Below the pieces are notes generated by a model, which saw only the letters and a list, made by a program, of their open reading frames with translations, was not told where the DNA came from and did no database searches. This document shows positions 1-64,000 of a stretch of DNA of 64,000 nucleotides, piece after piece. Position 1 is the stretch's first letter, and every line of letters begins with the position of its first letter. Origin of the DNA: Blastocatellia bacterium (lineage in GTDB: Bacteria; Acidobacteriota; Blastocatellia; Pyrinomonadales; Pyrinomonadaceae); NCBI GenBank assembly GCA_033856915.1, contig JAWVEB010000002.1, positions 24,672 through 88,671 of the forward strand, written 5' to 3'. A program made the position numbers and the translations under genes.

Positions 1-956
1 AGGACAACTTTCTCTATCATAACCGCGGCGACGGGACGTTTGAGGAAGTCGCGACCCAACTCGGCGTCGAGAAGCCGAAGTGGAGCTTCCCAACCTGGTT
101 CTTCGATTACGACAACGACGGGCATCTCGATCTGTTCGTCGGCAGCTATTATTTTGCCGGCGGCGAGTGGGTGCGTCCCTACCTGGGATTGCCCAGGCAG
201 GGAGATTCGATGAAGCTTTACCGCAACACCGGCAAGGGGACATTCGTCGACGTCACACATGAGACCGGTCTCGACCGATCGGTCGCGGCGATGGGTGCAA
301 ATTTTGGAGATGTCGACAACGATGGGTTTCTCGACTTCTATCTCGGCACCGGCGCTCCGACTTACACGGCTCTAATGCCGAACCTTCTTTATCATAATCA
401 CGAAGGAAAATATTTCGTCGACATCAGCTCCTCGAGTGGAACCGGACATTTACAGAAAGGGCACGGAGTCTCCTTCGCGGATTTGGATAACGACGGCAAT
501 GAAGATCTGTTCGAGAATCTGGGTGGTGCGGTCCCGGGCGACAAGTACAACAGCGTCCTTTTCATGAACCCCGGGCACACAAACCGTTGGATCTCTATCA
601 AGCTGGTCGGCGTAAAGAGCAACCGGGCGGCGATTGGAGCCAAGATCAAGCTGACGCTTGCTGGCGCTGGGCCAGAGAGCGCAATTCGGTATCGCGAAGT
701 CTCGAGCGGCGGCTCGTTCGGCGCGTCACCGCTGATGCAACACATCGGCATTGGCAAGGCCCAGATCGCTTCCATCGAAGTGACCTGGCCTGCGAGCCGA
801 ACCCAGCAGGTGTTCAAGAACGTAGCACCTAATCAGTTCATCGAGATCAAAGAGTTCGAGAAGATCTTTACCAAACGACGCGTTCGACCCGTCACCTTCA
901 AACGACCGGCCGTCACTGACCCGCGTATGCCCCACCGCCACCCGGCAGGCGAGTAG
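1..956 (+). CDS. FG-GAP/VCBS-repeat protein with ASPIC/UnbV C-terminal domain (CRTAC1-like); 5' end lies outside the window
   Basis: The frame is open from base 3 (DNFLYHNRGDGTFEEV). It has repeated DxDxDG calcium-loop motifs (DYDNDGHLDLF, GDVDNDGFLDFYLG, FADLDNDGNEDLF). The tail NRWISIKLVGVKSNRAAIGAKI...YREVSSGGSFGASP is typical of ASPIC/UnbV. It is a paralogue of 1726..3477. Confidence 0.85.
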   Translation, partial: DNFLYHNRGDGTFEEVATQLGVEKPKWSFPTWFFDYDNDGHLDLFVGSYYFAGGEWVRPYLGLPRQGDSMKLYRNTGKGTFVDVTHETGLDRSVAAMGANFGDVDNDGFLDFYLGTGAPTYTALMPNLLYHNHEGKYFVDISSSSGTGHLQKGHGVSFADLDNDGNEDLFENLGGAVPGDKYNSVLFMNPGHTNRWISIKLVGVKSNRAAIGAKIKLTLAGAGPESAIRYREVSSGGSFGASPLMQHIGIGKAQIASIEVTWPASRTQQVFKNVAPNQFIEIKEFEKIFTKRRVRPVTFKRPAVTDPRMPHRHPAGE

Positions 957-987
957 GTAACTGTGCGTTGCCGGTTTGCCGTTCTCG

Positions 988-1392
988 CTAACGGGGACAA
1001 TTGAAATATCGAATAGGATTTTGGGTGTGTCGCACAGGCATGAGTTTGTCGACATATTTCTCGCGGATGTGCTCCGGGGCGACGTTGCCGGTAAATTCCG
1101 AGCGGCCTTCGTTTTTCGCTCCGCTGATTATGCGACCCTGAGATTTCAATTTCTCAACCCACCAATCGCTTTTGGATTGGCTGCCCGGAGCCCATTCAAC
1201 CACCTCGTAAACTTCCTTAATCACGCCCTTGTAAACGGCAAGAGCATAGCGCACCTTTCCTCCGCGTTTCCTGTCGACATGCCATAGGCCGCGCGTGCAG
1301 TTGTATAAGTCAGAGGCGCTTCTACAAAACGGGAACTGCTCGTTAATGCAGATCGCGATCACAGGATCGTCAATGGTAGCTATGTTGTTCAT
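988..1392 (-). CDS. hypothetical protein (134 aa)
   Basis: It is the longest ORF in this interval, with no overlapping competitor of better quality. I recognise no motif. Confidence 0.5.
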   Translation of the reverse strand: MNNIATIDDPVIAICINEQFPFCRSASDLYNCTRGLWHVDRKRGGKVRYALAVYKGVIKEVYEVVEWAPGSQSKSDWWVEKLKSQGRIISGAKNEGRSEFTGNVAPEHIREKYVDKLMPVRHTQNPIRYFNCPR

Positions 1393-1438
1393 TTGGTGGA
1401 AGCCTTCTGCGTCGGACTCATATCACCTATCGCCTTGA

Positions 1439-1457
1439 CTTGCTAGACGGTTGCCAA
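1439..1457 (-). promoter_or_regulatory. possible sigma-54 type -24/-12 element upstream of 988..1392
   Basis: The minus strand reads TTGGCAACCGTCTAGCAAG, which gives GG-N10-GC spacing (TGGCAa-N5-TaGCA). It sits ~45 nt upstream of the ATG at 1392. GCAACCGTCT occurs twice in tandem here. Confidence 0.3.
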
Positions 1458-1521
1458 CAACAGACGGTTGCTAATTAATGGGTTTACGAACGAGTCCTGG
1501 AAAGGACGCTGAAGTTGCCGG

Positions 1522-1644
1522 TACGGAACCGCGAGCGGTAGCGAGCGGGATAAGGACTCAACTTGCGCGAAAGTGCTCTTAAGGATAATTAACTTTTGGT
1601 GACGTTGAGTCTTTATTCCGCTCGCTACCGCTCGCGGTTCTGTA
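1522..1644. repeat. long imperfect inverted repeat (~41-nt arms, ~41-nt spacer), GAGCGGTAGCGA-core family
   Basis: The left arm is tacggaaccgcgagcggtagcgagcgggataaggactcaac. The right arm is gttgagtctttattccgctcgctaccgctcgcggttctgta. It lies just downstream of the stop of 1726..3477, so it could act as a terminator or REP-like element. Confidence 0.8.
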
Positions 1645-1725
1645 TCATTCAGAGCTTCACGGACTACAAATCCTCAGCTCTTCATCCCAGCAGTAAAACT
1701 GCTGGGCTACAATCATTCGTCCGCG

Positions 1726-3477
1726 TTAGCGGACTGATAAACCTACTCTTTGTGCAAAGCCATTGCGCGCGGTACTCTTCTTAATCCCGGCAAAGTCCTT
1801 CTGCTCAATCAAACCCTTCCCTTCTTTAATCGTCACAATCTTATTCACGCCGATGCCGGTCGCGGTGTCGACAACGCCGCTGGGCCAGCGCACCTCGATT
1901 GTGTCGACTGTAGTCCGCTTCTCGATGCCGAAGTGCAGTCTCAGATCGTTCTGCGAGAGATAACTGCCGCCGCTGCGGACCTCGTCTACCTGGGTCAGGC
2001 CGCCCGAGACGACCTTCACGCGCGCGCCGATGCCGTCCCGATTACTCTTCACACCGATCGTTTTCACGAGCACCGAGTTATTCCGGTTTCCACCGTCATT
2101 GCGCAATAGTTGTGGAGGCCCGTCCAGATCGTTAACGACGATATCGATGTCACCATCATTATCGATATCACCAAAAGCGGTCCCTCTGCTCGCGCGTTCT
2201 TCCGCCAGGGCGCTGCCGCACTGCATCGCAACCTCCGAAAAGGTTCCATCGCGATTGTTTCTGTGCAACAACTTGCGCTGACGATAGTGATCTCTCTGCG
2301 GGTAGGCGTGGCCGTTGGCAACGAACAGATCGACCCAGCCGTCGTTGTCGTAATCGAAGAACTTAGTTCCCCATCCAACGTAGGACAGGCTTACCGCGGC
2401 TACGCCGGCATTGTAGGAAACGTCCGTGAAAGAATTGCGAGCAACGTTGTGGTAAAGCACATTGTATTCATCGTCAAAGTTGGTGATGAATAGATCGAGT
2501 CTGCCATCGTGATCATAGTCACCCAGCGTGACACCCATGCAGCCCTGCTCGGCGCCGTTGCCGTTGACCGCCACGCCCGATTCAAATCCGATCTCGCTAA
2601 AGGTGCCGTTCCCGTTGTTATGGTAGAGATAATTCGGCGTCGAGTCGTTGGCGACGAAAATATCTACCCGGCCGTCTCCATCAAAATCACTGGCGACGAC
2701 GTCCAGCCCGTAGTAACCAATCGAGTCGTCAACGCCAGCCTTTTTCGAAACGTCGGTAAATGTCCCGTCGCCGTTATTGTGGTAGAGCGAGTCACCGGCT
2801 CCAGGCAGGCCTCTCGGACCACACTGCACCGGAACACCCTTGAACTGGCACGTCGGGCCCTCGCCGAATGCAGGTAGATGATTGACATCAAAGCCAACGT
2901 AATTCGTTACGAACAGGTCGAGCTTGCCGTCATTATCGTAATCCAGAAACGCCGCTCCAGTTGACCATCGCGGGTCGCCCACGCCGGCTTTCGAAGTCAC
3001 CTCGGTAAAGGTGCCGTTGCCGTTATTCTTTAAGAGATGGTTGGGACCTAAGCAGGTTACATACAGGTCGTCGAAGCCGTCGTTGTTGTAGTCGCCAACT
3101 GCCACCCCCATACCCCACCCGATATCGGCAACTCCCGCCTTGTCTGTAACGTCAGTAAACGTCCCGTCACCATTGTTGTGATAGAGAGCACTCCTGGTTC
3201 GCTTAGTCGACTTGAGCAGATCTACAGTCAAAGAGTTGACCAGAAAAATGTCCAGATAGCCGTCGTTGTCATAATCAAAGAGCGCCACCCCGCCGCTCAT
3301 TGACTCGACGATGTATTTCTTTTCCGGCGATGAAACGTGTTTGAAGGTGATACCGGCTTGGGCCGTGACATCGACGAACTGAACCGCATTCGACTGGCCA
3401 TGGATTATCTTGCAGGGCGCGATCATCAGCAGGGCGATTAGCGTTCTGATCAGAAACTTTTTCGGTTTAAATCCCAT
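1726..3477 (-). CDS. secreted FG-GAP/VCBS-repeat protein with ASPIC/UnbV C-terminal domain (CRTAC1-like)
   Basis: It has an N-terminal signal-like segment ([19 protein letters not shown]). There are at least 8 FG-GAP-like repeats ([60 protein letters not shown]) with recurrent [13 protein letters not shown]. The tail is [14 protein letters not shown]...[12 protein letters not shown]. Confidence 0.9.
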
Positions 3478-3502
3478 AGGTTTGATTTTAGGATGCCTTG
3501 AG

Positions 3503-3612
3503 TGATGAAGTCAGTACCGGGAGCGGTAGCGACCGGGTTATCGTCCAACTGAGCTCGACCATCGCGTGAGTTGAGAACCCGGTCGCTACCGCTCCCGGTA
3601 CTGACCTCATCA
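3503..3612. repeat. inverted repeat (37-nt arms, 1 mismatch, 36-nt spacer), same core family as 1522..1644
   Basis: The arms are tgatgaagtcagtaccgggagcggtagcgaccgggtt and aacccggtcgctaccgctcccggtactgacctcatca. It is intergenic between the TPR gene stop (3645) and the CRTAC1-like start (3477). Confidence 0.85.
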
Positions 3613-3644
3613 TACGCGGCGTCCCGCTGCGCTTGCCGCCGCAC

Positions 3645-5408
3645 TTACTGATCCTTCCGGCCCGGCGCGGTCTTTCTGAGCTGATTCAACATCTCAAGAA
3701 GAGCGTGGAGCTGGGGCGAATCGCCGGTAACTTTTGCCATCCGCTGAATTGCCTGGTCAGCGAGATCAGTCTTCCCCTGCTTGATCAGAGAAAAACCGAG
3801 CGCGTAATAGAGATCGATGTTAGTTGATTCGGAAGTGACCAGGTCCGCCAGGAGTTCGGAGGCCTTGGGATAGTCGGAGGTCTTGAAATAGCTCAAGCCT
3901 AACAGCCAACGGGCACGGATATTTTGTGGGTGAGTCTTTACTTCTGTCTCCAACGGCGGCACCGCGTCCTTGTAGGATTCTGATCGAAAGTATGCGAGGC
4001 CGAGGTTGTAGTCAACATCCTCCTGTTGCGGGTTCCAGTTCGCCGCCAGCCGAAACTGCTCGGCCGCCGCTCGGAAGTCGCCTCGGTCCGCTCGCAGCAA
4101 TCCGATACTGCTGTGAGTCGCCGCAAGTATCTTCGCATAGTAATCTTCGGCGGTCTCCAATTCTCGTCTCGCCTTTTCATCCGGCACGTTCGAGGCCGTT
4201 GTCGTGCTGACGACTGAGCCCATGCCGGGCAGCTTATCCTCTTGCTCGGGCAATTGAGACGTGCCCATCGCCGATGGGCCCGCGCCCGACGTTTGCGCCA
4301 TCTTGAAGGCTGCGGCTTTCAGTTCCGAGCTTAACCGCAACTCTTTTTGGGCCGCTTCTGCCTGCCCAACTTTGAGCAAAGACTGTGCGAGCCGATAATG
4401 CGCAGTCGTCACCTGGAATTTGTTGTGGGCCAAGTCCGGATTAAGAACAATGGATTTCTTGAGTGCCTCTATTGCCTGATCGTGCTTCTCTAACTCCTGA
4501 TAAGCCTGGCCGAGCTGAAAATACGGATCCGGATTGTCGGCCTGGACTCGGGAGGCGTTCTTTAGAAAGGCAATCGCAAGGTCCCACTTTCGTTGGAAGA
4601 TATAAACGATACCGAGATAATAGTTGGCAAAGTATTCGTCCGGGTTTGAAGCCAACTCAGTTTTGAACTCTCGCTCCGCGTCGTCCAGGCGCGAGGCGCC
4701 CTCGTTCATTAGATAAGCGAGCGCCAGGTTGTCGTGAACGCGGGCCAGAGTGGGATTGAGCGCGATGGCTTTCTTGAACTCATCTATTGCCTCGGGCAGA
4801 CGGCCGGCCACTCGGAACGCCCGGCCGATCACGACATGAAGCTCCGGCTGGTCGCCGAGGTGCTGAAGCATCCAATCAAAGACTTGCCTAGCATCATTGA
4901 ACTGGCGCTGCTGCAGGTACGCTATCGCAAGCGTGAAACTGGTATCGAAGTCATTCGAGCCGAGATCCACGGCCACTTTGAGTTCAGCGGCAGCCTTGTC
5001 GTATTCGCGCAGGGCAAAATAGGTCTTACCCAGCATGCTGTGAGCGCTGAGACTTTTCGGGTTGATGCCGATGGCTTTGTGTAAGGGTTCAAGAGCTTTA
5101 TCAAACAGGCCTGCCTCGAAGTATGTGACTGCAAGTTCTGACAAAGTCTCGTCGGAAGCAGGTTGATAGAGAGAGGCATCCTCGAGTGCCGCGATTGCCT
5201 GTTTATGCTTCTGCTGCGCCGAATAGATTTTTCCCACCGCGCGGTATCCCTCCGCCAGGATTGCAGTGTATTCGGCTTCCGCTCCAGCGAAATTGCCCGC
5301 GCGAGCTTGCGCTTCCGCAGCCTCAGAATGTTGTTTGAGCTTATCTTGCGGCGACTGGAATACGAGAGGTAGCAGTAAAAGCGATAGGAATCTCAAACCT
5401 ACATTCAT
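3645..5408 (-). CDS. secreted tetratricopeptide (TPR) repeat protein
   Basis: It has a signal-like N-terminus (MNVGLRFLSLLLLPLVFQ). Many 34-aa TPR-like units follow (AxxxYxxAL..xP motifs such as FDKALEPLHKAIGINP, YDKAAAELKVAVDLGS, LPEAIDEFKKAIALNP, HDQAIEALKKSIVLNP). Confidence 0.85.
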   Translation of the reverse strand: MNVGLRFLSLLLLPLVFQSPQDKLKQHSEAAEAQARAGNFAGAEAEYTAILAEGYRAVGKIYSAQQKHKQAIAALEDASLYQPASDETLSELAVTYFEAGLFDKALEPLHKAIGINPKSLSAHSMLGKTYFALREYDKAAAELKVAVDLGSNDFDTSFTLAIAYLQQRQFNDARQVFDWMLQHLGDQPELHVVIGRAFRVAGRLPEAIDEFKKAIALNPTLARVHDNLALAYLMNEGASRLDDAEREFKTELASNPDEYFANYYLGIVYIFQRKWDLAIAFLKNASRVQADNPDPYFQLGQAYQELEKHDQAIEALKKSIVLNPDLAHNKFQVTTAHYRLAQSLLKVGQAEAAQKELRLSSELKAAAFKMAQTSGAGPSAMGTSQLPEQEDKLPGMGSVVSTTTASNVPDEKARRELETAEDYYAKILAATHSSIGLLRADRGDFRAAAEQFRLAANWNPQQEDVDYNLGLAYFRSESYKDAVPPLETEVKTHPQNIRARWLLGLSYFKTSDYPKASELLADLVTSESTNIDLYYALGFSLIKQGKTDLADQAIQRMAKVTGDSPQLHALLEMLNQLRKTAPGRKDQ

Positions 5409-5977
5409 CGCTTTGTTCTCTAGCGTGATGTCTCAGATATTCGTTTCATCGATTAATCAACGGGCCCGAGCCTGAACGTAAAGGGAAGCCTCAGGCTTGA
5501 CCCATCGCTAACACATGAGCCCTCCCTCGTGGTCGGGCGAGCGCCTCGTATGGCAGGCGCAGATCTTATGAGCTGACTTTAGGCACCATACGCGCGAAGC
5601 TCAGAACGATGTGGCCGATTTGTCCTACGCAATTGCTAAACAGAGAGGCAATCAACGCCATACTCTCCTATCCGCTAATCCTGGAGGCGCTATGGCTAAA
5701 GTTAACATCGACCTTCTTGCTGCGGAGAAATCAAATGGAAACGACCTCTTAGTTTGGCACACAGAATAGCATGCGCTGCTTCCTGGGCTACAACGTAAAA
5801 GGCGCACTGGTAGATATGTTGAAAGGCAAGCGGCTGATTATTGGACGAGCAATCAGGAACAGATCCTTACGCCGCTCTTAGAGGCACTTCACACGCTATC
5901 GACGCCACCCGAGATTCACCGTTCTAAGTTCAAATGCGGCCGCTCTCCCTCCCAGTTCTGTAACAACCGTCCATCTT

Positions 5978-6406
5978 TCACCCCGTGTTCCGTAAGCCCG
6001 CGGCGATGCCGTTGATAGTCGCGGCCAGTGCGTAATCTAAATTCACGTCGTCTTCGCCGCCTCGCTTGCGGCGGAGCAGAGCCACCTGAATCATGCTTAG
6101 CGGATCGACGAACGGGTTACGCAAACGAATCGACCGCGCCAACACGGGATTCTTCTCGAGCAAACGGGTCTGCCCGGTCAGGCGCAACACCGCGCGCTTG
6201 CTCCTTTCGAACTCTTCAACGACCATGCCGAACACACGCTCGCGCAACGAACTGAGGAATGAAGGCATGAGCGAAAGGGAGCCACAGTTTCTCGTAGGAC
6301 CAGGAATTCGGATCGGATCGCGGGCATCCCTGTCGGCCTGCGCGCACAGCGCGCTCAGCCACCAACTCCATGGCAATGAAGTTTGTGCGGTGATCCTCGT
6401 AGCCAA
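5978..6406 (-). pseudogene. ppc: C-terminal remnant of phosphoenolpyruvate carboxylase
   Basis: The ORF ends ...LLEKNPVLARSIRLRNPFVDPLSMIQVALLRRKR...ATINGIAAGLRNTG, the hallmark Ppc C-terminus. Only ~100 aa look Ppc-like, and the other ~800 aa expected upstream are absent because the next gene starts at 6520. Confidence 0.75.
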
Positions 6407-6519
6407 AGATTAGAGTCAGAGATCAGGAGGCACTAAAGACGCGCGGATGAACTGTGGCAGCGCAGAATGAAAACCAAAGTAATGATCATATCACCGTAAC
6501 TGGGCGCCAAAAGGCCCGA

Positions 6520-7689
6520 TCAAGGATTCGTCGGCTGGCCGTCTTCTTTCCTCTTATCCAGCGGCACCACTTGCACGGTGGCATCGCGAACTTCACGCAA
6601 GAAGCGGTTAATAACTGAGCCACGCAGCAGAATGTCCCAGCGTGAACGCGCTGACTGCCCAAAGATGACGTGGGTGATCCCTTCGCGCCGCGCAAACTCG
6701 ATGAGCGCGTCAGCAACCCTGCGTCCGCTCAGCTTGACGACCTTCGCTCCTAATTGTTCCGCGAAGCGAATGTTCTCGACCAGATGAGCATGGTCCTCCG
6801 GCTTGATGCGTCCGGGCTCTTCGCTTGGTGTTTCGACGTACACGGCATACCACTCGCCGACAAATCGTGCCGCAACCCGTGAGCCCACGCGCAATAGTTT
6901 TTTGGCGCTGCCACGAGAGGCTATGCAGGCCATCACCTTTTCGGGAATGCATGCTTGCTCCAAGCCCTCGCGCTCGCGATAGTCGTGCGCTTTCGCGGCC
7001 TGGTCGGCGGCGACTTGTCTGAGCGCAAGCTCGCGCAGCGCCGTGAGGTTACCTTTGCGGAAAAAATTATTCAGGGCCTGCTGGATTTTTTCGACGCCGT
7101 AAATTTTGCCTTGCCGCAGGCGTGTGCGCAGCGTCTCGACCGAAACGTCAATGTCGATCACTTCATCGGCGCGTTTCAGAAAAGTGTCAGGTATGGTCTC
7201 TCTAACCTTGACGCCGGTGATGCGTGCGATGGCATCGTTGAGTGACTCGATGTGTTGGATGTTTACAGCGGTGATTACAGAAATGCCCGCTGCCAGCAAT
7301 TCCAGGACGTTCTGGTAACGCTTCTCATGCTTTGAACCGGGCACATTGGTGTGGGCCAGCTCGTCCACTATCGCTACCGCTGGACGCCGTGCGATCACAG
7401 CGTCGACATCAATCTCCTCAAATGTCGCACCGCAATATTCGATTCGTTTTAAGGGCACTAGTTCGAGCCCTTTGACGAGCGCTTCGGTGTCGATGCGATC
7501 ATGCGGTTCGATCAAGGCGAGTACGACATCAACGCCCTGGCGCCTGAGGTCGTGAGCTTCCTCCAGCATCCGGAATGTCTTGCCTACGCCCGCCGCCGCT
7601 CCGATATAGACGCGCAGACGCGCCTGTCCCTCCGCTTTGAGTTTAGCGAGCAGGGATTCAGGAGACCGTCTGCGAATGACTTCTTGCAT
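6520..7689 (-). CDS. kdpD: stand-alone KdpD N-terminal sensor module (KdpD domain + USP-like domain), no kinase part
   Basis: Motifs seen are RVYIGAAAGVGKTFRMLEEA, VDELAHTNVPGSKHEKRYQNVLELLAAGISVITAVNIQHIESLND and a USP-like tail (KVMACIASRGSAKKLL...). It lies directly downstream of kdpC. It lacks any TM, HisKA or HATPase region. Confidence 0.85.
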   Translation of the reverse strand: MQEVIRRRSPESLLAKLKAEGQARLRVYIGAAAGVGKTFRMLEEAHDLRRQGVDVVLALIEPHDRIDTEALVKGLELVPLKRIEYCGATFEEIDVDAVIARRPAVAIVDELAHTNVPGSKHEKRYQNVLELLAAGISVITAVNIQHIESLNDAIARITGVKVRETIPDTFLKRADEVIDIDVSVETLRTRLRQGKIYGVEKIQQALNNFFRKGNLTALRELALRQVAADQAAKAHDYREREGLEQACIPEKVMACIASRGSAKKLLRVGSRVAARFVGEWYAVYVETPSEEPGRIKPEDHAHLVENIRFAEQLGAKVVKLSGRRVADALIEFARREGITHVIFGQSARSRWDILLRGSVINRFLREVRDATVQVVPLDKRKEDGQPTNP

Positions 7690-7704
7690 AGTTCTTGAGC
7701 AGGA

Positions 7705-8283
7705 CTATTTCTTTGTCATGGGCTTGCGCTCATCAAGCTCCAGATTCAATAGCAGGACATTTACGCTCGGTTCACCTAACAATCCGAGCGTCCTTCCTTC
7801 GGTGTGCTTTGCAACTAACCAATCAACTTCACTTTCACTCATCCCACGCTCACGCGCCACGCGCGGTATCTGAAAATCAGCCCCTGCCGGCGAAATGTGC
7901 GGATCGAGTCCGGATGCTGAAGTAGTTACGAGATCGATGGGAATGGCCTTGCCCGGATTTTCGGCTTGCAACTTCGCCACGTCGGCTTTGACGCGGTCGA
8001 TCAACTTCTGATTGGTTGGCCCGAGGTTCGATCCCGAAGATGCTCCGGCGTCATAACCGGTGCCCGCGGCACTTGGGCGTGGATGAAAATAACCCGGACC
8101 GGAGAATTGTTGGCCAATGATTCTTGAGCCAATGATTGTGCCGTCGCTGCCCTTGATGAGTTGGCCGTTGGCTTTGTCCGGAAAAGCAAGTTGCGCGATG
8201 CCCGTGACAGCGAGTGGGTAGACTAAGCCGACCAAAATCGTGGTTACGATCGTCATTAAGATTGCTGTTAGAAGATTCTTCAT
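7705..8283 (-). CDS. kdpC: K+-transporting ATPase subunit C
   Basis: It has an N-terminal TM helix plus SGSNLGPTNQKLIDRV and TTSASGLDPHISPAGA motifs. Its position after kdpB fits. Confidence 0.93.
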   Translation of the reverse strand: MKNLLTAILMTIVTTILVGLVYPLAVTGIAQLAFPDKANGQLIKGSDGTIIGSRIIGQQFSGPGYFHPRPSAAGTGYDAGASSGSNLGPTNQKLIDRVKADVAKLQAENPGKAIPIDLVTTSASGLDPHISPAGADFQIPRVARERGMSESEVDWLVAKHTEGRTLGLLGEPSVNVLLLNLELDERKPMTKK

Positions 8284-8375
8284 ATTGTTTTCCTCGGCAT
8301 CGATGTCAGAAGGCCGACCTTCTGGGAGGCCCCGCTTCCATTAGTAGCCCTCCCTAACGGCCGTGCTTCTGACAC

Positions 8376-10427
8376 TCATGCCAACCCGATCGCGTGGACT
8401 ATCACATCGATGATCTTGATGCCAACAAACGGTGCAATCAGACCACCGAATCCGTAGATAAACAGATTGCGTCGCAGTAGCGCGGCTGCGCTCATCGCCC
8501 GATACTTGACGCCTCGCAAGGCCAGCGGGATTAGCGCGATAATCACCAGGGCGTTAAAGATGACGGCTGAAAGAATTGCCGACTGAGGAGTGCGCAGGCC
8601 CATGATGTTCAGCGCATTCAAGACAGGAAAAGCGACCGCGAACATGGCCGGAATGATTGCGAAATACTTCGCCACGTCATTGGCAATCGAAAAAGTCGTC
8701 AGCGCTCCGCGCGTCATCAGGAGTTGCTTTCCGATCTCGACAACCTCGATCAACTTCGTCGGATTGGAATCCAGGTCAACCATATTACCGGCTTCTTTCG
8801 CCGCCTGGGTTCCAGTGTTCATGGCGACGCCAACATCAGCTTGCGCCAAAGCCGGCGCATCATTCGTTCCGTCGCCTGTCATTGCTACCAACTTGCCGCC
8901 TGCCTGCTCATCTTTGATCAATTTCATTTTGTCTTCCGGCGTTGCTTGTGCGAGAAAGTCATCCACTCCGGCTTCACGAGCAATGGTCGCCGCCGTCAGT
9001 GGATTGTCGCCCGTGATCATCACGGTCTTGATTCCCATTTGTCGCAGTTGCGCGAATCGCTCCTTCATTCCGCCCTTCACAATGTCCTTCAGGTAAATTG
9101 CTCCCAGAGCGCGCTTGTCATAAGCAACAACGAGCGGCGTGCCGCCCTCCGTTGAGATTCTTTCCACGATACTGGTTAGTTCGGCCGACGGGCCTTGACC
9201 ATTGCCGGCCGTATATCTCGCAATTGCATCCACCGCGCCTTTGCGGATCTCAACCCCATTAACATCGACGCCTGACATCCTTGTCTGCGCGGTAAAAGGA
9301 ATGAAGGTCGCTTCATGCATCCCGAGTTCCCGCCCTCGCAGTCCGTACCTTTCTTTCGCCAGAACAACGATCGAACGGCCTTCCGGAGTTTCATCCGCGA
9401 GCGACGAAAGTTGTGCGGCATCAGCCAGGATATTCTCGTCCACTCCAATCAGGGGAATGAACTCCGTCGCCTGTCTGTTGCCGAGCGTGATGGTCCCGGT
9501 CTTATCCAGCAGGAGAGTGTTCACGTCGCCCGCCGCCTCGACGGCGCGGCCGGACATCGCCAGCACGTTATGTTGAATCAGCCGATCCATACCGGCGATG
9601 CCGATCGCTGAAAGCAGACCGCCAATGGTTGTCGGAATCAGGCAGACCAGCAGTGATACCAGCACAAAGATTGTTTGCGGCGCACTCGAATAGATAGCGA
9701 ACGGCTGTAGCGTCACAACTGCGAGCAGGAAGATAATCGTTAGGCCTGCCAGGAGAATGTTGAGTGCGATCTCGTTCGGTGTCTTTTGTCGTTCGGCGCC
9801 TTCCACCAGCGCGATCATGCGATCGATGAATGTTTCACCGGGATTCGAAGTGATGCGGATTTTGATCTGGTCAGACAACACGCGTGTACCGCCGGTGACG
9901 GCCGAACGATCACCGCCCGCTTCACGAATCACGGGCGCCGATTCCCCTGTGATGGCCGACTCGTCGACCGACGCCACTCCTTCGATGATTTCACCATCGC
10001 CAGGAATGAACTCTCCCGCCACCACCAGCACCACATCCTCTTTGCGCAGTTCTGTCGCGCCGACGACCTCAGTCTTGCCATTGGTCAACAGGCGCGTGGC
10101 CGTTGTCTCGGTTCTGCTCTTGCGCAAATTGTCGGCTTGCGCCTTGCCTCTTCCTTCGGCCATCGCTTCGGCGAAGTTGGCAAACAGAACCGTGAACCAC
10201 AGCCATAGGGTGATTTGTAATTCAAACTTGGTATTGGTTACGCCGGGAATTGGTGCGACTAATCCGCGCATGAGTTGGAGCGTCGTCAGAAAGCTGCCGA
10301 CTTCGACAACAAACATGACGGGATTTTTCATCATCGAGCGCGGGTTCAACTTCACGATTGAGTCTACGATCGCACGCTTAACGATTTGCGAGTTCCAGAT
10401 TGCTTTAGTTTTCGTTTGTTTGATCAT
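8376..10427 (-). CDS. kdpB: K+-transporting P-type ATPase subunit B
   Basis: It has the phosphorylation motif [13 protein letters not shown], the hinge [18 protein letters not shown], and ITGDNPLTA. The 683-aa length is typical. Confidence 0.96.
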
Positions 10428-10435
10428 GACTCTTC

Positions 10436-10512
10436 AATTTCGGATTGCGAATTTCGGATTGCGAAATCAAGACCAAATCCTTCTGCAAATTCGAAATTCG
10501 CAGTTCGCAATT
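10436..10512. repeat. imperfect inverted repeat built from TTCGGATTGCGAA-like units, between kdpA stop and kdpB start
   Basis: The left part is aatttcggattgcgaatttcggattgcgaaat (a tandem unit x2). The right part is gcaaattcgaaattcgcagttcgcaatt, its approximate reverse complement. Confidence 0.65.
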
Positions 10513-10514
10513 CT

Positions 10515-12353
10515 TCAAAATGTCTTTCCTGTACTCATCAACAAATGTTCTACGATTGGCCCCAGGCTTAGCGCCGGGAAAAAAGTCAACGCGCCCACGA
10601 TCACTATTACGCTGACCAACAAAGTAGTGAACAGTGGTGTGGTAACGGGAAATGTTCCCAACGACGGCGGCACGATCTTCTTGCGCGCGAGATTGCCGGC
10701 AATGGCCAGCATCGGAATGATCATCATGAAACGCCCGATCAGCATCGTGATGCCGGTAGTCGTGTTGTACCAGAGCGTGTTCGCAGAAATGCCCGCGAAG
10801 GCCGATCCGTTGTTGCCCGCGCCAGAGGTGTAGGCGTAAAGAATCTCAGACAAGCCATGCGGGCCCATATTGTTCAACTGCGACGCGCCGAAGGATGGTT
10901 CGACCACCGAGATCGCTGCGAAGATTAGAATTACCAGCGGGAACACCAGGACTACGAGCATCGCCATCTTCACGTCGTAAGATTCGAGTTTCTTCCCAAG
11001 ATATTCAGGCGTGCGCCCAACCATCAATCCGGCAATGAAGACTGCCAGCACCACGTAAATCAAAATGCCATACATGCCGGCACCGACACCTCCGAAAATC
11101 GTTTCACTCAACATGATGTTTGCTAGGGGAACGAGACCGCCGAGCGGCGTAAAGCTGTCATGCATTGAGTTGACTGCGCCGCATGAAGCGTCTGTTGTCG
11201 CTGTCGCAAAGAGCGCCGAGTTAGCGATGCCGAAGCGCACCTCTTTACCTTCCATGTTGCCGCCCGGAGCCAGCGCGCTTACGGTTTGGTCCGTTCCCGC
11301 AAGCAGCGGATTGCCACGCGCCTCTGCCCAGTAGGCAACGATCACGCCGGCGAAAAACAGCACCGACATAGCCGCGAACACGGCCCATCCGTGTTTCTGT
11401 GATCCGGTCATCCTGCCGAGCGTATAGGTCAGTCCAGCGGAGATGGCGAAGATGCCGAGCAGCTCGATGAGATTCGAGAAAGGTGTCGGGTTCTCAAACG
11501 GGTGCGCGCTGTTGGCGTTGAAGAAGCCGCCGCCGTTGGTGCCAAATTGCTTGATGGCTTCCTGCGATGCCACCGGCCCCTGCGCGATTGATTGCGTCTC
11601 GACCACTTGCGTCTCCTTGACAGTCGTGCCGTCGGGATTGCTGATGACATTTCCGGCCGCGTCCTTCTTGTCAACTTCAATCGTCTGCTTCTCAACCAAC
11701 TGTGCCGTGTCGTAGGGTCTTAAGTTCTGCACGACCCCCTGAGATACGAGCAGCAAAGCGACCACAATGCAGATCGGCAAGAGCACCCACAACATCGAAC
11801 GCACCACATCAACCCAGAAGTTTCCGATGGTTTGCATTTCGCGGCGCGCGATCCCGCGAATGAACGCGATGGCGAGCGCGATACCGACCGCCGCCGAGGC
11901 GAAGTTGTGATAAGCCAGACCAGCCATCTGAGTCAGATAGCTCATCGTCGTTTCGGGAACGTAAGATTGCCAGTTGGTGTTGGTAGTAAACGATGCTGCC
12001 GTATTGAACGCCGAACCGACATAGCCGCTGGTGGTGCTGCCGCTCGAATCGATACCCGCCAAGTGCCGTGGGTTGAACGGCAAGTAGCCCTGCAAACGCT
12101 GAAGCAAATAGAGGACAAGCATCGAAACAGCGCTGAACAGGAGCATTGCGACGGCGTATTCCGTCCAGCGCATCTCGCGCTGCTCGTCAACACCGGTCAG
12201 TTTGTAGATCAGCCGTTCGATTGGCCGGAGCACGGGATCGAGAAAAGTCTTCTCACGATTGAAGACATGGGCCATAAAGATGCCCAGTGGCTTCGTGACC
12301 GCCAGCACCAGCGCGAAGAAGATCAGGATTTGTAACCAACCGTTCAGTGTCAT
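10515..12353 (-). CDS. kdpA: K+-transporting ATPase subunit A
   Basis: It is a polytopic membrane protein. The N-terminus [31 protein letters not shown] and [26 protein letters not shown] selectivity-filter-like motifs fit KdpA. It lies upstream of kdpB. Confidence 0.95.
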
Positions 12354-12364
12354 AAGAAAACTCG

Positions 12365-12449
12365 GAGGGTCAGACGTCAGAGATCAGAGGTCAGAACACG
12401 GGGAACTGCCTGGAATTTTTCTGACATCTGATCTCTGACCGCCGACCTC
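12365..12449. repeat. inverted repeat (~31-nt arms) between kdpF and kdpA
   Basis: The arms are gagggtcagacgtcagagatcagaggtcagaa and ttctgacatctgatctctgaccgccgacctc. A related single arm (gtcagagatcagg) occurs near 6415. Confidence 0.7.
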
Positions 12450-12456
12450 TGTCCTT

Positions 12457-12546
12457 TCAAAACTTCTCCGGACGCAGCAGCGCGTAAACGAGGTAAATCA
12501 GTAGTAGAGCGGAAACCGCCATGGTCAAGATCGTTTCGAGACTCAT
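12457..12546 (-). CDS. kdpF: K+-transporting ATPase small subunit F (29 aa; below the ORF-track cutoff)
   Basis: Hand translation gives MSLETILTMAVSALLLIYLVYALLRPEKF, with the characteristic YLxYALLRPEKF end. An AGGAGG sits 8 nt upstream of the ATG. It lies immediately upstream of kdpA. Confidence 0.85.
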   Translation of the reverse strand: MSLETILTMAVSALLLIYLVYALLRPEKF

Positions 12547-12559
12547 CTGGTAACCCTCC

Positions 12560-12646
12560 TCACTGTAACTTTTCGCAACCACGCACATAGGCGAGCGCGA
12601 TCAGAAAGAAAAGAATCGTTGCGCCAATAAAAATTAGATCGAGCAT
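12560..12646 (-). CDS. 28-aa hydrophobic peptide upstream of kdpF (unknown function)
   Basis: Hand translation gives MLDLIFIGATILFFLIALAYVRGCEKLQ, a single TM-like helix. An AAGGA sits upstream of the ATG. It is wedged between the porin stop and kdpF. Confidence 0.45.
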   Translation of the reverse strand: MLDLIFIGATILFFLIALAYVRGCEKLQ

Positions 12647-12656
12647 ACATTCATCC

Positions 12657-13991
12657 TTAACGGTCTAAAGTAAATATCGTCGCGAAGATCAAAAGGTGCT
12701 GGCCCGGAGTCAAACCAATCACGCCAGGACTCACTGCCCGCCCTCTGAAGAAACCGCCATCGGGCCCGGTCGAGCGGTCATAGCGATGCTCCAACCGAAA
12801 GATTGTGTTACTGGATTTGTAGGGGAGCTTGTATTCGAGCGTAGTCGTCAGCGCGACGACCGTTTGCTTTGCCAGCGTCCATCGACCTTGAGTGTCCTTC
12901 GCAACTTCTGGACGAACTGCAACTGCCCAACGCGGATTCAGAGTCCAGCGCATCGGTAACTGGGCCGAAAACCACCACGCTCGTGGAGTATTCGGAGTCT
13001 CAACATTCTCGGTCGAGAAATTAGTCTCGAAGGCTATCGTGCGTTTGTCTGTCTTGTGCTCGACGATCGTGTCCGAAAGAAAGCGCCAGAACTTGAATGC
13101 AGTGTGCGACTGATGTGGACCCACGAGGACTGTCTGCTTCACTGTTAGATGTGAGGTCGTAGCGATAGCTGCCTGCCCACCCCAACTCGGAACATTGTTG
13201 GCGTGCGCCAGATGCCAGTATCCATTCACGACAAAAAATGTTCCGATGAGTTTCTTAGTGAACGGGTAACTCACGTTCACGCCCATCATGAAGTACGGCG
13301 TGAAGTCGGCGCCCCACGGTCTCGTGTAGTTGAAATTGTCTTTGGCGTAGAGGGAATCGTACCCGATAAGACTGCTGAAGATTCCGCCCTGGATTGTCAG
13401 ACCCTTACCGACCGGCGCGAGGTATGAAACGTTCGTTGGTCCGAGTTGACGCAGGAATTTGTAACCGCCGATGTTTGGAGCCGTTGCCGAAAAGCCAAAC
13501 AGCTCAGCATCCTTTCCCGCCTGCGCAGTCAACTCTACGCCCCAGCGGGACTCTTCATTAGCCTTCTTTCTGAGATAAAAGGCGGCCATGTTTAGCTGAG
13601 GTCGATCAACGTGCCAGACCGTGCCACGACTACGAAAGACCCGATTCGCTGGGTGGTTGAAGTCGAGCAAGTAGCCAATATCAATGAATCCGCCATAATG
13701 CCATTTGGAATCTGTTGATTGAGTTTGAGGCGTTGGAGACGGCGTCTCTTGAGGAACAGCACTATCGATCGTCGTACTCATCATCGTGTCCGACTGCGAA
13801 GCCTTCGTGTTTTCCTCTTCCGTGTTGGCGCGCTCTTTTGTGCTCGGACCAGTCTGTTGCGCTTGACCCTTGATAGTTAGAGCGGTTATCAGCAGCACAA
13901 ATAACACGAGTCCCAATACAGCTCTCCAGATAAATTCGAAAGTATCTCGGTCAATAACCATTTTCTTACTTCTGCCCATGTTCAAACTCAT
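12657..13991 (-). CDS. putative outer-membrane beta-barrel porin leading the kdp operon
   Basis: It has an N-terminal TM/signal segment, then a low-complexity T/S/P/Q linker. Alternating aromatic/polar beta-strand patterns follow (WHYGGFIDIGYLLDF, GVELTAQAG, NVSYPF, ends ...IFATIFTLDR). This resembles OmpL-like bbp2 porins from memory only. Confidence 0.5.
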   Translation of the reverse strand: MSLNMGRSKKMVIDRDTFEFIWRAVLGLVLFVLLITALTIKGQAQQTGPSTKERANTEEENTKASQSDTMMSTTIDSAVPQETPSPTPQTQSTDSKWHYGGFIDIGYLLDFNHPANRVFRSRGTVWHVDRPQLNMAAFYLRKKANEESRWGVELTAQAGKDAELFGFSATAPNIGGYKFLRQLGPTNVSYLAPVGKGLTIQGGIFSSLIGYDSLYAKDNFNYTRPWGADFTPYFMMGVNVSYPFTKKLIGTFFVVNGYWHLAHANNVPSWGGQAAIATTSHLTVKQTVLVGPHQSHTAFKFWRFLSDTIVEHKTDKRTIAFETNFSTENVETPNTPRAWWFSAQLPMRWTLNPRWAVAVRPEVAKDTQGRWTLAKQTVVALTTTLEYKLPYKSSNTIFRLEHRYDRSTGPDGGFFRGRAVSPGVIGLTPGQHLLIFATIFTLDR

Positions 13992-14039
13992 TACTCTCCT
14001 TCTTCAAAAACACCGTTCGCTTCCTGGCGCAGCGACTTG

Positions 14040-14441
14040 TCACGTATCGCAATCCCAACGTCTGGCCAGATCAATGTCCTCAATGGTTAAGTCGTCGACT
14101 TGAAGCTTTGCATCCGGCGGGTAATCGTCGTTTTCCCACAAATACATAGCCAGGTGTCGTTCCGCAAAAGAGAGCCAGTAGGAGCTCTCATTCGAGATAC
14201 GGTTTCGGGAGCGCCTACCAATCTCCCCCATTGCGTCGCGCGAAACTTGAACCGTGATATCTAGTTCATATTCGTGTGGGTCGCGTACCAGGAACTCGTG
14301 CGTCGCCCCCACTGCCTTAATCGATTTATCGATATCGCTAAGCCGGATGATGCTGAATCCATTGTCGGTGAGGAACTCGATTGGTCGCTGTGGTTGCACA
14401 GAAGTATTTGGGAAAGCCCCCTTGTCAATCATCGCCAACAT
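14040..14441 (-). CDS. unknown-function protein, paralogue family member 1 of 3
   Basis: It shares the blocks (D/E)NGFSI(I/V)RL.DIDKS, F(L/V)VR(D/N), YW...AE(R/Q).LA.YLWE(N/K)D..P and (A/T)(R/H)W(D/S) with 14476..14928 and 17715..18107. Confidence 0.7.
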   Translation of the reverse strand: MLAMIDKGAFPNTSVQPQRPIEFLTDNGFSIIRLSDIDKSIKAVGATHEFLVRDPHEYELDITVQVSRDAMGEIGRRSRNRISNESSYWLSFAERHLAMYLWENDDYPPDAKLQVDDLTIEDIDLARRWDCDT

Positions 14442-14475
14442 TCAATTCCACATACTTTCTCAGCGCCAACAGTCG

Positions 14476-14928
14476 CTAGTCATCTCGCTGGTCGCTCCAG
14501 TGGGTTGCGAGTAGTAACTCGTCAACCGGTAGCTCGCTGATCACCAACTGTCGGCCCTCAGGGTGATCGTCGTTTTCCCATAGATATGTCGCGAGGCGCT
14601 GTTCCGCACAAACCAGCCAAAACACGCTGCTGTCCAATAGACGACTACGCCTGCGATTCTGTATTTGCGCGATAAGACTCTCTTCAAAGGCGACTGAAAC
14701 TTCACGTTCCCATCCACGTTCGTTGCGGACCAGGAACCGACATTCGCGCGATGTGGCAGTCACCGATTTATCAATGTCACACAGACGAATAATGCTGAAG
14801 CCGTTCTCCGTGACGTATTGGATTGGCGATGCTTTCTTCGCCAAACTGTCGGGAATAACTTGTCTTCTGTTTACTGCCATCGCTCCACGATCAAATCTGC
14901 AACGCTCTTTTTCGGTTACGCTTGTCAA
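14476..14928 (-). CDS. unknown-function protein, paralogue family member 2 of 3 (likely start at 14880, MAVNRRQV)
   Basis: It has the same conserved blocks (PIQYVTENGFSIIRLCDIDKS...YLWENDDHP...ATHWS). The N-terminus MAVNRRQV parallels MAVSRGQV of member 3. Confidence 0.7.
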   Translation of the reverse strand: MTSVTEKERCRFDRGAMAVNRRQVIPDSLAKKASPIQYVTENGFSIIRLCDIDKSVTATSRECRFLVRNERGWEREVSVAFEESLIAQIQNRRRSRLLDSSVFWLVCAEQRLATYLWENDDHPEGRQLVISELPVDELLLATHWSDQRDD

Positions 14929-15204
14929 CAGACTGGATGATAGAGAGGTTGGCGTAAAAAAGGGCTTAAAGGTTTATAAAAAGTTCGTTAACGAGTACGG
15001 GTCCATCGAACGTGAAAATAGTCCGACAATGGTTTGCCCTAACCACAAGGGCGTTGCTTGCACGACGAGCCATGCTCGACGCGTTTTGTGAAGAATAAAA
15101 TGGTCGGGTCGCTTAGCGGATACTTACAAGCAAACGGTGGCGAGGCTTTTTGAGTGGTTCACCTGCGGTATTGAAACCGTTGGGTTCACCTCGGGATCTA
15201 CCGT

Positions 15205-17640
15205 CTAATCTTTACTAGCCGGCTTCTCAGTTTTTGTAACTCCTTCTACAGCTTTCTCTTTCTTTTCGGCAGGAGGTTGCTTGTCTGCCGCCTGAATCTT
15301 TTCGCCCTTCTTTAAGGTGCGTAGAAATTCAAGCACTTGGGAGCGCCGGTCCTGGTGCAATTCGTCGGCGAGGCGTACCAGCGCCGCGATCACAATCTCC
15401 TTATGCCGGATATCTTCCAAGCCCCGTTCACTTCTCACATTCAGCCAGAGCTTGTGAATGAAGTTGATCTCCTCATCCGTAAGTTCCGGCGCATGGGCGC
15501 CCAGATAAAAGTCTTTGATGTCCCCGTCCGGGCTAATCACGCGAAAGCGCACTCTCTCGTGGGTTTTGTTCGGCAGACGCTCCCAGGCATCACCTAGAAG
15601 TTTGGCTTGATGTTCCGGCGTCATCACTGATGAGGAACCCGCGATTACTTCGGCCGAGCGCAATTGCGACGCCGTGAGAGCAATGGCCTGAAAGATGTCG
15701 GACGAAGGAACGACCAGCAGATGCACGGTCTTGCCGGCCTTTTCGGCCAGTGCCACAACCTTGCTGAATAAATACTGCTCGTATTTGCTGAACAGCCGGT
15801 CTTCGGCGATGCCTTCATAGCCCGTGTCCGGACCGCGCAGCAAATGTACAGTCATCACCACCAAATCTTTTTTGCCGGTATGAGTAACCTCCAGGGCTTT
15901 ACGCAGGTGGCTGAGCGTGTTGTAGTCACGCACCAAACAAATTGTGTTGCCGGGACGCACGGCAACGGTCTCGTTGGAAACCGCTTCGTTAGCGTTCAAA
16001 CGAAACTGATCCATCGCGGAGGTGGTGTGGATTTCTTCCGCGCGTCGTCGCTCGTTGATTCGTTCCGATATCAGGAACAGAGTGAAGAAGACGATCGTGA
16101 ATGCCAGGCCCGAGATTGTGGCTATTTCTTTCGTGAGCAGATTGATCCCAGCAACGGCGAAAAGGAGTGCCGTGATTAGCCCCAGCCCGATAGGCAGCTC
16201 ATTACCATCGAGCCTGATATTAAAAGGCACCTTCCATTCACGCGTAGATTTGTCTTTGAAGCGCAAGACCAGGACCGCCAGGCCCTTGAACGCGAAAGAC
16301 CAGACGACGCCGAACGCGTAGGCCTCGCCGAGACTGTAGGTATTGCCACGTGAGCCAATGATCGCCACGAGTTGCAATACCACGATCAGATTGATCATGC
16401 GGAAGGTTGTGCCGAAGCGCTTGTGGGGCGCCCGAAACCAATCCGTCATCACGCCATCTTCGCTGACCCGATTGAGGACGCCGTTAGCGCCGACGATCGC
16501 GGTGTTAATGGCGCCGGCCAACATCAGAAAGCCAACGATGACGATAAACGCCTGAAATACCAGTTTCAGAGGCATCGGACCGGCAAGATGGAGGGCGATG
16601 CCACTAATTAGGTTATCGAAATACTGCGGACGATTCTTGTCCGGAATGATGGCATAGGCAAAGAATGAAACCAGTGAAGTAAAGAGCATTGAGTAGAGGA
16701 AGATTACAAAACCCGCCCGCATCAGGTTCTTGTGTTTCGGAAACTCCAGCTCGCGATTAACCTGCGCCAGCGATTCCTCGCCCGACATCGCGAGGATCGA
16801 ATGACCAAAAGCCATCAGAATTCCTATCAAGCCAATTAGCGTGCCTACATTGGCGGGAATCTTAAAACGAGGCTCGGAAGGTTGCTCGGCGGAGGCCGTT
16901 GGCAAATCCTCCGGCTTTGCTGGTACGAACGCACGAGGCAGTAGTCTGGGCATCCAACCGACCGCGTCACCATTGAAGACCAGGTTGTGGGGCGTGGGCG
17001 ATGGCGGCAGGCGTTGTGCCGACGGTCGGGTCACGATGGTGAAGGTGCACCAGCCTATCAGCAGCACGACCATGACTGTCGTGACATACATTATTCGCAA
17101 AGCATCTTCTGAAGACTCGTGAATGCCGCGCGTGTTGCGTCGCCAAAAATAAATTGTGACGAGCCCCGCGATCCCCGCCGCCAAGTAGTTCACAGTTTCA
17201 GTGGAGGGAACCCACGGATGACCAAAGTAAACGCTGGTTTGCGAGATCAGGCCCACAATATATTGGCCGGCAGATACACCGGAAATCGGGCCCGTGAGAA
17301 TGTAGTCAAACATCAAGGCCGAGACGGAAAGCTTCGCCAGCGTGCCGCCCATGGCTTCTTTGACGACTCGATAGACGCCCCCGCGCGTAAACATCGCGCA
17401 GGACTCAACGTAGATAGCGCGCACGGCGTACGAGAAAAGCATGACGCCGAAAATGAACCAAGGTGCCGCTTGACCAACGGCCTTCTCTGCAATACCGCCG
17501 ACGTAGTAAGCGGACGAGCCGAGATCGTTTAAGACGATTGCCGCCGCTCTCCAGAAAGAAATGAACGACAGCATCACCGACGTTGCTACGATTACCTGTG
17601 TACGGCCGTTAGTCTTCTGGTTATCAGTGGTTGCCACCAT
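15205..17640 (-). CDS. APC-superfamily permease fused to a C-terminal USP-like cytoplasmic domain
   Basis: About 12 TM segments span the first ~530 aa in an amino-acid/polyamine permease-like pattern. A soluble tail follows (ICLVRDYNTLSHLRKALEVTHTGKKDLVVMTVHLL...VHLLVVPSSD...AGSS) that resembles a universal stress protein fold. Confidence 0.7.
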   Translation of the reverse strand: MVATTDNQKTNGRTQVIVATSVMLSFISFWRAAAIVLNDLGSSAYYVGGIAEKAVGQAAPWFIFGVMLFSYAVRAIYVESCAMFTRGGVYRVVKEAMGGTLAKLSVSALMFDYILTGPISGVSAGQYIVGLISQTSVYFGHPWVPSTETVNYLAAGIAGLVTIYFWRRNTRGIHESSEDALRIMYVTTVMVVLLIGWCTFTIVTRPSAQRLPPSPTPHNLVFNGDAVGWMPRLLPRAFVPAKPEDLPTASAEQPSEPRFKIPANVGTLIGLIGILMAFGHSILAMSGEESLAQVNRELEFPKHKNLMRAGFVIFLYSMLFTSLVSFFAYAIIPDKNRPQYFDNLISGIALHLAGPMPLKLVFQAFIVIVGFLMLAGAINTAIVGANGVLNRVSEDGVMTDWFRAPHKRFGTTFRMINLIVVLQLVAIIGSRGNTYSLGEAYAFGVVWSFAFKGLAVLVLRFKDKSTREWKVPFNIRLDGNELPIGLGLITALLFAVAGINLLTKEIATISGLAFTIVFFTLFLISERINERRRAEEIHTTSAMDQFRLNANEAVSNETVAVRPGNTICLVRDYNTLSHLRKALEVTHTGKKDLVVMTVHLLRGPDTGYEGIAEDRLFSKYEQYLFSKVVALAEKAGKTVHLLVVPSSDIFQAIALTASQLRSAEVIAGSSSVMTPEHQAKLLGDAWERLPNKTHERVRFRVISPDGDIKDFYLGAHAPELTDEEINFIHKLWLNVRSERGLEDIRHKEIVIAALVRLADELHQDRRSQVLEFLRTLKKGEKIQAADKQPPAEKKEKAVEGVTKTEKPASKD

Positions 17641-17714
17641 CGCTCCTTAGTCGTTCCTGATTGTTGGGATTGATCGTCTGCCTAAATTATTCCCGTACAC
17701 TCAATGTCTTTCCT

Positions 17715-18107
17715 TCAGTTGCTCCAGTGCCGCGCCAAATTGAGATCGTCAAGAGTCAGCACCTCGACCTCGAGCCTTGCCTCTGGTGGATAGCCATCCT
17801 TTTCCCAGAGATAATCAGCCAGGTGTCGTTCAGCGCAGTAGATCCAATAAGAGCTATTGAGGGACAGTCGCCATCTGCTGCGGCTGACGATTTCTGCTAC
17901 CGCAGAGTCAGAGATATCAACGGTTATCTCCAGTTCATGTCCGCGCGGATCGCGAACGACGAAGTCGTGTTTGGTTCCCTTCGAGGTAATCGATTTGTCG
18001 ATGTCGCAGAGTCGGACGATACTGAAACCGTTCTCCGTCACGTACTGGATTGGACAGTACCCATTCGCCATGCAGTCGGAATTGACTTGTCCTCTACTTA
18101 CAGCCAT
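17715..18107 (-). CDS. unknown-function protein, paralogue family member 3 of 3
   Basis: It reads PIQYVTENGFSIVRLCDIDKSI...YWIYCAERHLADYLWEKDGYPPEARLEV...LARHWSN. The upstream DNA is also homologous to that of member 2. Confidence 0.7.
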   Translation of the reverse strand: MAVSRGQVNSDCMANGYCPIQYVTENGFSIVRLCDIDKSITSKGTKHDFVVRDPRGHELEITVDISDSAVAEIVSRSRWRLSLNSSYWIYCAERHLADYLWEKDGYPPEARLEVEVLTLDDLNLARHWSN

Positions 18108-18310
18108 CGCGTTTGCTAAGTCTGGCCTTTGTTCGGGCAGGCGGTTGCCAACAGACTGAATGGTAATGACGGCGGGATAAGAAAGGTCTTAAAGGTTCAT
18201 TAAAATTTCGTAAAGATCGGTCGATTAGCCTTAGAAAGGAGGGAAGAAGGCGCGACGGGCGTAGGACCCGTACTTGATCATATCTGTTAAAGGCTCAGCT
18301 CCGAACGGCT

Positions 18311-19003
18311 TCAGGCGCCCGAAACGAACCGGTAGCCAACCCAAGGGTCGGTTATGATGTAGCGAGGTTTTGCGGGATCGGACTCAATCTTCTTACGCAA
18401 GTGTCGGATGAAGACGCGAAGATATTCGGTCTGGTCGGTATAGTTTCCGCCCCAAATGTTTGAGAGCAGCGTTCGATGAGTTAAGACCTTGCCAGAATGA
18501 CGAACGAGATAGACCAGCAGATCGAATTCCTTTGGCGAAAGGCGTATTTCTCGCCCCGCAACAAGAACCTTGCGGGTCTCAAGGTCAATTCGAAAGTCTC
18601 CCTCCTCGACTACTGTTGTTTCTTCGGTGGCTTCAGGTGCACGGCGTAAAGTCGCTCTAACTCTGGCGAGCAACTCACTCATACCAAATGGTTTCGTCAC
18701 ATAATCATCAGCGCCTGCGTCAAGAGCTTCTACTTTGGTAGCTTCATCGCCTTTGACTGATAGGACGATTATGGGAACGCTCGAAAACTCTCGCAGGCGT
18801 TGACAAAGTTTCAGGCCGTTCATGTTGGGCATGGAAAGATCAGTAACGACCAAATCCGGCGTCCAGGCTTGAAACAATTCCAAAGCTGCTTCACCCTCAC
18901 CTGCAACCCTTACCTCATAGCCATGCTTTGCGAGTCCGCTGCGTAGGACCAAAGTAATTTCCTGTTCGTCGTCAACAACGAGGATGCGTTTCTTATTCTC
19001 CAT
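18311..19003 (-). CDS. kdpE: OmpR-family response regulator KdpE
   Basis: It has a receiver domain (ILVVDDE, DLVVTDLSMPNMNG, KPF) plus a winged-helix output (LSPKEFDLLVYLVRH...GYRF). It overlaps the kdpD kinase gene stop by 11 nt. Confidence 0.85.
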   Translation of the reverse strand: MENKKRILVVDDEQEITLVLRSGLAKHGYEVRVAGEGEAALELFQAWTPDLVVTDLSMPNMNGLKLCQRLREFSSVPIIVLSVKGDEATKVEALDAGADDYVTKPFGMSELLARVRATLRRAPEATEETTVVEEGDFRIDLETRKVLVAGREIRLSPKEFDLLVYLVRHSGKVLTHRTLLSNIWGGNYTDQTEYLRVFIRHLRKKIESDPAKPRYIITDPWVGYRFVSGA

Positions 19004-20240
19004 CGCGATTCAAATCTTCCATTGTGTTGTCGGAGGTTATGGAATGTTGAGTATCTCCATTGCTACCGCGAGCCAAATCATCATCGCCCACCGGGACCGT
19101 AAAGATGATGCGCGCACCGCGATCTGCGGGGGCGTCCGCAATCCAGATTCGTCCGTTGTGAGCTTCGACAATTCCCTTGGCGATCGCGAGCCCCATGCCT
19201 ATTCCCCCGCTATGACCGGCCGCTGGTTCATTGCTGGTGTCACGATAGAATCTTTCGAAAACGCGCTCGCGCAAGGATGTGGGAATTCCCGGCCCCTGAT
19301 CTCCCACCGCGATCTCTATCATGTCATCGGCCACGCGAGTAGCCTCAATGACGATTGGTGTATCAGGCGGAGCGTATTTGCTGGCGTTATCTATCAGTGT
19401 GTAGATCACTTCCGCGACTGCTCGTGCATCGACACGGACCACCGGCAGTTCGTCTTCCACCGAGACCCGAATTTGATGTTGTCGGGTCAGAGGCTCCGCC
19501 TGCGCCAACGCGGCATCAATGATGTCATCCACTGCGCCCCAGTTGCGATACAACTTCATGTCGCCCGCTTCGATTCGCGCGAGATCAACGATGCCTTCGA
19601 CAAATCGGTCGAGCCTGTCCGCGCCGTGCGTGATCACTCTCAACATCGCCTGCTGCTCTTCGGCACTCAATTTCTCTATCTCCTCGCCTGCCTCACGATC
19701 TTCGAGTAATAAAGTAGCCGACGCCTTTATTGAAGTTAGCGGCGTTCGAATATCATGAGTCACGGCGTCAAGCAGTGCTGATTTCAGACGCTCACTACGC
19801 TTGACTGCCTCAGCTTCACTTGCGCGTTCAAAAGCCTGTTGCAGATCTTCGTAGAGCTGCTTGATTTCGCTCCTTTGCGCTTCCGCTTCCGTGGCGCGTT
19901 GCCGCGCGCGCGCTGAAAGCTGACCAACAGTAAGGGCTGTAATGAAGAAAACCGCGAGCGCCACCCAGTTCTGCGGGTCGGCAATGGTAAATGTATGGAT
20001 CGGTGGAATGAAGAAGAAGTTGAAACAGACTACGCCTAATACTGAGGCTAAGAGTGCCGGTCTGCTTCCACAGAGGATTGCGGTGAAGAGGACAACCAGC
20101 AAAAAGGCCAGCGCGACTGTCGTGGAGTTGATGTGGCCACGAAACGGAATAAGGAAAGCGGTAACGGCGGCAGTGCCTAGAAGAGCGCCGCCATATCGTA
20201 CCCATCTGTTCCTGAATAGCTTCTCGCGCACGCTGTTCAT
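18993..20240 (-). CDS. kdpD: KdpD-type sensor histidine kinase lacking the N-terminal KdpD/USP sensor (membrane DUF4118-like + HisKA + HATPase)
   Basis: It has a 4-TM block (TVALAFLLVVLFTAILCG...FFFIPPIHTFTIADPQNWVAL). The H-box is AVTHDIRTPLTSI, the N-box IDNASKYAP, and the G-boxes GDQGPGI and GGIGMGLAIAKG. Confidence 0.85.
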   Translation of the reverse strand: MNSVREKLFRNRWVRYGGALLGTAAVTAFLIPFRGHINSTTVALAFLLVVLFTAILCGSRPALLASVLGVVCFNFFFIPPIHTFTIADPQNWVALAVFFITALTVGQLSARARQRATEAEAQRSEIKQLYEDLQQAFERASEAEAVKRSERLKSALLDAVTHDIRTPLTSIKASATLLLEDREAGEEIEKLSAEEQQAMLRVITHGADRLDRFVEGIVDLARIEAGDMKLYRNWGAVDDIIDAALAQAEPLTRQHQIRVSVEDELPVVRVDARAVAEVIYTLIDNASKYAPPDTPIVIEATRVADDMIEIAVGDQGPGIPTSLRERVFERFYRDTSNEPAAGHSGGIGMGLAIAKGIVEAHNGRIWIADAPADRGARIIFTVPVGDDDLARGSNGDTQHSITSDNTMEDLNRDGE

Positions 20241-20445
20241 TGTAAGACACTGACATCATTCAAGTGTATCGGGAGGGCTAACCCAGGACACACGTTCGCT
20301 CTTGCTCGGCTTCGAGCAGGAAGCCATGACGAGCAGGTAAACAAGCAAAACTTGAATCGGCGCTGCGGCCAATTACCTATCCCAAAAACACGCGGACTCT
20401 GCGCAGAGCGCTTCTCACAAAAGTGCCGGCTTTAGATTCGGCTGA

Positions 20446-21462
20446 TCACAGTTTACTGGCGGGGTCGACGACGAGCTTGCTTCCCTTTGTGTCGGCGACG
20501 ATCGTGATTCGCATTTCGTACGGCGGGTCCGAGTGCGCCTCGCACCAGCCTCGGAAGGTGATGACGCCATCTTTAGTGGTTAACGCCGGCGCGGTAAGCT
20601 TGTCTCCTCTGGCGGTTCGAGGTGCAGCGGTCGGGACGAGACCATCGGCATTGAACAGCCAGGCAACTCGTTTGAGAGCGCTGGCGGCGTCTAGACCGCT
20701 GGTGCTGAGCAAAGCGAACCAGTCGCCATTTTCACTCTCTGTCACTGCTTGGCCCGAACGATCAACTGCGGTCCGATCCTGCAGCGGCCTCCAACTGCCC
20801 ACGGGCCTCTCGCCGTGATAGAAAAAGCCCCAGTCGCCGATGCGCAGCGACACAACCTCGTGGGGTTTATCGTTGAGTGGCTTTCCTTGCTTCTCCATCC
20901 ATGCGACGTAGCGGGCAGTGTCCTCGGCCGGCGTAGGTGCGGGAGTCGGCGGCCCTTGAATCGCACTCGCATGATCCTGCGATTCTTTTAACCATGAATG
21001 TACCGTGAGCACAAAACGCCTTCCCTCGCACTTGTCTGCCACCAGTTTGAACGTCAACGTCTTGTCCTGATAACTTAACTTATAACTTCCGGTCTCCATT
21101 TCGGGTTCTTGAGTGCAAGCGAGGTCTCCTCGTTCATCCTTAAACTTTATTTGTTCTGTTGAGGAAGTGAGATGTCCTTCAACCAGAACTCTGCCATCCT
21201 TTGAGATTTGATACGCATCCTCTTTCGCGAAGATCATCTGCCACTTGCCGACGAAGTTATTCCTGGCCTCATCAGGAACGTTCGCAGGAAGATCTTGAGC
21301 TACGATTGACATGGAGTACGCGCCAAGTTGCGGAGTTGAGGGGCCAACTGTAAAGGCCGCCGGCACGAACAACAGCAACGATGTTACTGCGGCCATAGCG
21401 CACCGTGCAGCTCGTCTCGGCATAATTCTCCTTTTCAACCTATTCGAGATCTTCATAAGCAT
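20446..21462 (-). CDS. hypothetical secreted protein
   Basis: It has a signal-like segment (AAVTSLLLFVPAAFTVG) and no recognised motif. It lies downstream of, and co-directional with, the CHAT gene. Confidence 0.55.
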   Translation of the reverse strand: MLMKISNRLKRRIMPRRAARCAMAAVTSLLLFVPAAFTVGPSTPQLGAYSMSIVAQDLPANVPDEARNNFVGKWQMIFAKEDAYQISKDGRVLVEGHLTSSTEQIKFKDERGDLACTQEPEMETGSYKLSYQDKTLTFKLVADKCEGRRFVLTVHSWLKESQDHASAIQGPPTPAPTPAEDTARYVAWMEKQGKPLNDKPHEVVSLRIGDWGFFYHGERPVGSWRPLQDRTAVDRSGQAVTESENGDWFALLSTSGLDAASALKRVAWLFNADGLVPTAAPRTARGDKLTAPALTTKDGVITFRGWCEAHSDPPYEMRITIVADTKGSKLVVDPASKL

Positions 21463-21529
21463 TGTTCCATTCGTCGCTGCCTCAGGTTAATAAGCGAATT
21501 CGAGAAAAACATTTCGGATCACCGCTCAA

Positions 21530-24500
21530 TCAACGCTTGCCATCGAGGTTGGTCCAGTCTCCGGATTGAATGAAGTTCGCCCAATAGAAGGGATGAAGTT
21601 TTGGGTCGTGGCGGAGCATGTCGAGTTGCACTTGTCGCAGGGCTTCGCCGCGACCCACGCCTTGTTTGAGGTTTCGATAGTACTGGGTCATCAATCCGCG
21701 GGTCGTGAAATCGCTGATGGGCCAGAGGCTCATAACCAGAGACTCGGCGCCGGCCAAAACGAAAGCGCGGCGCAAACCATAAACGCCTTCACCGTTTCGC
21801 ACCTCGCCGACTCCGGTATCGCAGGCGGACAGGACGACCAGTTTCGTACCCCACAGATTCAGGCGCGATGCTTCAAGTGCCGTAAGTATTCCATCGTCGT
21901 TACCGTTGCCGCGGCGAAGATTAGCGCCGGAGAAAGCAAGACCCGAACGTAATAACGGATTGGCGATCTGCGGAGTCGCGTTGATGCTGCGCGTTGCGCT
22001 GTTGACGGTATCCGGCGCTCCGAGAAAAAAACCATGTGTGGCAATATGCAGAACGCGCGGTCCTACTGTTTGCTTGAGCGCAGCCTCAGTGGCCTGAGGC
22101 CCGCTTAACAAGCTGGCGTCGGGAAACAGCAACTGAATTGAGCGAGCCTCCAGCACCGTGCCGCCGAGCTGGGCGAAATAAAGCTGGGACAGCTCCTCTC
22201 CCGCGGTGACGCTGGGGCGCTCGGTCCTGCGTGTAGACGGACTCATGACTGATTTTGCTTTACCTGGCAAGTCCGTGGCTTCGCCAAACGATGGGTTAGC
22301 TAAGACGACTGGGCCGCTTTTGCTTTCGCGCTCAATCTTCATCCGCAGGAGATCCCGACCGCTCGTCAGGTACGTAAGCGAATAGCGCTGAATCAAGAAA
22401 TCTCCCTGCTCATCCACGAGCGCGGCAAAGGGAATTAGATTCAACTGGCCGTCAGGCGAGACGAGCAGTTGTGTCGCATCGCCCAGCCACTCTCGGATCG
22501 GTCCGATTACTCTTTCGTAGACTACGCGCCCTAATTCTTGCGCATCGCTTCGCTGTGGATCGCGCAAGGACTGACGCAAAGCACCGATCGCGTCGTCAAT
22601 CGCTTTGGCCTCACCCAGGTCCTTGCCGCGAGATCCGCTCCCATGGCGCACGACATAGGCGACGTAGTGAGGTTTGCCGAAGGCTTCGTCAGAGTTAACC
22701 GCTTTGGGATCGAACGGACGATAGGTAGCGAACTCAATCAGCGCCGCATTGTTGGGAATCGCAGCCTGGACGGCGGCAATCGTCACTGGCTGTGATTGCG
22801 CGCGAAATTCCGCGCTGCGTTCGCTGATTTCGGATTCAAGTCTCTCTTTTTCTTCTTCCCGGGACGTGAGTTCCTTCTGATATTCTTCCCGCGCCATTTT
22901 TCCCGGCCCGTCGAGCGCCAGGTTGGCGAGCCGCTCTACGGCTGAGTTCAACTGGCCGAGCAGTTTTTGGTCTTCGGGATTCGATCGTTGGCGCAGAGCT
23001 TTGAAACTGTCGGACATCGCGTCAAGGACCCGCCCTTTGCGCTGCAAAAGAACCAGCGTGGCCAGGTTAGCTGCCCTCTGATCATTCGGCGCAAAGCTGA
23101 GATGCAAAGAGATCGTGCGCGCGGAGGCCTCCGCCAGATCATCGACATAGGCAAGCTTTTGACGTTCGGATCCGATTACTAGATCCAAAGCGACGGCGAC
23201 TTCCTGGCCCGTCTCTGCCCGGGTCTGAAATTGAATGGCGCTGGTGATGTCGCCGATTGCCATATAAGTCCTGGCAATATTTGCCAGCAAGGTCAATGTT
23301 AGACCGTGATATGGCCCGACGGCTTTTTCAGCGATGCTGAGTGCGCGTTGTTGCAACTCAAGCGCCTTCGCGTAATCGTGTTCGGCGTGATAGATGTTGG
23401 CGATGTTATTCTGCAACGCGGCGACATTCGGGTGTTCAGGCCCGACCGTTTCTTCTCTGATAGCCAGAGCACGCTCGTACAACTCCACGGCCCGCGCATA
23501 ATCTTTTCTTTGTCGAGCGAGAACACCCAGGTTTTGCAGCGTGTCACCGACCCTGGGATTCTCCGGACCAAACTTCTTTTCGTAGATTGCCAGCGCTCGC
23601 AGTAATAGCGGCTCGGCCCGTGCGTATTCACCGCGGGCGCGATAAAGATTCCCAAGGTTGTTGAGTAGCCGCGCCTGGTCAACGTTATCGGGCTCGAGTA
23701 CTTTCGCGGCGATGGCCAAGGCGCGTTCGAGATCGTGTTCAGCTTGCACCAGATCGCCCAGGTCGAACTCAACCGCCTCGAGGTTGTCCAGAAACGCCAC
23801 CACTCTCGGGTGTTCCGGGCCAAGCGTTCGCTCGGTAATCTCCAGTGATTGCCGCAACAGCCGTTCTGCTTTTGGGTAATCGTTCATCGCTCGGTACACC
23901 AGTCCAAGCCGATTCAGAGAGTCAGCAGTCTGGGTATGGTCCGGGCCCAGCGCTTTCTCATTGACGGCCAGCGCGCGTTGGAGTGTCGCTTCAGCCTTCG
24001 CATACTCTCCGCCGTTCCGTTGGTAGGCTCCCAGATCATTAAGCAGATAACCGACAAAGCCGTCATTCGGCCCCAGCGCTTTTTCCCCCGCTAAGACCGC
24101 TTGCGTTGCCAGCGCAGCCGCCTCTTTATACTTGCCTGCCGTTCCGAGGGTGAAAGCTTCCGTGCTGAGGCGGCGGGCCGCATCCAGCCAGCGATCATGT
24201 TCAGTAGACGCGCGAATTTCCTCGATCTGAATTTCATAGCGCCCGGCGGATCCTCTCAAGCTCGCTTTGATATCCAACCGATACGCGCCTGCTGTTTCAG
24301 CCACGAACCCGACACTCTCGGTAACCACCGGGCGCCACTCTGAGGCGAACCTCGCAATCAAATTGCCGTTCGGCGCGAAGAATTGCTCGACAACATTGAT
24401 CCCGTGGCGTTGAATAGTGACCTCGACAAACTGATCTTTGGCCAGCGTAAACTGATAACTCTCCGTCTGTCCTCCAGTGATTTCACGCTCAAGTGGCTTG

Positions 24501-24685
24501 CCTAATTCAAGTGCCGTGGCCGCCGGCAGATTTTGCGGACCGCCATAGTACGCGAGCGCGCTTTTGGCGTGAGCGAGTTGAGTGCCGAACGCGATTATTA
24601 ACAGCGCGGCAAACCGCAGACTTAGCCGGGTCGATATCTTTGGTTGTGGGTGATCAACGAGTCGCTTGAACATATCGCGCCCCAA
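21530..24685 (-). CDS. secreted TPR-repeat protein with C-terminal CHAT (caspase-like) protease domain
   Basis: It has a signal-like N-terminus. About 8 TPR units of the YxxAExLxxRALAIxEKxLGPxHP type follow. The C-terminal CHAT dyad context is VLHIATHGFF and LVVLSACDTGVGEV. Confidence 0.88.
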   Translation of the reverse strand: MGRDMFKRLVDHPQPKISTRLSLRFAALLIIAFGTQLAHAKSALAYYGGPQNLPAATALELGKPLEREITGGQTESYQFTLAKDQFVEVTIQRHGINVVEQFFAPNGNLIARFASEWRPVVTESVGFVAETAGAYRLDIKASLRGSAGRYEIQIEEIRASTEHDRWLDAARRLSTEAFTLGTAGKYKEAAALATQAVLAGEKALGPNDGFVGYLLNDLGAYQRNGGEYAKAEATLQRALAVNEKALGPDHTQTADSLNRLGLVYRAMNDYPKAERLLRQSLEITERTLGPEHPRVVAFLDNLEAVEFDLGDLVQAEHDLERALAIAAKVLEPDNVDQARLLNNLGNLYRARGEYARAEPLLLRALAIYEKKFGPENPRVGDTLQNLGVLARQRKDYARAVELYERALAIREETVGPEHPNVAALQNNIANIYHAEHDYAKALELQQRALSIAEKAVGPYHGLTLTLLANIARTYMAIGDITSAIQFQTRAETGQEVAVALDLVIGSERQKLAYVDDLAEASARTISLHLSFAPNDQRAANLATLVLLQRKGRVLDAMSDSFKALRQRSNPEDQKLLGQLNSAVERLANLALDGPGKMAREEYQKELTSREEEKERLESEISERSAEFRAQSQPVTIAAVQAAIPNNAALIEFATYRPFDPKAVNSDEAFGKPHYVAYVVRHGSGSRGKDLGEAKAIDDAIGALRQSLRDPQRSDAQELGRVVYERVIGPIREWLGDATQLLVSPDGQLNLIPFAALVDEQGDFLIQRYSLTYLTSGRDLLRMKIERESKSGPVVLANPSFGEATDLPGKAKSVMSPSTRRTERPSVTAGEELSQLYFAQLGGTVLEARSIQLLFPDASLLSGPQATEAALKQTVGPRVLHIATHGFFLGAPDTVNSATRSINATPQIANPLLRSGLAFSGANLRRGNGNDDGILTALEASRLNLWGTKLVVLSACDTGVGEVRNGEGVYGLRRAFVLAGAESLVMSLWPISDFTTRGLMTQYYRNLKQGVGRGEALRQVQLDMLRHDPKLHPFYWANFIQSGDWTNLDGKR

Positions 24686-24719
24686 GATTGCCAGATTGGC
24701 TGTTCGGGTTGAGGCGCTA

Positions 24720-25721
24720 TTATTTCACGACTTTGAATGGATAGTCACTCATTACCTCGGTCTTGCCGTTCGCGGAAACACCAGAGACTTGCATGAGGTA
24801 GGTTTGAGGTTTGAGCAGACCAGACGAAAAACCTACGCTGACTACTTGGCCGTTGTTTGCAGATCGGGCTCGGAGTTTGCCACTCTGCCAAAGGGTTTGA
24901 TGATTGGATTGATCGATCAAAGCCACACGGTAAGCCTGGTAATCATTGGGTTCCATTTTCAACTGCAGAGCGACGCGACCAGAGCCTGGCGGAATATTAA
25001 GTGTCTGGATTTGGCCCGCACCGCGTAGCCCTGGACTAAGAATAAAGGAAGCAATACTCGTTTGACCTGGACCTGGCGGGGCCTGTGATTGCGTCGCCCG
25101 TTCCTGCCCATTTTGCTTCTTTGATTCCCGGTCTAAACGCTCGCGCTCCGCGCGCACTTGCGCGAGTTCCTGTTCGGCTTTTGATTTCGCTGCGTGCTCA
25201 GCTTCCCGTTGCTGCCGCAATGCCAGTTCGCGCTGCTGCAGTTCATCTCGTCGGATCTGCGCTTGCGACATCTGTTGACGCACTCGCAGGTTGTCGATCA
25301 AAAACCAACCGCCAACGAAAAGCAGGAGCAGTACGCCAGCGGCAACACCCCAACGCAATGCCGGTCTCGGCGCGAGGAACAATGCTGCAAACCATCCTTG
25401 TCTGCTCGCGCCATCGGGTAAATCTTTGCCTCGGACTTCTGCCACACTCCGTTCCGCAAAGACCTGCAACGCTTTCGCTAAGGTGACCTTGTCACGCCTG
25501 GTTGGCGAAGCGAGATAATGTAACTTGAACTCTTCCAGCATCCGTCCGGAGAGATCTCCCCGCACATAGGCGTCGACCAGATCTTTCTCGCAGGCGGTGA
25601 GGGCGGCCGCAAACTCATCGTCAGCAACACTCAATTCATCGTATCGCTCAGCGTCCGCCTCGGGCAGACAGCCAAGCAGATAATCGGTCATTACTTGTTC
25701 GTTGTAGGTCGCTTCGCTCAT
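24720..25721 (-). CDS. membrane anti-sigma factor (single TM, coiled-coil, extracytoplasmic beta-rich domain)
   Basis: Its position directly downstream of the ECF sigma gene fits. The N-terminal helical segment is VMTDYLLGCLPEADAERYDE. The TM is WGVAAGVLLLLFVGGWFLI. An R/Q/E-rich coiled coil follows. Confidence 0.65.
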   Translation of the reverse strand: MSEATYNEQVMTDYLLGCLPEADAERYDELSVADDEFAAALTACEKDLVDAYVRGDLSGRMLEEFKLHYLASPTRRDKVTLAKALQVFAERSVAEVRGKDLPDGASRQGWFAALFLAPRPALRWGVAAGVLLLLFVGGWFLIDNLRVRQQMSQAQIRRDELQQRELALRQQREAEHAAKSKAEQELAQVRAERERLDRESKKQNGQERATQSQAPPGPGQTSIASFILSPGLRGAGQIQTLNIPPGSGRVALQLKMEPNDYQAYRVALIDQSNHQTLWQSGKLRARSANNGQVVSVGFSSGLLKPQTYLMQVSGVSANGKTEVMSDYPFKVVK

Positions 25722-25772
25722 TTCAGACTCACGCTACTTCCAAATCTTTTAGACAAAACTGGGGAAAACATT

Positions 25773-26465
25773 TCATTCGCTACCGGCACACTCTTTAACG
25801 CAGGCCTCAATCTTATCGCGTATGCGACACGCGCGGATGCTCAAGGCATTCACTGTTATTTCTAAATCTCTTGCCAGAGCGAGCCGGTTGTCGATCTTGA
25901 CTCGTCGCTCACCATAATAGTAGCGAACGATTAGTTCTCGATGCTTCGGATCCAACTTTTCTGTGCATTGGTCCAGGCAAATCAGCATACGCTCGCGGTG
26001 AAGGCTTTCATCCTCGGCTTCAGAAATAGCGGGCTGATTCGTGGCAGCGAGAGCGTTTATTGCGTCGAGTGGTACTTCCTCATTTCGCTCGCGCAAGGAC
26101 TCCAAAAATACAAAGCGAGCCACGATGTAACAATAACGGGCCGCAGCCTCGCTGACGATCTGTCCCTCTTCTTCCAGCCGGCGAGCTACGCGGTTCAGAG
26201 TTTCGTCCGCCAGGTCGTCAGGTACGGGGCAGTTCTTACGATCGAAGTAAGCTATTAAACGCCGCCGCATCTCGAGGTATTTTTCGCCCTCGGAATTGGT
26301 ACCTTCATCCAGCCAGTTGAGCAGCCCCTCAAATACATGCGGAGTAAGGGTCCAGTTTTTCTTCTGCTCTACCTGTCTCAACGAAGGCTCATTCATTATC
26401 TGATCAATCCTGGACCAGTGGCTGTTGCTGTTCGAGAGCATAAGACTTCTTGCGCTTAGCATCAA
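25773..26465 (-). CDS. ECF-type sigma-70 family RNA polymerase sigma factor
   Basis: Region-2-like helices are DLADETLNRVARRLEE and YCYIVARFVFLESLR. The region-4 HTH is REL...YYYGE...IDNRLALARDLEITVNALSIRACRIRDKI. The true start is probably internal (MNEPSL...). Confidence 0.75.
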   Translation of the reverse strand: MMLSARSLMLSNSNSHWSRIDQIMNEPSLRQVEQKKNWTLTPHVFEGLLNWLDEGTNSEGEKYLEMRRRLIAYFDRKNCPVPDDLADETLNRVARRLEEEGQIVSEAAARYCYIVARFVFLESLRERNEEVPLDAINALAATNQPAISEAEDESLHRERMLICLDQCTEKLDPKHRELIVRYYYGERRVKIDNRLALARDLEITVNALSIRACRIRDKIEACVKECAGSE

Positions 26466-26751
26466 TCAGCCCTCGTTCAAGCTCAGGTGAAGGGGTGATA
26501 GGTAGCTTTGACTTTCCGTTTGGGGCCATCCGCAGCGAAATCCCAGCTGCTCTTAGTGGAAGTGCATCAGTGCCGATCCCGTTGGAGCTAAAGTCAACGG
26601 AAAGTTTCTCCATACGACCGACATGAAATGTTTTTCCGAAAACCTCTTATCAAGGTGAATTACTCGGCGCCGATTGGTTGAAACGCGAGATCGATCGCGC
26701 GTTAACAGGTCGAAACGCTGTAAACCAAGAGACAAGTTTTCAGGAGGGATC

Positions 26752-27585
26752 ATGACACCTTTGCGAGCCACGAGAAACAGATGGATGAGCGTTTGCCTGG
26801 CAGCTGCAGCCTTACTGCTAACGGCGCACATTGCTTCCGGTCAAATCCGAATCGGAGGCCTCACGATCGCTAAGCCTAACCGCGCGAACCCCGCGAAGAC
26901 GGAAAAAACTCAACCTCAACCCGAAAATACATCGCGACCGTCTGACGCCAAGACCGAGCCGGCTGCCAGATCGGAAAGCTCGGCGACTGCGGCTGTGCAA
27001 CAAGATCCGCCGGGCTTGTTGAACTATTTTCTTCACGAAATCGCCGAAGCCAAAAACGACGTCGATATTTATGACCCGGCCGAGAGACAGTACTTAGTCA
27101 AAGCCGTACAAGAAGAATGGGTCCTGCGTGCGGTGTCGCCGCGCGCGCGAGCAGAACACGCGACAAGCGACCATTACGCTGAATGGCGGAAAGCCAATCC
27201 GGGAAATCAACTCGACACCGCGCTCGATGAGCTGGCCGTATCCGTCGCAAAAAAGCTTCCGAGTTACAAACCGGCCGCAAGCGCTTTCCAATTCCGTAAT
27301 CCGGTTGCCGAGAAACTCTTGATGAGTGAATTCAAGAATACCGCGACGATGAAGATCCACCGTATAGGCGTGGCCAGCGCCGGCTGGTTGATCCAAAAAG
27401 ATAGCGATGGACTCCCCAGTTACCGTTTCAAGTTCGCCAACATCTATTTCCGCGATAGCAGCGACGACCATCCGTACTGCCATTTCATTTCAGTAAGGGT
27501 GAAACAGGACTATGCGGGCGGCGGGACTTATAGCACCGAAATCTACCGCTCGAGTGCTCAGGACGAGCTGTTTGGATGTCCTTGA
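26752..27585 (+). CDS. hypothetical secreted protein
   Basis: The ATG at 26752 is preceded by GGAGGG. The signal peptide is MSVCLAAAALLLTAHIASG, followed by a low-complexity linker. The track ORF begins earlier, at 26674. Confidence 0.6.
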   Translation: MTPLRATRNRWMSVCLAAAALLLTAHIASGQIRIGGLTIAKPNRANPAKTEKTQPQPENTSRPSDAKTEPAARSESSATAAVQQDPPGLLNYFLHEIAEAKNDVDIYDPAERQYLVKAVQEEWVLRAVSPRARAEHATSDHYAEWRKANPGNQLDTALDELAVSVAKKLPSYKPAASAFQFRNPVAEKLLMSEFKNTATMKIHRIGVASAGWLIQKDSDGLPSYRFKFANIYFRDSSDDHPYCHFISVRVKQDYAGGGTYSTEIYRSSAQDELFGCP

Positions 27586-28262
27586 TCACAGAAGCCAAAG
27601 GTTTTCGTCCATTTTATGAAGACTCAGGGAGATTACTCATGAACAATCTGGCTTACAATTCGCAGGATGCCGCTTCCGTAGGGCCCAGGGTGGAAGAGAA
27701 AGTCCGCGAAGAATTGGGCGCGAGCGCGCCGCTTTCTTATCAGGTCGAAACTGGAGAGGCCGCGACCGCGACGATTGGGTCGGTTCTGGGCGACATCGGG
27801 AGCGCGCTGATGGGCGGCGCAGAGAGTATGCTCTTTCGCTTGAATTTTGATCTACCGCAACCTCGACCGGCGAATTTGCACGTCAACGTCAACCGTCAGG
27901 GAATCGGCTCGTACGTTGGGATGTTGGTCTACTCCGCGCAGCTTTCAAAACCGATCACTGGCGAGGTCATGCTTGAAGAGCCGAAGTTTTTCGGCAAATC
28001 CAAGTTTACCGGCGACGCGGCATCGGCGAAGTTAAATGCCAATGGTGATCTCATCAAGCGCGCCAACACTTTTGCCCGCACGGAGTCTCAATCCGGTGGG
28101 TTGACTCTCAAGATCAAACGTAGCTTTCGGCTCGTGCCGCACGAAAGTGGCTCGCTGCTGATTATTGGCACATTGCCCCGACCCACCAAAATGGGTTTGA
28201 GTGCGACCGTTGACGCCAAAGACTTTTTTGACATCGCCGACATGATCGAAAAAGCACTCTGA
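27576..28262 (+). CDS. hypothetical protein (alternative start 27639 after a GGGAG)
   Basis: The ORF is co-directional with, and abuts, the previous gene. I recognise no motif. Confidence 0.5.
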   Translation: MSLITEAKGFRPFYEDSGRLLMNNLAYNSQDAASVGPRVEEKVREELGASAPLSYQVETGEAATATIGSVLGDIGSALMGGAESMLFRLNFDLPQPRPANLHVNVNRQGIGSYVGMLVYSAQLSKPITGEVMLEEPKFFGKSKFTGDAASAKLNANGDLIKRANTFARTESQSGGLTLKIKRSFRLVPHESGSLLIIGTLPRPTKMGLSATVDAKDFFDIADMIEKAL

Positions 28263-28435
28263 TTTCGAACGCAGACTTGCAGAAATCCTTCCCATTGCTG
28301 GTGCGGCCGCCTTGTAGTTCCAGAGTCTCGGCACAAGTTGTCTCGATTTTTGGGAGGCTGCCCAAGGACGGAAACCGACGGAAAGTTGACGTTCTACGTG
28401 GGGCACTACAACATTGACACGATTCGACGTAAAAA

Positions 28436-28480
28436 TGGTAGGCGCGTGGGGATTTGAACCCCAGACCCCTACCGTGTCAA
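28436..28480 (-). pseudogene. tRNA-Val(GAC)-like 3' fragment (anticodon loop, T-arm, acceptor 3' strand, CCA), not a complete tRNA
   Basis: The minus strand reads ttgacacggtaggggtc-tgggg-ttcaaat-cccca-cgcgcct-a-cca. The T stem-loop is perfect and the GAC is in loop context. No complementary 5' anticodon stem, D-arm or 5' acceptor strand follows. Confidence 0.7.
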
Positions 28481-28570
28481 TCCGCGAACCAGCGCCGCGT
28501 ATAATGCGTAATGCGTTTTTACGGCGTACTTTTTTATCGAAGCGGCTAGAGAGGTCACTTTACGCTGCTA
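28436..28570. repeat. direct repeat copy A (~135 bp: tRNA-like fragment + spacer + atcgaagcggctagagaggtcac block)
   Basis: It is colinear with 32683..32814. The tRNA-like block and a second conserved block lie 97-98 nt further on in both copies. Confidence 0.7.
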
Positions 28571-28853
28571 AAACTGAATAAGAGCCAGGCGCATTCCGGC
28601 AAAATTCCGGCAAAGATATCCACCTAACTTTTCAAGCGGCTCGGGCCGAGCAGAATGGTCCACCCTTGCCTTGCTTTATCTTCTCAGCGTTACCATTTGA
28701 AATCCAATCTATGGCAATGCCGCTGCAGATGTCGGGAAGTCTCATTCATCCGCGCGCGCAACCCTGAGTTCCGGGCCTAGTGACGTCCCTCGTGCACATG
28801 GTTCGGGGTGAGGCGATCAATTGCCAAGTCTCAACTCACCGCGCTCGAAGTCG

Positions 28854-31800
28854 TTAGTTTTGCTTGGAAGGAGCTTCCAACTGTCTCAACAGAATCGTGT
28901 CGACAGTATCTTTCTCGATTTTCTCAGCAAGCTCCTGGTATCTTTTCTTTGCCTCCTCAAAGAACCCCCATTTGGCATACTCATAAACCAATGAAAGCCT
29001 TGAGTTCATATCTGATTGAGGTATCTTCTGCCAGTTATGATCGAGTTCGGACCTCAACGAAGTGATATCGATGGCTACCAGCCACGAGTTTTGCGCCTGG
29101 TGAAGAATTGTTAGATTTTCGTCACCACGATTTTTGATAAACGCGGTGAGCGAGCTGTCTACGATCTTAACGCAACCACCCTTACTCGGCTGGGGGTCAG
29201 CGCACGGCAAGGCCGCTTTATTCCAAATCAAGGAACCATCGGAGCCGTGCCACGCGGCAACCCATTCCCCGCCTTTCATGAAATCGTCCTTGTGGCCGAC
29301 GCGCGCCTCGCTTCGGACAATTGAACCGTCCTTTGTCTCGACTTCGAAAAACAGATACCCAGAGTCGGCATAAGCTCTTTTCACAACGGCATCACTAATC
29401 GACAAGTGTTGGCCGACTGACACGGCCCCGTTCTTAGTCTCGACGAAATTCCAGAAGTGAAGATTGCTACCGTCGCGCTGGAATAACGGTTTTCTCGTCG
29501 GACTTAAAAGCAAGCCCCTATCACGGGCCGCCTCCAAAAATCCTTGCTTAACCCCGAGCAAGACGCCTCCGTGCATATGAATCGATTGAGTGTGCGGAAT
29601 AATGCCGATCTCCGCCCCGCCTTCACCGCCGCCTGACGATTGGAGTTTGCGAGCCCCGCCGATCATGGGCCGCAAGTAGCCACCTGAGCAATCAGCGATT
29701 TTTCTTGCTAGGTCGTTCATCCAGGAATCAATGAAAGGATACTTGTCGGGTGGAATAACCCATTCACCCTTTATTTCGTCAAACCTCAGGCCGTTTGCGG
29801 GAAAATCAGACACGTGCGCGTTCCAATATGGATCGATACATCTTACGGAACCAGCGATCTCGGCAAAATTAACGTGCACAAATTCGACGAGCTTGCGGCC
29901 GGCGAACCCTCGTTGTAGTTGAACCCACACGCGTGGTTCGGTTTGAATACCCGAAGTCCAATCCGGGACCTGATAGTCGGAGGCCACTCTTTGAGGAGCT
30001 AAACTGTCGCGGCACGCGCCGGTGCAGGTTAAGCCGTTATCCCGAGCCCAGCGGACAAAGTTCTGAATTTCGGCCAACTCCCGTAATTGACTGAGCACGG
30101 CGAGAGTTGTTCGGCCGCTATTTGCTGCCTGTTGCAGATAAGCGGCTACACGTTTGCTTTCGCCGCACCAACGCCCTCTGGGTTCGTCCACGAGATCTCC
30201 CGCCTGCATTTTCATCGCTTCCGAACGCGCAATGACTGCGTCTCCTGCGAACCTTATGGCGTTGGAACCCTTGTCGACCTCGAAGCGTTGCTCGCCACTG
30301 GTCCAGTACAAGCGACACCATCTTTGCTGGTAAGGAACCGTAGCGCCCGTGCCGGGCGAGTCTTCCGACACTCTGCCGGCAACAGCATCGACAAACGGGC
30401 TGGCCCTGCCGGTCAGGACATTAAAACCCAGGCTCGCGGACTTAAATGCTACGTCCGATTCCCATAGTATTCTGCCGATTTCCGAGTTTTCGATATCGCC
30501 CGCCGTCACCACCTCATGCGTTCGAAGTCCGACGCCGGTAACACCGCCACCGTACTTTAGCTTATCGGACGGGACTTGTCGCAAACCTCGATTGAAGTTA
30601 TGCAGGAATTCTTTCGTGGGGTTAATGCTCAAATAGAAAGAATCGATCCGCCGGTCATATACGCGCGTCCAAATCTCAGAGAACAGCCGACCCGGCGAGA
30701 AAGGCAGCTCGTACGATGTTCCGCCCGCGCCAATCACACAATACCGCGTGCCACAAACTTGAAGGTTCCCTCCTAAGAGTTCACTCGCTTCTCCAACGGG
30801 AAACAATTTGTTTCCCCGAAGGAATACCATCCCTCCCCGCGGGATCGGCTCTGCCGGGTTGAGCGGAGGCTTGAACGTAGTACCCGGCACTCGTCGGGTC
30901 GGCCTTGAACCGGTAACGCGAGGCCGCGTCAAAAGTCTCGAGAGTTCGTCCTCACTGGTCACAAGATCCGGCTGCAGTACATCTAGAGATCCAATTGGAC
31001 TCGAAAAAGAGACGACGATCTCTTTGGCCTTATCGGCATTTGTGCCGAGCATTCGAAGTTGCTGAAGTATGCCCTGTGCTTCAGCTTTCGTCAGACCGGT
31101 GCGCGATTCGGGCGCGTCACTGTCCCTCTCGATCCTGACGGCTACGCTCATTCCGGTTAGATCATTGGTGGCCGAAAGATTAGAGGCGAATACTTTGTGA
31201 TTCTGGAGCGTGTTAGGTCCATCGTTCCCGTACGAGACCGCCCCCAATTCGAAATCCGCCGGAAGTATCGAACCGTTCGCGCGAATATCCGCCTCAAACA
31301 ACTTTCCGGCTCCGCCTCTTTGCGGTGTTGTTATCGAAGGTCCTTTGACGTCCTCACCCATCATCATCTTCTCTATTATGGCGAGGTCTCCGAGGTCTTC
31401 CTTGTTTCCCCGGGATTCGGCCCTGACTCGGTTCTGCGCCACAAAGAGTGCATAGCTGTCTTTGTCGGCGGCCGTAAACTCGACGGACCTCACTCCCTTC
31501 GAATCAAACACAACATCCCCAACCGAGCCGGTAAATATCACGTTATCATTGCCAAGTTGCTCCATCAGTTTTCGAAGGATCGATGGTGATGGGTGCCCAT
31601 ACCTGTTCTCGGGGTTGACGGCAATCACCGCATAGCGCGGTCTCAAGCTGAGGAGCGGTTCGATGTCGTGGTATTTGGAACCGTGGTGGGGAACGACGAA
31701 AACAGTAATGCGATTAACGCCGCGACCTTTCAGTGTTTCAGCGACTTTCGCGATCACGTTTGAATCAGCATCATCAGGATCAAGGATGACTGTGTCTCCA

Positions 31801-32393
31801 AGCTTTATCAAGGTGACCACAGCTCTGCCGTGGACTCCCGGTTTCGCGGCAATCTGATAAGGAATAGTCTCGATGTTAACGTCATCTGCTTTGCTGGAAA
31901 TGCCGGCAAAAGCATTGCGGCCACTTGCGCTAAGGTAATTGGTTCTTATGAGCGTGTTGCCGCCCATCGCTTGCTTCAATAGTGGGTACAAGCCATTTGG
32001 CACTCCGTCGTCAATTACGGAGATTGACTTGAACTTCGGATTCGTCCACTCCTTATCGCGAAAGAACACACCCGGATTTTTGAATAAAGCCCGAATCCCT
32101 CCCATGTGATCTGAATGCGGGTGAGAACAGACAAAGAAAAGATCTTCAATTCCCAATCCTGACAACTTGTCGAGTATTGGGACGTTGTCGATTTTTATTT
32201 GATCACCATCTCCGCCGCGTCCCAAGTCTACGACGTATGCCGCTTTCTTCTTTTCATCGATGGCGACGCTGGCCTGGCCTTCCCTTTGCAGCGAAGGGTA
32301 GATCACCTCGCTCGCTATTAGGTTCGACCCGAATAGCAGTAAACAGAGTGTGAGGATGCAGACTCTAAATGCCCAAAGCCATTTGCTCAGCAC
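28854..32393 (-). CDS. large secreted protein: N-terminal ComEC-like metallo-beta-lactamase fold + ~850 aa of unknown domains
   Basis: The likely start is the GTG at 32393, after AAGGAG (the track ORF extends to 32576). The signal/TM segment is WLWAFRVCILTLCLLLFGSNLIA. MBL motifs are FFVCSHPHSDHMGG and VFVVPHHGS. I do not recognise the rest. Confidence 0.75.
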   Translation of the reverse strand: MLSKWLWAFRVCILTLCLLLFGSNLIASEVIYPSLQREGQASVAIDEKKKAAYVVDLGRGGDGDQIKIDNVPILDKLSGLGIEDLFFVCSHPHSDHMGGIRALFKNPGVFFRDKEWTNPKFKSISVIDDGVPNGLYPLLKQAMGGNTLIRTNYLSASGRNAFAGISSKADDVNIETIPYQIAAKPGVHGRAVVTLIKLGDTVILDPDDADSNVIAKVAETLKGRGVNRITVFVVPHHGSKYHDIEPLLSLRPRYAVIAVNPENRYGHPSPSILRKLMEQLGNDNVIFTGSVGDVVFDSKGVRSVEFTAADKDSYALFVAQNRVRAESRGNKEDLGDLAIIEKMMMGEDVKGPSITTPQRGGAGKLFEADIRANGSILPADFELGAVSYGNDGPNTLQNHKVFASNLSATNDLTGMSVAVRIERDSDAPESRTGLTKAEAQGILQQLRMLGTNADKAKEIVVSFSSPIGSLDVLQPDLVTSEDELSRLLTRPRVTGSRPTRRVPGTTFKPPLNPAEPIPRGGMVFLRGNKLFPVGEASELLGGNLQVCGTRYCVIGAGGTSYELPFSPGRLFSEIWTRVYDRRIDSFYLSINPTKEFLHNFNRGLRQVPSDKLKYGGGVTGVGLRTHEVVTAGDIENSEIGRILWESDVAFKSASLGFNVLTGRASPFVDAVAGRVSEDSPGTGATVPYQQRWCRLYWTSGEQRFEVDKGSNAIRFAGDAVIARSEAMKMQAGDLVDEPRGRWCGESKRVAAYLQQAANSGRTTLAVLSQLRELAEIQNFVRWARDNGLTCTGACRDSLAPQRVASDYQVPDWTSGIQTEPRVWVQLQRGFAGRKLVEFVHVNFAEIAGSVRCIDPYWNAHVSDFPANGLRFDEIKGEWVIPPDKYPFIDSWMNDLARKIADCSGGYLRPMIGGARKLQSSGGGEGGAEIGIIPHTQSIHMHGGVLLGVKQGFLEAARDRGLLLSPTRKPLFQRDGSNLHFWNFVETKNGAVSVGQHLSISDAVVKRAYADSGYLFFEVETKDGSIVRSEARVGHKDDFMKGGEWVAAWHGSDGSLIWNKAALPCADPQPSKGGCVKIVDSSLTAFIKNRGDENLTILHQAQNSWLVAIDITSLRSELDHNWQKIPQSDMNSRLSLVYEYAKWGFFEEAKKRYQELAEKIEKDTVDTILLRQLEAPSKQN

Positions 32394-32682
32394 TTTCTTC
32401 TCCTTCCGCAGTGAGGCGCGCCAAACTAGAACCGAAGCCCTACAATTTGAATGCCGAAATTGTTTAATCTGTTTCGCATGATGCCAGCGAGGTGGCAACG
32501 TTGAAATGTGAACGACTCTTGAGCGATTGAATCCTACGCCAAGCATTTCTTGGCCGTCAATAACAAAACACACCAAAAAAACATGGTCATTTGAGGTGCG
32601 CTGAGGGGAACAGCTCTCGTGCCAAGGATCGTTCGGATCAGCGAAAAACGCGGTTCGTACCGCTGCGTTATTGAGAGGATTC

Positions 32683-32814
32683 GTAGGCGCGTGGGGATTT
32701 GAACTCCGGACCCCTACGTGTTAACGCAGTCCCCAGTCACCTCGCATAGCACGTAATCGTTTCTGTCGCTATAGACTGGATCGAAGCGGCTAGAAAAGTC
32801 ACGTACCGCTGTAC
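32683..32814. repeat. direct repeat copy B (degenerate tRNA-Val-like 3' fragment + atcgaagcggctagaaaagtcac block)
   Basis: It reads gtaggcgcgtggggatttgaactccggacccctacgtgttaa. Compared with copy A, the T-stem is broken by 2 substitutions, there is a 1-nt deletion, and there is no CCA. Confidence 0.7.
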
Positions 32815-34192
32815 AGATTAATTGAGGCGTAAGCGTAGTCTGCCGAAAGATGCCTTGCTCGGACGGGCGCGTTTCACGTTCCTTATTATGTGGTGGCTCG
32901 CCGGCCTCAACTCGGGACTACGATTCAAAAATCGTGGGTTTGCGGCGTGCCGGCGCCTATGACCTTTGTGACGACATTTACCGACATTTCCTGCGGAACG
33001 CAGCCCGTTGCTTTTGCAGCTGCACACACCTATTACCTGTTTCGGTTTAAGACCGCCGACACAGTTTTCTCCGCAGTGAATTCTTCCTAATCGTTCATCA
33101 ACCCAATTTTGACAGATCCGGCTCCGCTGGTAGGACCCGAATACGATCAACACTTGTCTAATGTTTTCGCACTATTCTGCATTTTGTTGAGGATTCTGCT
33201 CGGTTGGTGTTTGACGCCGTTTTACACTCTCTACACCCTTAGCACCCCATTGTGCCTTAGTTGTGACAGGCATTGAAGACCGTTATAAACCGTTACATCT
33301 ATCACATCCTCTACGAGGCGGCCGAGTCATAGGCAAGACATCCTTCAGGTCCATTTGGTAAAAATGGCGCGCACAACTTCAGCAACTAAGTCTCTGCTTT
33401 CGCGCAGGCTCCGGCATCTATTCGGCAAAACCAGATCGTCATCAATTAGGACATCCGTCGACACTCTCACTGAGCGCGCATATCTTAACAGTACCGGCGC
33501 GGGGGTTCTCGCGTTCCCAACTCATAGCCCGAGATAGCCGCTTCCTGTAACGAATTATGTGTGACGATGCGATTCGAGCAGCCGACTGTGCATGCTCTTA
33601 CTTGGACACTGATCTGGAGCGACGAGTCTAATGGTTCCGGCCGCGTGGGTGCGGACTGGATATATGACGAGGGCTCGGGGTTTTGGCTGCTCACTTTGTC
33701 CCGCCAGTTGGGCACCGGTGAAGTCGAGACGATGAGCAGTGGTTACAGTGACGAGACCTGCCAATAATACCAGGGTCTTTGGTTTAAAAAGCGGAAATGT
33801 CTTGTACTGGTTTGCCATATATAAATGATAAAGCTTTCAATGAAACTTGGCTGAATTCCCACGAGTCGCTGCTTCCTGCATACGTGCCCGATCCAGCCAC
33901 TTCAGCTCAAAGGAGAAAGACCTATGGCAGGGGCGGAAAACCGATTTTCGATAAGGACTACGGTGCAAAGAAGACGATCACGGTCCATTTACCCGTGGGT
34001 GCGGGGCCGGATCTATAAGGAAATCCTCACCGACCGGTAGCTCCTGAAAAGGAGGTGGGGGCGTCCGAAGCCCCTGCCTCGTAAATTTTTGTCCTCTACT
34101 TATGCAATTGGCAACCTTGGGAAAAGTTCGATGCTCGCCCAACTCTCCGAAGATCAGGCGCTCGCGCTTGTCGAACAATTCTCACGCATTGG

Positions 34193-35176
34193 GTGAGCTC
34201 GTCGCTAACCAGCGGCATTAAACCGCACCCTCCCATCAGGAGTTGCAAGAGCGTTTGGCTGTTACCGCTGGAGACGATCAGCGTTCGAAGCGAAACTGGA
34301 ACTATTGCAGTGGCTATAACCAGAAACTTTTCAGTAACCACGGATATCTCGTTGCTGCCCGAAATTGCGAACTCGCTCGGAGTTCACCTTGCCGCAAAGT
34401 TACAGGGCTTTGCCTCCGATGAGCGCACACTAACTGATGAGTTTTGCGACATGATTTGCATTTGGGCCACGCATGGTCATTTCATGACTGCAAAGTCTCA
34501 ATCTGCGGGCTCCACAACCCCTATCGTTCTCGATATTGAAAAGGTTTCCTCCCAACGTGAAATAGTAGTTGGAGCGGATCTCGAGTTCATAGTCCGCTCG
34601 CCACTGGGAGCCAAGCGCGTACTGGCCCAGGCGAAGGTCCTGGATCCACAAAGTCTCAAGTTGCGCTGTGACTTCGTAGCGGGCTGGGAAAAATTGCGAG
34701 TGCAACTCGCTAAGTGTCGAGCGCATGCCGGACCGTTGGCCTATTTATTGGTCTATGTTCCCGAAGGCGAATTGAATGGGATGAGGTACACGTTCGAGAC
34801 TTGGGAGCAGCATTCTGTTACCCGGCGATCCGGTGCGGATTCGCGATTCGGAGCAACATTTATTGATGTTGATAAGCTGCTCGACAAAGACGACTCTTGG
34901 TCGAACAAACCACCTCTGAGTTACCTTGGCGCCGGACGATTCCGACCCGCTGGCGTGAGTTTCACACAGCTTATGCTGGAATTGTTAACGTGTGCGCGTG
35001 GTGTTTGGAGTTTGACCTCCCCTTCTTTGTCCAAGTCGAGCGTAGGGCGCGGCGACGATGAGCGGGGACCTTACCGCGTCTTGGACATGAATATCGGCGG
35101 GGTAGAACGCAGCGCTTGGGTAGAAACGCTGGTTCCATATCTCCGGGGAATCCTCAACGAAGTCGGCGAGGGTTGA
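34193..35176 (+). CDS. hypothetical protein (start uncertain); weak restriction-endonuclease-like D...QxK pattern
   Basis: It is a long ORF, first of four co-directional genes. The segment VVGADLEFIVRSPLGAKRVLAQAKVLD could be a PD-(D/E)xK-like core. That is only a guess. Confidence 0.45.
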   Translation: MSSSLTSGIKPHPPIRSCKSVWLLPLETISVRSETGTIAVAITRNFSVTTDISLLPEIANSLGVHLAAKLQGFASDERTLTDEFCDMICIWATHGHFMTAKSQSAGSTTPIVLDIEKVSSQREIVVGADLEFIVRSPLGAKRVLAQAKVLDPQSLKLRCDFVAGWEKLRVQLAKCRAHAGPLAYLLVYVPEGELNGMRYTFETWEQHSVTRRSGADSRFGATFIDVDKLLDKDDSWSNKPPLSYLGAGRFRPAGVSFTQLMLELLTCARGVWSLTSPSLSKSSVGRGDDERGPYRVLDMNIGGVERSAWVETLVPYLRGILNEVGEG

Positions 35177-35244
35177 GGTAGGATCTATGCCAAGTAGCCT
35201 GCCGATAACGGAGGACTCAACGACGGTCTAAGAAGCGAATCACT

Positions 35245-36768
35245 ATGGCTACAGATCACACCCCTCCCTCTACGCAGATAACGGGCTCTATGCTGTACGA
35301 CCTCGTTGCCTGCCCTCATCGTGTAACGATGGACTTGCTAGGCAATCCTGCCGAACGCGACGCAGTTAGCCCGTTTGTTCAGTTACTTTGGGAGCGTGGT
35401 GCAGCGCACGAGAAGGCAGTCGTCGGAGGAATCGGCGACCCTTATCTTGATCTCTCTTCGTATGAAGGCCCCGAGAAAGAGCGACTGACTCTACAAGCAA
35501 TGGATCGTGGTGAGCCACTCATCTACAGCGGCCGCATTAGTAGCGACGACTTGCTTGGTGAGCCCGACTTACTGCGACAGGAGGGTCGTGATTATGTTGC
35601 CGGCGACATCAAGTCGGGTGCGGGGGAGGAGGGCGCTTCGCACGAGCATCAGGGAAAGCCGAAAGTACATTACGCAGTGCAACTCGCTCTCTACACCGAC
35701 ATTCTGGAGCACCTCGGCCGCTCGGCTGGTCGCAAACCATTCGTGTGGGACATCCATGGCGCAGAGATTCCTTATGATTTGATGGCGGCTAAGGGTAAGA
35801 AGAATCCGCGTCGGCTTTGGGATGATTATGAGACATGCTTGAGTACCGCGCGCAAAATTGTGAACCGCACACTTGAAACTCTGCCCGCCTACAGTACGAG
35901 TATCTGCAAGAACTGTGTGTGGTACTCGACCTGTATAAGAAAGTTGGAAGCGACAAACGACCTCACATTGATTCCCGAGTTGGGTCGCTCGAAGCGCGAT
36001 GCCATGATGGGAAGGATAAGCTCTATCCGTGAGCTGGCATCAATAAATGAGGCCGATTTTCAGGGTGAGGGGAGAATTGCGGGCATTGGTCATTCTACTC
36101 TCGTAAAGATGCAGGAACGTGCCAAGTTGCTCAATTCAGAAGACCCAAGGCCTTATCTGACTGCCGCAATAAACCTGCCACTGGAAGATAAGGAATTGTT
36201 CTTCGACATTGAAGTAGACCCGTGGCGTGAGTTCTGTTATCTGCATGGTTTCATAGAGCGACAAAACGGCGACAACGAAACCGAGCAGTTTGTTGGATTT
36301 TTCGCTGACGCTTTGACACCAGAAGCGGAGAAACAGGCGTTCGCCCAGGCGCTGCAATACATCAAGGAGTCTCAACCTTGTGCCATCTACTACTATTCAA
36401 AATACGAACGAACGATCTACCGCAATTTGTGCAAGAAGTATCCTGATGTCTGCGCTCCGGCACAGATCGAGGATATCTTCGACCCAGCACATTCAATCGA
36501 TCTATATAACGACGTAGTGAAGAAGGCAACGGAGTGGCCGACGCGAGACTTTTCGATTAAGACGCTGGCCCAATATCTCGGCTTCAAGTGGAAGGACCCT
36601 CACCCTTCTGGAGCCGCCTCAATCGAATGGTTTTATCGCTGGAGTGAAAGCGGTGATCCTGAGGTCCGGGAGCGGATCCTCAAGTACAATGAAGACGATT
36701 GCCGCGCGACTCGAGTCCTACTGGATGGCATCAAAGGACTATCAATACCCCATCGCACGCGGACTTAA
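35245..36768 (+). CDS. RecB/Cas4-like PD-(D/E)xK nuclease fused to an RNase H-like exonuclease domain (TM0106-family type)
   Basis: The N-terminus is MLYDLVACPHRV. The nuclease core is GEPDLLRQEG..YVAGDIKSG. The Cys cluster is ICKNCVWYSTC. The C-terminal part is FFDIEVDPW...YLHGF...YSKYE...YNEDDCRAT. Confidence 0.75.
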   Translation: MATDHTPPSTQITGSMLYDLVACPHRVTMDLLGNPAERDAVSPFVQLLWERGAAHEKAVVGGIGDPYLDLSSYEGPEKERLTLQAMDRGEPLIYSGRISSDDLLGEPDLLRQEGRDYVAGDIKSGAGEEGASHEHQGKPKVHYAVQLALYTDILEHLGRSAGRKPFVWDIHGAEIPYDLMAAKGKKNPRRLWDDYETCLSTARKIVNRTLETLPAYSTSICKNCVWYSTCIRKLEATNDLTLIPELGRSKRDAMMGRISSIRELASINEADFQGEGRIAGIGHSTLVKMQERAKLLNSEDPRPYLTAAINLPLEDKELFFDIEVDPWREFCYLHGFIERQNGDNETEQFVGFFADALTPEAEKQAFAQALQYIKESQPCAIYYYSKYERTIYRNLCKKYPDVCAPAQIEDIFDPAHSIDLYNDVVKKATEWPTRDFSIKTLAQYLGFKWKDPHPSGAASIEWFYRWSESGDPEVRERILKYNEDDCRATRVLLDGIKGLSIPHRTRT

Positions 36769-36821
36769 ACTTTTGTGCACGAAACATGGTGAGCCTTCAC
36801 AAACCTCAGGAGGTGCGGACA

Positions 36822-38783
36822 ATGCCAAATACCCGACGAAACCCGGGTGGTTCCAGTACAACATCCACGCCGAATATTAATACCAGCGGAACGTCTTCGC
36901 ACCTATCTTCAGAGCCGTCACGTCCCACCCATCGTCTACTACGCGGATACGCGTTTGACCCGAGCATGGCCACCCAGCTTGAGACAGCCCTAGTTAGCGA
37001 AATCATGTACAAGATCCCTTGGGAAGATCTCCATCCCGGTCCGGTTGGCGAGTACGTTGAGGTGGTGGACTACGATCCGCCCAGCGGCTGCTTTTATGTA
37101 CCGGTGGATCTGAATGACGCACGGGTGCTAGCCCAAAACGGCTTAGCACCTTCCGAAGGAAATCCTCAGTTTCACCAGCAGATGGTCTACGCCGTCGCCA
37201 TGACCACAATAGACCGCTTTGAGCGAGCGCTGGGCCGCAAGGCATTTTGGACAGATCACTATGAGCGGCAAAGCAGGCCGACGCCTGACCAGTTTGTGCG
37301 GCGCTTGCGCATCTACCCACACGCTCTGCGAATGGCCAACGCGTATTACAGTCGAAGGAAGGGAGCGCTGCTCTTTGGATATTTCCCGGGCACTGAGGAT
37401 CGCACCTCAGGTCAGTTCCCGGGCGGCATGGTTTTCACCTGTCTCTCGCATGACGTCGTGGCCCACGAAACCACGCATGCGCTGCTTGACGGTTTTCATG
37501 AGCACTTTATGGAAGCGACGAATCCTGACGTGCTTGCATTTCACGAAGCCTTTGCCGACATCGTGGCGCTATTTCAGCATTTTACTTTCGCCGAGGTACT
37601 CGCGCACCAGATTGCAAAAACCCGCGGGGACCTCCAAAGCGAGAACCTGTTGGCTCAGTTAGCATCTCAGTTTGGTCATGCGCGCGGAACTCACGGTGCA
37701 TTGCGAGATGCCATTGGCAAGTACGATGAAGTGAGCAAGAAGTGGATCAAACACGAACCGGATCCAACCGAACTGGATCAAACTATGGAAGTTCATGGGC
37801 GTGGCGCGATTCTGGTGGCAGCTGTGTTCGACGCTTTCTTATCGATCTACAAAAACCGATCCCGCGACCTGCTTCGCCTTGCTAGTGGCGGTACCGGAGT
37901 GCTTCCTCAGGGAGAACTTCATCCTGACCTGGTGAACCGTCTGGCCCAAGAAGCGGCCAAGTCCGCTGGCCACGTGCTGAACATGTGTTTCCGGGCTCTG
38001 GATTATTGTCCGCCGGTCGATCTGACGTTCGGTGATTACCTACGTGCACTGATTACTGCGGATCTGGATTTGATGCCGGAAGACGAGCATCGATACCGCG
38101 TCGCATTTATCGAGGCATTCCGTCGTCGCGGTATTTATCCGCGTGACGTACGCACTCTTTCGGAAGATAGCTTGAGGTGGGCACGGCCCGGTGAGGATCC
38201 CACTCTGCCGCCAGGTGAAATGGAGGAAAGGCTCAGACATTTCATTAAGGACATTCGCTTGCGCAGCCAGGTCGACAAACTACGGTACTTGAGAACCCGG
38301 CGGGAGATCTGGGATGCGACCCGACTAATCAAAATTGATCTGCATGAAGGGATTAGTTCGCAGGTAGTCAAAGCCGAGATCCTGCAGAGGCTCACCGGCC
38401 TCGCGTTAGCCGAGTATCAGGCGCCTTCTGGCGTGAAGGTACACCGTGACGGCGTACCCGTTTTTAGTGTTCAGGCGATACGTGAGGCGCGGCGAGAGCG
38501 AGGAGACGGACGGGTGCTCAACCAGGTATTCATAACCATTCTTCAAAAAATGAGGATGGAGCACGAGGGTCAGATGCACACTATCCGCTGCGGCAGCATC
38601 CTGGTCCTCGATCTCGACGAACAACGGATCAGCTACGTCATCCGTAAAGGGCTCCATGATCAGGAGCGTCTTCTGGGAATCATCCAATTTCAAGACAGCC
38701 AAGCTTCGACGTCGTCCCTGAGCGCTACGTATTTTGGCGCGAGCAACGAACCCTTTGCGGCCCTTCACAATATGGGTGCCTGA
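36822..38783 (+). CDS. cytoplasmic thermolysin-like (gluzincin) metallopeptidase homologue
   Basis: The ATG at 36822 follows AGGAGG by 8 nt (the track ORF starts at 36699). Zinc motifs are VVAHETTHALLDG and, 24 aa later, AFHEAFADIVALF (HExxH + ExxxD spacing as in M4). No signal peptide is present. Confidence 0.7.
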   Translation: MPNTRRNPGGSSTTSTPNINTSGTSSHLSSEPSRPTHRLLRGYAFDPSMATQLETALVSEIMYKIPWEDLHPGPVGEYVEVVDYDPPSGCFYVPVDLNDARVLAQNGLAPSEGNPQFHQQMVYAVAMTTIDRFERALGRKAFWTDHYERQSRPTPDQFVRRLRIYPHALRMANAYYSRRKGALLFGYFPGTEDRTSGQFPGGMVFTCLSHDVVAHETTHALLDGFHEHFMEATNPDVLAFHEAFADIVALFQHFTFAEVLAHQIAKTRGDLQSENLLAQLASQFGHARGTHGALRDAIGKYDEVSKKWIKHEPDPTELDQTMEVHGRGAILVAAVFDAFLSIYKNRSRDLLRLASGGTGVLPQGELHPDLVNRLAQEAAKSAGHVLNMCFRALDYCPPVDLTFGDYLRALITADLDLMPEDEHRYRVAFIEAFRRRGIYPRDVRTLSEDSLRWARPGEDPTLPPGEMEERLRHFIKDIRLRSQVDKLRYLRTRREIWDATRLIKIDLHEGISSQVVKAEILQRLTGLALAEYQAPSGVKVHRDGVPVFSVQAIREARRERGDGRVLNQVFITILQKMRMEHEGQMHTIRCGSILVLDLDEQRISYVIRKGLHDQERLLGIIQFQDSQASTSSLSATYFGASNEPFAALHNMGA

Positions 38784-38804
38784 TACTACGGAGCAATAAC
38801 GATC

Positions 38805-40331
38805 ATGCCAACCACCATGAAAAAGACCACCAAAGCCTCCGCCAAAAAGAAGAAGGTGGTAAAGGTAAAAACGTCTCCTCTTTCCCTCGCCCCGATCATC
38901 GCCAAGGGCAGCCCGGCCAAGTTTCGCGCCCGTGTCCGAATGTATCGCCACGGTCTGGGCGATTGTTTCCTGGTCACATTTCCACGAAAGAACCAAGACC
39001 CGTTCAATATGCTCATCGATTGCGGGGCATTAGCTCGCGATAAGCCTTTCATGACCCGAATCGTCGAGCACATCCGCGACACTGTTAGGGCAGGAAAAAC
39101 CAAAGGCAAAGCGAAACTCGACGTGGTGGTAGCAACTCACGAACACAAGGACCACGTTTCCGGCTTTAACCAGGCGCGAGACGTATTCAACAACGATTTT
39201 GATTTCGGAGCGGTCTGGCTGGGCTGGACCGAGAATCTTACCAAGCCGGAGATCAAAAAGCTTAAAGAGGCGAAAGCTAAAGCCGTGGCCAAACTTCAAT
39301 TGGCTCTCACCAGTCGACTCGCCGCCACTGCAGGTCTCCAGGGAATAGGGTCACTGCTGAACTTCAGCCAGGACGATGATACGACTGGCTCTGGCAAAGT
39401 GGCGGAGGCAATGGAATACCTCAAGCTCCGCGGAAAGGAGGCCGGAGAATTGCGATACTGCGAACCCGGCGAAGATCCTTTCGAACTGGATGGCGTATCA
39501 GACGTGCGTGTTTATGTGCTGGGGCCATCGCATGATGTGGGCTTTATGAAGATCAGCGAGGTGACCAAGCAGATGGAGAAGGACGACATCGTCTACCACC
39601 TCACAGCCACTGGTGATGCCGGAATGGATGCGCTGGGTGCCGCGATACCTACAATCGCGGGAGCGGCAGGCGGAGATCCGACACGCTACCTCCCTTTTGC
39701 AGATGAGCATCGCATCACGCGCCAAAAGGCAGATGGCGGATCTAATCCTTATTTCGGGGGCATCCAAGAATTCGTGTCCGCCACCTACGACGATAAGCAA
39801 CAGGAGTGGCGGCAGATCGAAGAAGATTGGCTTAGCGCTTTTGGACAACTCGCCCTCGACCTCGATAACGACACTAACAACACCAGTCTCGTGCTCGCGT
39901 TTGAATTTGTGAAGACTGGCGAAGTTCTTCTGTTTGTAGGAGACGCACAGATAGGTAACTGGAAATCATGGGCTAATGTCGAATTCAAAATTCCCGGACG
40001 TACCACGCCGCGGCCCGCCCATGATCTGCTTAGCCATACGGTTTTTTACAAAGTCGGTCACCATTGCAGTCACAATGCTACCCTGAAGAAAGGAGGGCTT
40101 GAACTCATGAATCGTGAGGACCTTGTCGCCTTCATTCCGCTGGATAAGACTACGGCCAGCAAACAGGGCTCGAAAGGCTGGGAAATGCCGGCCCCACCAT
40201 TATTCAAGGCTCTGAAGCAGAAAGCCGGCGACCGAGTGGCTATTTCTGACGTAAACGAAAAACTGACTGATAACGCCAAGAAGGCAGGTATCCTTTCCAC
40301 GGAAAGCTATATCGATTATTTCCTTATTTGA
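38805..40331 (+). CDS. metallo-beta-lactamase fold protein with lysine-rich N-terminal tail
   Basis: The N-terminus is KKTTKASAKKKKVVKVK. MBL motifs are VVATHEHKDHVSGF, LFVGDAQIGNW and YKVGHHCSHNAT. It starts 22 nt after the peptidase gene. Confidence 0.8.
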   Translation: MPTTMKKTTKASAKKKKVVKVKTSPLSLAPIIAKGSPAKFRARVRMYRHGLGDCFLVTFPRKNQDPFNMLIDCGALARDKPFMTRIVEHIRDTVRAGKTKGKAKLDVVVATHEHKDHVSGFNQARDVFNNDFDFGAVWLGWTENLTKPEIKKLKEAKAKAVAKLQLALTSRLAATAGLQGIGSLLNFSQDDDTTGSGKVAEAMEYLKLRGKEAGELRYCEPGEDPFELDGVSDVRVYVLGPSHDVGFMKISEVTKQMEKDDIVYHLTATGDAGMDALGAAIPTIAGAAGGDPTRYLPFADEHRITRQKADGGSNPYFGGIQEFVSATYDDKQQEWRQIEEDWLSAFGQLALDLDNDTNNTSLVLAFEFVKTGEVLLFVGDAQIGNWKSWANVEFKIPGRTTPRPAHDLLSHTVFYKVGHHCSHNATLKKGGLELMNREDLVAFIPLDKTTASKQGSKGWEMPAPPLFKALKQKAGDRVAISDVNEKLTDNAKKAGILSTESYIDYFLI

Positions 40332-40411
40332 GATCGATGAAGCCCATTACTTTCAAGCGCGGACAGATCGGAATGCTTCAGCAAAATAATGAAACGAAGA
40401 ATACCAGCGGG

Positions 40412-42502
40412 TTAATTCAGCGATACGAACTTTCCATTCAACCAACCACGATCGCTCGAGGACTGGTCTTCCTTAGCGCGTCCGTGCTGCATGATCTGAA
40501 TCTCATACCAACTGCCATCGGAACTGAGATTAAGAATGCGCACGCGCGAGTTACGTTCGGCCAGGCCGACCTTGCGGTAATTTGATCCAACGCCTTCCCG
40601 TAGATTCACATCCGTCGACGTGACGCCGGTCCTTCCCACCAGCGAGGGGGCTGGGGGCGGCATGGGAGATGCTGTTGGAGTGTTTCGATTGAAATTAAAG
40701 CCGTTCCACCAGGGCTGCGCGGCAACCAACCAACTCACAATCGAATACATAAGGACTGTGCTGGCAATCAGCCAGAGGGCGGAGACCACCATGCCGTTGA
40801 TGGAATGGGTACTCGTAGATGGAGCAAAAACCCTCGCCGGCCTACTCGCGCGAGACGGCAGGACACCAACAGATCCGTGCCCGTTCAGGTCTAGTCGGTA
40901 GTGTTTGAGAATCCAATCAAGTGGTTCCAGTACGCCTTCCGGGTTGAACGGTGCCACTCGGCCATCGGGCAACCGGCCAAGCGCACTGCAATAGAAGTAA
41001 TGCATATCTTTAAAGTCATGCTCGATGCTGCGCACAAGATTGCCCTCGCCATGGCTTATAAGCCACGCGCGCACTGCCTGCGATTCTGGATCACCTTTTC
41101 GGTGCCCGCCTTTGTTATTACCATCGCCGCTGGTTGCTGTTACCTCTTCGCCAGCCGATTGAATATCCACGGAGAGGCCGAATGCGTCCGCTTTCGTAAC
41201 CACGACCGCGACTGGCACGCTGCCAAAGCGGCTGCCCATGCCGGAATGCTCGCGCAAGGTTCCGATCATGCGGGCATACACATCTTGCGGCTGCTCCTCA
41301 CACGGCTTGATGAGTGTCTCCGCAGCTTTCAGGTCCGAGGCGAAATCCGTTTGGACTCGCGCCAACGAAAAAGGATCGAGAAGGAAGAGAATACCGTGGG
41401 TGTATTCATAATAAGCGTGGCTCCGCAGCACATCGGTTCGCTGGTACAACTCTCCGGCAGCATCATAGACATACATTAGTCCCTCATGCCCGCTGCCATT
41501 TTTGAGATTTACCAGAAAGGCGTCGGGAGAATCCGAGGCCGTTTTATCAAGCAGTATTCCGCGACCAAAGTTTTGCCGACTCTTTTCGAACAAGGTTTGA
41601 TGTTTCTTTTCCGGGAACTCCAGACTTAGAGTTCCGCCGTCCGCGCGTTGCTGTAACTCGCACATGTTAGCCATCAGGAAACTGGTCTTTCCGGCGGCCG
41701 GCCCTCCGACAATAGGTATGTGCAGATTACGGACGACGCCCATTGCCGTGCTTAGCGGCTGCCCACATTCTTTATGTGGACAAATACTAGGCAAGTCATT
41801 GCGGCCAAACAAAAACAGTGTAGGCAGCTTCGTACCGCACTGGCATTGCCGGCGAAGAATGCCGTAACTACCCGGAATCAGTCGCTTATGTTGAACTCCG
41901 CAATGTGGACAAATATAGACAGGGAGGCTGATTTTTTTATAGCATCCGGCATTAGGACAAACGAGAAAGATTCGCCGCCAAAGCATCGAAACGTACTCGA
42001 CGAAACGCAGAAGAAGGCCAAGGCAAAAGGCAAGGGCAGCGCAACTGACCACGATCAAAAGGTGAACGATACCGAAGATGAGATAGGCAATGGCGGCCGA
42101 GACCGCACCCGCGGCGGCCAGCGCGAAGAAGGTAATGCCAAGCGGCCAGGTAAACCAAACACCGCCATTGGTAAAAAACCACGTTCCCGTTTTGACCACC
42201 CACTCAGCAGCAGCGAGATTAGGAACCCAGCTCTGGCGCACGACCAACTCGTAGTCTCGGTATGCCTTACGAAAATAATACTGGCGATACGCCGGCTCCG
42301 GTCCTTCCGGGCCGTCCTTCCAGCCTGTACCAACAAACAACTCTGTCCACATTGTGTGGATGTAGTGGTAAAGGACGACACAGATGAAGGCGACGCAACC
42401 TAATGGGAACAGTATGAACGAGAGCCAAAACAGTACGTAGATATACAGCAGGTAAAGCGCAATCGCTGCAACAATGAGGATGAGGTAAATAACTGCAGCC
42501 AT
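40412..42502 (-). CDS. membrane-anchored zinc-ribbon P-loop GTPase-like protein with C-terminal TM + SH3b-like domain
   Basis: It has ~5 N-terminal TM helices. Zinc ribbons are CPNAGCYKKISLPVYICPHCG and CQCGTKL...CPHKECG. The Walker A is VGGPAAGKTSF, with DxxG at YVYDAAGE and VVVTKAD. A late TM (VVSALWLIASTVLMYSIVSWLVA) follows, then the tail TDVNLREGVGSNYRKVGLAERNSRVRILNLSSDGSWYEIQI. Confidence 0.75.
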   Translation of the reverse strand: MAAVIYLILIVAAIALYLLYIYVLFWLSFILFPLGCVAFICVVLYHYIHTMWTELFVGTGWKDGPEGPEPAYRQYYFRKAYRDYELVVRQSWVPNLAAAEWVVKTGTWFFTNGGVWFTWPLGITFFALAAAGAVSAAIAYLIFGIVHLLIVVSCAALAFCLGLLLRFVEYVSMLWRRIFLVCPNAGCYKKISLPVYICPHCGVQHKRLIPGSYGILRRQCQCGTKLPTLFLFGRNDLPSICPHKECGQPLSTAMGVVRNLHIPIVGGPAAGKTSFLMANMCELQQRADGGTLSLEFPEKKHQTLFEKSRQNFGRGILLDKTASDSPDAFLVNLKNGSGHEGLMYVYDAAGELYQRTDVLRSHAYYEYTHGILFLLDPFSLARVQTDFASDLKAAETLIKPCEEQPQDVYARMIGTLREHSGMGSRFGSVPVAVVVTKADAFGLSVDIQSAGEEVTATSGDGNNKGGHRKGDPESQAVRAWLISHGEGNLVRSIEHDFKDMHYFYCSALGRLPDGRVAPFNPEGVLEPLDWILKHYRLDLNGHGSVGVLPSRASRPARVFAPSTSTHSINGMVVSALWLIASTVLMYSIVSWLVAAQPWWNGFNFNRNTPTASPMPPPAPSLVGRTGVTSTDVNLREGVGSNYRKVGLAERNSRVRILNLSSDGSWYEIQIMQHGRAKEDQSSSDRGWLNGKFVSLN

Positions 42503-42512
42503 GATTTTACAT

Positions 42513-44588
42513 TTAACGCCTCCACCGCATTAAGAGCCCTGAATCGCCGCCGGCTTGGCTGCCGACTAGTTCCTGGGCGATGTTTCCAAAAGTTGAGGTA
42601 AGATCACCTGTTTTGACCAACAGGGCTGCCTGATCGGACGTAGCAATTTCGCGAAGGAACTTTTCATCGGCGCTGCCAAAGCCGATGGCTATGATCTCAA
42701 TTCCTGCTTGATGACATACTTTCGCCTGCTGGATCGCACTCGCTTGACAGGACCAGACTCCATCCGTGAGCACGACGAAATATCGAGATCCTTCGACACC
42801 TTTGAGTTGCTCCAGGGCATGACCAAAGGGGTGCGCAGAATTGCCGCCACCGAGTCCGACCTCCAGTGAGTCAATCGCATGGCTCAGTTTCTTTCCGTCC
42901 TGGGTAGCAAGCTGATCTATGCGCACGGAGTTAGCGAAGGAGACCAGACCAATCGATGTGTGCGATAGATCGCTGCTGCGCACAAATTCATGCATCGCCT
43001 GCTTGGCTTCCGCGAGTGGTGCGCCGCTCATGCTGCCCGAGAGATCAACGGAGAGGTATACGGCCTTATGCGCAATGGCGAGATCCTTCGGCGATTTATA
43101 GATCCAGGACATATCTTCAGGTATGGCTTCCTTGACAACCGTGAGCGAGCGACCCGTGCTCTTCTCGGTGGCCGTCACGCTGATTACGTCGCTGCGGTCG
43201 GACTCGTACGAAATATTCAGTACTGCCAGACCTTTCTTCCCGTGGGGGATGTCACCTATTACGTACTTCCCGACAAACGAACTGTTAGCCGGATCGTCAC
43301 CTTCGCCTTGGGTGACGAAGACCGCAGTGGAGTTATCCCCTTTTTCACGCGTGCGGACCTGGTAAGGACGAACTTCGCTGCATGGTATGGATCGATTCTT
43401 GGGAATCAAAATGCTGTTGAGGTAACGCTCGCCGTCAGCGCTAACCGCTATCATTCCCATGCTGTGGCTCATCACGTCGCGAATACGCGCACTTTTGAGA
43501 AAAGCCAGACCGCCTTTTGCCCTTTTATCTTCGCCATACTCAGCGGCCTGAAGGGCTGCACCCAGGGCAACGCATTCGTCCGGGTTGAGAGCGGTATTGG
43601 CAGGCTTGCAGCTCAATCGTCCGATCAATTTAAGACAGGCCGGCATCCGGGTTGAGCCGCCAACCATAAGCACGCTGCCAATCCGCGAATAGTCAAAGTT
43701 TGTCTCTTCGATTACCTTGCCGATCAGTAGTTCCGTCTGCGAGAGCAAGTCAGCGGTCAGGCTTTCAAACAAATCGCGCGTGATCTCGATCCGATCCATC
43801 TTGCCCTGGCAGTTGATCGCGACGATTGCGTTAGTGCGCGCCGATAAGCTTTTCTTCGCTTCCTCGGCGCGGATTAAGATCTCTTGGAAGGTGTATGGGT
43901 CGTCCAGCGGATTGATGCCATGGCGTTGTTCGAACTGCTCACAAAGATACTGAACGAGGCGGTCATCCCAATCCTTGCCGCCGAGATTGTGATTACCATC
44001 CGAGCCAATCACTTCAATGCCGTCGGGAGAAACCCGCACCAGCGAGATGTCAAAGGTGCCACCGCCGAGGTCGTACACCATTACCGTCTCTTCCCGCGTG
44101 TTCTGCTTCAAACCATAAGCAATGGCCGCCGCCGTGGGCTCATTGATCATTTGCACAACTTCCAGTCCGGCCAGCTCTCCGGCATCTTTTGTGGCCAGCC
44201 GCGCGGCATCCTGGAAATACGCCGGTACAGTGATAACGGCGCGCCGGATTGGTTTGTTGAGTTCCGCCTCACCATCGGTCTTAAGTTTTTTGAGCACTTC
44301 GGCTGAGAGTTCTGACGGCGTGTAGTTGCGGCCCTGATAGCTATAAACGGCCGCCGTACCCATGTCGCGCTTAAAGAATTGCGCGGTGTTCTCCTTTTCC
44401 AGAGCCATTTCCTGCTTGGCTGCCTCACCAACTATCGCACTTCCATCCGGGCGCAGTTGCACAACCGACGGCGTTATCTTGGTCCCCTCGCTGTTTGCCA
44501 GGACCTCGGGTCTGTCATAGTCGTTGATGTAAGCGATGGCCGAGTTGGTGGTGCCCAAGTCAATGCCGACGAGAACTTCTGTATTCAT
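42513..44588 (-). CDS. Hsp70-family ATPase (NBD + beta-SBD) fused to a C-terminal von Willebrand A domain
   Basis: Hsp70 motifs are VGIDLGTTNSAIA, VITVPAYF...MINEPTAAAIAYG, VMVYDLGGGTFDISLV and VLMVGGSTRMPA. The vWA MIDAS context is VYLSVDLSGSMSG...IGLVSFANS...YFVVLTDG. Confidence 0.88.
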   Translation of the reverse strand: MNTEVLVGIDLGTTNSAIAYINDYDRPEVLANSEGTKITPSVVQLRPDGSAIVGEAAKQEMALEKENTAQFFKRDMGTAAVYSYQGRNYTPSELSAEVLKKLKTDGEAELNKPIRRAVITVPAYFQDAARLATKDAGELAGLEVVQMINEPTAAAIAYGLKQNTREETVMVYDLGGGTFDISLVRVSPDGIEVIGSDGNHNLGGKDWDDRLVQYLCEQFEQRHGINPLDDPYTFQEILIRAEEAKKSLSARTNAIVAINCQGKMDRIEITRDLFESLTADLLSQTELLIGKVIEETNFDYSRIGSVLMVGGSTRMPACLKLIGRLSCKPANTALNPDECVALGAALQAAEYGEDKRAKGGLAFLKSARIRDVMSHSMGMIAVSADGERYLNSILIPKNRSIPCSEVRPYQVRTREKGDNSTAVFVTQGEGDDPANSSFVGKYVIGDIPHGKKGLAVLNISYESDRSDVISVTATEKSTGRSLTVVKEAIPEDMSWIYKSPKDLAIAHKAVYLSVDLSGSMSGAPLAEAKQAMHEFVRSSDLSHTSIGLVSFANSVRIDQLATQDGKKLSHAIDSLEVGLGGGNSAHPFGHALEQLKGVEGSRYFVVLTDGVWSCQASAIQQAKVCHQAGIEIIAIGFGSADEKFLREIATSDQAALLVKTGDLTSTFGNIAQELVGSQAGGDSGLLMRWRR

Positions 44589-44638
44589 CCAATCTCCTCA
44601 CGCGATAACCTGCTGTTGTCGTTTCACGTCATGCGGAT

Positions 44639-47188
44639 TCAACGCAATCCAAACCATTGTTTGATACGTACCAGGCCACCTGGCTCCTGGAACATGGTCC
44701 GCCACTTGATCCAACGCAGATGAGCGTTATGACTTTCCATCAGACCTTTCTCAACGGCCTCCAAATCCCTCGCGCGCCAGCTGTGCAGCGCCTTCGGAAG
44801 GACATCGATCAACAGGTAGTTAGCTATTTCGCCGCCCTGCGTCCTTTCGGTGGCGATCCAGATTCTGAACAAGCGAGCCACTTCTCGCGCTTTTCCGGAG
44901 GTATGCCTGGCCAATGAGGCCGCAATCTCCTGCCCATACCAACCTAGAAAAGGTCCGGCTCGTTGACTCCCGTAGGTCCTGATTAACAGGTGGTAGTGTG
45001 CGTCTTCATCTTTGACGTTAATGAGACGACGGGCGAGCAATCTGTAAATGGTGGTCTTGGCTTGTTCGTCCAGGCCGACGCCACGCTGCTTGAGAAACAC
45101 CAGCGCATCCTCGATGGCAACTACCGCGTCACGCCCCTCAAGCAGACCGCTGGCGAAATGACAAGCAACAACGGTTAACGACTTGTCTCCCAGAGTCTCG
45201 AAAATCTCTTTGGAGCTCAGCCGATCTTTCAACTCTTTTTGTTTCGGATCCGACAAGCCCTCGTCGGTGACGACCAGCAGGGGGACCAGGGAGCGCGTTA
45301 TACCCGGGTCCAACACTCGCAGGGCCTGCATCTGATCAAGTAGCCAGGCAGCCTCAGCTAGTGTAGGCATGCACTGCTGCCAGACTGCCACAAACGCATT
45401 GCTAATATTTTCAGCCGACAAAGTCAGGCCAAAACGCTGCGCTGCGGCCAGACATTGCTGGAAAGCCTGGAGGCGCGCATCCGGACCGGCCGATGACAGC
45501 GACGCCTGTGCAGCCATTAAACGAAAATACAGAGCCAGGTTCTTTTGCTCGGTGGCATAGGTCACAAGAGTATTGAAGAGTTCTGGCTGGCTCAGCCATT
45601 GCGCCGCGCCAGTGAACGCGTTTGGCTGACTTACTTGAATCGCGAGATACTCACCGATGCCATAAACGATATCGCGCATTCCCACTCGATGAATAAGCCC
45701 GGCCACAATCTGCCGCACTGGAACGTTGGACAGCGCCGGAGCGACAATTGTCTTGCCCAGGTGGCGCAACATCTCGTCTGGCTCATTAAGAAAGCCCAGT
45801 TTGTCACCAAGTTGCAGAAGCACGCATAAGCGTCTGGGTTCCTCCGTTTGACGAACTTGCTTCATCCAAAGCAGGCGCAGCGGTTGCAATTCGCTATCGA
45901 GCTCAGTCGACAACTGCAGCTGGGATAGCGCGGCCAATATGACTTCCGTTGCAGCACTGACGCTTACGTCCCTGATGAGCCATTCAAGATACGGACGCTC
46001 AATCAGTTCCCTGACCTCAGCATGAGTTTCCTCGTTGCCCGCGGCTAGGAAGAGATCCGTATATGCCTCAACCACCTCGCGGCTGAACCCGACCTTGCTC
46101 ATTCGATCAGAGAGTAGGGTTCGAATCTGTTCGGCCTTGAAATGAGCAAGGTGGCCGGCGCACCACTTAATAATCCGGGCGGTATCGGTGCCGGGCGTAG
46201 CGAACCCTGAAACCAGCGCATGACAGGCGAAAGCCGTATCGAGTTCCTCAAGCGGCACGTCAGCCGCAACCTGCTCAGCAAAGCCGCTGAACCCGGCAAC
46301 GCCTTCCGCATTATTGTCGCGATAGGCGGCTGCGATCTGCGCGGCAAACCCTGAGACATGCACCATTGGAGTAAAACGCTCACCCTGAAAGTCGAAGACA
46401 GAGTATTGATGTTCGATCTCATGCGGCGCGAATTTGAAGTCAGAGTCAGACGTGGTACCAACTATTAGAAACTCACTCTGGTATGGATTCTTGACGTAGG
46501 TGTTGAACGTCAATCGCAATGCGAGATGAGACGGCAGGGAGTACGAGGCGGCGGCGATCCAGAGGGTGATGGTTTCGTCGTCATCAACAATGACGATGCG
46601 CCGGCCTGTGCCGAGCGCGTCCTCAACCGCAGTCAGGAAACGCGGCAGATGTGGCAGGCGATTGTTCTCACGCAAAAACTCTTCGACTGCCTCAAGGTTG
46701 ATGACGCCTCCTGCTCTTGGTTCATCCAATGGGGGCAACGACTTTGCAGAGCTCTCGCTTGTTTCCCACGTTTCGGACCGCCAGAGTTCGACAGGGAGAA
46801 GGCCTTTGCCTTTGATATCCCTTACCGGGTCGAGAGCAACAAGTGTGTGTGTAAAGTAGTTGCCGAACCGTCCGGAGTAATCCGCGCCCAGGTACTTCGC
46901 CTGCGCCAGCAAAGCGCATCCATCGCTAAGACGCTGGTAGAGTAATGATATCGGGAATCGCTCGATCTCTTCCGCCGTGGGCCGGCTCGGCGCACTGATC
47001 GGCGGCACGTACAAACCGAGGCGTTCAATCTGCTGCAACACTGACGGGTTGATGGTGTCGCTGGCTGCATTGATCTGGAACCCCTTGCTGCCGCGCAGGC
47101 CAATCTCGCACGATGTGTAGTAGGCTTGCAAAAAGCTCATCCTCAGTTCCTCCGGCCACGCACGACGTTGAGTTTGTGGAGAATCCAC
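44639..47188 (-). CDS. large alpha-helical protein, GAP1-like (GTPase-associated protein); probable start at 47140
   Basis: The probable N-terminus is MSFLQAYYTSCEIGLRGSKGFQINAASD. I recall this YTSC..G..GFQ motif from GAP1-N type domains, from memory and unverified. The remainder is helical. The ATG at 47140 lies 2 nt after the stop of the upstream GTPase gene. Confidence 0.55.
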   Translation of the reverse strand: MDSPQTQRRAWPEELRMSFLQAYYTSCEIGLRGSKGFQINAASDTINPSVLQQIERLGLYVPPISAPSRPTAEEIERFPISLLYQRLSDGCALLAQAKYLGADYSGRFGNYFTHTLVALDPVRDIKGKGLLPVELWRSETWETSESSAKSLPPLDEPRAGGVINLEAVEEFLRENNRLPHLPRFLTAVEDALGTGRRIVIVDDDETITLWIAAASYSLPSHLALRLTFNTYVKNPYQSEFLIVGTTSDSDFKFAPHEIEHQYSVFDFQGERFTPMVHVSGFAAQIAAAYRDNNAEGVAGFSGFAEQVAADVPLEELDTAFACHALVSGFATPGTDTARIIKWCAGHLAHFKAEQIRTLLSDRMSKVGFSREVVEAYTDLFLAAGNEETHAEVRELIERPYLEWLIRDVSVSAATEVILAALSQLQLSTELDSELQPLRLLWMKQVRQTEEPRRLCVLLQLGDKLGFLNEPDEMLRHLGKTIVAPALSNVPVRQIVAGLIHRVGMRDIVYGIGEYLAIQVSQPNAFTGAAQWLSQPELFNTLVTYATEQKNLALYFRLMAAQASLSSAGPDARLQAFQQCLAAAQRFGLTLSAENISNAFVAVWQQCMPTLAEAAWLLDQMQALRVLDPGITRSLVPLLVVTDEGLSDPKQKELKDRLSSKEIFETLGDKSLTVVACHFASGLLEGRDAVVAIEDALVFLKQRGVGLDEQAKTTIYRLLARRLINVKDEDAHYHLLIRTYGSQRAGPFLGWYGQEIAASLARHTSGKAREVARLFRIWIATERTQGGEIANYLLIDVLPKALHSWRARDLEAVEKGLMESHNAHLRWIKWRTMFQEPGGLVRIKQWFGLR

Positions 47189-48318
47189 AGCAGCGGGTCT
47201 TCCACGCGAAACGGCGCGACACCCATCGGCAAGCGGCCCTGGGAATCGGGCGGCGATCCGAGCGCAGAGACTCCAAAGTAAGAGAAGGTTTCAAAGTTGT
47301 GCTGCAAGAACAGATCAAGCCCTGGCCCCACCCACTGGGCCACATGGGCGCGCATGCTGTCGTTCACCTGCTGAGCGTCGGCGGTATTGAAATAGCCGTC
47401 ATGATCGGCCGCATGGTGTACCGGCGAACCGGGTTCGAAGAGGTCATGCATCTCGTCAACTTTGGAGAAGGCAAGCGCGACCGGCGTCTGGATTTTCTCG
47501 TTATGACTCAACCCGTGGGATTGACGAATCAGTTGTGAAACGCGCCCGATGATCTCTTGTGGCTCGGTGTTTTCCGATGGCAGCGCGGTCGTAGTCTTGA
47601 GCTGGTCGCGCACTGCACGGATCTGCAGCGGGTCCAGCAGGAAGATGATCCCATGTGAGTTCGCCAAATACTTCGTCTCTGTCGACATCAGATCAAGATG
47701 CGTCAGATCTTCGCCAGCAGTGTCAAAGAAAACGAGATTACTCTTGCTCAAGCCTTTGAAAAGAGTTCTGCGCTTTTGCAGACTAAGGCGATAAACAAGC
47801 GGATATCGAACGCTGATGTCCTGGCGACCAGATTTTGTAAATGGAATCACTATCCGCTCGTCGTAGATATATCGCTTAAACTCCTTTTTGTAACGGTCGC
47901 GAGTCTGATCGTCCAGTTCGTAAAAGGAGGCGTCGAAGCTTTGGCCCACACGGTTCTTGAGTTCATTAATTAGAACGGCAATATAGTGACTCTTGCCTGC
48001 CTCTTTAGCTCCGATCAGTGCAACGGTGTAGCTGTCTGTCGTACCGAAGTTCCACGGCAACTCGTTGTGGCAATGATGGCAAACCATTTTTGTTGTTTCC
48101 ATTCCACAGTTGCATGTTGCTCGCACAGCCGGTCGGAGCCAGTTGCTCTTTGGTCTAAAAACGCGCTGCATTAATGGCGGCGGATCCACACGTTGATAAG
48201 CGCCGAAGGGTGCATCTTTTTCCAAAGCGCAACGACTCGCATTAGGATTGATACAGCGAAAGGCCACCTGATGGGGCGGATATCTCTCAAAACAGTAAGG
48301 ACAGATCAGTTGGCGCAT
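47143..48318 (-). CDS. soluble zinc-ribbon P-loop GTPase-like protein
   Basis: Zinc ribbons are CPYCFERY...FRCINPNASRC and CNCGMETTKMVCHHCHNELP. The Walker A is LIGAKEAGKSHYI, with DxxG at VFFDTAGED and an (N/S)KxD-like AFSKVDE. Confidence 0.75.
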   Translation of the reverse strand: MRQLICPYCFERYPPHQVAFRCINPNASRCALEKDAPFGAYQRVDPPPLMQRVFRPKSNWLRPAVRATCNCGMETTKMVCHHCHNELPWNFGTTDSYTVALIGAKEAGKSHYIAVLINELKNRVGQSFDASFYELDDQTRDRYKKEFKRYIYDERIVIPFTKSGRQDISVRYPLVYRLSLQKRRTLFKGLSKSNLVFFDTAGEDLTHLDLMSTETKYLANSHGIIFLLDPLQIRAVRDQLKTTTALPSENTEPQEIIGRVSQLIRQSHGLSHNEKIQTPVALAFSKVDEMHDLFEPGSPVHHAADHDGYFNTADAQQVNDSMRAHVAQWVGPGLDLFLQHNFETFSYFGVSALGSPPDSQGRLPMGVAPFRVEDPLLWILHKLNVVRGRRN

Positions 48319-48319
48319 C

Positions 48320-51300
48320 CTAAGTGATCCTTAGTTGTTGAGGCGGCGGATCGATCAAACGAAAGGTGTGCGCCTGAGGCCCATCGCGAAAGAAGGCGCG
48401 CAAGTAACAAGGACGACGCACGGCGTCCAGAGTGAACTCATGTGAAACCGGAGTTCCACTGTGCAAGCTTAGGTCACTGATAGTAGCGAGCAGAATGCCG
48501 TTATTGTTAGGTAGCGGCTGAATGTCGCCGCGCTTGGCAATTACTACAATTTCGGGGAGGTGCTTAGCCTCTCTCTCCGCGTTAAAGGTGATAGTTATAC
48601 GGTTGCGATGTAACCAGTTACCGCGCGAAATCGAGTAGGAAATAGAAAGAGGTAAACTCGTGCGCAGTAAATCGTGCGCTCCTGGACTGATACCCGAGCT
48701 GTAGATGTCTTCGCCGTCGACCTGGGTAACCGCAAAGACGACTACGTAATAAGGAGCTTTCGCCGGATCATTGATACGAAAACCACCCTCGCCATCATAC
48801 TCTCCCCGCGAGATGCGGTGCGTAGTCGCGCGAGCGTCCAGTGGATCATGGGGATACGCATCATGCCGCCAGGCCACAACGGCCAATCGAGAGTCCTCGG
48901 GCCAGCGCCATTGCAACTGCAAGTACCGACCGAAATCCACCGCTTTAAGGTGTGATACGTCCTGAGTGGTCAGATAGCGGCGAGCATTGCCAATCACAGC
49001 CACATCCCCAGCTATAGTCACTGGCACATAGAACGCAGGCTGAGTCGAGGGAGCAAAATCAACCGCAAGGTTATTCAATTCAATGCGCAGCGGTACGCCC
49101 AGAGCGGCCAGTTTTGCGGCCGGAATCTGCTCACCGATCCGCCACTCTGGCTTTTGAAACGTGCGGTAGAAACTGACCGCGCCATGCTTAGGTGGAACCC
49201 ATGAGACATGCACCACGCCCTCTTCAAGAGTGATCTGAAACTCGTCGATTGCCGGTGGGGGCTGCTCAGGCCTCACGCTCCGGACAATGCCGGATGTAAA
49301 GACCGGCTGTCCCTTCGCGTCTCGATACTCAACCACCACCCGGTAGTAATAGAGATGACCGTTGCTCACTCCCCGGTCCAGGAGATTGTGTGGCCCGGTG
49401 GGCGCGATTTCTAGACCATCGCCGGCTCTGCTCGGTGGCCTGCTTTCCTGCCTGAAGACACGCACGCGCCCTTCAGGCACATCAAATTCCCAGGAACAGT
49501 TGACCAGGCCGCCGCTCGCTTCGACGCTGAGGTTGCTTACTTCTTGCATCACCAGCATGCCGGCGGAAGAAACTCCCTTGGAAAGCACACCTGTACGTTC
49601 AGTAAACACTGTGTAAAAGACATGGCTGGCGGGACGCGCCCTTTGATCAAGGCATGAGGTGGTAGCGACCCTCGCAACCACGTCGCCGTCGGCAAGCGAC
49701 AACGCCGCTCGTCCTTCACGACGAACGATGATGTACTCGCTTCCCCCTACCGCCGGACTGGGCTGCCACTCGACCTGCACCTTTCCCTCGTGCGATTGAG
49801 CGAGCACGTTCGCGGCCGGTTCCGGTGGACAGCGTTGAAGCCCTCTTTGTGCTTCTTCAGCGTCAGCGACAATCTGAAGGGCGTCCTGGTAGGCAAAAAC
49901 TGCTTCGTTCAACCTTCCCTTTTGTTCACACTCTCGGGCCTTCGTCAAGAGCCCCTTACACAGTTTCAGCTTTTCCTCTACTTCGCCTTTCAGTTGCGGG
50001 AGATCTTTGCCGTCAAGCCCTAGATAGTTCGGTGCGACCGTGGCCAGAGAGGCGAGCTTGGTTCGTGCGGCAAAGAACCGGCGAGCCGCCACGGTTTCAT
50101 CAATTTCTCGCCGCAGGCCGCGGACCTGTTCGACGGCAACTTCAATTCGGTCGAGCAGCTTAGCCACATCACCCGAGCGTTCCCACAACCTCTCGGCTTC
50201 GCGTGCCGTCTCATGCGATTCTTCGATCCGACCTTCACCAAGTTCCAGTTGGGCCTGGCGTACGAGCAGGCGAACGCGCGGCAAGTCGCCGGTTTTGAAC
50301 CCACATTTGGCGCAGGCAGGATCACTGGCCGCCGCGCGCGAAGAGCACCTGGGACAGGTGGTCCATAGCTCCGCCCCGCAGGTTGTACAGCTCTGCGCGT
50401 TTGTCTTAAGGGGCACCAGGGCCAGGCATTTCGCGCAACGAACTGTCTCTTCGTCGGTGGACCATTCGACAGCAGCGCCGTACTCTCGCGCCAGAGTCAG
50501 AATGTATTCGGCAGCGGTCTCCTGCGCCAGACCGTGACTCAGGGCCACACCGAGCAACTGCTTGAACTCAGCTTTCGTGATCAGTTTGTCGCCCGCCGCC
50601 AATCGCACTTCCGGTCGCAGTACTTCAACAGCTTCATAGGCCAGAGCGGCGTCATACTTCGCGGCATCGCCGTCAACCATGTGCGTCTTAATCAGACCCA
50701 GCAGCAGATTGGCGTTGGTTAAGGTAAAGTCGCTTTTCTTTTGCCGCCACTCCAACTCGCGTTTGCGAAGACTTTCGGTCAGTCGGTCTTTCGAACAGCC
50801 CCGGTCGACTCCCAGGAACTCATATAGGTCGCGCTTCTGTAAGACATTGAGCCCGCTTCTGATCTGTTCGCGGGTCCCCTTGGGCAGTCCTTCGTTTGTC
50901 GGCAGTCGTACCGAAGATTCCCTGATCGGCACGCGCACCCGCGATCGGATCTCCTGTTCCGTCAAACTCTCGCACCGGTGTTGGGCCAATAGCACACTAA
51001 GTTCACCTGGGTCGATATAGCCTTTCGAGGCGACCATTCGGATTGACCTATCCAGTGCAGCGAAACGCTTCTCTCGGGATTTCTTACGCTCTGCCTCGAC
51101 AAGTTCGCGTACCGCTTTGCGAGCTTCCGAATCCAGCAGATTACGCCTGGCATCCTGCTGTTCTTTTGGCGCCAGCAAGACTGACAACACTTTGCCAAAG
51201 CGCGGATTCTGTTTACTTTTGTTCCAGTAGGCGTGGACAGTCGTGATCGCGGTCTCGATCTCTTTCGGGTCTGAGACTGTGATCGGCAGATCATAGCGCT

Positions 51301-51394
51301 CAAAGCAGTCGGGTAACCGGCTCTCACTCTTGAAAGCGTCCACGGCCGGGCTCAGCACCCGTTTGATATAATCAGCTTCGTCGAATTTCCACAT
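48320..51394 (-). CDS. J-like / double zinc-ribbon protein with helical (TPR-like) middle and C-terminal beta-rich (FN3/Ig-like) repeats; paralogue of 51610..53349
   Basis: The first ~375 aa are homologous to the next gene, and aa 1-67 are identical. The J-helix-like segment is RDLYEFLGVDRGCSKDRLTESLRKRELEWRQKK, with no HPD. The zinc ribbons are VRCAKCLALV...CTTCGAELWTTCPRCSS...CAKCGF. The C-terminal ~500 aa are rich in short beta-strand patterns. Confidence 0.7.
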   Translation of the reverse strand: MWKFDEADYIKRVLSPAVDAFKSESRLPDCFERYDLPITVSDPKEIETAITTVHAYWNKSKQNPRFGKVLSVLLAPKEQQDARRNLLDSEARKAVRELVEAERKKSREKRFAALDRSIRMVASKGYIDPGELSVLLAQHRCESLTEQEIRSRVRVPIRESSVRLPTNEGLPKGTREQIRSGLNVLQKRDLYEFLGVDRGCSKDRLTESLRKRELEWRQKKSDFTLTNANLLLGLIKTHMVDGDAAKYDAALAYEAVEVLRPEVRLAAGDKLITKAEFKQLLGVALSHGLAQETAAEYILTLAREYGAAVEWSTDEETVRCAKCLALVPLKTNAQSCTTCGAELWTTCPRCSSRAAASDPACAKCGFKTGDLPRVRLLVRQAQLELGEGRIEESHETAREAERLWERSGDVAKLLDRIEVAVEQVRGLRREIDETVAARRFFAARTKLASLATVAPNYLGLDGKDLPQLKGEVEEKLKLCKGLLTKARECEQKGRLNEAVFAYQDALQIVADAEEAQRGLQRCPPEPAANVLAQSHEGKVQVEWQPSPAVGGSEYIIVRREGRAALSLADGDVVARVATTSCLDQRARPASHVFYTVFTERTGVLSKGVSSAGMLVMQEVSNLSVEASGGLVNCSWEFDVPEGRVRVFRQESRPPSRAGDGLEIAPTGPHNLLDRGVSNGHLYYYRVVVEYRDAKGQPVFTSGIVRSVRPEQPPPAIDEFQITLEEGVVHVSWVPPKHGAVSFYRTFQKPEWRIGEQIPAAKLAALGVPLRIELNNLAVDFAPSTQPAFYVPVTIAGDVAVIGNARRYLTTQDVSHLKAVDFGRYLQLQWRWPEDSRLAVVAWRHDAYPHDPLDARATTHRISRGEYDGEGGFRINDPAKAPYYVVVFAVTQVDGEDIYSSGISPGAHDLLRTSLPLSISYSISRGNWLHRNRITITFNAEREAKHLPEIVVIAKRGDIQPLPNNNGILLATISDLSLHSGTPVSHEFTLDAVRRPCYLRAFFRDGPQAHTFRLIDPPPQQLRIT
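50270..51394. repeat. paralogous 5' module, copy 1 (matches 52225..53349)
   Basis: The ~315 nt at the 5' ends are near-identical between copies (1 aa change in the first ~105 aa). There are further identical patches, e.g. gcttgaactcagctttcgtgatcagtttgtcgcccgccgccaatcgcacttccggtcgcag. Overall identity is ~80% aa over ~375 aa. Confidence 0.85.
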
Positions 51395-51609
51395 CGCCTA
51401 GATTCCGGCAGAGTACTCATGAGACGTTTGACCCGCCTGACTGTTGCATAACCGGCAGGTAGACACCCTGTTGATTGGCCTTTTCCGTGACAAACCTAGT
51501 TTCAGTCATTTACATACGCACCGGCGTGTTGTTGTGAATCAGTTAGACGAATCACCTATCACCGTGATCTGAGTTCATGGCTACAATGCCCAATCCGTTG
51601 GAGCAGACA

Positions 51610-53349
51610 TTAGTGACCTAGCGATTTCGCGGACTGGTGTGACACAAAGGAATGCGATTCGGACCAAGCCGCCTCCTTACTTCTCAACGCCCAAAGTGTA
51701 AAGGTTCCCTTAAAGCCCTTCATCTCCACGTCGTCATGCCGCACCCAATTGAGGCTCCGATGGTGCTTCGCCCAATAATCATCTACGTGTTCTTTCGCTT
51801 GGTTACTCAACCAAATTTCACTCGCTTCTTTGATGGCGCCGAGCACCCGAGCGGCAAAGTTCACAGTTCCGCCAAAGACGTCATTATCTTCAACCTGCAT
51901 CGGACCGATATGAATGCCCGCGCGAATTTGCACGTGCGAGTGACCAGTCTCCGCTTGCAACGCCATGCCGTAGTCCAACGCCTTATCCACAGACTTAAAC
52001 GTCACCATGAAGCTGTCGCCGATGGTTTTGACTTCCCGCCCGCTGTATTCATTAATTAGTTTGCGGCTTTGCCCGAAGTGCGCGCGCCGGACTTCGTTCA
52101 TGCTCTCTCCCTTAAGTTCTTCACCGAGAGATGTCGAGCCGACGACATCCGTGAAGATAATCGCCAACACGACGCGATCGCCCCCGGCCCAGGCAGAAAA
52201 ACTCGGACCGCTTATTCCGCTGCGCGCCGACTCCACGAACATTCCCATTTTGAATCCACATTTGGAGCAGGCAGGATCGTCTACCGGCATGCGTGCAGAG
52301 CACTTTGGACAGTTGGCCCATAGACCTTCTCCGCACGTTGTGCAACTCTCCGCTTTGGTCTGGAGGCGTACCTGAGCAAGGCAGTTCGCACAATGAACTA
52401 CATCTTCGTCGATAAACCATTCGACGACAGCGTCGTACTCTCGCGCCAGGGTCAGAATGTATTCCGCGGCAGTTCCCCTCGCCAGACCGTGGCTCAGTGC
52501 AACACGCAGTAACTGCTTGAACTCAGCTTTCGTGATCAGTTTGTCGCCCGCCGCCAATCGCACTTCCGGTCGCAGAACCTCGAGAGTCTCGTACGCGAGC
52601 GCGGCATCGTACTTCGCGGGATCGCCGTCAATCAGGTACGCCTTAATGAGACCTAGCAGCAGATTCGCCGCAGTCAAGTTAAAGTCGCTTTTCTTTTGCC
52701 GCCACTCCAACGCACGTTTGCGAAGACTCTCAGTCAGTCGCTCTTTCGAACCACCTCGCTCGACTCCGAGGAAATCGTACAGGTCGCGCTTCTGCAGAAC
52801 GGCGAGCGCGCTCCTGATCTGTTCCCGCGTCCTCTTGGGCAGCCCCTCAGAAATCGGAGAGCGCAAGGAAGATTCCCGGATCGGAACGCGCACCCGCGAC
52901 TTGATCTCATCTTCCGTCAAACTCTCGCGCTGGAAACGAGCCACTAGGTCATTGAACTCACCGGGACCGATATAGCCCTTCGAAGCGATCACTTCGATCG
53001 ACCTGTCCAGAGCCGCGACTCGCTTTTCACGGATCTTCTTACGCTCCGCCTCGACAAGTTCGCGTACCGCTTTGCGAGCTTCCGAATCCAGCAGATTACG
53101 CCGGGCATCCTGCTGTTCTTTTGGCGCCAGCAAGACTGACAACAACTTGCCAAAGCGCGGATTCTGTTTACTTTTATTCCAGTAGGCGTGGACAGTCGTG
53201 ATCGCGGTCTCGATCTCCTTCGGGTCGGAGACTGTGATCGGCAGATCATAACGCTCAAAGCAGTCCGGTAACCGGCTCTCACTCTTGAAAGCGTCCACGG
53301 CCGGGCTCAGCACCCGTTTGATATAATCAGCTTCGTCGAATTTCCACAT
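51610..53349 (-). CDS. J-like / double zinc-ribbon protein fused to a class III nucleotidyl (adenylate/guanylate-type) cyclase domain
   Basis: It has the same N-terminal module as 48320..51394 (DLYDFLGVERGGSKERLTESLRKRALEWRQKK; CANCLAQV...CTTCGEGLWANCPKCSA...CSKCGF). Cyclase motifs are VLAIIFTDVVGSTSL, REVKTIGDSFMVTF, IRAGIHIGP, FGGTVNFAARV and VEMKGFKGTFTLWAL. Confidence 0.85.
   Translation of the reverse strand: MWKFDEADYIKRVLSPAVDAFKSESRLPDCFERYDLPITVSDPKEIETAITTVHAYWNKSKQNPRFGKLLSVLLAPKEQQDARRNLLDSEARKAVRELVEAERKKIREKRVAALDRSIEVIASKGYIGPGEFNDLVARFQRESLTEDEIKSRVRVPIRESSLRSPISEGLPKRTREQIRSALAVLQKRDLYDFLGVERGGSKERLTESLRKRALEWRQKKSDFNLTAANLLLGLIKAYLIDGDPAKYDAALAYETLEVLRPEVRLAAGDKLITKAEFKQLLRVALSHGLARGTAAEYILTLAREYDAVVEWFIDEDVVHCANCLAQVRLQTKAESCTTCGEGLWANCPKCSARMPVDDPACSKCGFKMGMFVESARSGISGPSFSAWAGGDRVVLAIIFTDVVGSTSLGEELKGESMNEVRRAHFGQSRKLINEYSGREVKTIGDSFMVTFKSVDKALDYGMALQAETGHSHVQIRAGIHIGPMQVEDNDVFGGTVNFAARVLGAIKEASEIWLSNQAKEHVDDYWAKHHRSLNWVRHDDVEMKGFKGTFTLWALRSKEAAWSESHSFVSHQSAKSLGH
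52225..53349. repeat. paralogous 5' module, copy 2 (matches 50270..51394)
   Basis: See copy 1. Confidence 0.85.
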
Positions 53350-53373
53350 CGCCCGATGCCCTTGCGGCGCAAG

Positions 53374-55056
53374 CTACGAGACGGTCTGTTTCAACAGCAT
53401 TCCCTTGCTGGCTTCGATTTCCTGTTGGCTCATAACGCCTTCAACCTTTACTTCCAAATTCAAATCTCTACCTGAAGAGGGCTCCACCGCTGTAACACTC
53501 AGCGTCCCGTCCTCCGCGAGGCGAAAAGTGACGTGAATCGGCGAACCCGCAGGCAGGTTGGCTGGCAAAGGCGCGATCTCGCCCTCGCTGATCAACCTGT
53601 TGTCTTCAGGTGACGGAGATTGCGTCTGGCCGGCCTGCTCCATGACGCGCACCGAGACCTGCTGTTGGTTTGGCCTGAGCGTGCCAAATCCAGTCTCGGT
53701 AACTTCGACGGGAACCGGTGTGTTGTTCTGGATTAGATATGCCACATACTCCTTTTCACCGTCCTCAGCATCAACCGCAACTACGCCGAAACCCTTGGAA
53801 CAAACGTTGATGATTTTTCGCGTAGCCATGTCGGCGAGATCTTTGCTCGGCAGACGAAACTTCCCGCCGGCCGTAGCAGTTGCTTTCTTTGCAGCCTCCG
53901 CGATAGTTCCCTGATCGATCTCCGCCAGATCAACCTCCTCGATCGTCGTTCCCGTCTCGTTGGCAATGATCTCCCTGATCATTTCGCCCGCCATGATCTT
54001 CTGGCCCATTAAGGCCGCGCCCTTCGCCACTGACAAATCGGGTTCGAAAAGATTAGTCTCGATCCCAAACTCCTCTTGCATTCTCCGGGCAACAGCGGGC
54101 ATTTTACTTAGGCCTCCGACCAGCAGGATCTGATCGATTTTGCCGATGCCTTTTCCCTTGGCTTCTTCCAATACATGTCGCGTCAGATCAATCGTCTGTT
54201 GCAAGAGATCGGCGGTCAACTCTTCCAGTTTCTCTCGCGTTACCTCGACACGCGCCCGCTTGCCGTTGTGGGAAACCATCAGCGGATATTTCTCTTTCGC
54301 GGACAATCCCTTCTTGATCTCTTCTGCCGATTTGGCAAGCTCTTGCATCGAATAGGGGTCGTCGAGAGGATTGCTCTCACCGGCGTTCTCAGTCATGAAC
54401 TGTTCCGCCAAATATTCGATCAGCCGATCGTCCCAATCTTTGCCCCCCAGATTGTGATTGCCGCCTGTAACCACGACGCGAATATCTCCTTGTTCCATGG
54501 CGATCACCGTGATGTCAAAAGTGCCGCCGCCCAAATCGTAAACGAGCACAACCTCATCACCTTTTGTTTTGTCGTCGCCGTAGCAGATTGCCGCCGCCGT
54601 TGGCTCATTGAGAATATTGACGACGTTCAGGTCAGCCAGGATCCCGGCATTCTTGGTCGCTTCGCGTTCGTTGATCCCGAAGTATGCGGGGCAAGTGATC
54701 ACCACATCTTTGATCTGGTCGCCGACCGTCTGCGAGGCGTCGCTGGCCAGCTTGCGCAAAATGTAGGAAGAGATTTCCTCAGGCCGATAGCTTTTGCCGT
54801 CTATCTCGCGGCTGAACGTCGCGTCACCCATATTGCGCTTCACGAATTCCACGACCCGCCCGGGATCAACCTTACTGGCATTCTTTGCTTCCTTGCCCAC
54901 GACAATGTTGTCCGCACTTTCAAAATGAACGACCGAAGGCGTGGTCAGGTCTCCCTCGAAGTTTGGCACCACGACGGGCTTGCCCCACTCGTCCACATAG
55001 GAGATACATGAATAGGTTGTGCCAAGATCAATTCCGTAGATACGACTCGCGGTCAT
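53374..55056 (-). CDS. non-canonical short Hsp70-family chaperone (NBD + beta-SBD, no helical lid or EEVD tail)
   Basis: Motifs are YGIDLGTTYSCISY, VITCPAYF...ILNEPTAAAICYG, VLVYDLGGGTFDITV and ILLVGGLSKMPAV. The SBD-like part is IHVTFRLAEDGTLSVTAVE. Its ATG overlaps the stop of the GrpE-like gene (ATGA). Confidence 0.9.
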   Translation of the reverse strand: MTASRIYGIDLGTTYSCISYVDEWGKPVVVPNFEGDLTTPSVVHFESADNIVVGKEAKNASKVDPGRVVEFVKRNMGDATFSREIDGKSYRPEEISSYILRKLASDASQTVGDQIKDVVITCPAYFGINEREATKNAGILADLNVVNILNEPTAAAICYGDDKTKGDEVVLVYDLGGGTFDITVIAMEQGDIRVVVTGGNHNLGGKDWDDRLIEYLAEQFMTENAGESNPLDDPYSMQELAKSAEEIKKGLSAKEKYPLMVSHNGKRARVEVTREKLEELTADLLQQTIDLTRHVLEEAKGKGIGKIDQILLVGGLSKMPAVARRMQEEFGIETNLFEPDLSVAKGAALMGQKIMAGEMIREIIANETGTTIEEVDLAEIDQGTIAEAAKKATATAGGKFRLPSKDLADMATRKIINVCSKGFGVVAVDAEDGEKEYVAYLIQNNTPVPVEVTETGFGTLRPNQQQVSVRVMEQAGQTQSPSPEDNRLISEGEIAPLPANLPAGSPIHVTFRLAEDGTLSVTAVEPSSGRDLNLEVKVEGVMSQQEIEASKGMLLKQTVS

Positions 55057-55832
55057 TTCCCTGTTTCCTCCGTTGGTTGATCGGCACTCACGGCCTTTTC
55101 GTTGTCTGTTGCCTCATCCAGGGCGGCGCCCCGTGTGAAGCGAAACACCTCAGCCTCTAAAATGCGAATGATCTTTGTGTCAGTGCGGAAGCCTACGCGC
55201 ACGACACGCGCAATTGCCCTATCAAAGCCAGCGTTCTGCGTGGGAACGACGCCAAGAGCCTTCTGTTCTTTGGAATTGAATGGTGAGCCCTCTAGAGCTT
55301 CGTACCGCTCAACTCCGTGCCGGTAGAGGACATCCTCGACGGCATCGCAGAAAGACTTGAAATCACGTGAGATCTCTTTCATGTCTGCGTCGGCGCGCTC
55401 TTCAAATCTTTTCCCGGTCTGCTTGAGGTCGTCGTAGAGCCTTATGAGATCACGAAATAGCGGAGCGACGGCTTGCGAAATCTCACCGGCACGGAGCTGC
55501 TGATTCTCCTGGTGCAAACGGTCAATTATGCGTTCGCGATCGCTGGAAAGAACGTTAGCTTCCTCGAGAAGGGCGGCTAGCTGCTCGACACGTTGACTCA
55601 AAATCTGAATACCCTCGTTATGCTGGTCCGTGGCAGCCTCAACCTGTTGGTTGGGGACGACCTCTGCTGTAACAACTTGTTCTACTGAAGGGACGTCAGT
55701 GGGTTCTTCTGACACAACTGAATTCGTCGGCGTAATCTCGGAAGCGGGCGGCTGCTCGCCTTCCGGTTCGTTCTGTTCTGCGAGACCCGTGCTTGTTTCA
55801 TCTACACTCATGAAAGTTCCCTCTACAGTCAA
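55053..55832 (-). CDS. GrpE-like nucleotide exchange factor (probable start ATG at 55811)
   Basis: It has an acidic N-terminus and a long coiled coil (VEQLAALLEEANVLSSDRERIIDRLHQENQQL). The C-terminal beta domain is GVERYEALEGSPFNSKEQKALGVVPT...IARVVRVGFRTDTKIIRILEAEV. GAGGGA precedes the ATG at 55811. Confidence 0.7.
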   Translation of the reverse strand: MTVEGTFMSVDETSTGLAEQNEPEGEQPPASEITPTNSVVSEEPTDVPSVEQVVTAEVVPNQQVEAATDQHNEGIQILSQRVEQLAALLEEANVLSSDRERIIDRLHQENQQLRAGEISQAVAPLFRDLIRLYDDLKQTGKRFEERADADMKEISRDFKSFCDAVEDVLYRHGVERYEALEGSPFNSKEQKALGVVPTQNAGFDRAIARVVRVGFRTDTKIIRILEAEVFRFTRGAALDEATDNEKAVSADQPTEETGK

Positions 55833-56055
55833 TCGCCTGACGACGCATTCCGAAGGTGAATCCTAGGGTGCCCGCGGTGAAGCCAATCCCAATACAACAG
55901 GTATTCCCACGAGCCCTGCCGGTGGAGGTCAGCACCACTAAATTGGTATCAAAACTTGGCGAAAACCGGCTGAGTGAAGTTGAAGAGAAGTTCGGTTCTC
56001 GTCTCTGGCAGAAATACCGATCCTTCGTACGGCGCGGCACCTGCTACAACAGCTG

Positions 56056-56247
56056 CTATCGTGACTTGAACACATCACTGATCGCATCAACGCTTCCTCG
56101 ACCCAAATACCCGAAAGCGTCCGCAATCTTGTCAGGCTTTCCACTCACTGCATAAACGATGCTTTGCACCAGACAGACCACAAAGTAGCCGGAGATTTTG
56201 AAGCTGGCTAAGAGTAGGTTTCCGAAAAGCTCGAAGGGTCCTGGCAT
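56056..56247 (-). CDS. 63-aa small membrane protein (unknown)
   Basis: AGGAAGG lies 7 nt upstream of the ATG. It has one hydrophobic helix (GYFVVCLVQSIVYAV). It has the same orientation as the Hsp70 cluster. Confidence 0.45.
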   Translation of the reverse strand: MPGPFELFGNLLLASFKISGYFVVCLVQSIVYAVSGKPDKIADAFGYLGRGSVDAISDVFKSR

Positions 56248-56406
56248 TTAGCACCTTCCTAACAAGTCGAAGCGAACTGTCCTAGGAGATCGCATCCGGG
56301 TTGCACACCAAAGAGCGGACACGGGCCTACGTCAAATTCGCTGTCTCGACATTAAGGCAGACAACCGCGCGCGGGCCCGAGTTCAAGTCAACCCCGTAGG
56401 AAGAGG

Positions 56407-56574
56407 CTATAACCAGCCTTTTCCATGGCACACCCCGCACTTAACGACGCCGGAGCCATGACAATTCTTGCACTGGGATGAAGAAGTTAAGAGGCTACCG
56501 CTTAGCCTGCCTTTACCATGACACTTCGGGCACTTTACGGAGCCTTTTCCGCTGCAGGTGTTGCACTTTGGCAT
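56407..56574 (-). CDS. 55-aa DnaJ-type cysteine-rich zinc-finger mini-protein (below the ORF-track cutoff)
   Basis: Hand translation gives MPKCNTCSGKGSVKCPKCHGKGRLSGSLLTSSSQCKNCHGSGVVKCGVCHGKGWL, which contains four CxxCxGxG repeats. AAGGAGG lies 9 nt upstream of the ATG. Confidence 0.7.
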   Translation of the reverse strand: MPKCNTCSGKGSVKCPKCHGKGRLSGSLLTSSSQCKNCHGSGVVKCGVCHGKGWL

Positions 56575-56752
56575 AGAGAGACTCCTCCTTCAGATCTAAA
56601 ACGTCGAAGAGCAGTTCCTTCATAGGATTTCGACTGGTACGGGAGAATGCGATGTTCGCGGGTTCTGAGGACCAGCCATGTTTATAGCAAAGCCCGCGCA
56701 CGATAATTCAAACAAGGGGTTGGAGTCAAGGATTTTCGGGTGTCGTGTCGTT

Positions 56753-56802
56753 AGCACATGATATGTCCGGTTGAGTCAGCACATGAACTGCCCGCTTTGA
56801 GT
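56753..56802. repeat. two tandem ~25-nt direct repeats upstream of the zinc-finger mini-gene
   Basis: The repeats are agcacatgatatgtccggttgagtc and agcacatgaactgcccgctttgagt (~19/25 identity, 1 indel). They are intergenic, ~180-230 nt upstream of the ATG at 56574 on the minus strand. Confidence 0.5.
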
Positions 56803-56850
56803 GGTGAGGTGATCGAGGTGCCAGTATGGGTCGTGGTACTGCTCGAAGTC

Positions 56851-57168
56851 TCAGACCTGGAATTCGCTATCCAAGTTGTCATTGAGAATGAGATCAATAC
56901 GATTGTGTAACTCATCAATATTCTCAAGGGCTAAAGCGACCATTTCCGCCGGAGCGCCCGATTGATCCTGCCTGACGCCGTACAGGATGACACCGCCGTC
57001 CGCATTTGCCATCGACGAGACGTCCTTGAGAAATTCAAATTTCCTGTCATCGCTTAGGGGCAGAAGCGCAAGTTTGTATTCGATCTGCGGCCCTTCCCGT
57101 ACAGCTCTCGTCTGAAGGTTTTCAATATCGGCGCAAGAGATTGACGCGATGTCTTCCAAGAGTCTCAT
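56851..57168 (-). pseudogene. truncated AlbA_2/Schlafen-type (divergent AAA_4) DNA-binding domain gene, only ~105 aa
   Basis: EGPQIEYKLAL...KFEFLKDVSSMANADGGVILYGV matches the E.K...AfANt.GG.l..GV pattern of AlbA_2 N-termini. Normal family members are 400+ aa. An in-frame stop sits at 56851, and no continuation is seen downstream. Confidence 0.5.
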
Positions 57169-57471
57169 ATTAATAGGCAGCGATTGGGCTCACAGGTCTA
57201 TCCCGCATGATAGCATTGCGCATTCTGGGGAAACAGGAATAGTCTAGGTCAGTTTCGGTCGGACACGGACCCATCAGAAACAGTTTAGGTCTATCGAAAA
57301 CTATGTGCCTCGCATCAAGAACAACTCACAGGTCCGTAGCAGGTCCGTTGGCTTAAAGAGGAGACCGAGCAAGGGCCACAAAAGTAGGACAGCGTAGGCC
57401 CGTCCAGCAGGTACATTAACGTTTCGATTTGCTGTAGTTGGAATGTCAATTTTAGCGATCTTGATTCGACC

Positions 57472-59163
57472 ATGAGACTTCAAAGAGTTGAAATCTCACA
57501 TCTCTGGAGCTTCGGCTCGGTAAACCCGGTCGTAGTTGATGAATTTGATAAGCTTAATGTCATTATTGGGAAGAACAATGTTGGAAAGTCTAACCTACTG
57601 AGGGCTATCAAGTGGATCAGAGAGGAGTTCGAGTGCTTTGGACAAGATTGGTTGAGCTACTCTTCGAAAAAGGCCTGCCATTACATTCCAAGTAAGGCGC
57701 AGACACTTGTAAAGCCCGCGTTACGCCTCACTTTCTCTCTTGATGTCCGCGATTGGGAAAGCATGACTTATCAAGGTTCCGTCGCGTCCCTCATTGAGAC
57801 GGATGTCGCAGCGTTGCAATGCAAAATCGATGTCGGTTTTCATCCCCCAGGAGGCACGGGAAGCCTGAAGGGACTTTTTGCAAATGTCCAACCTTACGAC
57901 GAGAAAAGGTTTCAGAACTGTTGTGAGAACACTGGCATCTCACAACAAGATGCGATGGACAGCCTCAGGAAAGCAGCTCTCAATCATATTATCGAGCGTT
58001 TGATCGTCTTGGATGGGTGGCGACGTTTGGCGGATCCTGTCGAATCGGATTCAAATTTCTACGAGTTTATGCACAATCTGAAAGCAGCTACTCTTGATGA
58101 GAACAGACACTATCAAATTTTTAGACACGTACAAGATTTTTTTTGCGAACTGACTTATCTGAAAGGAGCAGAAATCAATGTCCGCGAGGACAGGAAAGGG
58201 TTCAACGTAACCTTTAACGAAAGAACTCTTTCGTTATCAAATTTTGGCGATGGCATCTCTCATCTTCTGATGATAGCTGCAAAGGTTGCTCTTCACGATG
58301 GCTGCATAATATTAATCGAAGAGCCTGAGACGCACCTTCACCCCCATTTGCAACGCCACCTACTCCGCTTTCTTGCGACGCGACAAGCGCAGGTGGTCTT
58401 GACAACTCACTCGCCCACCCTGCTGGATACCAGTTTGGTCAACCGAATTATTCGGATCGAGAATAATGGAGATAACTCGATCGTCAGTGCCGTCAACACG
58501 CCTAAGAATATCTACGCCGTTCTCGATGATCTTGGCGCGCGCGCAAGCGACATTTTGCAGGCTAATGTTGTAATTTGGGTGGAAGGGCCGAGCGATCGAA
58601 TTTTTCTCAAGAGGTGCCTGGACTTTGCCAAAGAGTTCCAGGAGGGAATCCACTTTCAAATTGTTTGCTACGGAGGCGCGCTTCGATCTCACCTCACGGT
58701 TGATCAAAGGTTGGAGTCGTTAATAAACCTGCTCAGACTGTCACGGACTGCAATCATGGTTTGCGACAGCGATAGAAAAAAGGAAGGCGACCAAATAAAC
58801 GCGTCCAAGAAACGTCTTGAGCAAGAGTTCAAGCAAATCGGCGGAATGTACTGGATCACAGAGGGACGTGAGATTGAGAACTACATCAGAGACGAGGTTC
58901 TAACAAGGTCGTACAGGGGATTATTGAATGACGAGAACATTGAAATCAAACTGGATCAATACGAACAACTCGGACCGGTCATAAAAAAGCTCGGCAAGAA
59001 CCTTAAGAGAGGCGACAAATGGAAAGCGAACTACGATGCCCATAAAGTTGAGTTGATGAATCTTTTTGTGGAGAACATCCGGGTGGAGGAAGACTTGGAT
59101 CGGTATGACTTACGAAGTCGATTGGATGAAGTTAAGAGAGTGATCGCGCGAGCAAATAATTAA
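57472..59163 (+). CDS. OLD-family ATP-dependent nuclease (ABC-type ATPase + Toprim)
   Basis: The N-terminus is MRLQRVEISHLWSF...VIIGKNNVGKSNLLRAI (Walker A). It has ILIEEPETHLHPHLQ (Walker B / D-loop). The Toprim motifs are VIWVEGPSDRIFL and MVCDSDRK. Confidence 0.85.
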   Translation: MRLQRVEISHLWSFGSVNPVVVDEFDKLNVIIGKNNVGKSNLLRAIKWIREEFECFGQDWLSYSSKKACHYIPSKAQTLVKPALRLTFSLDVRDWESMTYQGSVASLIETDVAALQCKIDVGFHPPGGTGSLKGLFANVQPYDEKRFQNCCENTGISQQDAMDSLRKAALNHIIERLIVLDGWRRLADPVESDSNFYEFMHNLKAATLDENRHYQIFRHVQDFFCELTYLKGAEINVREDRKGFNVTFNERTLSLSNFGDGISHLLMIAAKVALHDGCIILIEEPETHLHPHLQRHLLRFLATRQAQVVLTTHSPTLLDTSLVNRIIRIENNGDNSIVSAVNTPKNIYAVLDDLGARASDILQANVVIWVEGPSDRIFLKRCLDFAKEFQEGIHFQIVCYGGALRSHLTVDQRLESLINLLRLSRTAIMVCDSDRKKEGDQINASKKRLEQEFKQIGGMYWITEGREIENYIRDEVLTRSYRGLLNDENIEIKLDQYEQLGPVIKKLGKNLKRGDKWKANYDAHKVELMNLFVENIRVEEDLDRYDLRSRLDEVKRVIARANN

Positions 59164-59182
59164 AGCAAGGTCTCGACAGAAC

Positions 59183-62100
59183 ATGACACAAGCATTTCAG
59201 TATGATGTGTTTATTAGCTACGGCTTCAAGGACAGAGTTGTAGTCTCTGAACTCGCTGAGCGGATGAAGGTTGATGGTTTCCGGGTTTGGTTAGCGGAGT
59301 GGGAGATTCAGCCCGGCGACGGAATAGCCGACAAAATCAATCAAGGCCTAGCTCTGTCACGCACACTAATATTAGCCACATCATCGAACATCGCAGAATT
59401 AGAATGGGTGACTTTTGAACGTCAAATAGCTCTCTTTACTGACCCATCTTCTCCGGATCGTCGATTTATCCTCTTGCGGTTAGATGATTCGAAGATCAAA
59501 GAATCGTTGAAGCAGTTCGCCTATGTAGACTGGCGACAGACGGCCCTTGAAGAGTACGCAAAACTTCGGGCGGTTTGCTCTGAGCCGAACGAAACGAACG
59601 ACGCGGAGGCGATAAAGCAACAGCGACCGCAATCAAATAGAATTCTCAGAGGGCATACCGAATACGTTGGGGCCGTCTCGATCACAGCAAACGGAAAGTT
59701 TGCTATCTCGGGCTCCGGTGACAAAACCGTGCGGGTCTGGGATGTCAGCACTGGCAAGTGTCTGAACGTCCTCAAAGGGCATACCGATTCAGTAAACGGA
59801 GTTGCTATAACACCTAACGGAAAGCGCGCGGTCTCCGGATCGAACGATCAAAGTCTACGCGTCTGGGATGTCAAAACCGGAGAGTGTCTTAAGGTCCTCA
59901 ACGGACATATTGGCCGCGTTTATGGAGTGGCAGTTAGCGCGGACGGTAGATACGCTGTGTCCGGCTCCAACGATAAGACTGTTCGCGTTTGGGATACCAG
60001 GACGGGCAAATGCCTTGCGACTCTCGAAGGGCATACAAGTGTAGTAAGTAGCGTTGCTATTACAGCCCCCGGGCAAATCGTTTCTGGCTCTGACGACAAA
60101 ACGCTCCGCGTTTGGGATGTGAACACAGGAAGTTGTATTGCAGTTCTTGAAGGTCATACCGGTCCCGTATTTGCAGTAGCTGTAACGGACGATGGGCGAC
60201 GGGCCATCTCCGGCTCGGGCGACAAGGATATGACTGTTAGAGTTTGGGACCTTCAAGTTGGCAAGTGTCTCGGAACGCTCGAGGGGCAAACTAGTCCGGT
60301 AAACGGAGTTGCCATAACACCGGATGGGCGGCGTGCCATATCCGGCTCGGATGACGATACGGTGGGAGTGTGGGACGTCGAAACGGGTAAGTGCCTCACC
60401 ATATTTAAGGGCCACGCCAATCCCGTGAATGGCGTCGCAGTGGCGGCAGATGGAAGATGCGCAGCTTCCGGCTCTGTCGACAAGACCGTTAGACTATGGA
60501 GACTTCCCCAGTATGACCACGAAGTTTCTGAACAGTTGACGACGACTCACTATACAAATGCGAAGGTACTTTTAGTAGGTGACAGTGGGGTAGGTAAGTC
60601 AGGATTGGCATATCGTCTCGCACAGAATCGATTTGTCTCAACGATTTCAACCGATGGCGTATGGGCCACACAACTGAAGCTTCCTCGAGAGGGGCGAAAT
60701 ACTACAGTCGAAAAAGAAATCTGGTTGTGGGATTTTGCTGGTCAAGCCGACTATAGATTAATCCACCAGCTTTTCATGGACGAAACTGCATTGGCCGTAC
60801 TCGTATTCGACCCCCAAAGTGAAAACCCATTCGCGGGTCTTGGTGAATGGGACCGCGATCTGCAAACGGCCGCACGGAGAACGTTTAAGAAATTATTGGT
60901 TGCCGGCCGATGTGATCGAGGCGGCCTGATTGTGAGTCGCGCCAGCATCGATCGTTTTCGTAAAGAGCGCAACTATACAAACTTTCTTGAAACCAGCGCC
61001 TACACTGGCGAGGGCTGCGACGAACTACTCACTGCCATAGTCCGTGGCATCCCTTGGGATGACGTTCCATGGACCGCCTCGCCCCGTATATTCAAACTTC
61101 TCAAGGACGAAATCATAAAGCTTAAAGACGAAGGGAAGGCGCTCCTTCGAATAACTGAGCTCAAACAGCAATTGGAAATGCGACTCTTAGGCGCGACATT
61201 TACGCTAGAGCAATTGCGGGCGGTGATAGGACTTTTGGCAGGGCCGGGGATTGTATGGCAATTGGAGTTCGGGGACTTCGTGCTTCTTCAACCCGAGCGT
61301 GCCAACTCGTATGCTGCAGCTGTGATTAGAAGGGTTCGCGCCCATACGGAAGAGATCGGCGTCATTCTTGAAGAGGACGTTCTGGCCGGGAGGCTAGACT
61401 ATCAGAATATGAAAAGACTGGCGCCAGATGACGAGCAAATCGTATTGCGAGCGATGCACCAGACATTTCTAGAACGCGGACTGTGCCTGCGCCAACCAAC
61501 TGAGAAAGGCGCGCTTTTGGTTTTCCCGTCGTATTTCAAGCGAGAGCGGCCGGAACTGGAAGGCCATCCCGCTGTCTTTGTGACTTACCGCTTCGAAGGC
61601 TCCAGCCAGCAAATCTATTCGACGTTAGTGGTGAAGTTACACCACACACTCGCGTTTGAGACGGATCAGCTTTGGCGGTTTGCTGCCGATTTCAGAACTC
61701 CAGCTGGCGCGCGCGTCGGTTTAAAGATGACTGAACTCACTGAGGGGACGGCGGAGATCGCAGTTTACTTTGAGCCGGGAGTCGCTGATGACATGAAGGT
61801 TACCTTTATTCGGTATGTTCATGATCATTTACAGACATATGCGCAAGACGTTAGGCGACTTCGACATTATGTTTGCCCACACTGCCATACGCCCGTCGAA
61901 AACCGTAACACAGCCGGTGAGCGCCTAAATCGCGGATTGGATAATATTCTCTGTGTTAACTGCGAGAAGCGTGTACCACTATGGGACTTAATTGAGCAAA
62001 AATTTGCGTCTGAAGAACTTCAGCGTGACGTCCTTAAGTTGAAAGAACAGGTTGAGAAAAAAATAGATAATGAGAGTAAGGAATTGATCTTAGTAGGTCA

Positions 62101-62500
62101 CGCTTTTGCAATCGCAGGAGAAGCTGGACAGATTTTTCGTCCAACGCCTAATTCTGATTGGGGAATTGACGGTGAGATAGAATTTAAGGATGACAAAGGC
62201 GAAGCGAGCGGGAAACGAGTTTATCTCCAACTCAAATCTGGTGACTCCAACATTTATAAACGGAAGACTGACGACAAAGAGATTTTCAGTATTAAGAAGC
62301 CGCGGCACACTGATTATTGGAAGGCTCAGGCTTATCCAGTAATGCTTGTGATTCGAACTGAGGATCGCCAAATCCGGTGGATGAACGTAACGGACTATCT
62401 CCGTCAGCATCCAAATACTCGGCAAATAGTTTTCGAAGGAGAGGCTTTCACGGCAACGGATGTTCTTAGACTGAGAGACAAATTGTTAAGGGAAGCATGA
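59183..62500 (+). CDS. multidomain TIR - 7x WD40 - Roc GTPase/COR - zinc ribbon - DUF4365 (PD-(D/E)xK-like) protein
   Basis: The TIR part is YDVFISYGFKDR...FRVWLAEWEIQPGD...LEWVTFE. Seven GH..V..VA....G..A.SGS.D.T.RVWD repeats follow. The Roc part is KVLLVGDSGVGKSGLAYRL, LWDFAGQADY and LLVAGRCD. The zinc ribbon is CPHCHTPV...CVNCEKRV. The tail is SDWGIDGEIEFKDDKGEASGKRVYLQLKSG. Confidence 0.85.
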   Translation: MTQAFQYDVFISYGFKDRVVVSELAERMKVDGFRVWLAEWEIQPGDGIADKINQGLALSRTLILATSSNIAELEWVTFERQIALFTDPSSPDRRFILLRLDDSKIKESLKQFAYVDWRQTALEEYAKLRAVCSEPNETNDAEAIKQQRPQSNRILRGHTEYVGAVSITANGKFAISGSGDKTVRVWDVSTGKCLNVLKGHTDSVNGVAITPNGKRAVSGSNDQSLRVWDVKTGECLKVLNGHIGRVYGVAVSADGRYAVSGSNDKTVRVWDTRTGKCLATLEGHTSVVSSVAITAPGQIVSGSDDKTLRVWDVNTGSCIAVLEGHTGPVFAVAVTDDGRRAISGSGDKDMTVRVWDLQVGKCLGTLEGQTSPVNGVAITPDGRRAISGSDDDTVGVWDVETGKCLTIFKGHANPVNGVAVAADGRCAASGSVDKTVRLWRLPQYDHEVSEQLTTTHYTNAKVLLVGDSGVGKSGLAYRLAQNRFVSTISTDGVWATQLKLPREGRNTTVEKEIWLWDFAGQADYRLIHQLFMDETALAVLVFDPQSENPFAGLGEWDRDLQTAARRTFKKLLVAGRCDRGGLIVSRASIDRFRKERNYTNFLETSAYTGEGCDELLTAIVRGIPWDDVPWTASPRIFKLLKDEIIKLKDEGKALLRITELKQQLEMRLLGATFTLEQLRAVIGLLAGPGIVWQLEFGDFVLLQPERANSYAAAVIRRVRAHTEEIGVILEEDVLAGRLDYQNMKRLAPDDEQIVLRAMHQTFLERGLCLRQPTEKGALLVFPSYFKRERPELEGHPAVFVTYRFEGSSQQIYSTLVVKLHHTLAFETDQLWRFAADFRTPAGARVGLKMTELTEGTAEIAVYFEPGVADDMKVTFIRYVHDHLQTYAQDVRRLRHYVCPHCHTPVENRNTAGERLNRGLDNILCVNCEKRVPLWDLIEQKFASEELQRDVLKLKEQVEKKIDNESKELILVGHAFAIAGEAGQIFRPTPNSDWGIDGEIEFKDDKGEASGKRVYLQLKSGDSNIYKRKTDDKEIFSIKKPRHTDYWKAQAYPVMLVIRTEDRQIRWMNVTDYLRQHPNTRQIVFEGEAFTATDVLRLRDKLLREA

Positions 62501-62559
62501 ACTCTCACGGCAAGGGTTTGTAGCCAGCCCCGCATTCGCTGTTATTCCGTAGAGGAAAT

Positions 62560-63339
62560 ATGAACACCTTGCGAAATTCAATCACGAGCGCATGGATCCG
62601 GGAGGTTCGCGACGGCTTGCGCAATCGTGGGTACTACTATGAGTCAGGATTTTGGCCCGATTCGGATAAATCATTGTTAGCCGTGGCTCAGTTGTTGGGC
62701 GAAATATACATCGTTGCAGGTACCAAAGAGCCGCTGCCTGTGATCAAGACTCAGCCTGCGCGCTCTGCTCCCCCATGGCGTCCCTTTGATCGCCCCGTTC
62801 CAATTCGATGGCACAACGACTTCTCAACGCGCGCGCGAAGGCCCGAACTGAGTTTGTCGTGGATTCAGAGAGAAGATCCGGCCGGGCCAAACAATGGCGC
62901 ATGGTGGGTTGCTTCCTCGGCAGCCGTTCTGGCGAAACTTTGTCAGGCCCGCGAGGGAAAGCGCGTGGCCGCTGACCTCAGACAACGAGCGCAACCGTTC
63001 GGCTATCGTGACGCAGGTAGCTGGCACCCGTTTCGTGTAATCGGCAGTGGGAATCGCGGATTTGGCAAGGATCGATTACGTTTCTATGGGCCGGCGCTCG
63101 AAGACGGCGCGTTGCTTCGTTTTGGCAATGTCCCTGAATACACCAAAGAAATTGTTTCACGAATCGAAGAAGCGGCCGATGCGGTTCGTGAGGTGCTACC
63201 AGCCACAACTGGATCACTTCTGATCGTTCACAATGGATTGAGTTTGCACGACAGATCACCTCAGACCGTGACTGGTCCGGCAAAGCGTCGGCGACAGGCG
63301 TTGCTCTGTTTCGTTAAGCGACTTCACCATCCACTGTGA
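62560..63339 (+). CDS. hypothetical protein, possibly Fe(II)/2-oxoglutarate (TauD/TfdA-like) dioxygenase fold
   Basis: A possible HxD (IRWHNDFS) and a distal His (LLIVHNGLSLHDRS) are present. The assignment is weak. Confidence 0.4.
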   Translation: MNTLRNSITSAWIREVRDGLRNRGYYYESGFWPDSDKSLLAVAQLLGEIYIVAGTKEPLPVIKTQPARSAPPWRPFDRPVPIRWHNDFSTRARRPELSLSWIQREDPAGPNNGAWWVASSAAVLAKLCQAREGKRVAADLRQRAQPFGYRDAGSWHPFRVIGSGNRGFGKDRLRFYGPALEDGALLRFGNVPEYTKEIVSRIEEAADAVREVLPATTGSLLIVHNGLSLHDRSPQTVTGPAKRRRQALLCFVKRLHHPL

Positions 63340-63361
63340 TGAGTTAAACTGACAAATGGAA

Positions 63362-64000
63362 TTAAGGGCGGACAGCCAGGAGAAAGACATTGATCGACTG
63401 GGCCAGGGGCTCGCCACGCCAGGAGTCAAAGAGTTCTACTTCTTGGAAACCAACTTGAGATGCCCAGGCCGCAACCTCATTTGCATCGGCGGCAGCGAGT
63501 TGGTGTTCTTCAAACAATAACTCTCCGCTGCTCTTACAACCATACACGTACTCTGCCCTCATCTCACCCGGACTCTCATTGACCTGATTGAAACGATAAA
63601 GAAACAAGACGTCATCCGGTTGTCCGTCAGGTCCGGGTTCTCGATCTTCTTTGAGCGCTCCCATAGCGTTAGGAGCATGCGCGATCTGAAGAATCAGTCG
63701 TCCTCCCGGCTTCAACGCTTTGAAGAAGCGAGTCAAAACGTCTGCAGCCTCAACGAAGGAACCCACATAGTTGAAGGACCAACTCAGGGAGATTATGCCA
63801 TCGTAGCTTTCGCATTCTTCTAACTCCTGCATTCGAGCGACACAGAGGCGATCCGCGCTTACACGCTTCGAGGCGATAGCTATCATTTCCGGGGAGATAT
63901 CAATTCCGGTGCCGTCGAAACCAGCATTAACGGCCTTTTCAAGAAAGACTCCTGTACCGCATCCGACGTCGAGAATGCGACAGGGAGGTCTAGGAAGACG
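63362..64000 (-). CDS. class I SAM-dependent methyltransferase; 5' end (N-terminus) outside the window
   Basis: The frame is open to the window edge. The minus-strand translation of 63887..64000 gives RILDVGCGTGVFLEKAVNAGFDGTGIDISPEMI (motif I). It continues ...FKALKPGGRLILQ (post-II/III). Confidence 0.8.
   Translation of the reverse strand, partial: RLPRPPCRILDVGCGTGVFLEKAVNAGFDGTGIDISPEMIAIASKRVSADRLCVARMQELEECESYDGIISLSWSFNYVGSFVEAADVLTRFFKALKPGGRLILQIAHAPNAMGALKEDREPGPDGQPDDVLFLYRFNQVNESPGEMRAEYVYGCKSSGELLFEEHQLAAADANEVAAWASQVGFQEVELFDSWRGEPLAQSINVFLLAVRP

What the first reader, a model, noticed from the sequence alone, without database searches (positions are those of the whole stretch)
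51669..52167. Class III nucleotidyl cyclase domain tethered to a chaperone-adaptor-like protein, with no obvious cNMP receptor nearby
Seen: the catalytic signatures are intact. These are the metal Asp in IIFTDVVGST, KTIGDSFM, GIHIGP, and GGTVNFAARV with its Asn and Arg. Established: class III cyclases make cAMP or cGMP. Related enzymes (Pycsar PycC) make cCMP or cUMP as antiphage signals that activate linked effectors. Inference: the cyclase could be the signalling output of the cluster. I see no CAP/cNMP-binding, GAF or HD-GYP domain in the neighbouring genes. The receptor may therefore be novel (one of the GTPases, GAP1-like, or vWA) or encoded elsewhere. The Lys in VKTIGD hints at a purine (adenine-type) substrate, but that is weak.
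Basis: partly seen in the sequence, partly recalled or inferred. Interest (0 to 1): 0.65.

Follow-up and report, generated by a model that had tools for sequence, protein, structure and literature searches.

The report
Cyclase grafted onto a chaperone adaptor
An intact cAMP-type cyclase domain has been spliced onto a duplicated copy of the Hsp70-docking module of a predicted but never tested bacterial GTPase/Hsp70 "conflict" operon, which gives that system a rare nucleotide-making output whose target is not encoded nearby.

Summary
Window 51669-52167 (-) encodes residues 395-560 of a 579-aa protein (51610-53349, -). This is a class III cyclase domain (Pfam PF00211, E 2e-16) with every catalytic residue present and an adenine-type Lys/Asp pair. 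The gene sits in an 8-gene operon that matches the "GAP1-N2 DO-GTPase system, Hsp70/GrpE theme" predicted by Kaur et al. 2020.

Residues 1-369 form a helical module with an HPD-less J-like domain and a double zinc ribbon. They are 82% identical to the N-terminus of the next gene, the system's FNIII-repeat component. The cyclase cassette (from residue ~371) belongs to a very tight clade. That clade normally forms the C-terminus of a horizontally mobile WD40-Roc-COR-ZnR-cyclase protein found in many bacterial phyla and in Methanothrix archaea. A decayed copy of the Hsp70 tail just downstream (51435-51626) shows the gene arose by tandem duplication with cyclase capture.

Only one other such chimera was found. 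None of 149 other N-module family representatives carries a cyclase; one carries a TIR domain. No cNMP receptor was found in the window or next to clade members. It is not a Pycsar cyclase. Most likely it is a chaperone-docked adenylate cyclase acting as an accessory output. The function is untested.

The parts
51610..53349 (-). Chimeric 579-aa protein: N-module (aa 1-369), linker and class III cyclase cassette (aa ~371-560), short tail
   Evidence: ORF and translation; Pfam PF00211 and DZR; 82% identity of aa 1-369 to the next gene
51670..52239 (-). Captured linker plus cyclase cassette (aa 371-560). Pfam domain is aa 396-555. Catalytic residues are D401, K441, D445, R476, D490, N497, R501, K544
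   Evidence: The linker FVESARSGISGPSFSAWAGG matches the host-family linker FVMSAKGETSTxSFxxWAGG
52540..52788 (-). J-domain-like helical hairpin (aa ~188-270). The loop R217-D222 (RQKKSD) stands where HPD would be
   Evidence: AF2 pLDDT 93.9. Foldseek hits to many J-domains, prob 0.9-0.98, TMt 0.5-0.68. HPD present in 0 of 69 family members. Weak phmmer hit to DNAJC3
52255..52392 (-). Double zinc ribbon (aa 320-365); the fusion junction follows directly after CGFKMG369
   Evidence: Pfam DZR; eight Cys at least 90% conserved in the family
51435..51626 (-). Pseudogenised remnant of a duplicated Hsp70 substrate-binding beta-domain, just after the cyclase stop codon
   Evidence: tblastn gives 69% identity to the in-frame C-terminal extension of orthologue P0002. 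It has 4 in-frame stops. GC3 is 0.39 against ~0.6 in the genes
48320..51394 (-). FNIII-repeat component (1024 aa): paralogous N-module (50288-51394), helical region, and about five beta-sandwich repeats
   Evidence: AF2 pLDDT 89; Foldseek to fibronectin FnIII tandems, E 6e-12; 125 of 149 N-module family representatives share this C-terminal part
53374..55056 (-). Hsp70 (560 aa): nucleotide-binding domain plus SBD-beta, no helical lid
   Evidence: Pfam HSP70, E 5e-104; alignment to DnaK
55053..55832 (-). GrpE-like nucleotide-exchange factor
   Evidence: Pfam GrpE, E 6e-14
47143..48318 (-). DO-GTPase (391 aa) with two N-terminal zinc ribbons
   Evidence: Pfam DO-GTPase2; sequence
44639..47188 (-). 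GAP1 (GAP1-N2, GAP1-M and GAP1-C domains)
   Evidence: Pfam E 8e-34, 4e-20 and 2e-16
42513..44588 (-). Second Hsp70 fused to a vWA domain
   Evidence: Pfam HSP70 E 9e-118, VWA E 1e-17
40412..42502 (-). Membrane DO-GTPase: hydrophobic N-terminal stretches (aa 1-49 and 120-175, read as four TM helices), zinc ribbons, GTPase, one C-terminal TM segment, outward-facing SH3
   Evidence: Pfam DO-GTPase1/2 and SH3_3; hydropathy

Best explanation
The 579-aa protein is a recently made chimeric accessory subunit of a GAP1-N2-type DO-GTPase / Hsp70-GrpE conflict operon.

Shown: its first 369 residues are a duplicate of the N-terminal module of the system's FNIII component. That module has a helical region, an HPD-less J-like domain and a double zinc ribbon. 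Its last ~200 residues are a cyclase cassette of the kind that normally ends a mobile WD40-Roc-COR-ZnR-cyclase protein. The gene arose by tandem duplication of [Hsp70 3' end + N-module] with the cassette at the junction. The cyclase keeps all catalytic residues and the adenine-type Lys/Asp pair.

Inferred: the shared N-module docks the cyclase to the same partner as the FNIII protein. That partner is most probably the cognate Hsp70/GrpE pair, because GrpE-Hsp70-N-module is the persistent gene triad. Class III cyclases need a homodimer to form their active sites. I therefore expect the chaperone/GTPase machinery to keep the domain monomeric or sequestered until the system fires. Assembly or release would then bring two cyclase domains together and convert ATP to 3',5'-cAMP plus pyrophosphate.

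Inferred, least certain: the cAMP burst acts outside the operon. It would work either on the cell's general cAMP receptors or by draining the adenylate pool. It adds a growth-arrest or alarm output to a system whose ordinary output is the FNIII/vWA/membrane assembly.
For: Catalytic integrity: Pfam E 2e-16, and the eight key residues are conserved in at least 116 of 119 clade members. K441, D490 and N497 align with K101, D157 and A164 of the characterised adenylyl cyclase Ma1120 (PMC4215837). dN/dS of the cyclase domain against its orthologue is 0.34.

Chimeric origin: N-modules are 82% identical at protein level and 84% at DNA level, rising to 96-99% in the first 270 nt. The orthologue P0002 carries an in-frame 150-aa copy (70% identity) of its own Hsp70 SBD-beta plus the same stop and spacer sequence; the window keeps a decayed remnant. 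The linker matches the Roc-COR-ZnR-cyclase family linker.

System identity: DO-GTPase x2, GAP1-N2/M/C, Hsp70, GrpE, Hsp70-vWA and a J-like FNIII protein match the text of Kaur et al. 2020. The orthologous locus L001 has the same operon.

Docking module: J-domain fold. The N-module is found next to GrpE/Hsp70 in L001, L006 and L088, the last even without the GTPases.

Output position: another family member carries TIR in place of the cyclase (P0241). In the homologous Roc-COR scaffold encoded 6 kb away, the same C-terminal slot holds an REase nuclease. The neighbourhood is rich in defence genes. No terminator-like site lies between the cyclase gene and the next gene.
Against: There is no biochemical evidence for activity, product, Hsp70 binding or any anti-invader role. 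The whole system class is only a computational prediction. The J-like domain lacks HPD in all 69 members examined, so canonical stimulation of the Hsp70 ATPase is doubtful. The chimera is known from only two contigs, so it could be a short-lived evolutionary accident. dN/dS of 0.34 rests on few substitutions (dS 0.16). No receptor or cAMP phosphodiesterase was found, so the downstream step is open. The duplicated Hsp70 tail is already decaying in the window.
Confidence: 0.55

Rival explanations
1. Self-sufficient toxic effector. Once activated, the cyclase arrests or kills the cell by locking the adenylate pool into cAMP (ATP depletion) rather than by signalling to a receptor.
For: The same cassette (60-72% identical) works as the C-terminal domain of a single-gene WD40-Roc-COR protein spread across many bacterial phyla and Methanothrix archaea. 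No Pfam family recurs in more than 3 of 122 neighbouring genes there. An output that portable should not depend on a host-specific receptor. In homologous scaffolds the same slot holds directly toxic domains: an REase and TIR.
Against: The closest characterised relatives (Ma1120, Rv1900c, Rv1264) are, to my knowledge, ordinary signalling cyclases of modest turnover. No depletion-type class III cyclase turned up in the literature searches. cAMP phosphodiesterases and ATP regeneration would counteract depletion.
Confidence: 0.2
2. Pycsar/Pucsar-like two-part signalling. The cyclase makes a dedicated cyclic mononucleotide that switches on a cognate CNBD-effector protein (TIR or membrane type) encoded elsewhere in the genome.
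For: Cyclase-plus-CNBD-effector systems exist for cCMP/cUMP and now cGMP, with cAMP suggested as possible. PADLOC PycC models give a weak hit (E 2e-4).
Against: The PycC hit covers only aa 393-457 at 18.7 bits. The clade profile prefers canonical adenylyl cyclases by more than 20 orders of magnitude over a solved uridylate cyclase. Residues at the base-recognition positions are K441/I443, not the R142/Q144 of EaPycC. No CNBD protein was found in 64 kb or beside clade members. Known systems of this type keep cyclase and effector adjacent.
Confidence: 0.1
3. Evolutionary by-product. The chimera is a neutral or decaying result of a tandem duplication and contributes nothing to the system.
For: Only two occurrences among billions of proteins searched. 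The duplicated Hsp70 tail is a pseudogene in the window. Cyclase-less systems are the rule.
Against: The ORF is intact in both genomes. All catalytic residues are kept. dN/dS is 0.19 for the N-module and 0.34 for the cyclase. The 5' 270 nt are kept near-identical to the paralogue. GC3 is gene-like, unlike the remnant.
Confidence: 0.1
4. Housekeeping stress signalling. An Hsp70-controlled adenylate cyclase reports proteotoxic or envelope stress through cAMP and is unrelated to conflict with invaders.
For: Titration of Hsp70 by unfolded clients is a classic stress-sensing logic. The membrane GTPase with an outward-facing SH3 suggests envelope sensing. One related GrpE-Hsp70-N-module triad lies in a Ter stress-type cluster.
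Against: The surroundings are defence-rich: a GajA/AriA/OLD-like ATPase, a TIR-WD40-Roc-REase protein, an LmuA-like protein and a Cas4-like protein. Divergence between the two operons is mosaic and rapid, with GAP1 at 57% aa identity and the GTPase at 90%. Variable C-termini including TIR fit a conflict system better.
Confidence: 0.05

Closest known systems
GAP1-N2-type DO-GTPase conflict system, Hsp70/GrpE theme (Kaur, Burroughs, Iyer & Aravind, eLife 2020, PMC7159879; computational prediction only)
   Same: Every described component is present. These are two DO-GTPases (one with zinc ribbons only, one with four N-terminal and one C-terminal TM segments plus SH3), GAP1 with N2/M/C domains, Hsp70, GrpE, a second Hsp70, and an FNIII-repeat protein with an N-terminal DnaJ-like domain.
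   Different: The paper's main text never mentions a cyclase in GTPase-centric systems; the one supplementary file held as text had no relevant hits. Here a second copy of the DnaJ-like module carries a class III cyclase instead of FNIII repeats. The second Hsp70 is fused to vWA.
Mycobacterial minimal class III adenylyl cyclases (Ma1120, Rv1900c/LipJ, Rv1264)
   Same: They are the best solved relatives (E 9e-25, 2e-20 and 1e-8 with the clade profile). The domain is of similarly short length. They share the same Lys/Asp adenine-specifying pair and the homodimer-type residue set in a single chain.
   Different: The window protein has the canonical Asn (N497) where Ma1120 has Ala164. It has a different N-terminal partner (J-like/ZnR) and a conflict-system context.
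Pycsar (cCMP/cUMP) and Pucsar (cGMP) antiphage systems
   Same: A class III-fold cyclase produces a cyclic mononucleotide in a defence context.
   Different: The window cyclase is not of the PycC clade. It has no adjacent CNBD-TIR or CNBD-TM effector. Its specificity residues are of the adenine type. The cyclase is a domain of a larger adaptor protein inside an 8-gene operon.
cNMP-cyclase effector domains of MoxR-vWA (VMAP) ternary systems (Kaur et al. 2020)
   Same: A cNMP cyclase is fused as a variable effector to a component of a chaperone-thresholded conflict system.
   Different: The chaperone is different (MoxR AAA+ versus Hsp70/GrpE) and so is the carrier protein. Many vWA-fused versions are reported as catalytically inactive, whereas this one is intact.
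WD40-Roc-COR-ZnR-cyclase proteins (uncharacterised; more than 571 loci in GTDB representative genomes)
   Same: This family is the closest relative of the cassette and its likely source. It is 60-72% identical over linker plus cyclase, always C-terminal and directly after a zinc ribbon.
   Different: The window protein has no WD40, Roc or COR. The presumed dimerisation switch (Roco GTPases cycle between monomer and dimer, PMC5714945) is replaced by the J-like module.
N-module-TIR protein P0241 (metagenome contig, locus L006)
   Same: Same N-module and zinc ribbon, similar length (593 aa), with a nucleotide-processing effector domain in place of the FNIII part. GrpE is encoded next to it.
   Different: It carries TIR instead of a cyclase. 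The contig is too short to show the rest of the system.

Membership tests
Class III nucleotidyl cyclase (PF00211) | Domain match above the curated threshold | tested here: met
   60.6 bits against a cut-off of 21.9, aa 396-555 covering 10-181 of 183 profile positions
Class III nucleotidyl cyclase (PF00211) | Two metal-binding Asp residues | tested here: met
   D401 (FTD) and D445 (GD); conserved in 118 of 119 and 119 of 119 clade members
Class III nucleotidyl cyclase (PF00211) | Transition-state Asn and Arg, plus phosphate-binding Arg and Lys | tested here: met
   N497, R501, R476 and K544; conserved in at least 116 of 119
Adenylyl (rather than guanylyl or pyrimidine) cyclase | Lys/Asp substrate-specifying pair | tested here: met
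   K441 and D490 align with K101 and D157 of Ma1120 (PMC4215837); both invariant in the clade
Adenylyl (rather than guanylyl or pyrimidine) cyclase | Measured product is 3',5'-cAMP | not testable with these tools
   Needs an enzyme assay with LC-MS
Pycsar / Pucsar | Cyclase belongs to the PycC/PucC clade | tested here: not met
   PADLOC PycC gives 18.7 bits over aa 393-457 only. PDB uridylate cyclase 8jsz scores E 0.099 against Ma1120 at 9e-25
Pycsar / Pucsar | Adjacent effector with a cyclic-nucleotide-binding domain | tested here: not met
   No cNMP_binding hit in 36 window ORFs
GAP1-N2 DO-GTPase system, Hsp70/GrpE theme | DO-GTPase(s) plus GAP1 with an N2-type N-domain | tested here: met
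   PF19993/PF19975 in two proteins; PF20013, PF20014 and PF20052 in one
GAP1-N2 DO-GTPase system, Hsp70/GrpE theme | FNIII-repeat component fused to a DnaJ-type domain | tested here: met
   AF2 model with Foldseek to fibronectin FnIII tandems, E 6e-12; J-fold in the N-module
GAP1-N2 DO-GTPase system, Hsp70/GrpE theme | Hsp70 and GrpE genes, with a second Hsp70 gene | tested here: met
   same order in the orthologous locus L001
GAP1-N2 DO-GTPase system, Hsp70/GrpE theme | Acts against invading genetic elements | not testable with these tools
   No experimental paper found. The defence-rich neighbourhood is only circumstantial
J-domain protein (Hsp40 co-chaperone) | J-domain four-helix fold | tested here: inconclusive
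   Many J-domain hits with prob 0.9-0.98 and TMt 0.5-0.68 over 60-75 residues, but whole-query E-values are 0.8-4 because the domain is a fifth of the model. Pfam DnaJ is only 'weak' in orthologue P0003
J-domain protein (Hsp40 co-chaperone) | HPD tripeptide between helices II and III | tested here: not met
   Present in 0 of 69 family members; the window has RQKKSD
Roco (Roc-COR) protein | Roc GTPase plus COR tandem | tested here: not met
   The 579-aa protein shares only the post-ZnR linker and cyclase with that family

The most novel reading that the evidence does not exclude
Canonical (non-Pyc) adenylate cyclases act as immune-type outputs of NTPase- or chaperone-gated sensors. In this operon an Hsp70/J-like adaptor would hold the cyclase as a client and release or dimerise it on infection, giving a cAMP burst. 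The same cassette at the C-terminus of the cross-domain mobile WD40-Roc-COR family would mark a large, unrecognised class of cAMP-producing single-protein defence sensors in bacteria and archaea. These would work without a dedicated neighbouring receptor.
Probability: 0.25. Interest if true: 0.75.

Novelty: new variant of a known kind. Interest (0 to 1): 0.5.

Why it matters
GAP1/DO-GTPase/Hsp70 systems are a large, purely predicted class of prokaryotic conflict systems with no known read-out. A variant whose extra subunit is an enzyme with an easily measured product (cAMP) would give experimenters a direct reporter of when and how such a system fires. It would also allow a test of whether an HPD-less J-like module really couples clients to a dedicated Hsp70. 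The duplication footprint is a clean natural example of how effector domains are swapped onto a constant docking module. The donor family (WD40-Roc-COR-ZnR-cyclase) is highly conserved across phyla and in methanogenic archaea. That raises the wider question of whether plain cAMP synthesis is used as a defence or arrest output.

Tried and rejected
- A word-indexed homologue search with the N-module alone returned only 3 proteins and missed even the window's own paralogue. The exhaustive HMMER search was needed.
- I looked for a cyclase at the C-terminus of the neighbouring WD40-Roc protein (59183-62500). There is none; it ends in an REase domain.
- I looked for a conserved receptor next to clade members. 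Three individual loci and a pooled Pfam scan of 122 neighbours gave nothing recurrent. Families present in three or fewer neighbours could be hidden by the top-25 list.
- PADLOC gave no system-level hit for any operon protein apart from weak PycC hits.
- The promoter and terminator scan showed nothing above the shuffle expectation.
- The one supplementary file of Kaur et al. held as text had no hit for cyclase, GAP1-N2, DnaJ or GrpE. So I cannot exclude that a cyclase variant is listed in their source data.
- The source organism could not be identified. The exact-sequence contig look-up failed and cluster members carry no organism names. The nearest named relative of the FNIII component is from a Blastocatellia MAG, which is only a weak hint.
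- The 55-aa CxxCxGxG ORF upstream of GrpE has no counterpart in the orthologous locus, so I did not count it as part of the system.
- GC and GC3 of the cassette do not differ from the rest of the operon, so composition gives no sign of recent foreign origin.
Full report
**1. The observation**

The finding's coordinates (51669-52167) lie on the minus strand inside ORF 51610-53349, which encodes a 579-aa protein. They correspond to residues 395-560. Pfam finds the adenylate/guanylate cyclase catalytic domain at residues 396-555, at 60.6 bits against a cut-off of 21.9 (E 2e-16). It also finds a double zinc ribbon at residues 320-365.

- D401 in IIFTD.
- K441 and D445 in KTIGD.
- R476 in RAGIHIGP.
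- D490, N497 and R501 in DVFGGTVNFAARV.
- K544 in MKGFKG.

The best solved relative is the Mycobacterium avium adenylyl cyclase Ma1120 (E 2e-15), followed by Rv1900c and Rv1264. In that alignment K441, D490 and N497 fall on K101, D157 and A164 of Ma1120. The spacing agrees once the 7-residue gap is counted. K101 and D157 are the experimentally studied ATP-specifying residues (PMC4215837).

**2. The operon**

Eight genes on the minus strand run from 55832 to 40412. Seven of the junctions are overlaps or gaps of at most 50 nt; the eighth is a 215-nt gap after the cyclase gene. No terminator-like site lies in that gap. The genes are:
- GrpE.
- Hsp70.
- The cyclase protein.
- A 1024-aa protein.
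- A DO-GTPase.
- GAP1 with N2, M and C domains.
- Hsp70 fused to vWA.
- A second DO-GTPase ending in SH3.

This is the "GAP1-N2-type GTPase-centric system", second theme (Hsp70 plus GrpE), predicted by Kaur, Burroughs, Iyer and Aravind (PMC7159879). The match extends to details:
- The 391-aa GTPase has two N-terminal zinc ribbons.
- The 696-aa GTPase has hydrophobic N-terminal stretches (read as four TM helices), one C-terminal TM segment and then an SH3 domain.
- The 1024-aa protein folds with pLDDT 89 into the N-module, a helical region and a row of beta-sandwiches. Foldseek matches these to fibronectin type III tandems at E 6e-12.
- The first Hsp70 is a nucleotide-binding domain plus SBD-beta without the lid.

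No experimental paper on DO-GTPase/GAP1 systems was found. The eLife text never mentions a cyclase in these GTPase-centric systems.

**3. The protein is a chimera, and its origin can be read**

Residues 1-369 are 82% identical, without gaps, to residues 1-369 of the FNIII component encoded next. At DNA level the identity is 84% overall and 96-99% in the first 270 nt, which suggests gene conversion.

An AF2 model of this N-module (pLDDT 93.9) is all-helical followed by the zinc ribbons. Foldseek repeatedly matches one part of the model, which I place at about residues 188-270 from the helix layout, to J-domains (prob 0.9-0.98, TMt 0.5-0.68). None of 69 family members has the HPD tripeptide; the window has RQKKSD at that loop. 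So it has a J-like fold but is not a canonical J-domain.

An exhaustive HMMER search found 649 family representatives. Of the top 149, 125 carry the FNIII-type C-terminal part and none carries a cyclase. A few carry other C-termini: TIR (P0241), pentapeptide repeats with PEGA, Sel1 with YARHG, TPR with LprI, or TM2. The P0241 gene is followed by GrpE.

The N-module is encoded next to GrpE-Hsp70 in L001, and in L088 even without any GTPase or GAP1; P0241 in L006 is followed by GrpE. It is encoded next to the GTPases and GAP1 in L087. The persistent partner is therefore the Hsp70/GrpE pair.

**4. The cyclase cassette comes from elsewhere**

Database relatives match only the last third of the protein, at 50-73% identity. 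In 115 of 119 of them the domain is C-terminal behind a variable N-terminal part: Roc/Ras GTPase with WD40, TIR, Mrr or others.

A scan of GTDB representative genomes found at least 571 loci. The typical host is a ~1050-aa WD40-Roc-COR-ZnR-cyclase protein that is 61-77% identical over its full length in most of the 23 hosts aligned (one is 34%). The hosts include Verrucomicrobiota, Acidobacteriota, Planctomycetota, Nitrospirota, Bacteroidota, Magnetococcales and Methanothrix/Methanosarcinales archaea. That pattern indicates extensive horizontal transfer.

The window protein's junction follows directly after its zinc ribbon (CGFKMG369). The next residues, FVESARSGISGPSFSAWAGG, match the host family's post-ZnR linker FVMSAKGETSTxSFxxWAGG.

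The window itself encodes, 6 kb away, a TIR-WD40-Roc-COR-ZnR protein (59183-62500). It is 32% identical over 844 residues to a cyclase host, and the homology stops after the ZnR. The window protein then has an REase domain where the host has the cyclase. The cyclase therefore occupies a slot that elsewhere holds effector domains.

**5. The duplication footprint**

Only one other N-module-cyclase protein exists in the collections searched. This is P0002 (89% identical), in an orthologous operon on a 388-kb metagenome contig.

P0002 is 722 aa. Its extra C-terminal 150 residues are a 70%-identical copy of residues 409-560 (SBD-beta) of its own upstream Hsp70. They are followed by the same stop-plus-spacer sequence that precedes the N-module. 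The layout is [Hsp70 tail - spacer - N-module] - cyclase - [Hsp70 tail - spacer - N-module] - FNIII. That is a tandem duplication with the cassette at the junction.

In the window the second Hsp70 tail survives only as a frameshifted, truncated remnant at 51435-51626. It has four in-frame stops and a non-coding GC3 of 0.39 against about 0.6 in the genes. The cyclase ORF itself is intact in both genomes, with dN/dS of 0.34 for the cyclase domain and 0.19 for the N-module.

Divergence between the two operons is mosaic. dS is 0.25 for the cyclase gene and 0.37 for the small GTPase, but 1.1-2.5 for the Hsp70s, GrpE and GAP1. This points to recombination between lineages.

**6. The receptor question**

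Pfam scans of 36 window ORFs found no cNMP-binding, GAF, HD-GYP, CARF or SAVED domain. Ten of those ORFs had no hit at all.

Around clade members elsewhere there was no receptor either:
- Three inspected loci showed toxin-antitoxin, methyltransferase, TIR and transposase genes, but no receptor.
- In a pooled scan of 122 neighbours of 35 loci, no family occurred more than three times.

The core proteins of the operon are the same in the many cyclase-less systems, so they are unlikely to have evolved as cAMP receptors. The target is therefore either the cell's general cAMP machinery or the adenylate pool itself.

**7. Relation to Pycsar**

The analogy does not survive testing:
- PADLOC PycC models give a partial 18.7-bit hit.
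- A profile of the clade hits Ma1120 at 9e-25 but a solved uridylate cyclase only at 0.099.
- The positions that read the base are Lys and Ile here, where the cCMP synthase EaPycC has Arg142 and Gln144.
- No CNBD effector is adjacent.

A 2026 preprint extends Pycsar-type systems to cGMP and speculates about cAMP. Those cyclases are still two-gene systems of the Pyc clade.

**8. Mechanism I consider most likely (confidence about 0.55)**

Shown: an intact adenine-type cyclase is fused to a duplicated docking module inside the operon.

Inferred:
- The module brings the cyclase to the dedicated Hsp70/GrpE, and through it or beside it to the GTPase-GAP1-FNIII assembly.
- Class III cyclases form their active sites only across a dimer. 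This is established for the family, and each chain here carries the full residue set, which is the homodimer type.
- The chaperone/GTPase machinery therefore probably controls activity by controlling dimerisation or release.
- The product is cAMP.
- The downstream effect is exerted outside the operon.

Rivals, with my confidence in each:
- A receptor-free, adenylate-draining toxic effector (0.2). The cross-domain portability of the cassette and its effector slot favour this.
- A Pycsar-like pair with a remote effector (0.1).
- A functionless by-product of the duplication (0.1).
- A housekeeping stress sensor (0.05).

**9. Novelty and verdict**

The domain is an ordinary class III cyclase, and the operon belongs to a described, though only predicted, system. 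Three things are new:
- The combination: a cyclase grafted onto the system's Hsp70-linked adaptor, seen in only two contigs.
- A legible duplication-and-capture history.
- A link to a widespread, highly conserved Roc-COR-cyclase family.

I rate it a new variant of a known kind, of moderate interest (0.5). The value is mainly practical. It offers an assayable output for an untested system class, and it points to cAMP synthesis as a possible defence-type output.

Noticed in passing
window 51435-51626 (-): Pseudogenised remnant of a duplicated Hsp70 SBD-beta immediately after the cyclase stop codon. It has four in-frame stops, is 69% identical to the in-frame tail of orthologue P0002, and has GC3 of 0.39. 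It records the tandem duplication that created the gene.
   Followed up: yes
window 56407-56574 (-): A 55-aa ORF made almost entirely of four CxxCxGxG motifs (a DnaJ-type zinc finger). It is on the same strand, 575 nt upstream of GrpE. It has no counterpart in the orthologous locus L001, so its link to the operon is unclear.
   Followed up: partly
window 57472-62500 (+): Two adjacent defence-like genes. One is a GajA/AriA/OLD-type ATPase (57472-59163). The other is a 1105-aa TIR-WD40-Roc-COR-ZnR-REase protein (59183-62500), homologous to the scaffold that elsewhere carries the cyclase cassette.
   Followed up: partly
loci L007-L053 (e.g. L053:5406-8519, L011:5385-8522): A ~1050-aa WD40-Roc-COR-ZnR-cyclase protein that is 61-77% identical over full length in most aligned hosts. 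It occurs across Verrucomicrobiota, Acidobacteriota, Planctomycetota, Nitrospirota and Methanothrix archaea, with at least 571 loci in GTDB representatives and no conserved neighbour. I found no paper on its function.
   Followed up: partly
window 40412-55832 versus L001:7506-22169: Mosaic divergence between the two orthologous operons. dS is 0.25 for the cyclase gene and 0.37 for the small GTPase, against 1.1-2.5 for the Hsp70s, GrpE and GAP1. GAP1 is only 57% identical at protein level. This suggests recombination or diversifying turnover within the system.
   Followed up: partly
window 53080-53349 versus 51125-51394 (-): The first 270 nt of the two paralogous N-modules are 96-99% identical, while the rest is 72-86% identical. 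This is consistent with gene conversion at the 5' ends.
   Followed up: partly
L006:1999-4392: An N-module-ZnR-TIR protein (P0241, 593 aa) followed directly by GrpE. It is a TIR analogue of the cyclase chimera, on a contig too short to show the rest of the system.
   Followed up: partly
L088:7080-13051: A GrpE-Hsp70-N-module/FNIII triad without any DO-GTPase or GAP1. It is embedded among Ter-type stress genes (TerD, ATPgrasp_Ter, PRTase_2, PELOTA_1, C-C_Bond_Lyase). The chaperone triad is therefore a separable unit.
   Followed up: no
window 21530-24685 (-) and 34193-40331 (+): Further conflict-like genes in the window. One is a 1051-aa TPR-CHAT protein. The other is a plus-strand set with a Cas4-like PD-(D/E)XK plus RNase H-like protein, two proteins without any Pfam match (327 and 694 aa) and an LmuA-like metallo-beta-lactamase-fold protein.
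   Followed up: no

What the first reader, a model, noticed from the sequence alone, without database searches (positions are those of the whole stretch)
59183..62500. 1105-aa TIR - WD40 propeller - Roc/COR GTPase - zinc ribbon - DUF4365 nuclease-like fusion
Seen: the domains occur in this order, each with clear motifs (see the feature entry). The seven WD40 blades are highly regular. Established: TIR domains in bacterial immunity act as NADases or signal generators. Roc-COR (ROCO) proteins are GTP-regulated switches. WD40 arrays serve as sensors in STAND/NLR-like proteins. DUF4365 has a restriction-endonuclease-like fold. Inference: it is a single-protein sensor, switch and dual-effector architecture, analogous to NLR-like antiphage proteins but using a Roc GTPase instead of a STAND NTPase. 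I do not know of a characterised example.
Basis: partly seen in the sequence, partly recalled or inferred. Interest (0 to 1): 0.7.

Follow-up and report, generated by a model that had tools for sequence, protein, structure and literature searches.

The report
Bacterial Roco GTPase with two death effectors
This gene encodes one 1105-residue protein that joins a variable WD40 propeller, a LRRK2-type Roc-COR GTPase switch, an NAD-degrading TIR domain and a SPARDA-type nuclease; it is most likely a self-contained antiviral suicide sensor of a widespread family that was predicted by computation but has never been tested.

Summary
ORF 59183-62500 (+) encodes 1105 aa in this order: TIR_2, a 7-bladed WD40 propeller, a Roc/Ras G domain, COR, a 4-Cys zinc ribbon and DUF4365. 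Pfam finds no COR, but an AlphaFold model (pLDDT 83.8) matches Roco proteins first (CtRoco, LRRK1/2; E about 1e-19 over about 500 columns). It is not an assembly chimera. The same architecture recurs in nearly all of 80 loci read, and 272 species-representative loci across at least 10 phyla encode the core. Predicted catalytic residues are conserved: TIR Glu79, P-loop, DxxGQ, and the nuclease D996/Q1016/K1018. Roc-COR is the most conserved part. Loops on the propeller's top face are near-maximally variable. Relatives of the same core carry other end modules: TIR, metallophosphoesterase or cyclase. The gene has no conserved partner. Here it lies beside an OLD-like ATPase and a DO-GTPase/GAP1 conflict system, but most homologues sit among housekeeping genes. 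The idea is not new. Kaur et al. 2021 predicted AP-GTPase(Roc)-COR counter-invader proteins, and their source data list "TIR+BetaPropeller+AP-GTPase". I found no experimental work. Verdict: a real, uncharacterised, dual-effector WD40 variant of a predicted class. Its function is inferred.

The parts
59183..62500 (+). Whole gene: 1105-aa TIR - WD40 - Roc - COR - zinc ribbon - DUF4365 protein (stop codon 62498-62500)
   Evidence: ORF list. The exact protein is on JGI metagenome contig Ga0467061_0000056, 165 kb. The same architecture is found in nearly all of 80 loci.
59207..59560 (+). TIR domain (aa 9-126); predicted catalytic Glu79 at 59417-59419
   Evidence: Pfam TIR_2, 79.5 bits. Nearest solved relatives are bacterial TIR proteins: 7uxr, PdTIR 3h16, AbTir 7uwg/8g83. 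E79 aligns with their W-x-x-x-E glutamate. W75 is invariant and E79 at least 90% conserved.
59588..59635 (+). Flexible, hypervariable linker between TIR and the propeller (aa 136-151)
   Evidence: pLDDT below 50 in the full-length model. Entropy above 3.2 bits.
59639..60502 (+). Seven-bladed WD40 propeller (aa 153-440), the putative ligand sensor
   Evidence: Seven PF00400 stretches. 28 strands in the model. It is the most variable domain, with a mean of 1.83 bits, and the hypervariable positions recur in the d-a loop and b-c turn of each blade.
60548..61057 (+). Roc (Ras-like) G domain (aa 456-625): G1 GDSGVGKS 466-473 (60578-60601), G3 DFAGQ 517-521, atypical G4 GRCD 575-578, G5 ETSA 603-606
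   Evidence: Pfam Ras 84.8 and Roc 68.9 bits. PDB sequence hits to Rab29/Rab/Ypt. Motifs are invariant or nearly so.
61058..61867 (+). COR domain (aa 626-895: winged-helix COR-A plus alpha/beta COR-B)
   Evidence: No Pfam hit. Foldseek alignments to CtRoco 6hlu/3dpu, LRRK1 8e05 and LRRK2 8fo9 run about 500-600 columns through Roc and this region. Mean entropy is 0.79 bits.
61868..61987 (+). Four-cysteine zinc ribbon (aa 896-935; CPHC 898-901, CVNC 924-927)
   Evidence: All four Cys are invariant in 68 homologues. Short beta-hairpins in the model. Pfam zinc-finger hits are all below threshold.
61988..62107 (+). Conserved helical connector (aa 936-975)
   Evidence: Helices 936-941, 944-960 and 963-980 in the model. 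Mean entropy 0.94 bits.
62108..62497 (+). DUF4365 / DREN-type PD-(D/E)xK nuclease domain (aa 976-1105): GIDGEIEF 994-1001 (D996, E1000 invariant); QLK 1016-1018 at 62228-62236
   Evidence: Pfam DUF4365, 78.4 bits. Aligns to solved DUF4365-APAZ chains 9qbq/9qbp (E 1e-8 and 3e-7) and, weakly, to NbaSPARDA DREN-APAZ 9jsb (E 0.02), sharing GxDG..E and QxKS. Q62A/K64A inactivates the TmuRE nuclease.

Best explanation
The gene encodes a stand-alone, single-polypeptide innate-immune sensor built on a Roco (Roc-COR) GTPase switch.

Proposed mechanism:
1. The top face of the WD40 propeller binds an invader-derived ligand, most likely a phage protein.
2. Binding is passed to the adjacent Roc-COR module. 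Its nucleotide state controls self-association through COR, as in characterised Roco proteins.
3. The change in oligomeric state brings the flexibly tethered end domains together. Both belong to effector classes that are inactive as monomers and switch on when clustered.
4. The TIR domain degrades NAD+, and the DUF4365/DREN nuclease cuts nucleic acids without sequence specificity.
5. The infected cell dies or arrests before the phage completes its cycle (abortive infection).

Shown here: the domain composition and order, the Roco fold, intact predicted catalytic and G motifs, a conserved switch next to a hypervariable sensor surface, module swapping in the family, absence of partner genes, and a patchy distribution across phyla.

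Inferred: the ligand, the direction of the GTP/oligomer coupling, both enzymatic activities, and the immune outcome.
For: Architecture and fold.

Effector competence:
- TIR E79 aligns with the glutamate of AbTir/PdTIR-type bacterial TIR proteins.
- DUF4365 keeps D996/E1000/Q1016/K1018 and aligns to SPARDA DUF4365-APAZ structures.
- In SPARDA, Q62/K64 are required for nuclease activity (PMC10810196), and the domain is inert as a monomer but active once tetramerised on a filament (PMC12205087).

Switch: G1, G3 and G5 are canonical and invariant or nearly so. Roc and COR are the most conserved parts (0.77 and 0.79 bits).

Sensor: the propeller is the most variable domain (1.83 bits). In every blade, positions of 3.2-4.0 bits sit at GH-x-X-X-V-X and SGS-X-D-X. 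By the model's strand assignment these are the d-a loop/start of strand a and the b-c turn, which form the top face of WD40 propellers (the face assignment rests on established WD40 topology).

Conflict-system hallmarks:
- The same Roc-COR-ZnR core carries a C-terminal TIR, metallophosphoesterase, nucleotide cyclase or TIR+HATPase instead of DUF4365, with 7 or 14 blades or none.
- 272 loci in species-representative genomes of at least 10 phyla, at 54-78% identity in the 80 kept, with two copies in some genomes.
- No conserved neighbour.

Local context: the gene sits 19 bp downstream of an OLD/GajA-like ATPase and beside a DO-GTPase/GAP1-N2 system, in a low-GC patch.

Independent prediction of the class: Kaur et al. 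2021.
Against: - There is no experimental evidence for any member.
- Defence-island association is weak. In five of six other annotated loci the gene lies between ordinary housekeeping genes. No homologue was found in 50,697 phage records, and only three distant ones on plasmids.
- The G4 motif is GRCD rather than NKxD, so nucleotide affinity or specificity could be unusual.
- The inter-domain arrangement is unresolved (pTM 0.46), so nothing shows how the propeller talks to Roc-COR or whether the two effectors can cluster.
- The 97%-identical closest relative has no differences at the hypervariable sites, so there is no sign of ongoing rapid diversification.
- PADLOC has no model for the whole protein; only its domains hit.
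Confidence: 0.6

Rival explanations
1. It is an endogenous signalling or programmed-cell-death regulator rather than an anti-invader sensor. For example, it could control development, kin discrimination or stress-induced death in soil bacteria with complex life styles, with the propeller binding a host protein.
For: Most sampled homologues lie among housekeeping genes, and two relatives share one fixed site (lptE/holA | folP/ftsH). Six Nostoc genomes share flanking genes around the gene. WD40-NTPase proteins with hypervariable repeats also mediate allorecognition in fungi (own knowledge). No phage-borne copies were found.
Against: There is no conserved partner or operon. The family is patchy across at least 10 phyla at 54-78% identity. 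The end modules are swapped. The binding face is hypervariable. Two destructive enzymatic domains keep intact active-site residues. In this window the gene sits in a conflict island.
Confidence: 0.15
2. It is an immune protein, but the roles are assigned differently. The DUF4365 domain with the zinc ribbon is the sensor that binds or nicks foreign DNA. The WD40 propeller is an oligomerisation or scaffold platform, as in LRRK2. TIR is then the only true effector.
For: The zinc ribbon and a restriction-endonuclease-fold domain sit together at the C terminus, and both can bind nucleic acid. The LRRK2 WD40 mediates self-association (own knowledge). Rare homologues have lost the nuclease QxK (L048 HLQLR, L069 LRFR) yet keep the rest of the protein. 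The C-terminal position is where other relatives carry TIR.
Against: In relatives the C-terminal slot is filled by classic effector enzymes (metallophosphoesterase, cyclase, TIR), not by sensors. The hypervariable positions lie on the propeller's ligand-binding face, not on the nuclease domain, which averages 1.0 bit. The nuclease active-site residues are invariant or nearly so in 68 homologues, which points to catalysis.
Confidence: 0.12
3. It is an immune protein, but the TIR domain is not an NAD+ depleter. It makes a cyclic-ADPR-type signal or acts only as an assembly scaffold, and the nuclease does the killing.
For: The nearest solved TIRs (the AbTir group) make cADPR isomers as well as hydrolysing NAD+ (own knowledge; for the similarity). 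Many bacterial TIRs act as signal generators.
Against: No conserved neighbouring receptor or effector gene exists to read such a signal. Relatives that carry TIR alone in the C-terminal effector slot imply that TIR can be the terminal effector.
Confidence: 0.12
4. The ORF is an assembly or gene-calling chimera of separate TIR-WD40, GTPase and DUF4365 genes.
For: Some database entries are short (about 640-780 aa). A few genomes have the gene split into two ORFs (L044, L078 and others).
Against: The short entries start inside WD40 blades, so they are truncated calls. The full architecture recurs in nearly all of 80 loci from independent assemblies, including complete chromosomes OY969475.1 and OZ253444.1. 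91 of 120 close homologues carry the TIR.
Confidence: 0.01

Closest known systems
Prokaryotic AP-GTPase (Roc)-COR 'counter-invader' proteins predicted by Kaur, Iyer, Burroughs & Aravind 2021 (eLife 10:e70394, PMC8195603)
   Same: Both have a Roc/AP-GTPase plus COR core in one polypeptide, with a repeat-type putative sensor N-terminal to it and variable effector domains including TIR and REase-fold nucleases. Both occur as multiple paralogues per genome and are predicted to act as GTP-switched immune or apoptotic devices. Their source data contain about 14 entries written 'TIR+BetaPropeller+AP-GTPase' (28 string occurrences, each entry printed twice), 1000-1236 aa, which NCBI names 'DUF4365 domain-containing protein'. 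That is this family.
   Different: The archetype described in the text is LRR-Roc-COR-effector, with one C-terminal effector. Here the sensor is a WD40 propeller, and there are two effectors, one at each end (TIR and DUF4365), plus a conserved zinc ribbon after COR. In their table the COR, zinc ribbon and nuclease of this family are not annotated. Neither study has experimental data.
Characterised Roco proteins: Chlorobium tepidum Roco (LRR-Roc-COR; PDB 6hlu, 3dpu), Methanosarcina barkeri Roco2 (4wnr), human LRRK1/LRRK2
   Same: The Roc-COR tandem fold is shared. These are the top 24 structural matches (E 8.8e-20 to 2e-12), most aligned over about 500-600 columns spanning Roc, COR-A and COR-B. 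LRRK2 also contains a WD40 propeller.
   Different: Sequence identity is only 12-17%, and Pfam COR models do not detect it. There is no LRR, ankyrin or kinase. The propeller is N-terminal to Roc, not C-terminal as in LRRK2. G4 is GRCD. There are TIR and nuclease effectors. The biological role of the bacterial Roco proteins used as LRRK2 models is not established (own knowledge).
SPARDA (short prokaryotic Argonaute + DREN/DUF4365-APAZ) defence systems
   Same: The effector nuclease domain is the same: DUF4365 with a GxDG..E..QxK active site. In SPARDA it is a non-specific DNase/RNase that is inactive as a monomer and activated by tetramerisation within a filament.
   Different: There is no Argonaute, no APAZ and no guide nucleic acid. 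Here the domain is C-terminal and tethered to a GTPase switch, whereas in SPARDA it is N-terminal to APAZ. Activation by clustering is an inference here.
STAND/NLR-like single-protein antiphage sensors (Avs, bNACHT) and fungal HET-E/NWD NACHT-WD40 proteins
   Same: The logic is the same: effector, NTP-dependent switch and repeat sensor in one protein, with effector-module swapping and a diversifying repeat surface. TIR and REase-fold nucleases are common effectors in these proteins (own knowledge).
   Different: The switch is a Ras-superfamily GTPase with COR, not a STAND ATPase. The only STAND hit is nSTAND3 at E 0.033, far below its cut-off. The domain order differs too: the sensor lies N-terminal to the switch, and there are two effectors.
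DO-GTPase/GAP1 GTPase-centric conflict systems (Kaur et al. 2020, PMC7159879)
   Same: These are also predicted GTPase-switched conflict systems with variable effectors. One lies 1.3-17 kb upstream in this window.
   Different: The GTPase family is different (septin/GIMAP-like TRAFAC DO-GTPases). They are multi-gene systems with GAP1, HSP70 and other components. They share no components with the Roco gene.

Membership tests
Roco proteins (Roc-COR tandem) | Ras-like Roc G domain | tested here: met
   Pfam Roc 68.9 bits (cut-off 27) and Ras 84.8 bits, aa 461-623. Rab-like by PDB sequence search.
Roco proteins (Roc-COR tandem) | COR domain directly C-terminal to Roc, detected by sequence profile | tested here: not met
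   No Pfam family hits aa 630-900 even at E <= 1. The PDB sequence search finds nothing beyond the G domain.
Roco proteins (Roc-COR tandem) | COR domain directly C-terminal to Roc, detected by fold | tested here: met
   AF2 model: pLDDT 83.8, pTM 0.75. Foldseek ranks 1-24 are all Roco proteins (6hlu, 3dpu, 8e05, 8fo9, 4wnr and others), most aligned over about 500-600 columns, E down to 8.8e-20. Rab-only hits follow at about 170 columns.
Roco proteins (Roc-COR tandem) | Intact nucleotide-binding motifs G1-G5 | tested here: inconclusive
   G1 GDSGVGKS, G3 DFAGQ and G5 ETSA are canonical and invariant or nearly so. G4 is GRCD instead of (N/T)KxD, with the Asp retained.
Roco proteins (Roc-COR tandem) | Nucleotide-dependent dimerisation through COR (GAD mechanism) | not testable with these tools
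   Needs biochemistry or multimer modelling. The monomer model gives pTM 0.46 for the full length.
AP-GTPase counter-invader systems (Kaur et al. 2021) | AP-GTPase+COR core fused to a repeat sensor and variable effector domains, with several paralogues per genome | tested here: met
   Effector swapping on the same core. Two copies in OY969475.1, CAVSKO010000002.1 and others. The family is listed as 'TIR+BetaPropeller+AP-GTPase' in the paper's source data. The sensor is WD40 rather than the archetypal LRR.
TIR NADase effectors | TIR fold with the conserved catalytic glutamate | tested here: met
   TIR_2 79.5 bits. E79 aligns with the W-x-x-x-E glutamate of 7uxr, PdTIR 3h16 and AbTir 7uwg. That this glutamate is catalytic is own knowledge. 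E79 is at least 90% conserved and W75 is invariant.
TIR NADase effectors | NAD+ cleavage activity that depends on oligomerisation | not testable with these tools
   Requires an enzyme assay.
DUF4365 / DREN PD-(D/E)xK nucleases | DUF4365 profile match with the D...E...QxK active-site residues | tested here: met
   78.4 bits against a cut-off of 24.3. Aligned to 9qbq, 9qbp and 9jsb with GxDG..E and QxKS shared. D996, E1000 and K1018 are invariant and Q1016 at least 90% conserved. Q62/K64 are essential in TmuRE.
SPARDA defence system | DUF4365 fused to APAZ and paired with a short Argonaute | tested here: not met
   No APAZ or Argonaute domain in the protein. No conserved neighbour in 80 loci. 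The PADLOC Aga_REase hits cover only the nuclease domain.
STAND / NLR-like antiphage sensors (Avs, bNACHT) | STAND-class NTPase (NACHT / NB-ARC / nSTAND) as the central switch | tested here: not met
   The only STAND hit is nSTAND3 at E 0.033, 14.3 bits against a cut-off of 27.2, on the P-loop region. The fold is Ras-like plus COR.
Gabija / OLD / PARIS (as a two-gene system with the upstream ATPase) | Conserved pairing of the ATPase(-Toprim) gene with the partner gene | tested here: not met
   The upstream protein hits GajA, AriA and Old models, but the Toprim match is only weak. No homologue of it flanks the Roco gene in any of the 80 other loci read.

The most novel reading that the evidence does not exclude
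This family would be the first demonstrated bacterial pattern-recognition immune receptor whose switch is a Ras-superfamily Roc-COR GTPase rather than a STAND ATPase. A hypervariable WD40 face would bind phage proteins. GTP-state-dependent COR oligomerisation would then fire two different clustering-activated effectors in one molecule: a TIR NADase and a DREN nuclease. That would give bacterial Roco proteins their long-missing biological function, and it would imply an ancestral immune or cell-death role for the LRRK2/DAPK1 lineage.
Probability: 0.45. Interest if true: 0.7.

Novelty: new variant of a known kind. Interest (0 to 1): 0.5.

Why it matters
Roco proteins are studied intensively because of LRRK2 and Parkinson's disease, and bacterial Roco proteins serve as structural models, yet their own biological role is not established. 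This family offers a compact, single-gene, abundant test case: 1044 clusters at 50% identity match the core at E <= 1e-30, and members occur in at least 10 phyla. The inputs and outputs of the Roc-COR switch are unusually easy to read. There is a propeller with a clearly delimited variable face, and there are two enzymatic outputs, NAD+ loss and DNA degradation. If the predicted function holds, three things follow. It would show a GTPase-switched alternative to STAND/NLR immunity in bacteria. It would give a simple assay for how ligand binding couples to the Roc nucleotide cycle and to COR-mediated oligomerisation. It would also test the 2021 computational prediction of AP-GTPase counter-invader systems. 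The novelty is limited by that earlier prediction and by the family's presence, in part, in that study's source data.

Tried and rejected
- COR by sequence: Pfam gave no hit for aa 630-900, and the PDB sequence search found only Rab-like G domains. The question was settled by structure prediction and fold search instead.
- Two-gene system with the upstream OLD/GajA-like ATPase (19-bp gap): rejected. None of the 80 other loci has a homologue nearby. The ABC ATPase fused to some relatives is only 28% identical over 131 aa.
- Any conserved neighbour: all-against-all clustering of 1206 flanking ORFs found only synteny among close relatives (the Nostoc group) and split halves of the gene itself.
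- A 'short form' (GTPase-COR-DUF4365 only): mostly rejected among the close homologues, because those entries begin inside WD40 blades and are truncated calls. True propeller-less variants with an N-terminal TIR do exist among more distant representatives (P0136, P0225).
- Near-identical DNA repeats in the propeller, as in fungal HET-E: rejected. TRF finds none, and blade nucleotide identity is about 46%.
- Ongoing diversification between the closest relatives: not seen. There are 43 differences from the 97% relative, none at hypervariable sites.
- Promoter and terminator scan: counts equal those of shuffled sequence, so it is uninformative.
- Phage-borne copies: none. On plasmids there are only three distant relatives.
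- Literature searches for experimental work on bacterial Roco proteins in phage defence found nothing.
- The full-length model did not resolve the inter-domain arrangement (pTM 0.46), so no claim is made about contacts between the propeller, Roc-COR and the effectors.

Full report
OBSERVATION. The window holds an ATG-initiated ORF at 59183..62500 (+) of 1105 aa, exactly as reported. The identical protein is on record on a 165-kb JGI metagenome contig. The whole-protein Pfam list is swamped by beta-propeller families (PF00400, seven stretches, 247 bits), so I scanned segments separately. That gave TIR_2 at aa 9-126 (79.5 bits), Ras/Roc at aa 461-623 (84.8 and 68.9 bits) and DUF4365 at aa 977-1097 (78.4 bits). 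The zinc-ribbon stretch gave only sub-threshold zinc-finger hits.

IS THERE A COR DOMAIN? Sequence comparison with all PDB chains found only Rab-type G domains (best Rab29/Rab7L1, E 3.7e-16) and nothing downstream of them. I built a 72-sequence alignment and predicted the structure of aa 450-960. The model has pLDDT 83.8 and pTM 0.75. Foldseek against the PDB returned Roco proteins in ranks 1-24: C. tepidum LRR-Roc-COR 6hlu (E 8.8e-20, 506 columns), its RocCOR tandem 3dpu, LRRK1 8e05/8e04/8fac, many LRRK2 entries, and M. barkeri Roco2 4wnr. Rab-only matches of about 170 columns start at rank 25. The region is therefore a genuine but sequence-divergent COR (12-17% identity), and the protein is a true Roco protein.

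THE OTHER DOMAINS. The full-length model has pLDDT 81.7 and shows 28 strands between aa 153 and 440, i.e. a seven-bladed propeller. Low-confidence linkers lie at aa 136-151 and 446-454. With pTM at 0.46, the domains are well defined but their mutual arrangement is not. The blades are 55% identical to one another in protein sequence but are not near-identical DNA repeats. The nearest solved relatives of the TIR are bacterial TIR proteins: 7uxr, PdTIR 3h16 and AbTir 7uwg/8g83. Glu79 aligns with their W-x-x-x-E glutamate. The C-terminal domain aligns to solved DUF4365-APAZ chains of SPARDA systems (9qbq E 1e-8; 9qbp E 3e-7; more weakly NbaSPARDA DREN-APAZ 9jsb, E 0.02) and shares GxDG..E and QxKS with them. 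In SPARDA this domain is a non-specific DNase/RNase. It needs the Q-x-K residues (Q62A/K64A is inactive, PMC10810196). It is inert as a monomer and becomes active on tetramerisation within a filament (PMC12205087). In a 68-sequence full-length alignment the following are invariant or at least 90% conserved: W75 and E79; G466, G469, G471 and K472 (P-loop); D517, G520 and Q521 (DxxGQ); D578 (in an atypical GRCD G4); S605 and A606 (G5); C898, C901, C924 and C927; D996, E1000, Q1016 and K1018.

NOT A CHIMERA, AND A LARGE FAMILY. The best 120 are 65-97% identical, and 91 of them carry the TIR. The 'short' entries begin inside WD40 blades, so they are truncated gene calls. A scan of one genome per species found 272 loci. 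The 80 kept come from Acidobacteriota (most), Nostoc, Planctomycetota, Chloroflexota, Armatimonadota, Nitrospirota, Verrucomicrobiota, Zixibacteria, Myxococcota, Thermodesulfobacteriota and Alphaproteobacteria, at 54-78% identity, with two copies in some genomes. Nearly all of the 80 show the same six-part order wherever the gene is complete, including on complete chromosomes. A full HMMER scan of 1.84 billion representatives with the Roc-COR-ZnR core gave 1044 clusters at E <= 1e-30.

SENSOR, SWITCH AND EFFECTORS. Per-column entropy across the homologues is lowest in Roc (0.77 bits) and COR (0.79). It is intermediate in DUF4365 (1.0), the zinc ribbon (1.31) and TIR (1.34), and highest in the propeller (1.83). 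Within the propeller the variation is strictly periodic. In every blade the positions with 3.2-4.0 bits are GH-x-X-X-V-X and SGS-X-D-X. By the model's strand assignment these are the d-a loop/start of strand a and the b-c turn. Those loops form the top, ligand-binding face of WD40 propellers (established structural knowledge). This is the pattern expected for a diversifying recognition surface attached to a conserved switch. The closest relative (97% identical) has no differences at these sites, so the signal reflects deep divergence, not current diversification.

MODULARITY. Among the 150 best representatives of the core, most have the canonical architecture. Others have 14 blades or no blades. 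Some carry a C-terminal TIR instead of DUF4365 (P0234, P0235, P0242, P0246, P0262, P0265). Others carry a calcineurin-like phosphoesterase (P0257, P0268, P0270), a nucleotide cyclase (P0243) or TIR plus HATPase (P0246). Extra modules also occur, such as ABC-type or AAA ATPases after the nuclease, or receiver or AAA_35 domains at the N terminus. Swapping enzymatic end modules on a constant core is typical of conflict systems.

CONTEXT. No gene is conserved next to it. Clustering of 1206 flanking ORFs found only synteny among close relatives and split halves of the gene itself. Of six other Pfam-annotated homologue loci, five have housekeeping flanks, and two of those share the site lptE/holA | folP/ftsH. 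One lies between an IS200-type transposase and MNT-type nucleotidyltransferases. In this window the gene lies 19 bp downstream of an OLD/GajA/AriA-like ABC ATPase whose Toprim match is only weak. No other locus has that ATPase, so it is a neighbour and not a partner. Upstream of that lies a Schlafen/AlbA_2 fragment, and then a complete DO-GTPase/GAP1-N2 system with HSP70-vWA, HSP70, GrpE and a cyclase. That matches the 'GTPase-centric' conflict systems of Kaur et al. 2020. GC falls to 0.46-0.49 across 57-59.5 kb, against 0.52-0.59 around it. Three distant (about 35%) relatives lie on Nostoc and Calothrix plasmids. The two Nostoc loci I read sit among MoxR/SAV_2336, NACHT and transposase genes. 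No relative is in the phage collection. Guilt by association is therefore present here but weak for the family as a whole.

MECHANISM (INFERRED). I propose five steps. (1) The propeller's top face binds an invader product. (2) This changes the nucleotide state or conformation of Roc-COR. (3) COR-mediated self-association changes; nucleotide-dependent dimer/monomer cycling is established for C. tepidum Roco (own knowledge). (4) The flexibly tethered TIR and DUF4365 domains are brought together, and both belong to classes that are activated by clustering. (5) NAD+ loss and non-specific nucleic-acid cleavage follow, stopping the infected cell. The anatomy and the conservation are shown here. Every step of the dynamics is inference. 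The rivals are an endogenous signalling or cell-death role, reversed sensor and effector roles (nuclease plus zinc ribbon as DNA sensor), TIR as a signal generator or scaffold, and assembly chimera. The last is refuted.

COMPARISON WITH WHAT IS KNOWN. The protein meets the fold-level definition of a Roco protein but escapes Pfam's COR models. It shares only the nuclease domain with SPARDA, with no APAZ or Argonaute. It works like STAND/NLR sensors (Avs, bNACHT) but is not one, because it has no STAND NTPase. The closest prior description is computational. Kaur et al. 2021 described prokaryotic LRR-AP-GTPase-COR proteins with at least 24 alternative C-terminal effector domains, TIR among them, as counter-invader systems. 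Their source data contain about 14 entries written 'TIR+BetaPropeller+AP-GTPase' (1000-1236 aa, NCBI name 'DUF4365 domain-containing protein'), which is this family with COR, the zinc ribbon and the nuclease left unannotated. Five literature searches found no experimental work on any bacterial Roco protein in defence.

VERDICT. This is a dual-effector, WD40-sensing variant of an already predicted class. It is abundant, self-contained and well suited to experiment. Interest 0.5.

Noticed in passing
window 40412-55832 (minus strand): A complete DO-GTPase/GAP1-N2 'GTPase-centric conflict system' in the sense of Kaur et al. 2020. Components: DO-GTPase (696 aa), HSP70+vWA (691 aa), GAP1 N2-M-C (849 aa), a second DO-GTPase (391 aa), a 1024-aa protein with no Pfam hit, an adenylate/guanylate cyclase (579 aa), HSP70 (560 aa) and GrpE (259 aa). 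It makes this region a conflict island.
   Followed up: partly
window 57472-59163 (+): A 563-aa OLD/GajA/AriA-like ABC ATPase (AAA_21/AAA_15; PADLOC AriA 92 bits, GajA 87 bits) with only a weak Toprim match (E 0.024). It ends 19 bp before the Roco gene. No GajB- or AriB-like partner was recognised among the neighbouring genes that were scanned. It is absent from the 80 other Roco loci read, so it is probably an independent single-gene OLD-family defence gene.
   Followed up: partly
window 56851-57168 (-): A 105-aa ORF matching only the N-terminal part of Schlafen/AlbA_2 (33.6 bits). It looks like a truncated remnant of a larger gene at the edge of the low-GC patch.
   Followed up: no
window 57000-59500: GC content drops to 0.46-0.49, against 0.52-0.59 on both sides. 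The dip covers the OLD-like gene and the 5' end of the Roco gene and suggests horizontal acquisition.
   Followed up: no
window 62560-63886 and beyond (L001 13378-21138): Downstream there is a repeated set of TauD-like dioxygenases and SAM methyltransferases around a 1423-aa UvrA-like ABC protein. This may be a small-molecule modification or resistance cluster. It seems unrelated to the finding.
   Followed up: no
P0144 (1727 aa), P0124, P0145 (representative proteins): Some family members carry two to five tandem DUF4365 domains after the zinc ribbon. These could be real effector multiplication or assembly artefacts.
   Followed up: no
L048 154-2559 and L069 1965-5267: Two homologues have degenerate nuclease motifs (QxK replaced by HLQLR and LRFR) while keeping the rest of the protein. 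These may be decayed or repurposed C-terminal domains.
   Followed up: no
L044, L078, L039, L055, L061, L064: In several genomes the gene is split into a TIR-WD40 ORF and a Roc-COR-DUF4365 ORF. This could be frameshifts, pseudogenes or assembly problems within the repetitive propeller.
   Followed up: no
L002 / L086 (homologues P0084, P0077): Two relatives about 68-69% identical to the query occupy the same chromosomal site, between lptE/holA and folP/ftsH/tilS. This suggests a stable insertion within one acidobacterial lineage.
   Followed up: no
L089 (Nostoc flagelliforme plasmid pNFSY08) and L090 (Nostoc sp. C057 plasmid p057_H): Distant (about 35%) Roc-COR-ZnR relatives are giant proteins of 1731 and 1443 aa, annotated 'NACHT domain-containing' and 'metallophosphoesterase'. 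They lie on conjugative megaplasmids next to MoxR/SAV_2336-type ternary-system genes, NACHT genes and transposases.
   Followed up: partly
L084 3421-7971 (Deltaproteobacteria MAG): A variant of 1517 aa replaces the TIR with an N-terminal region of about 600 aa that has no Pfam hit.
   Followed up: partly
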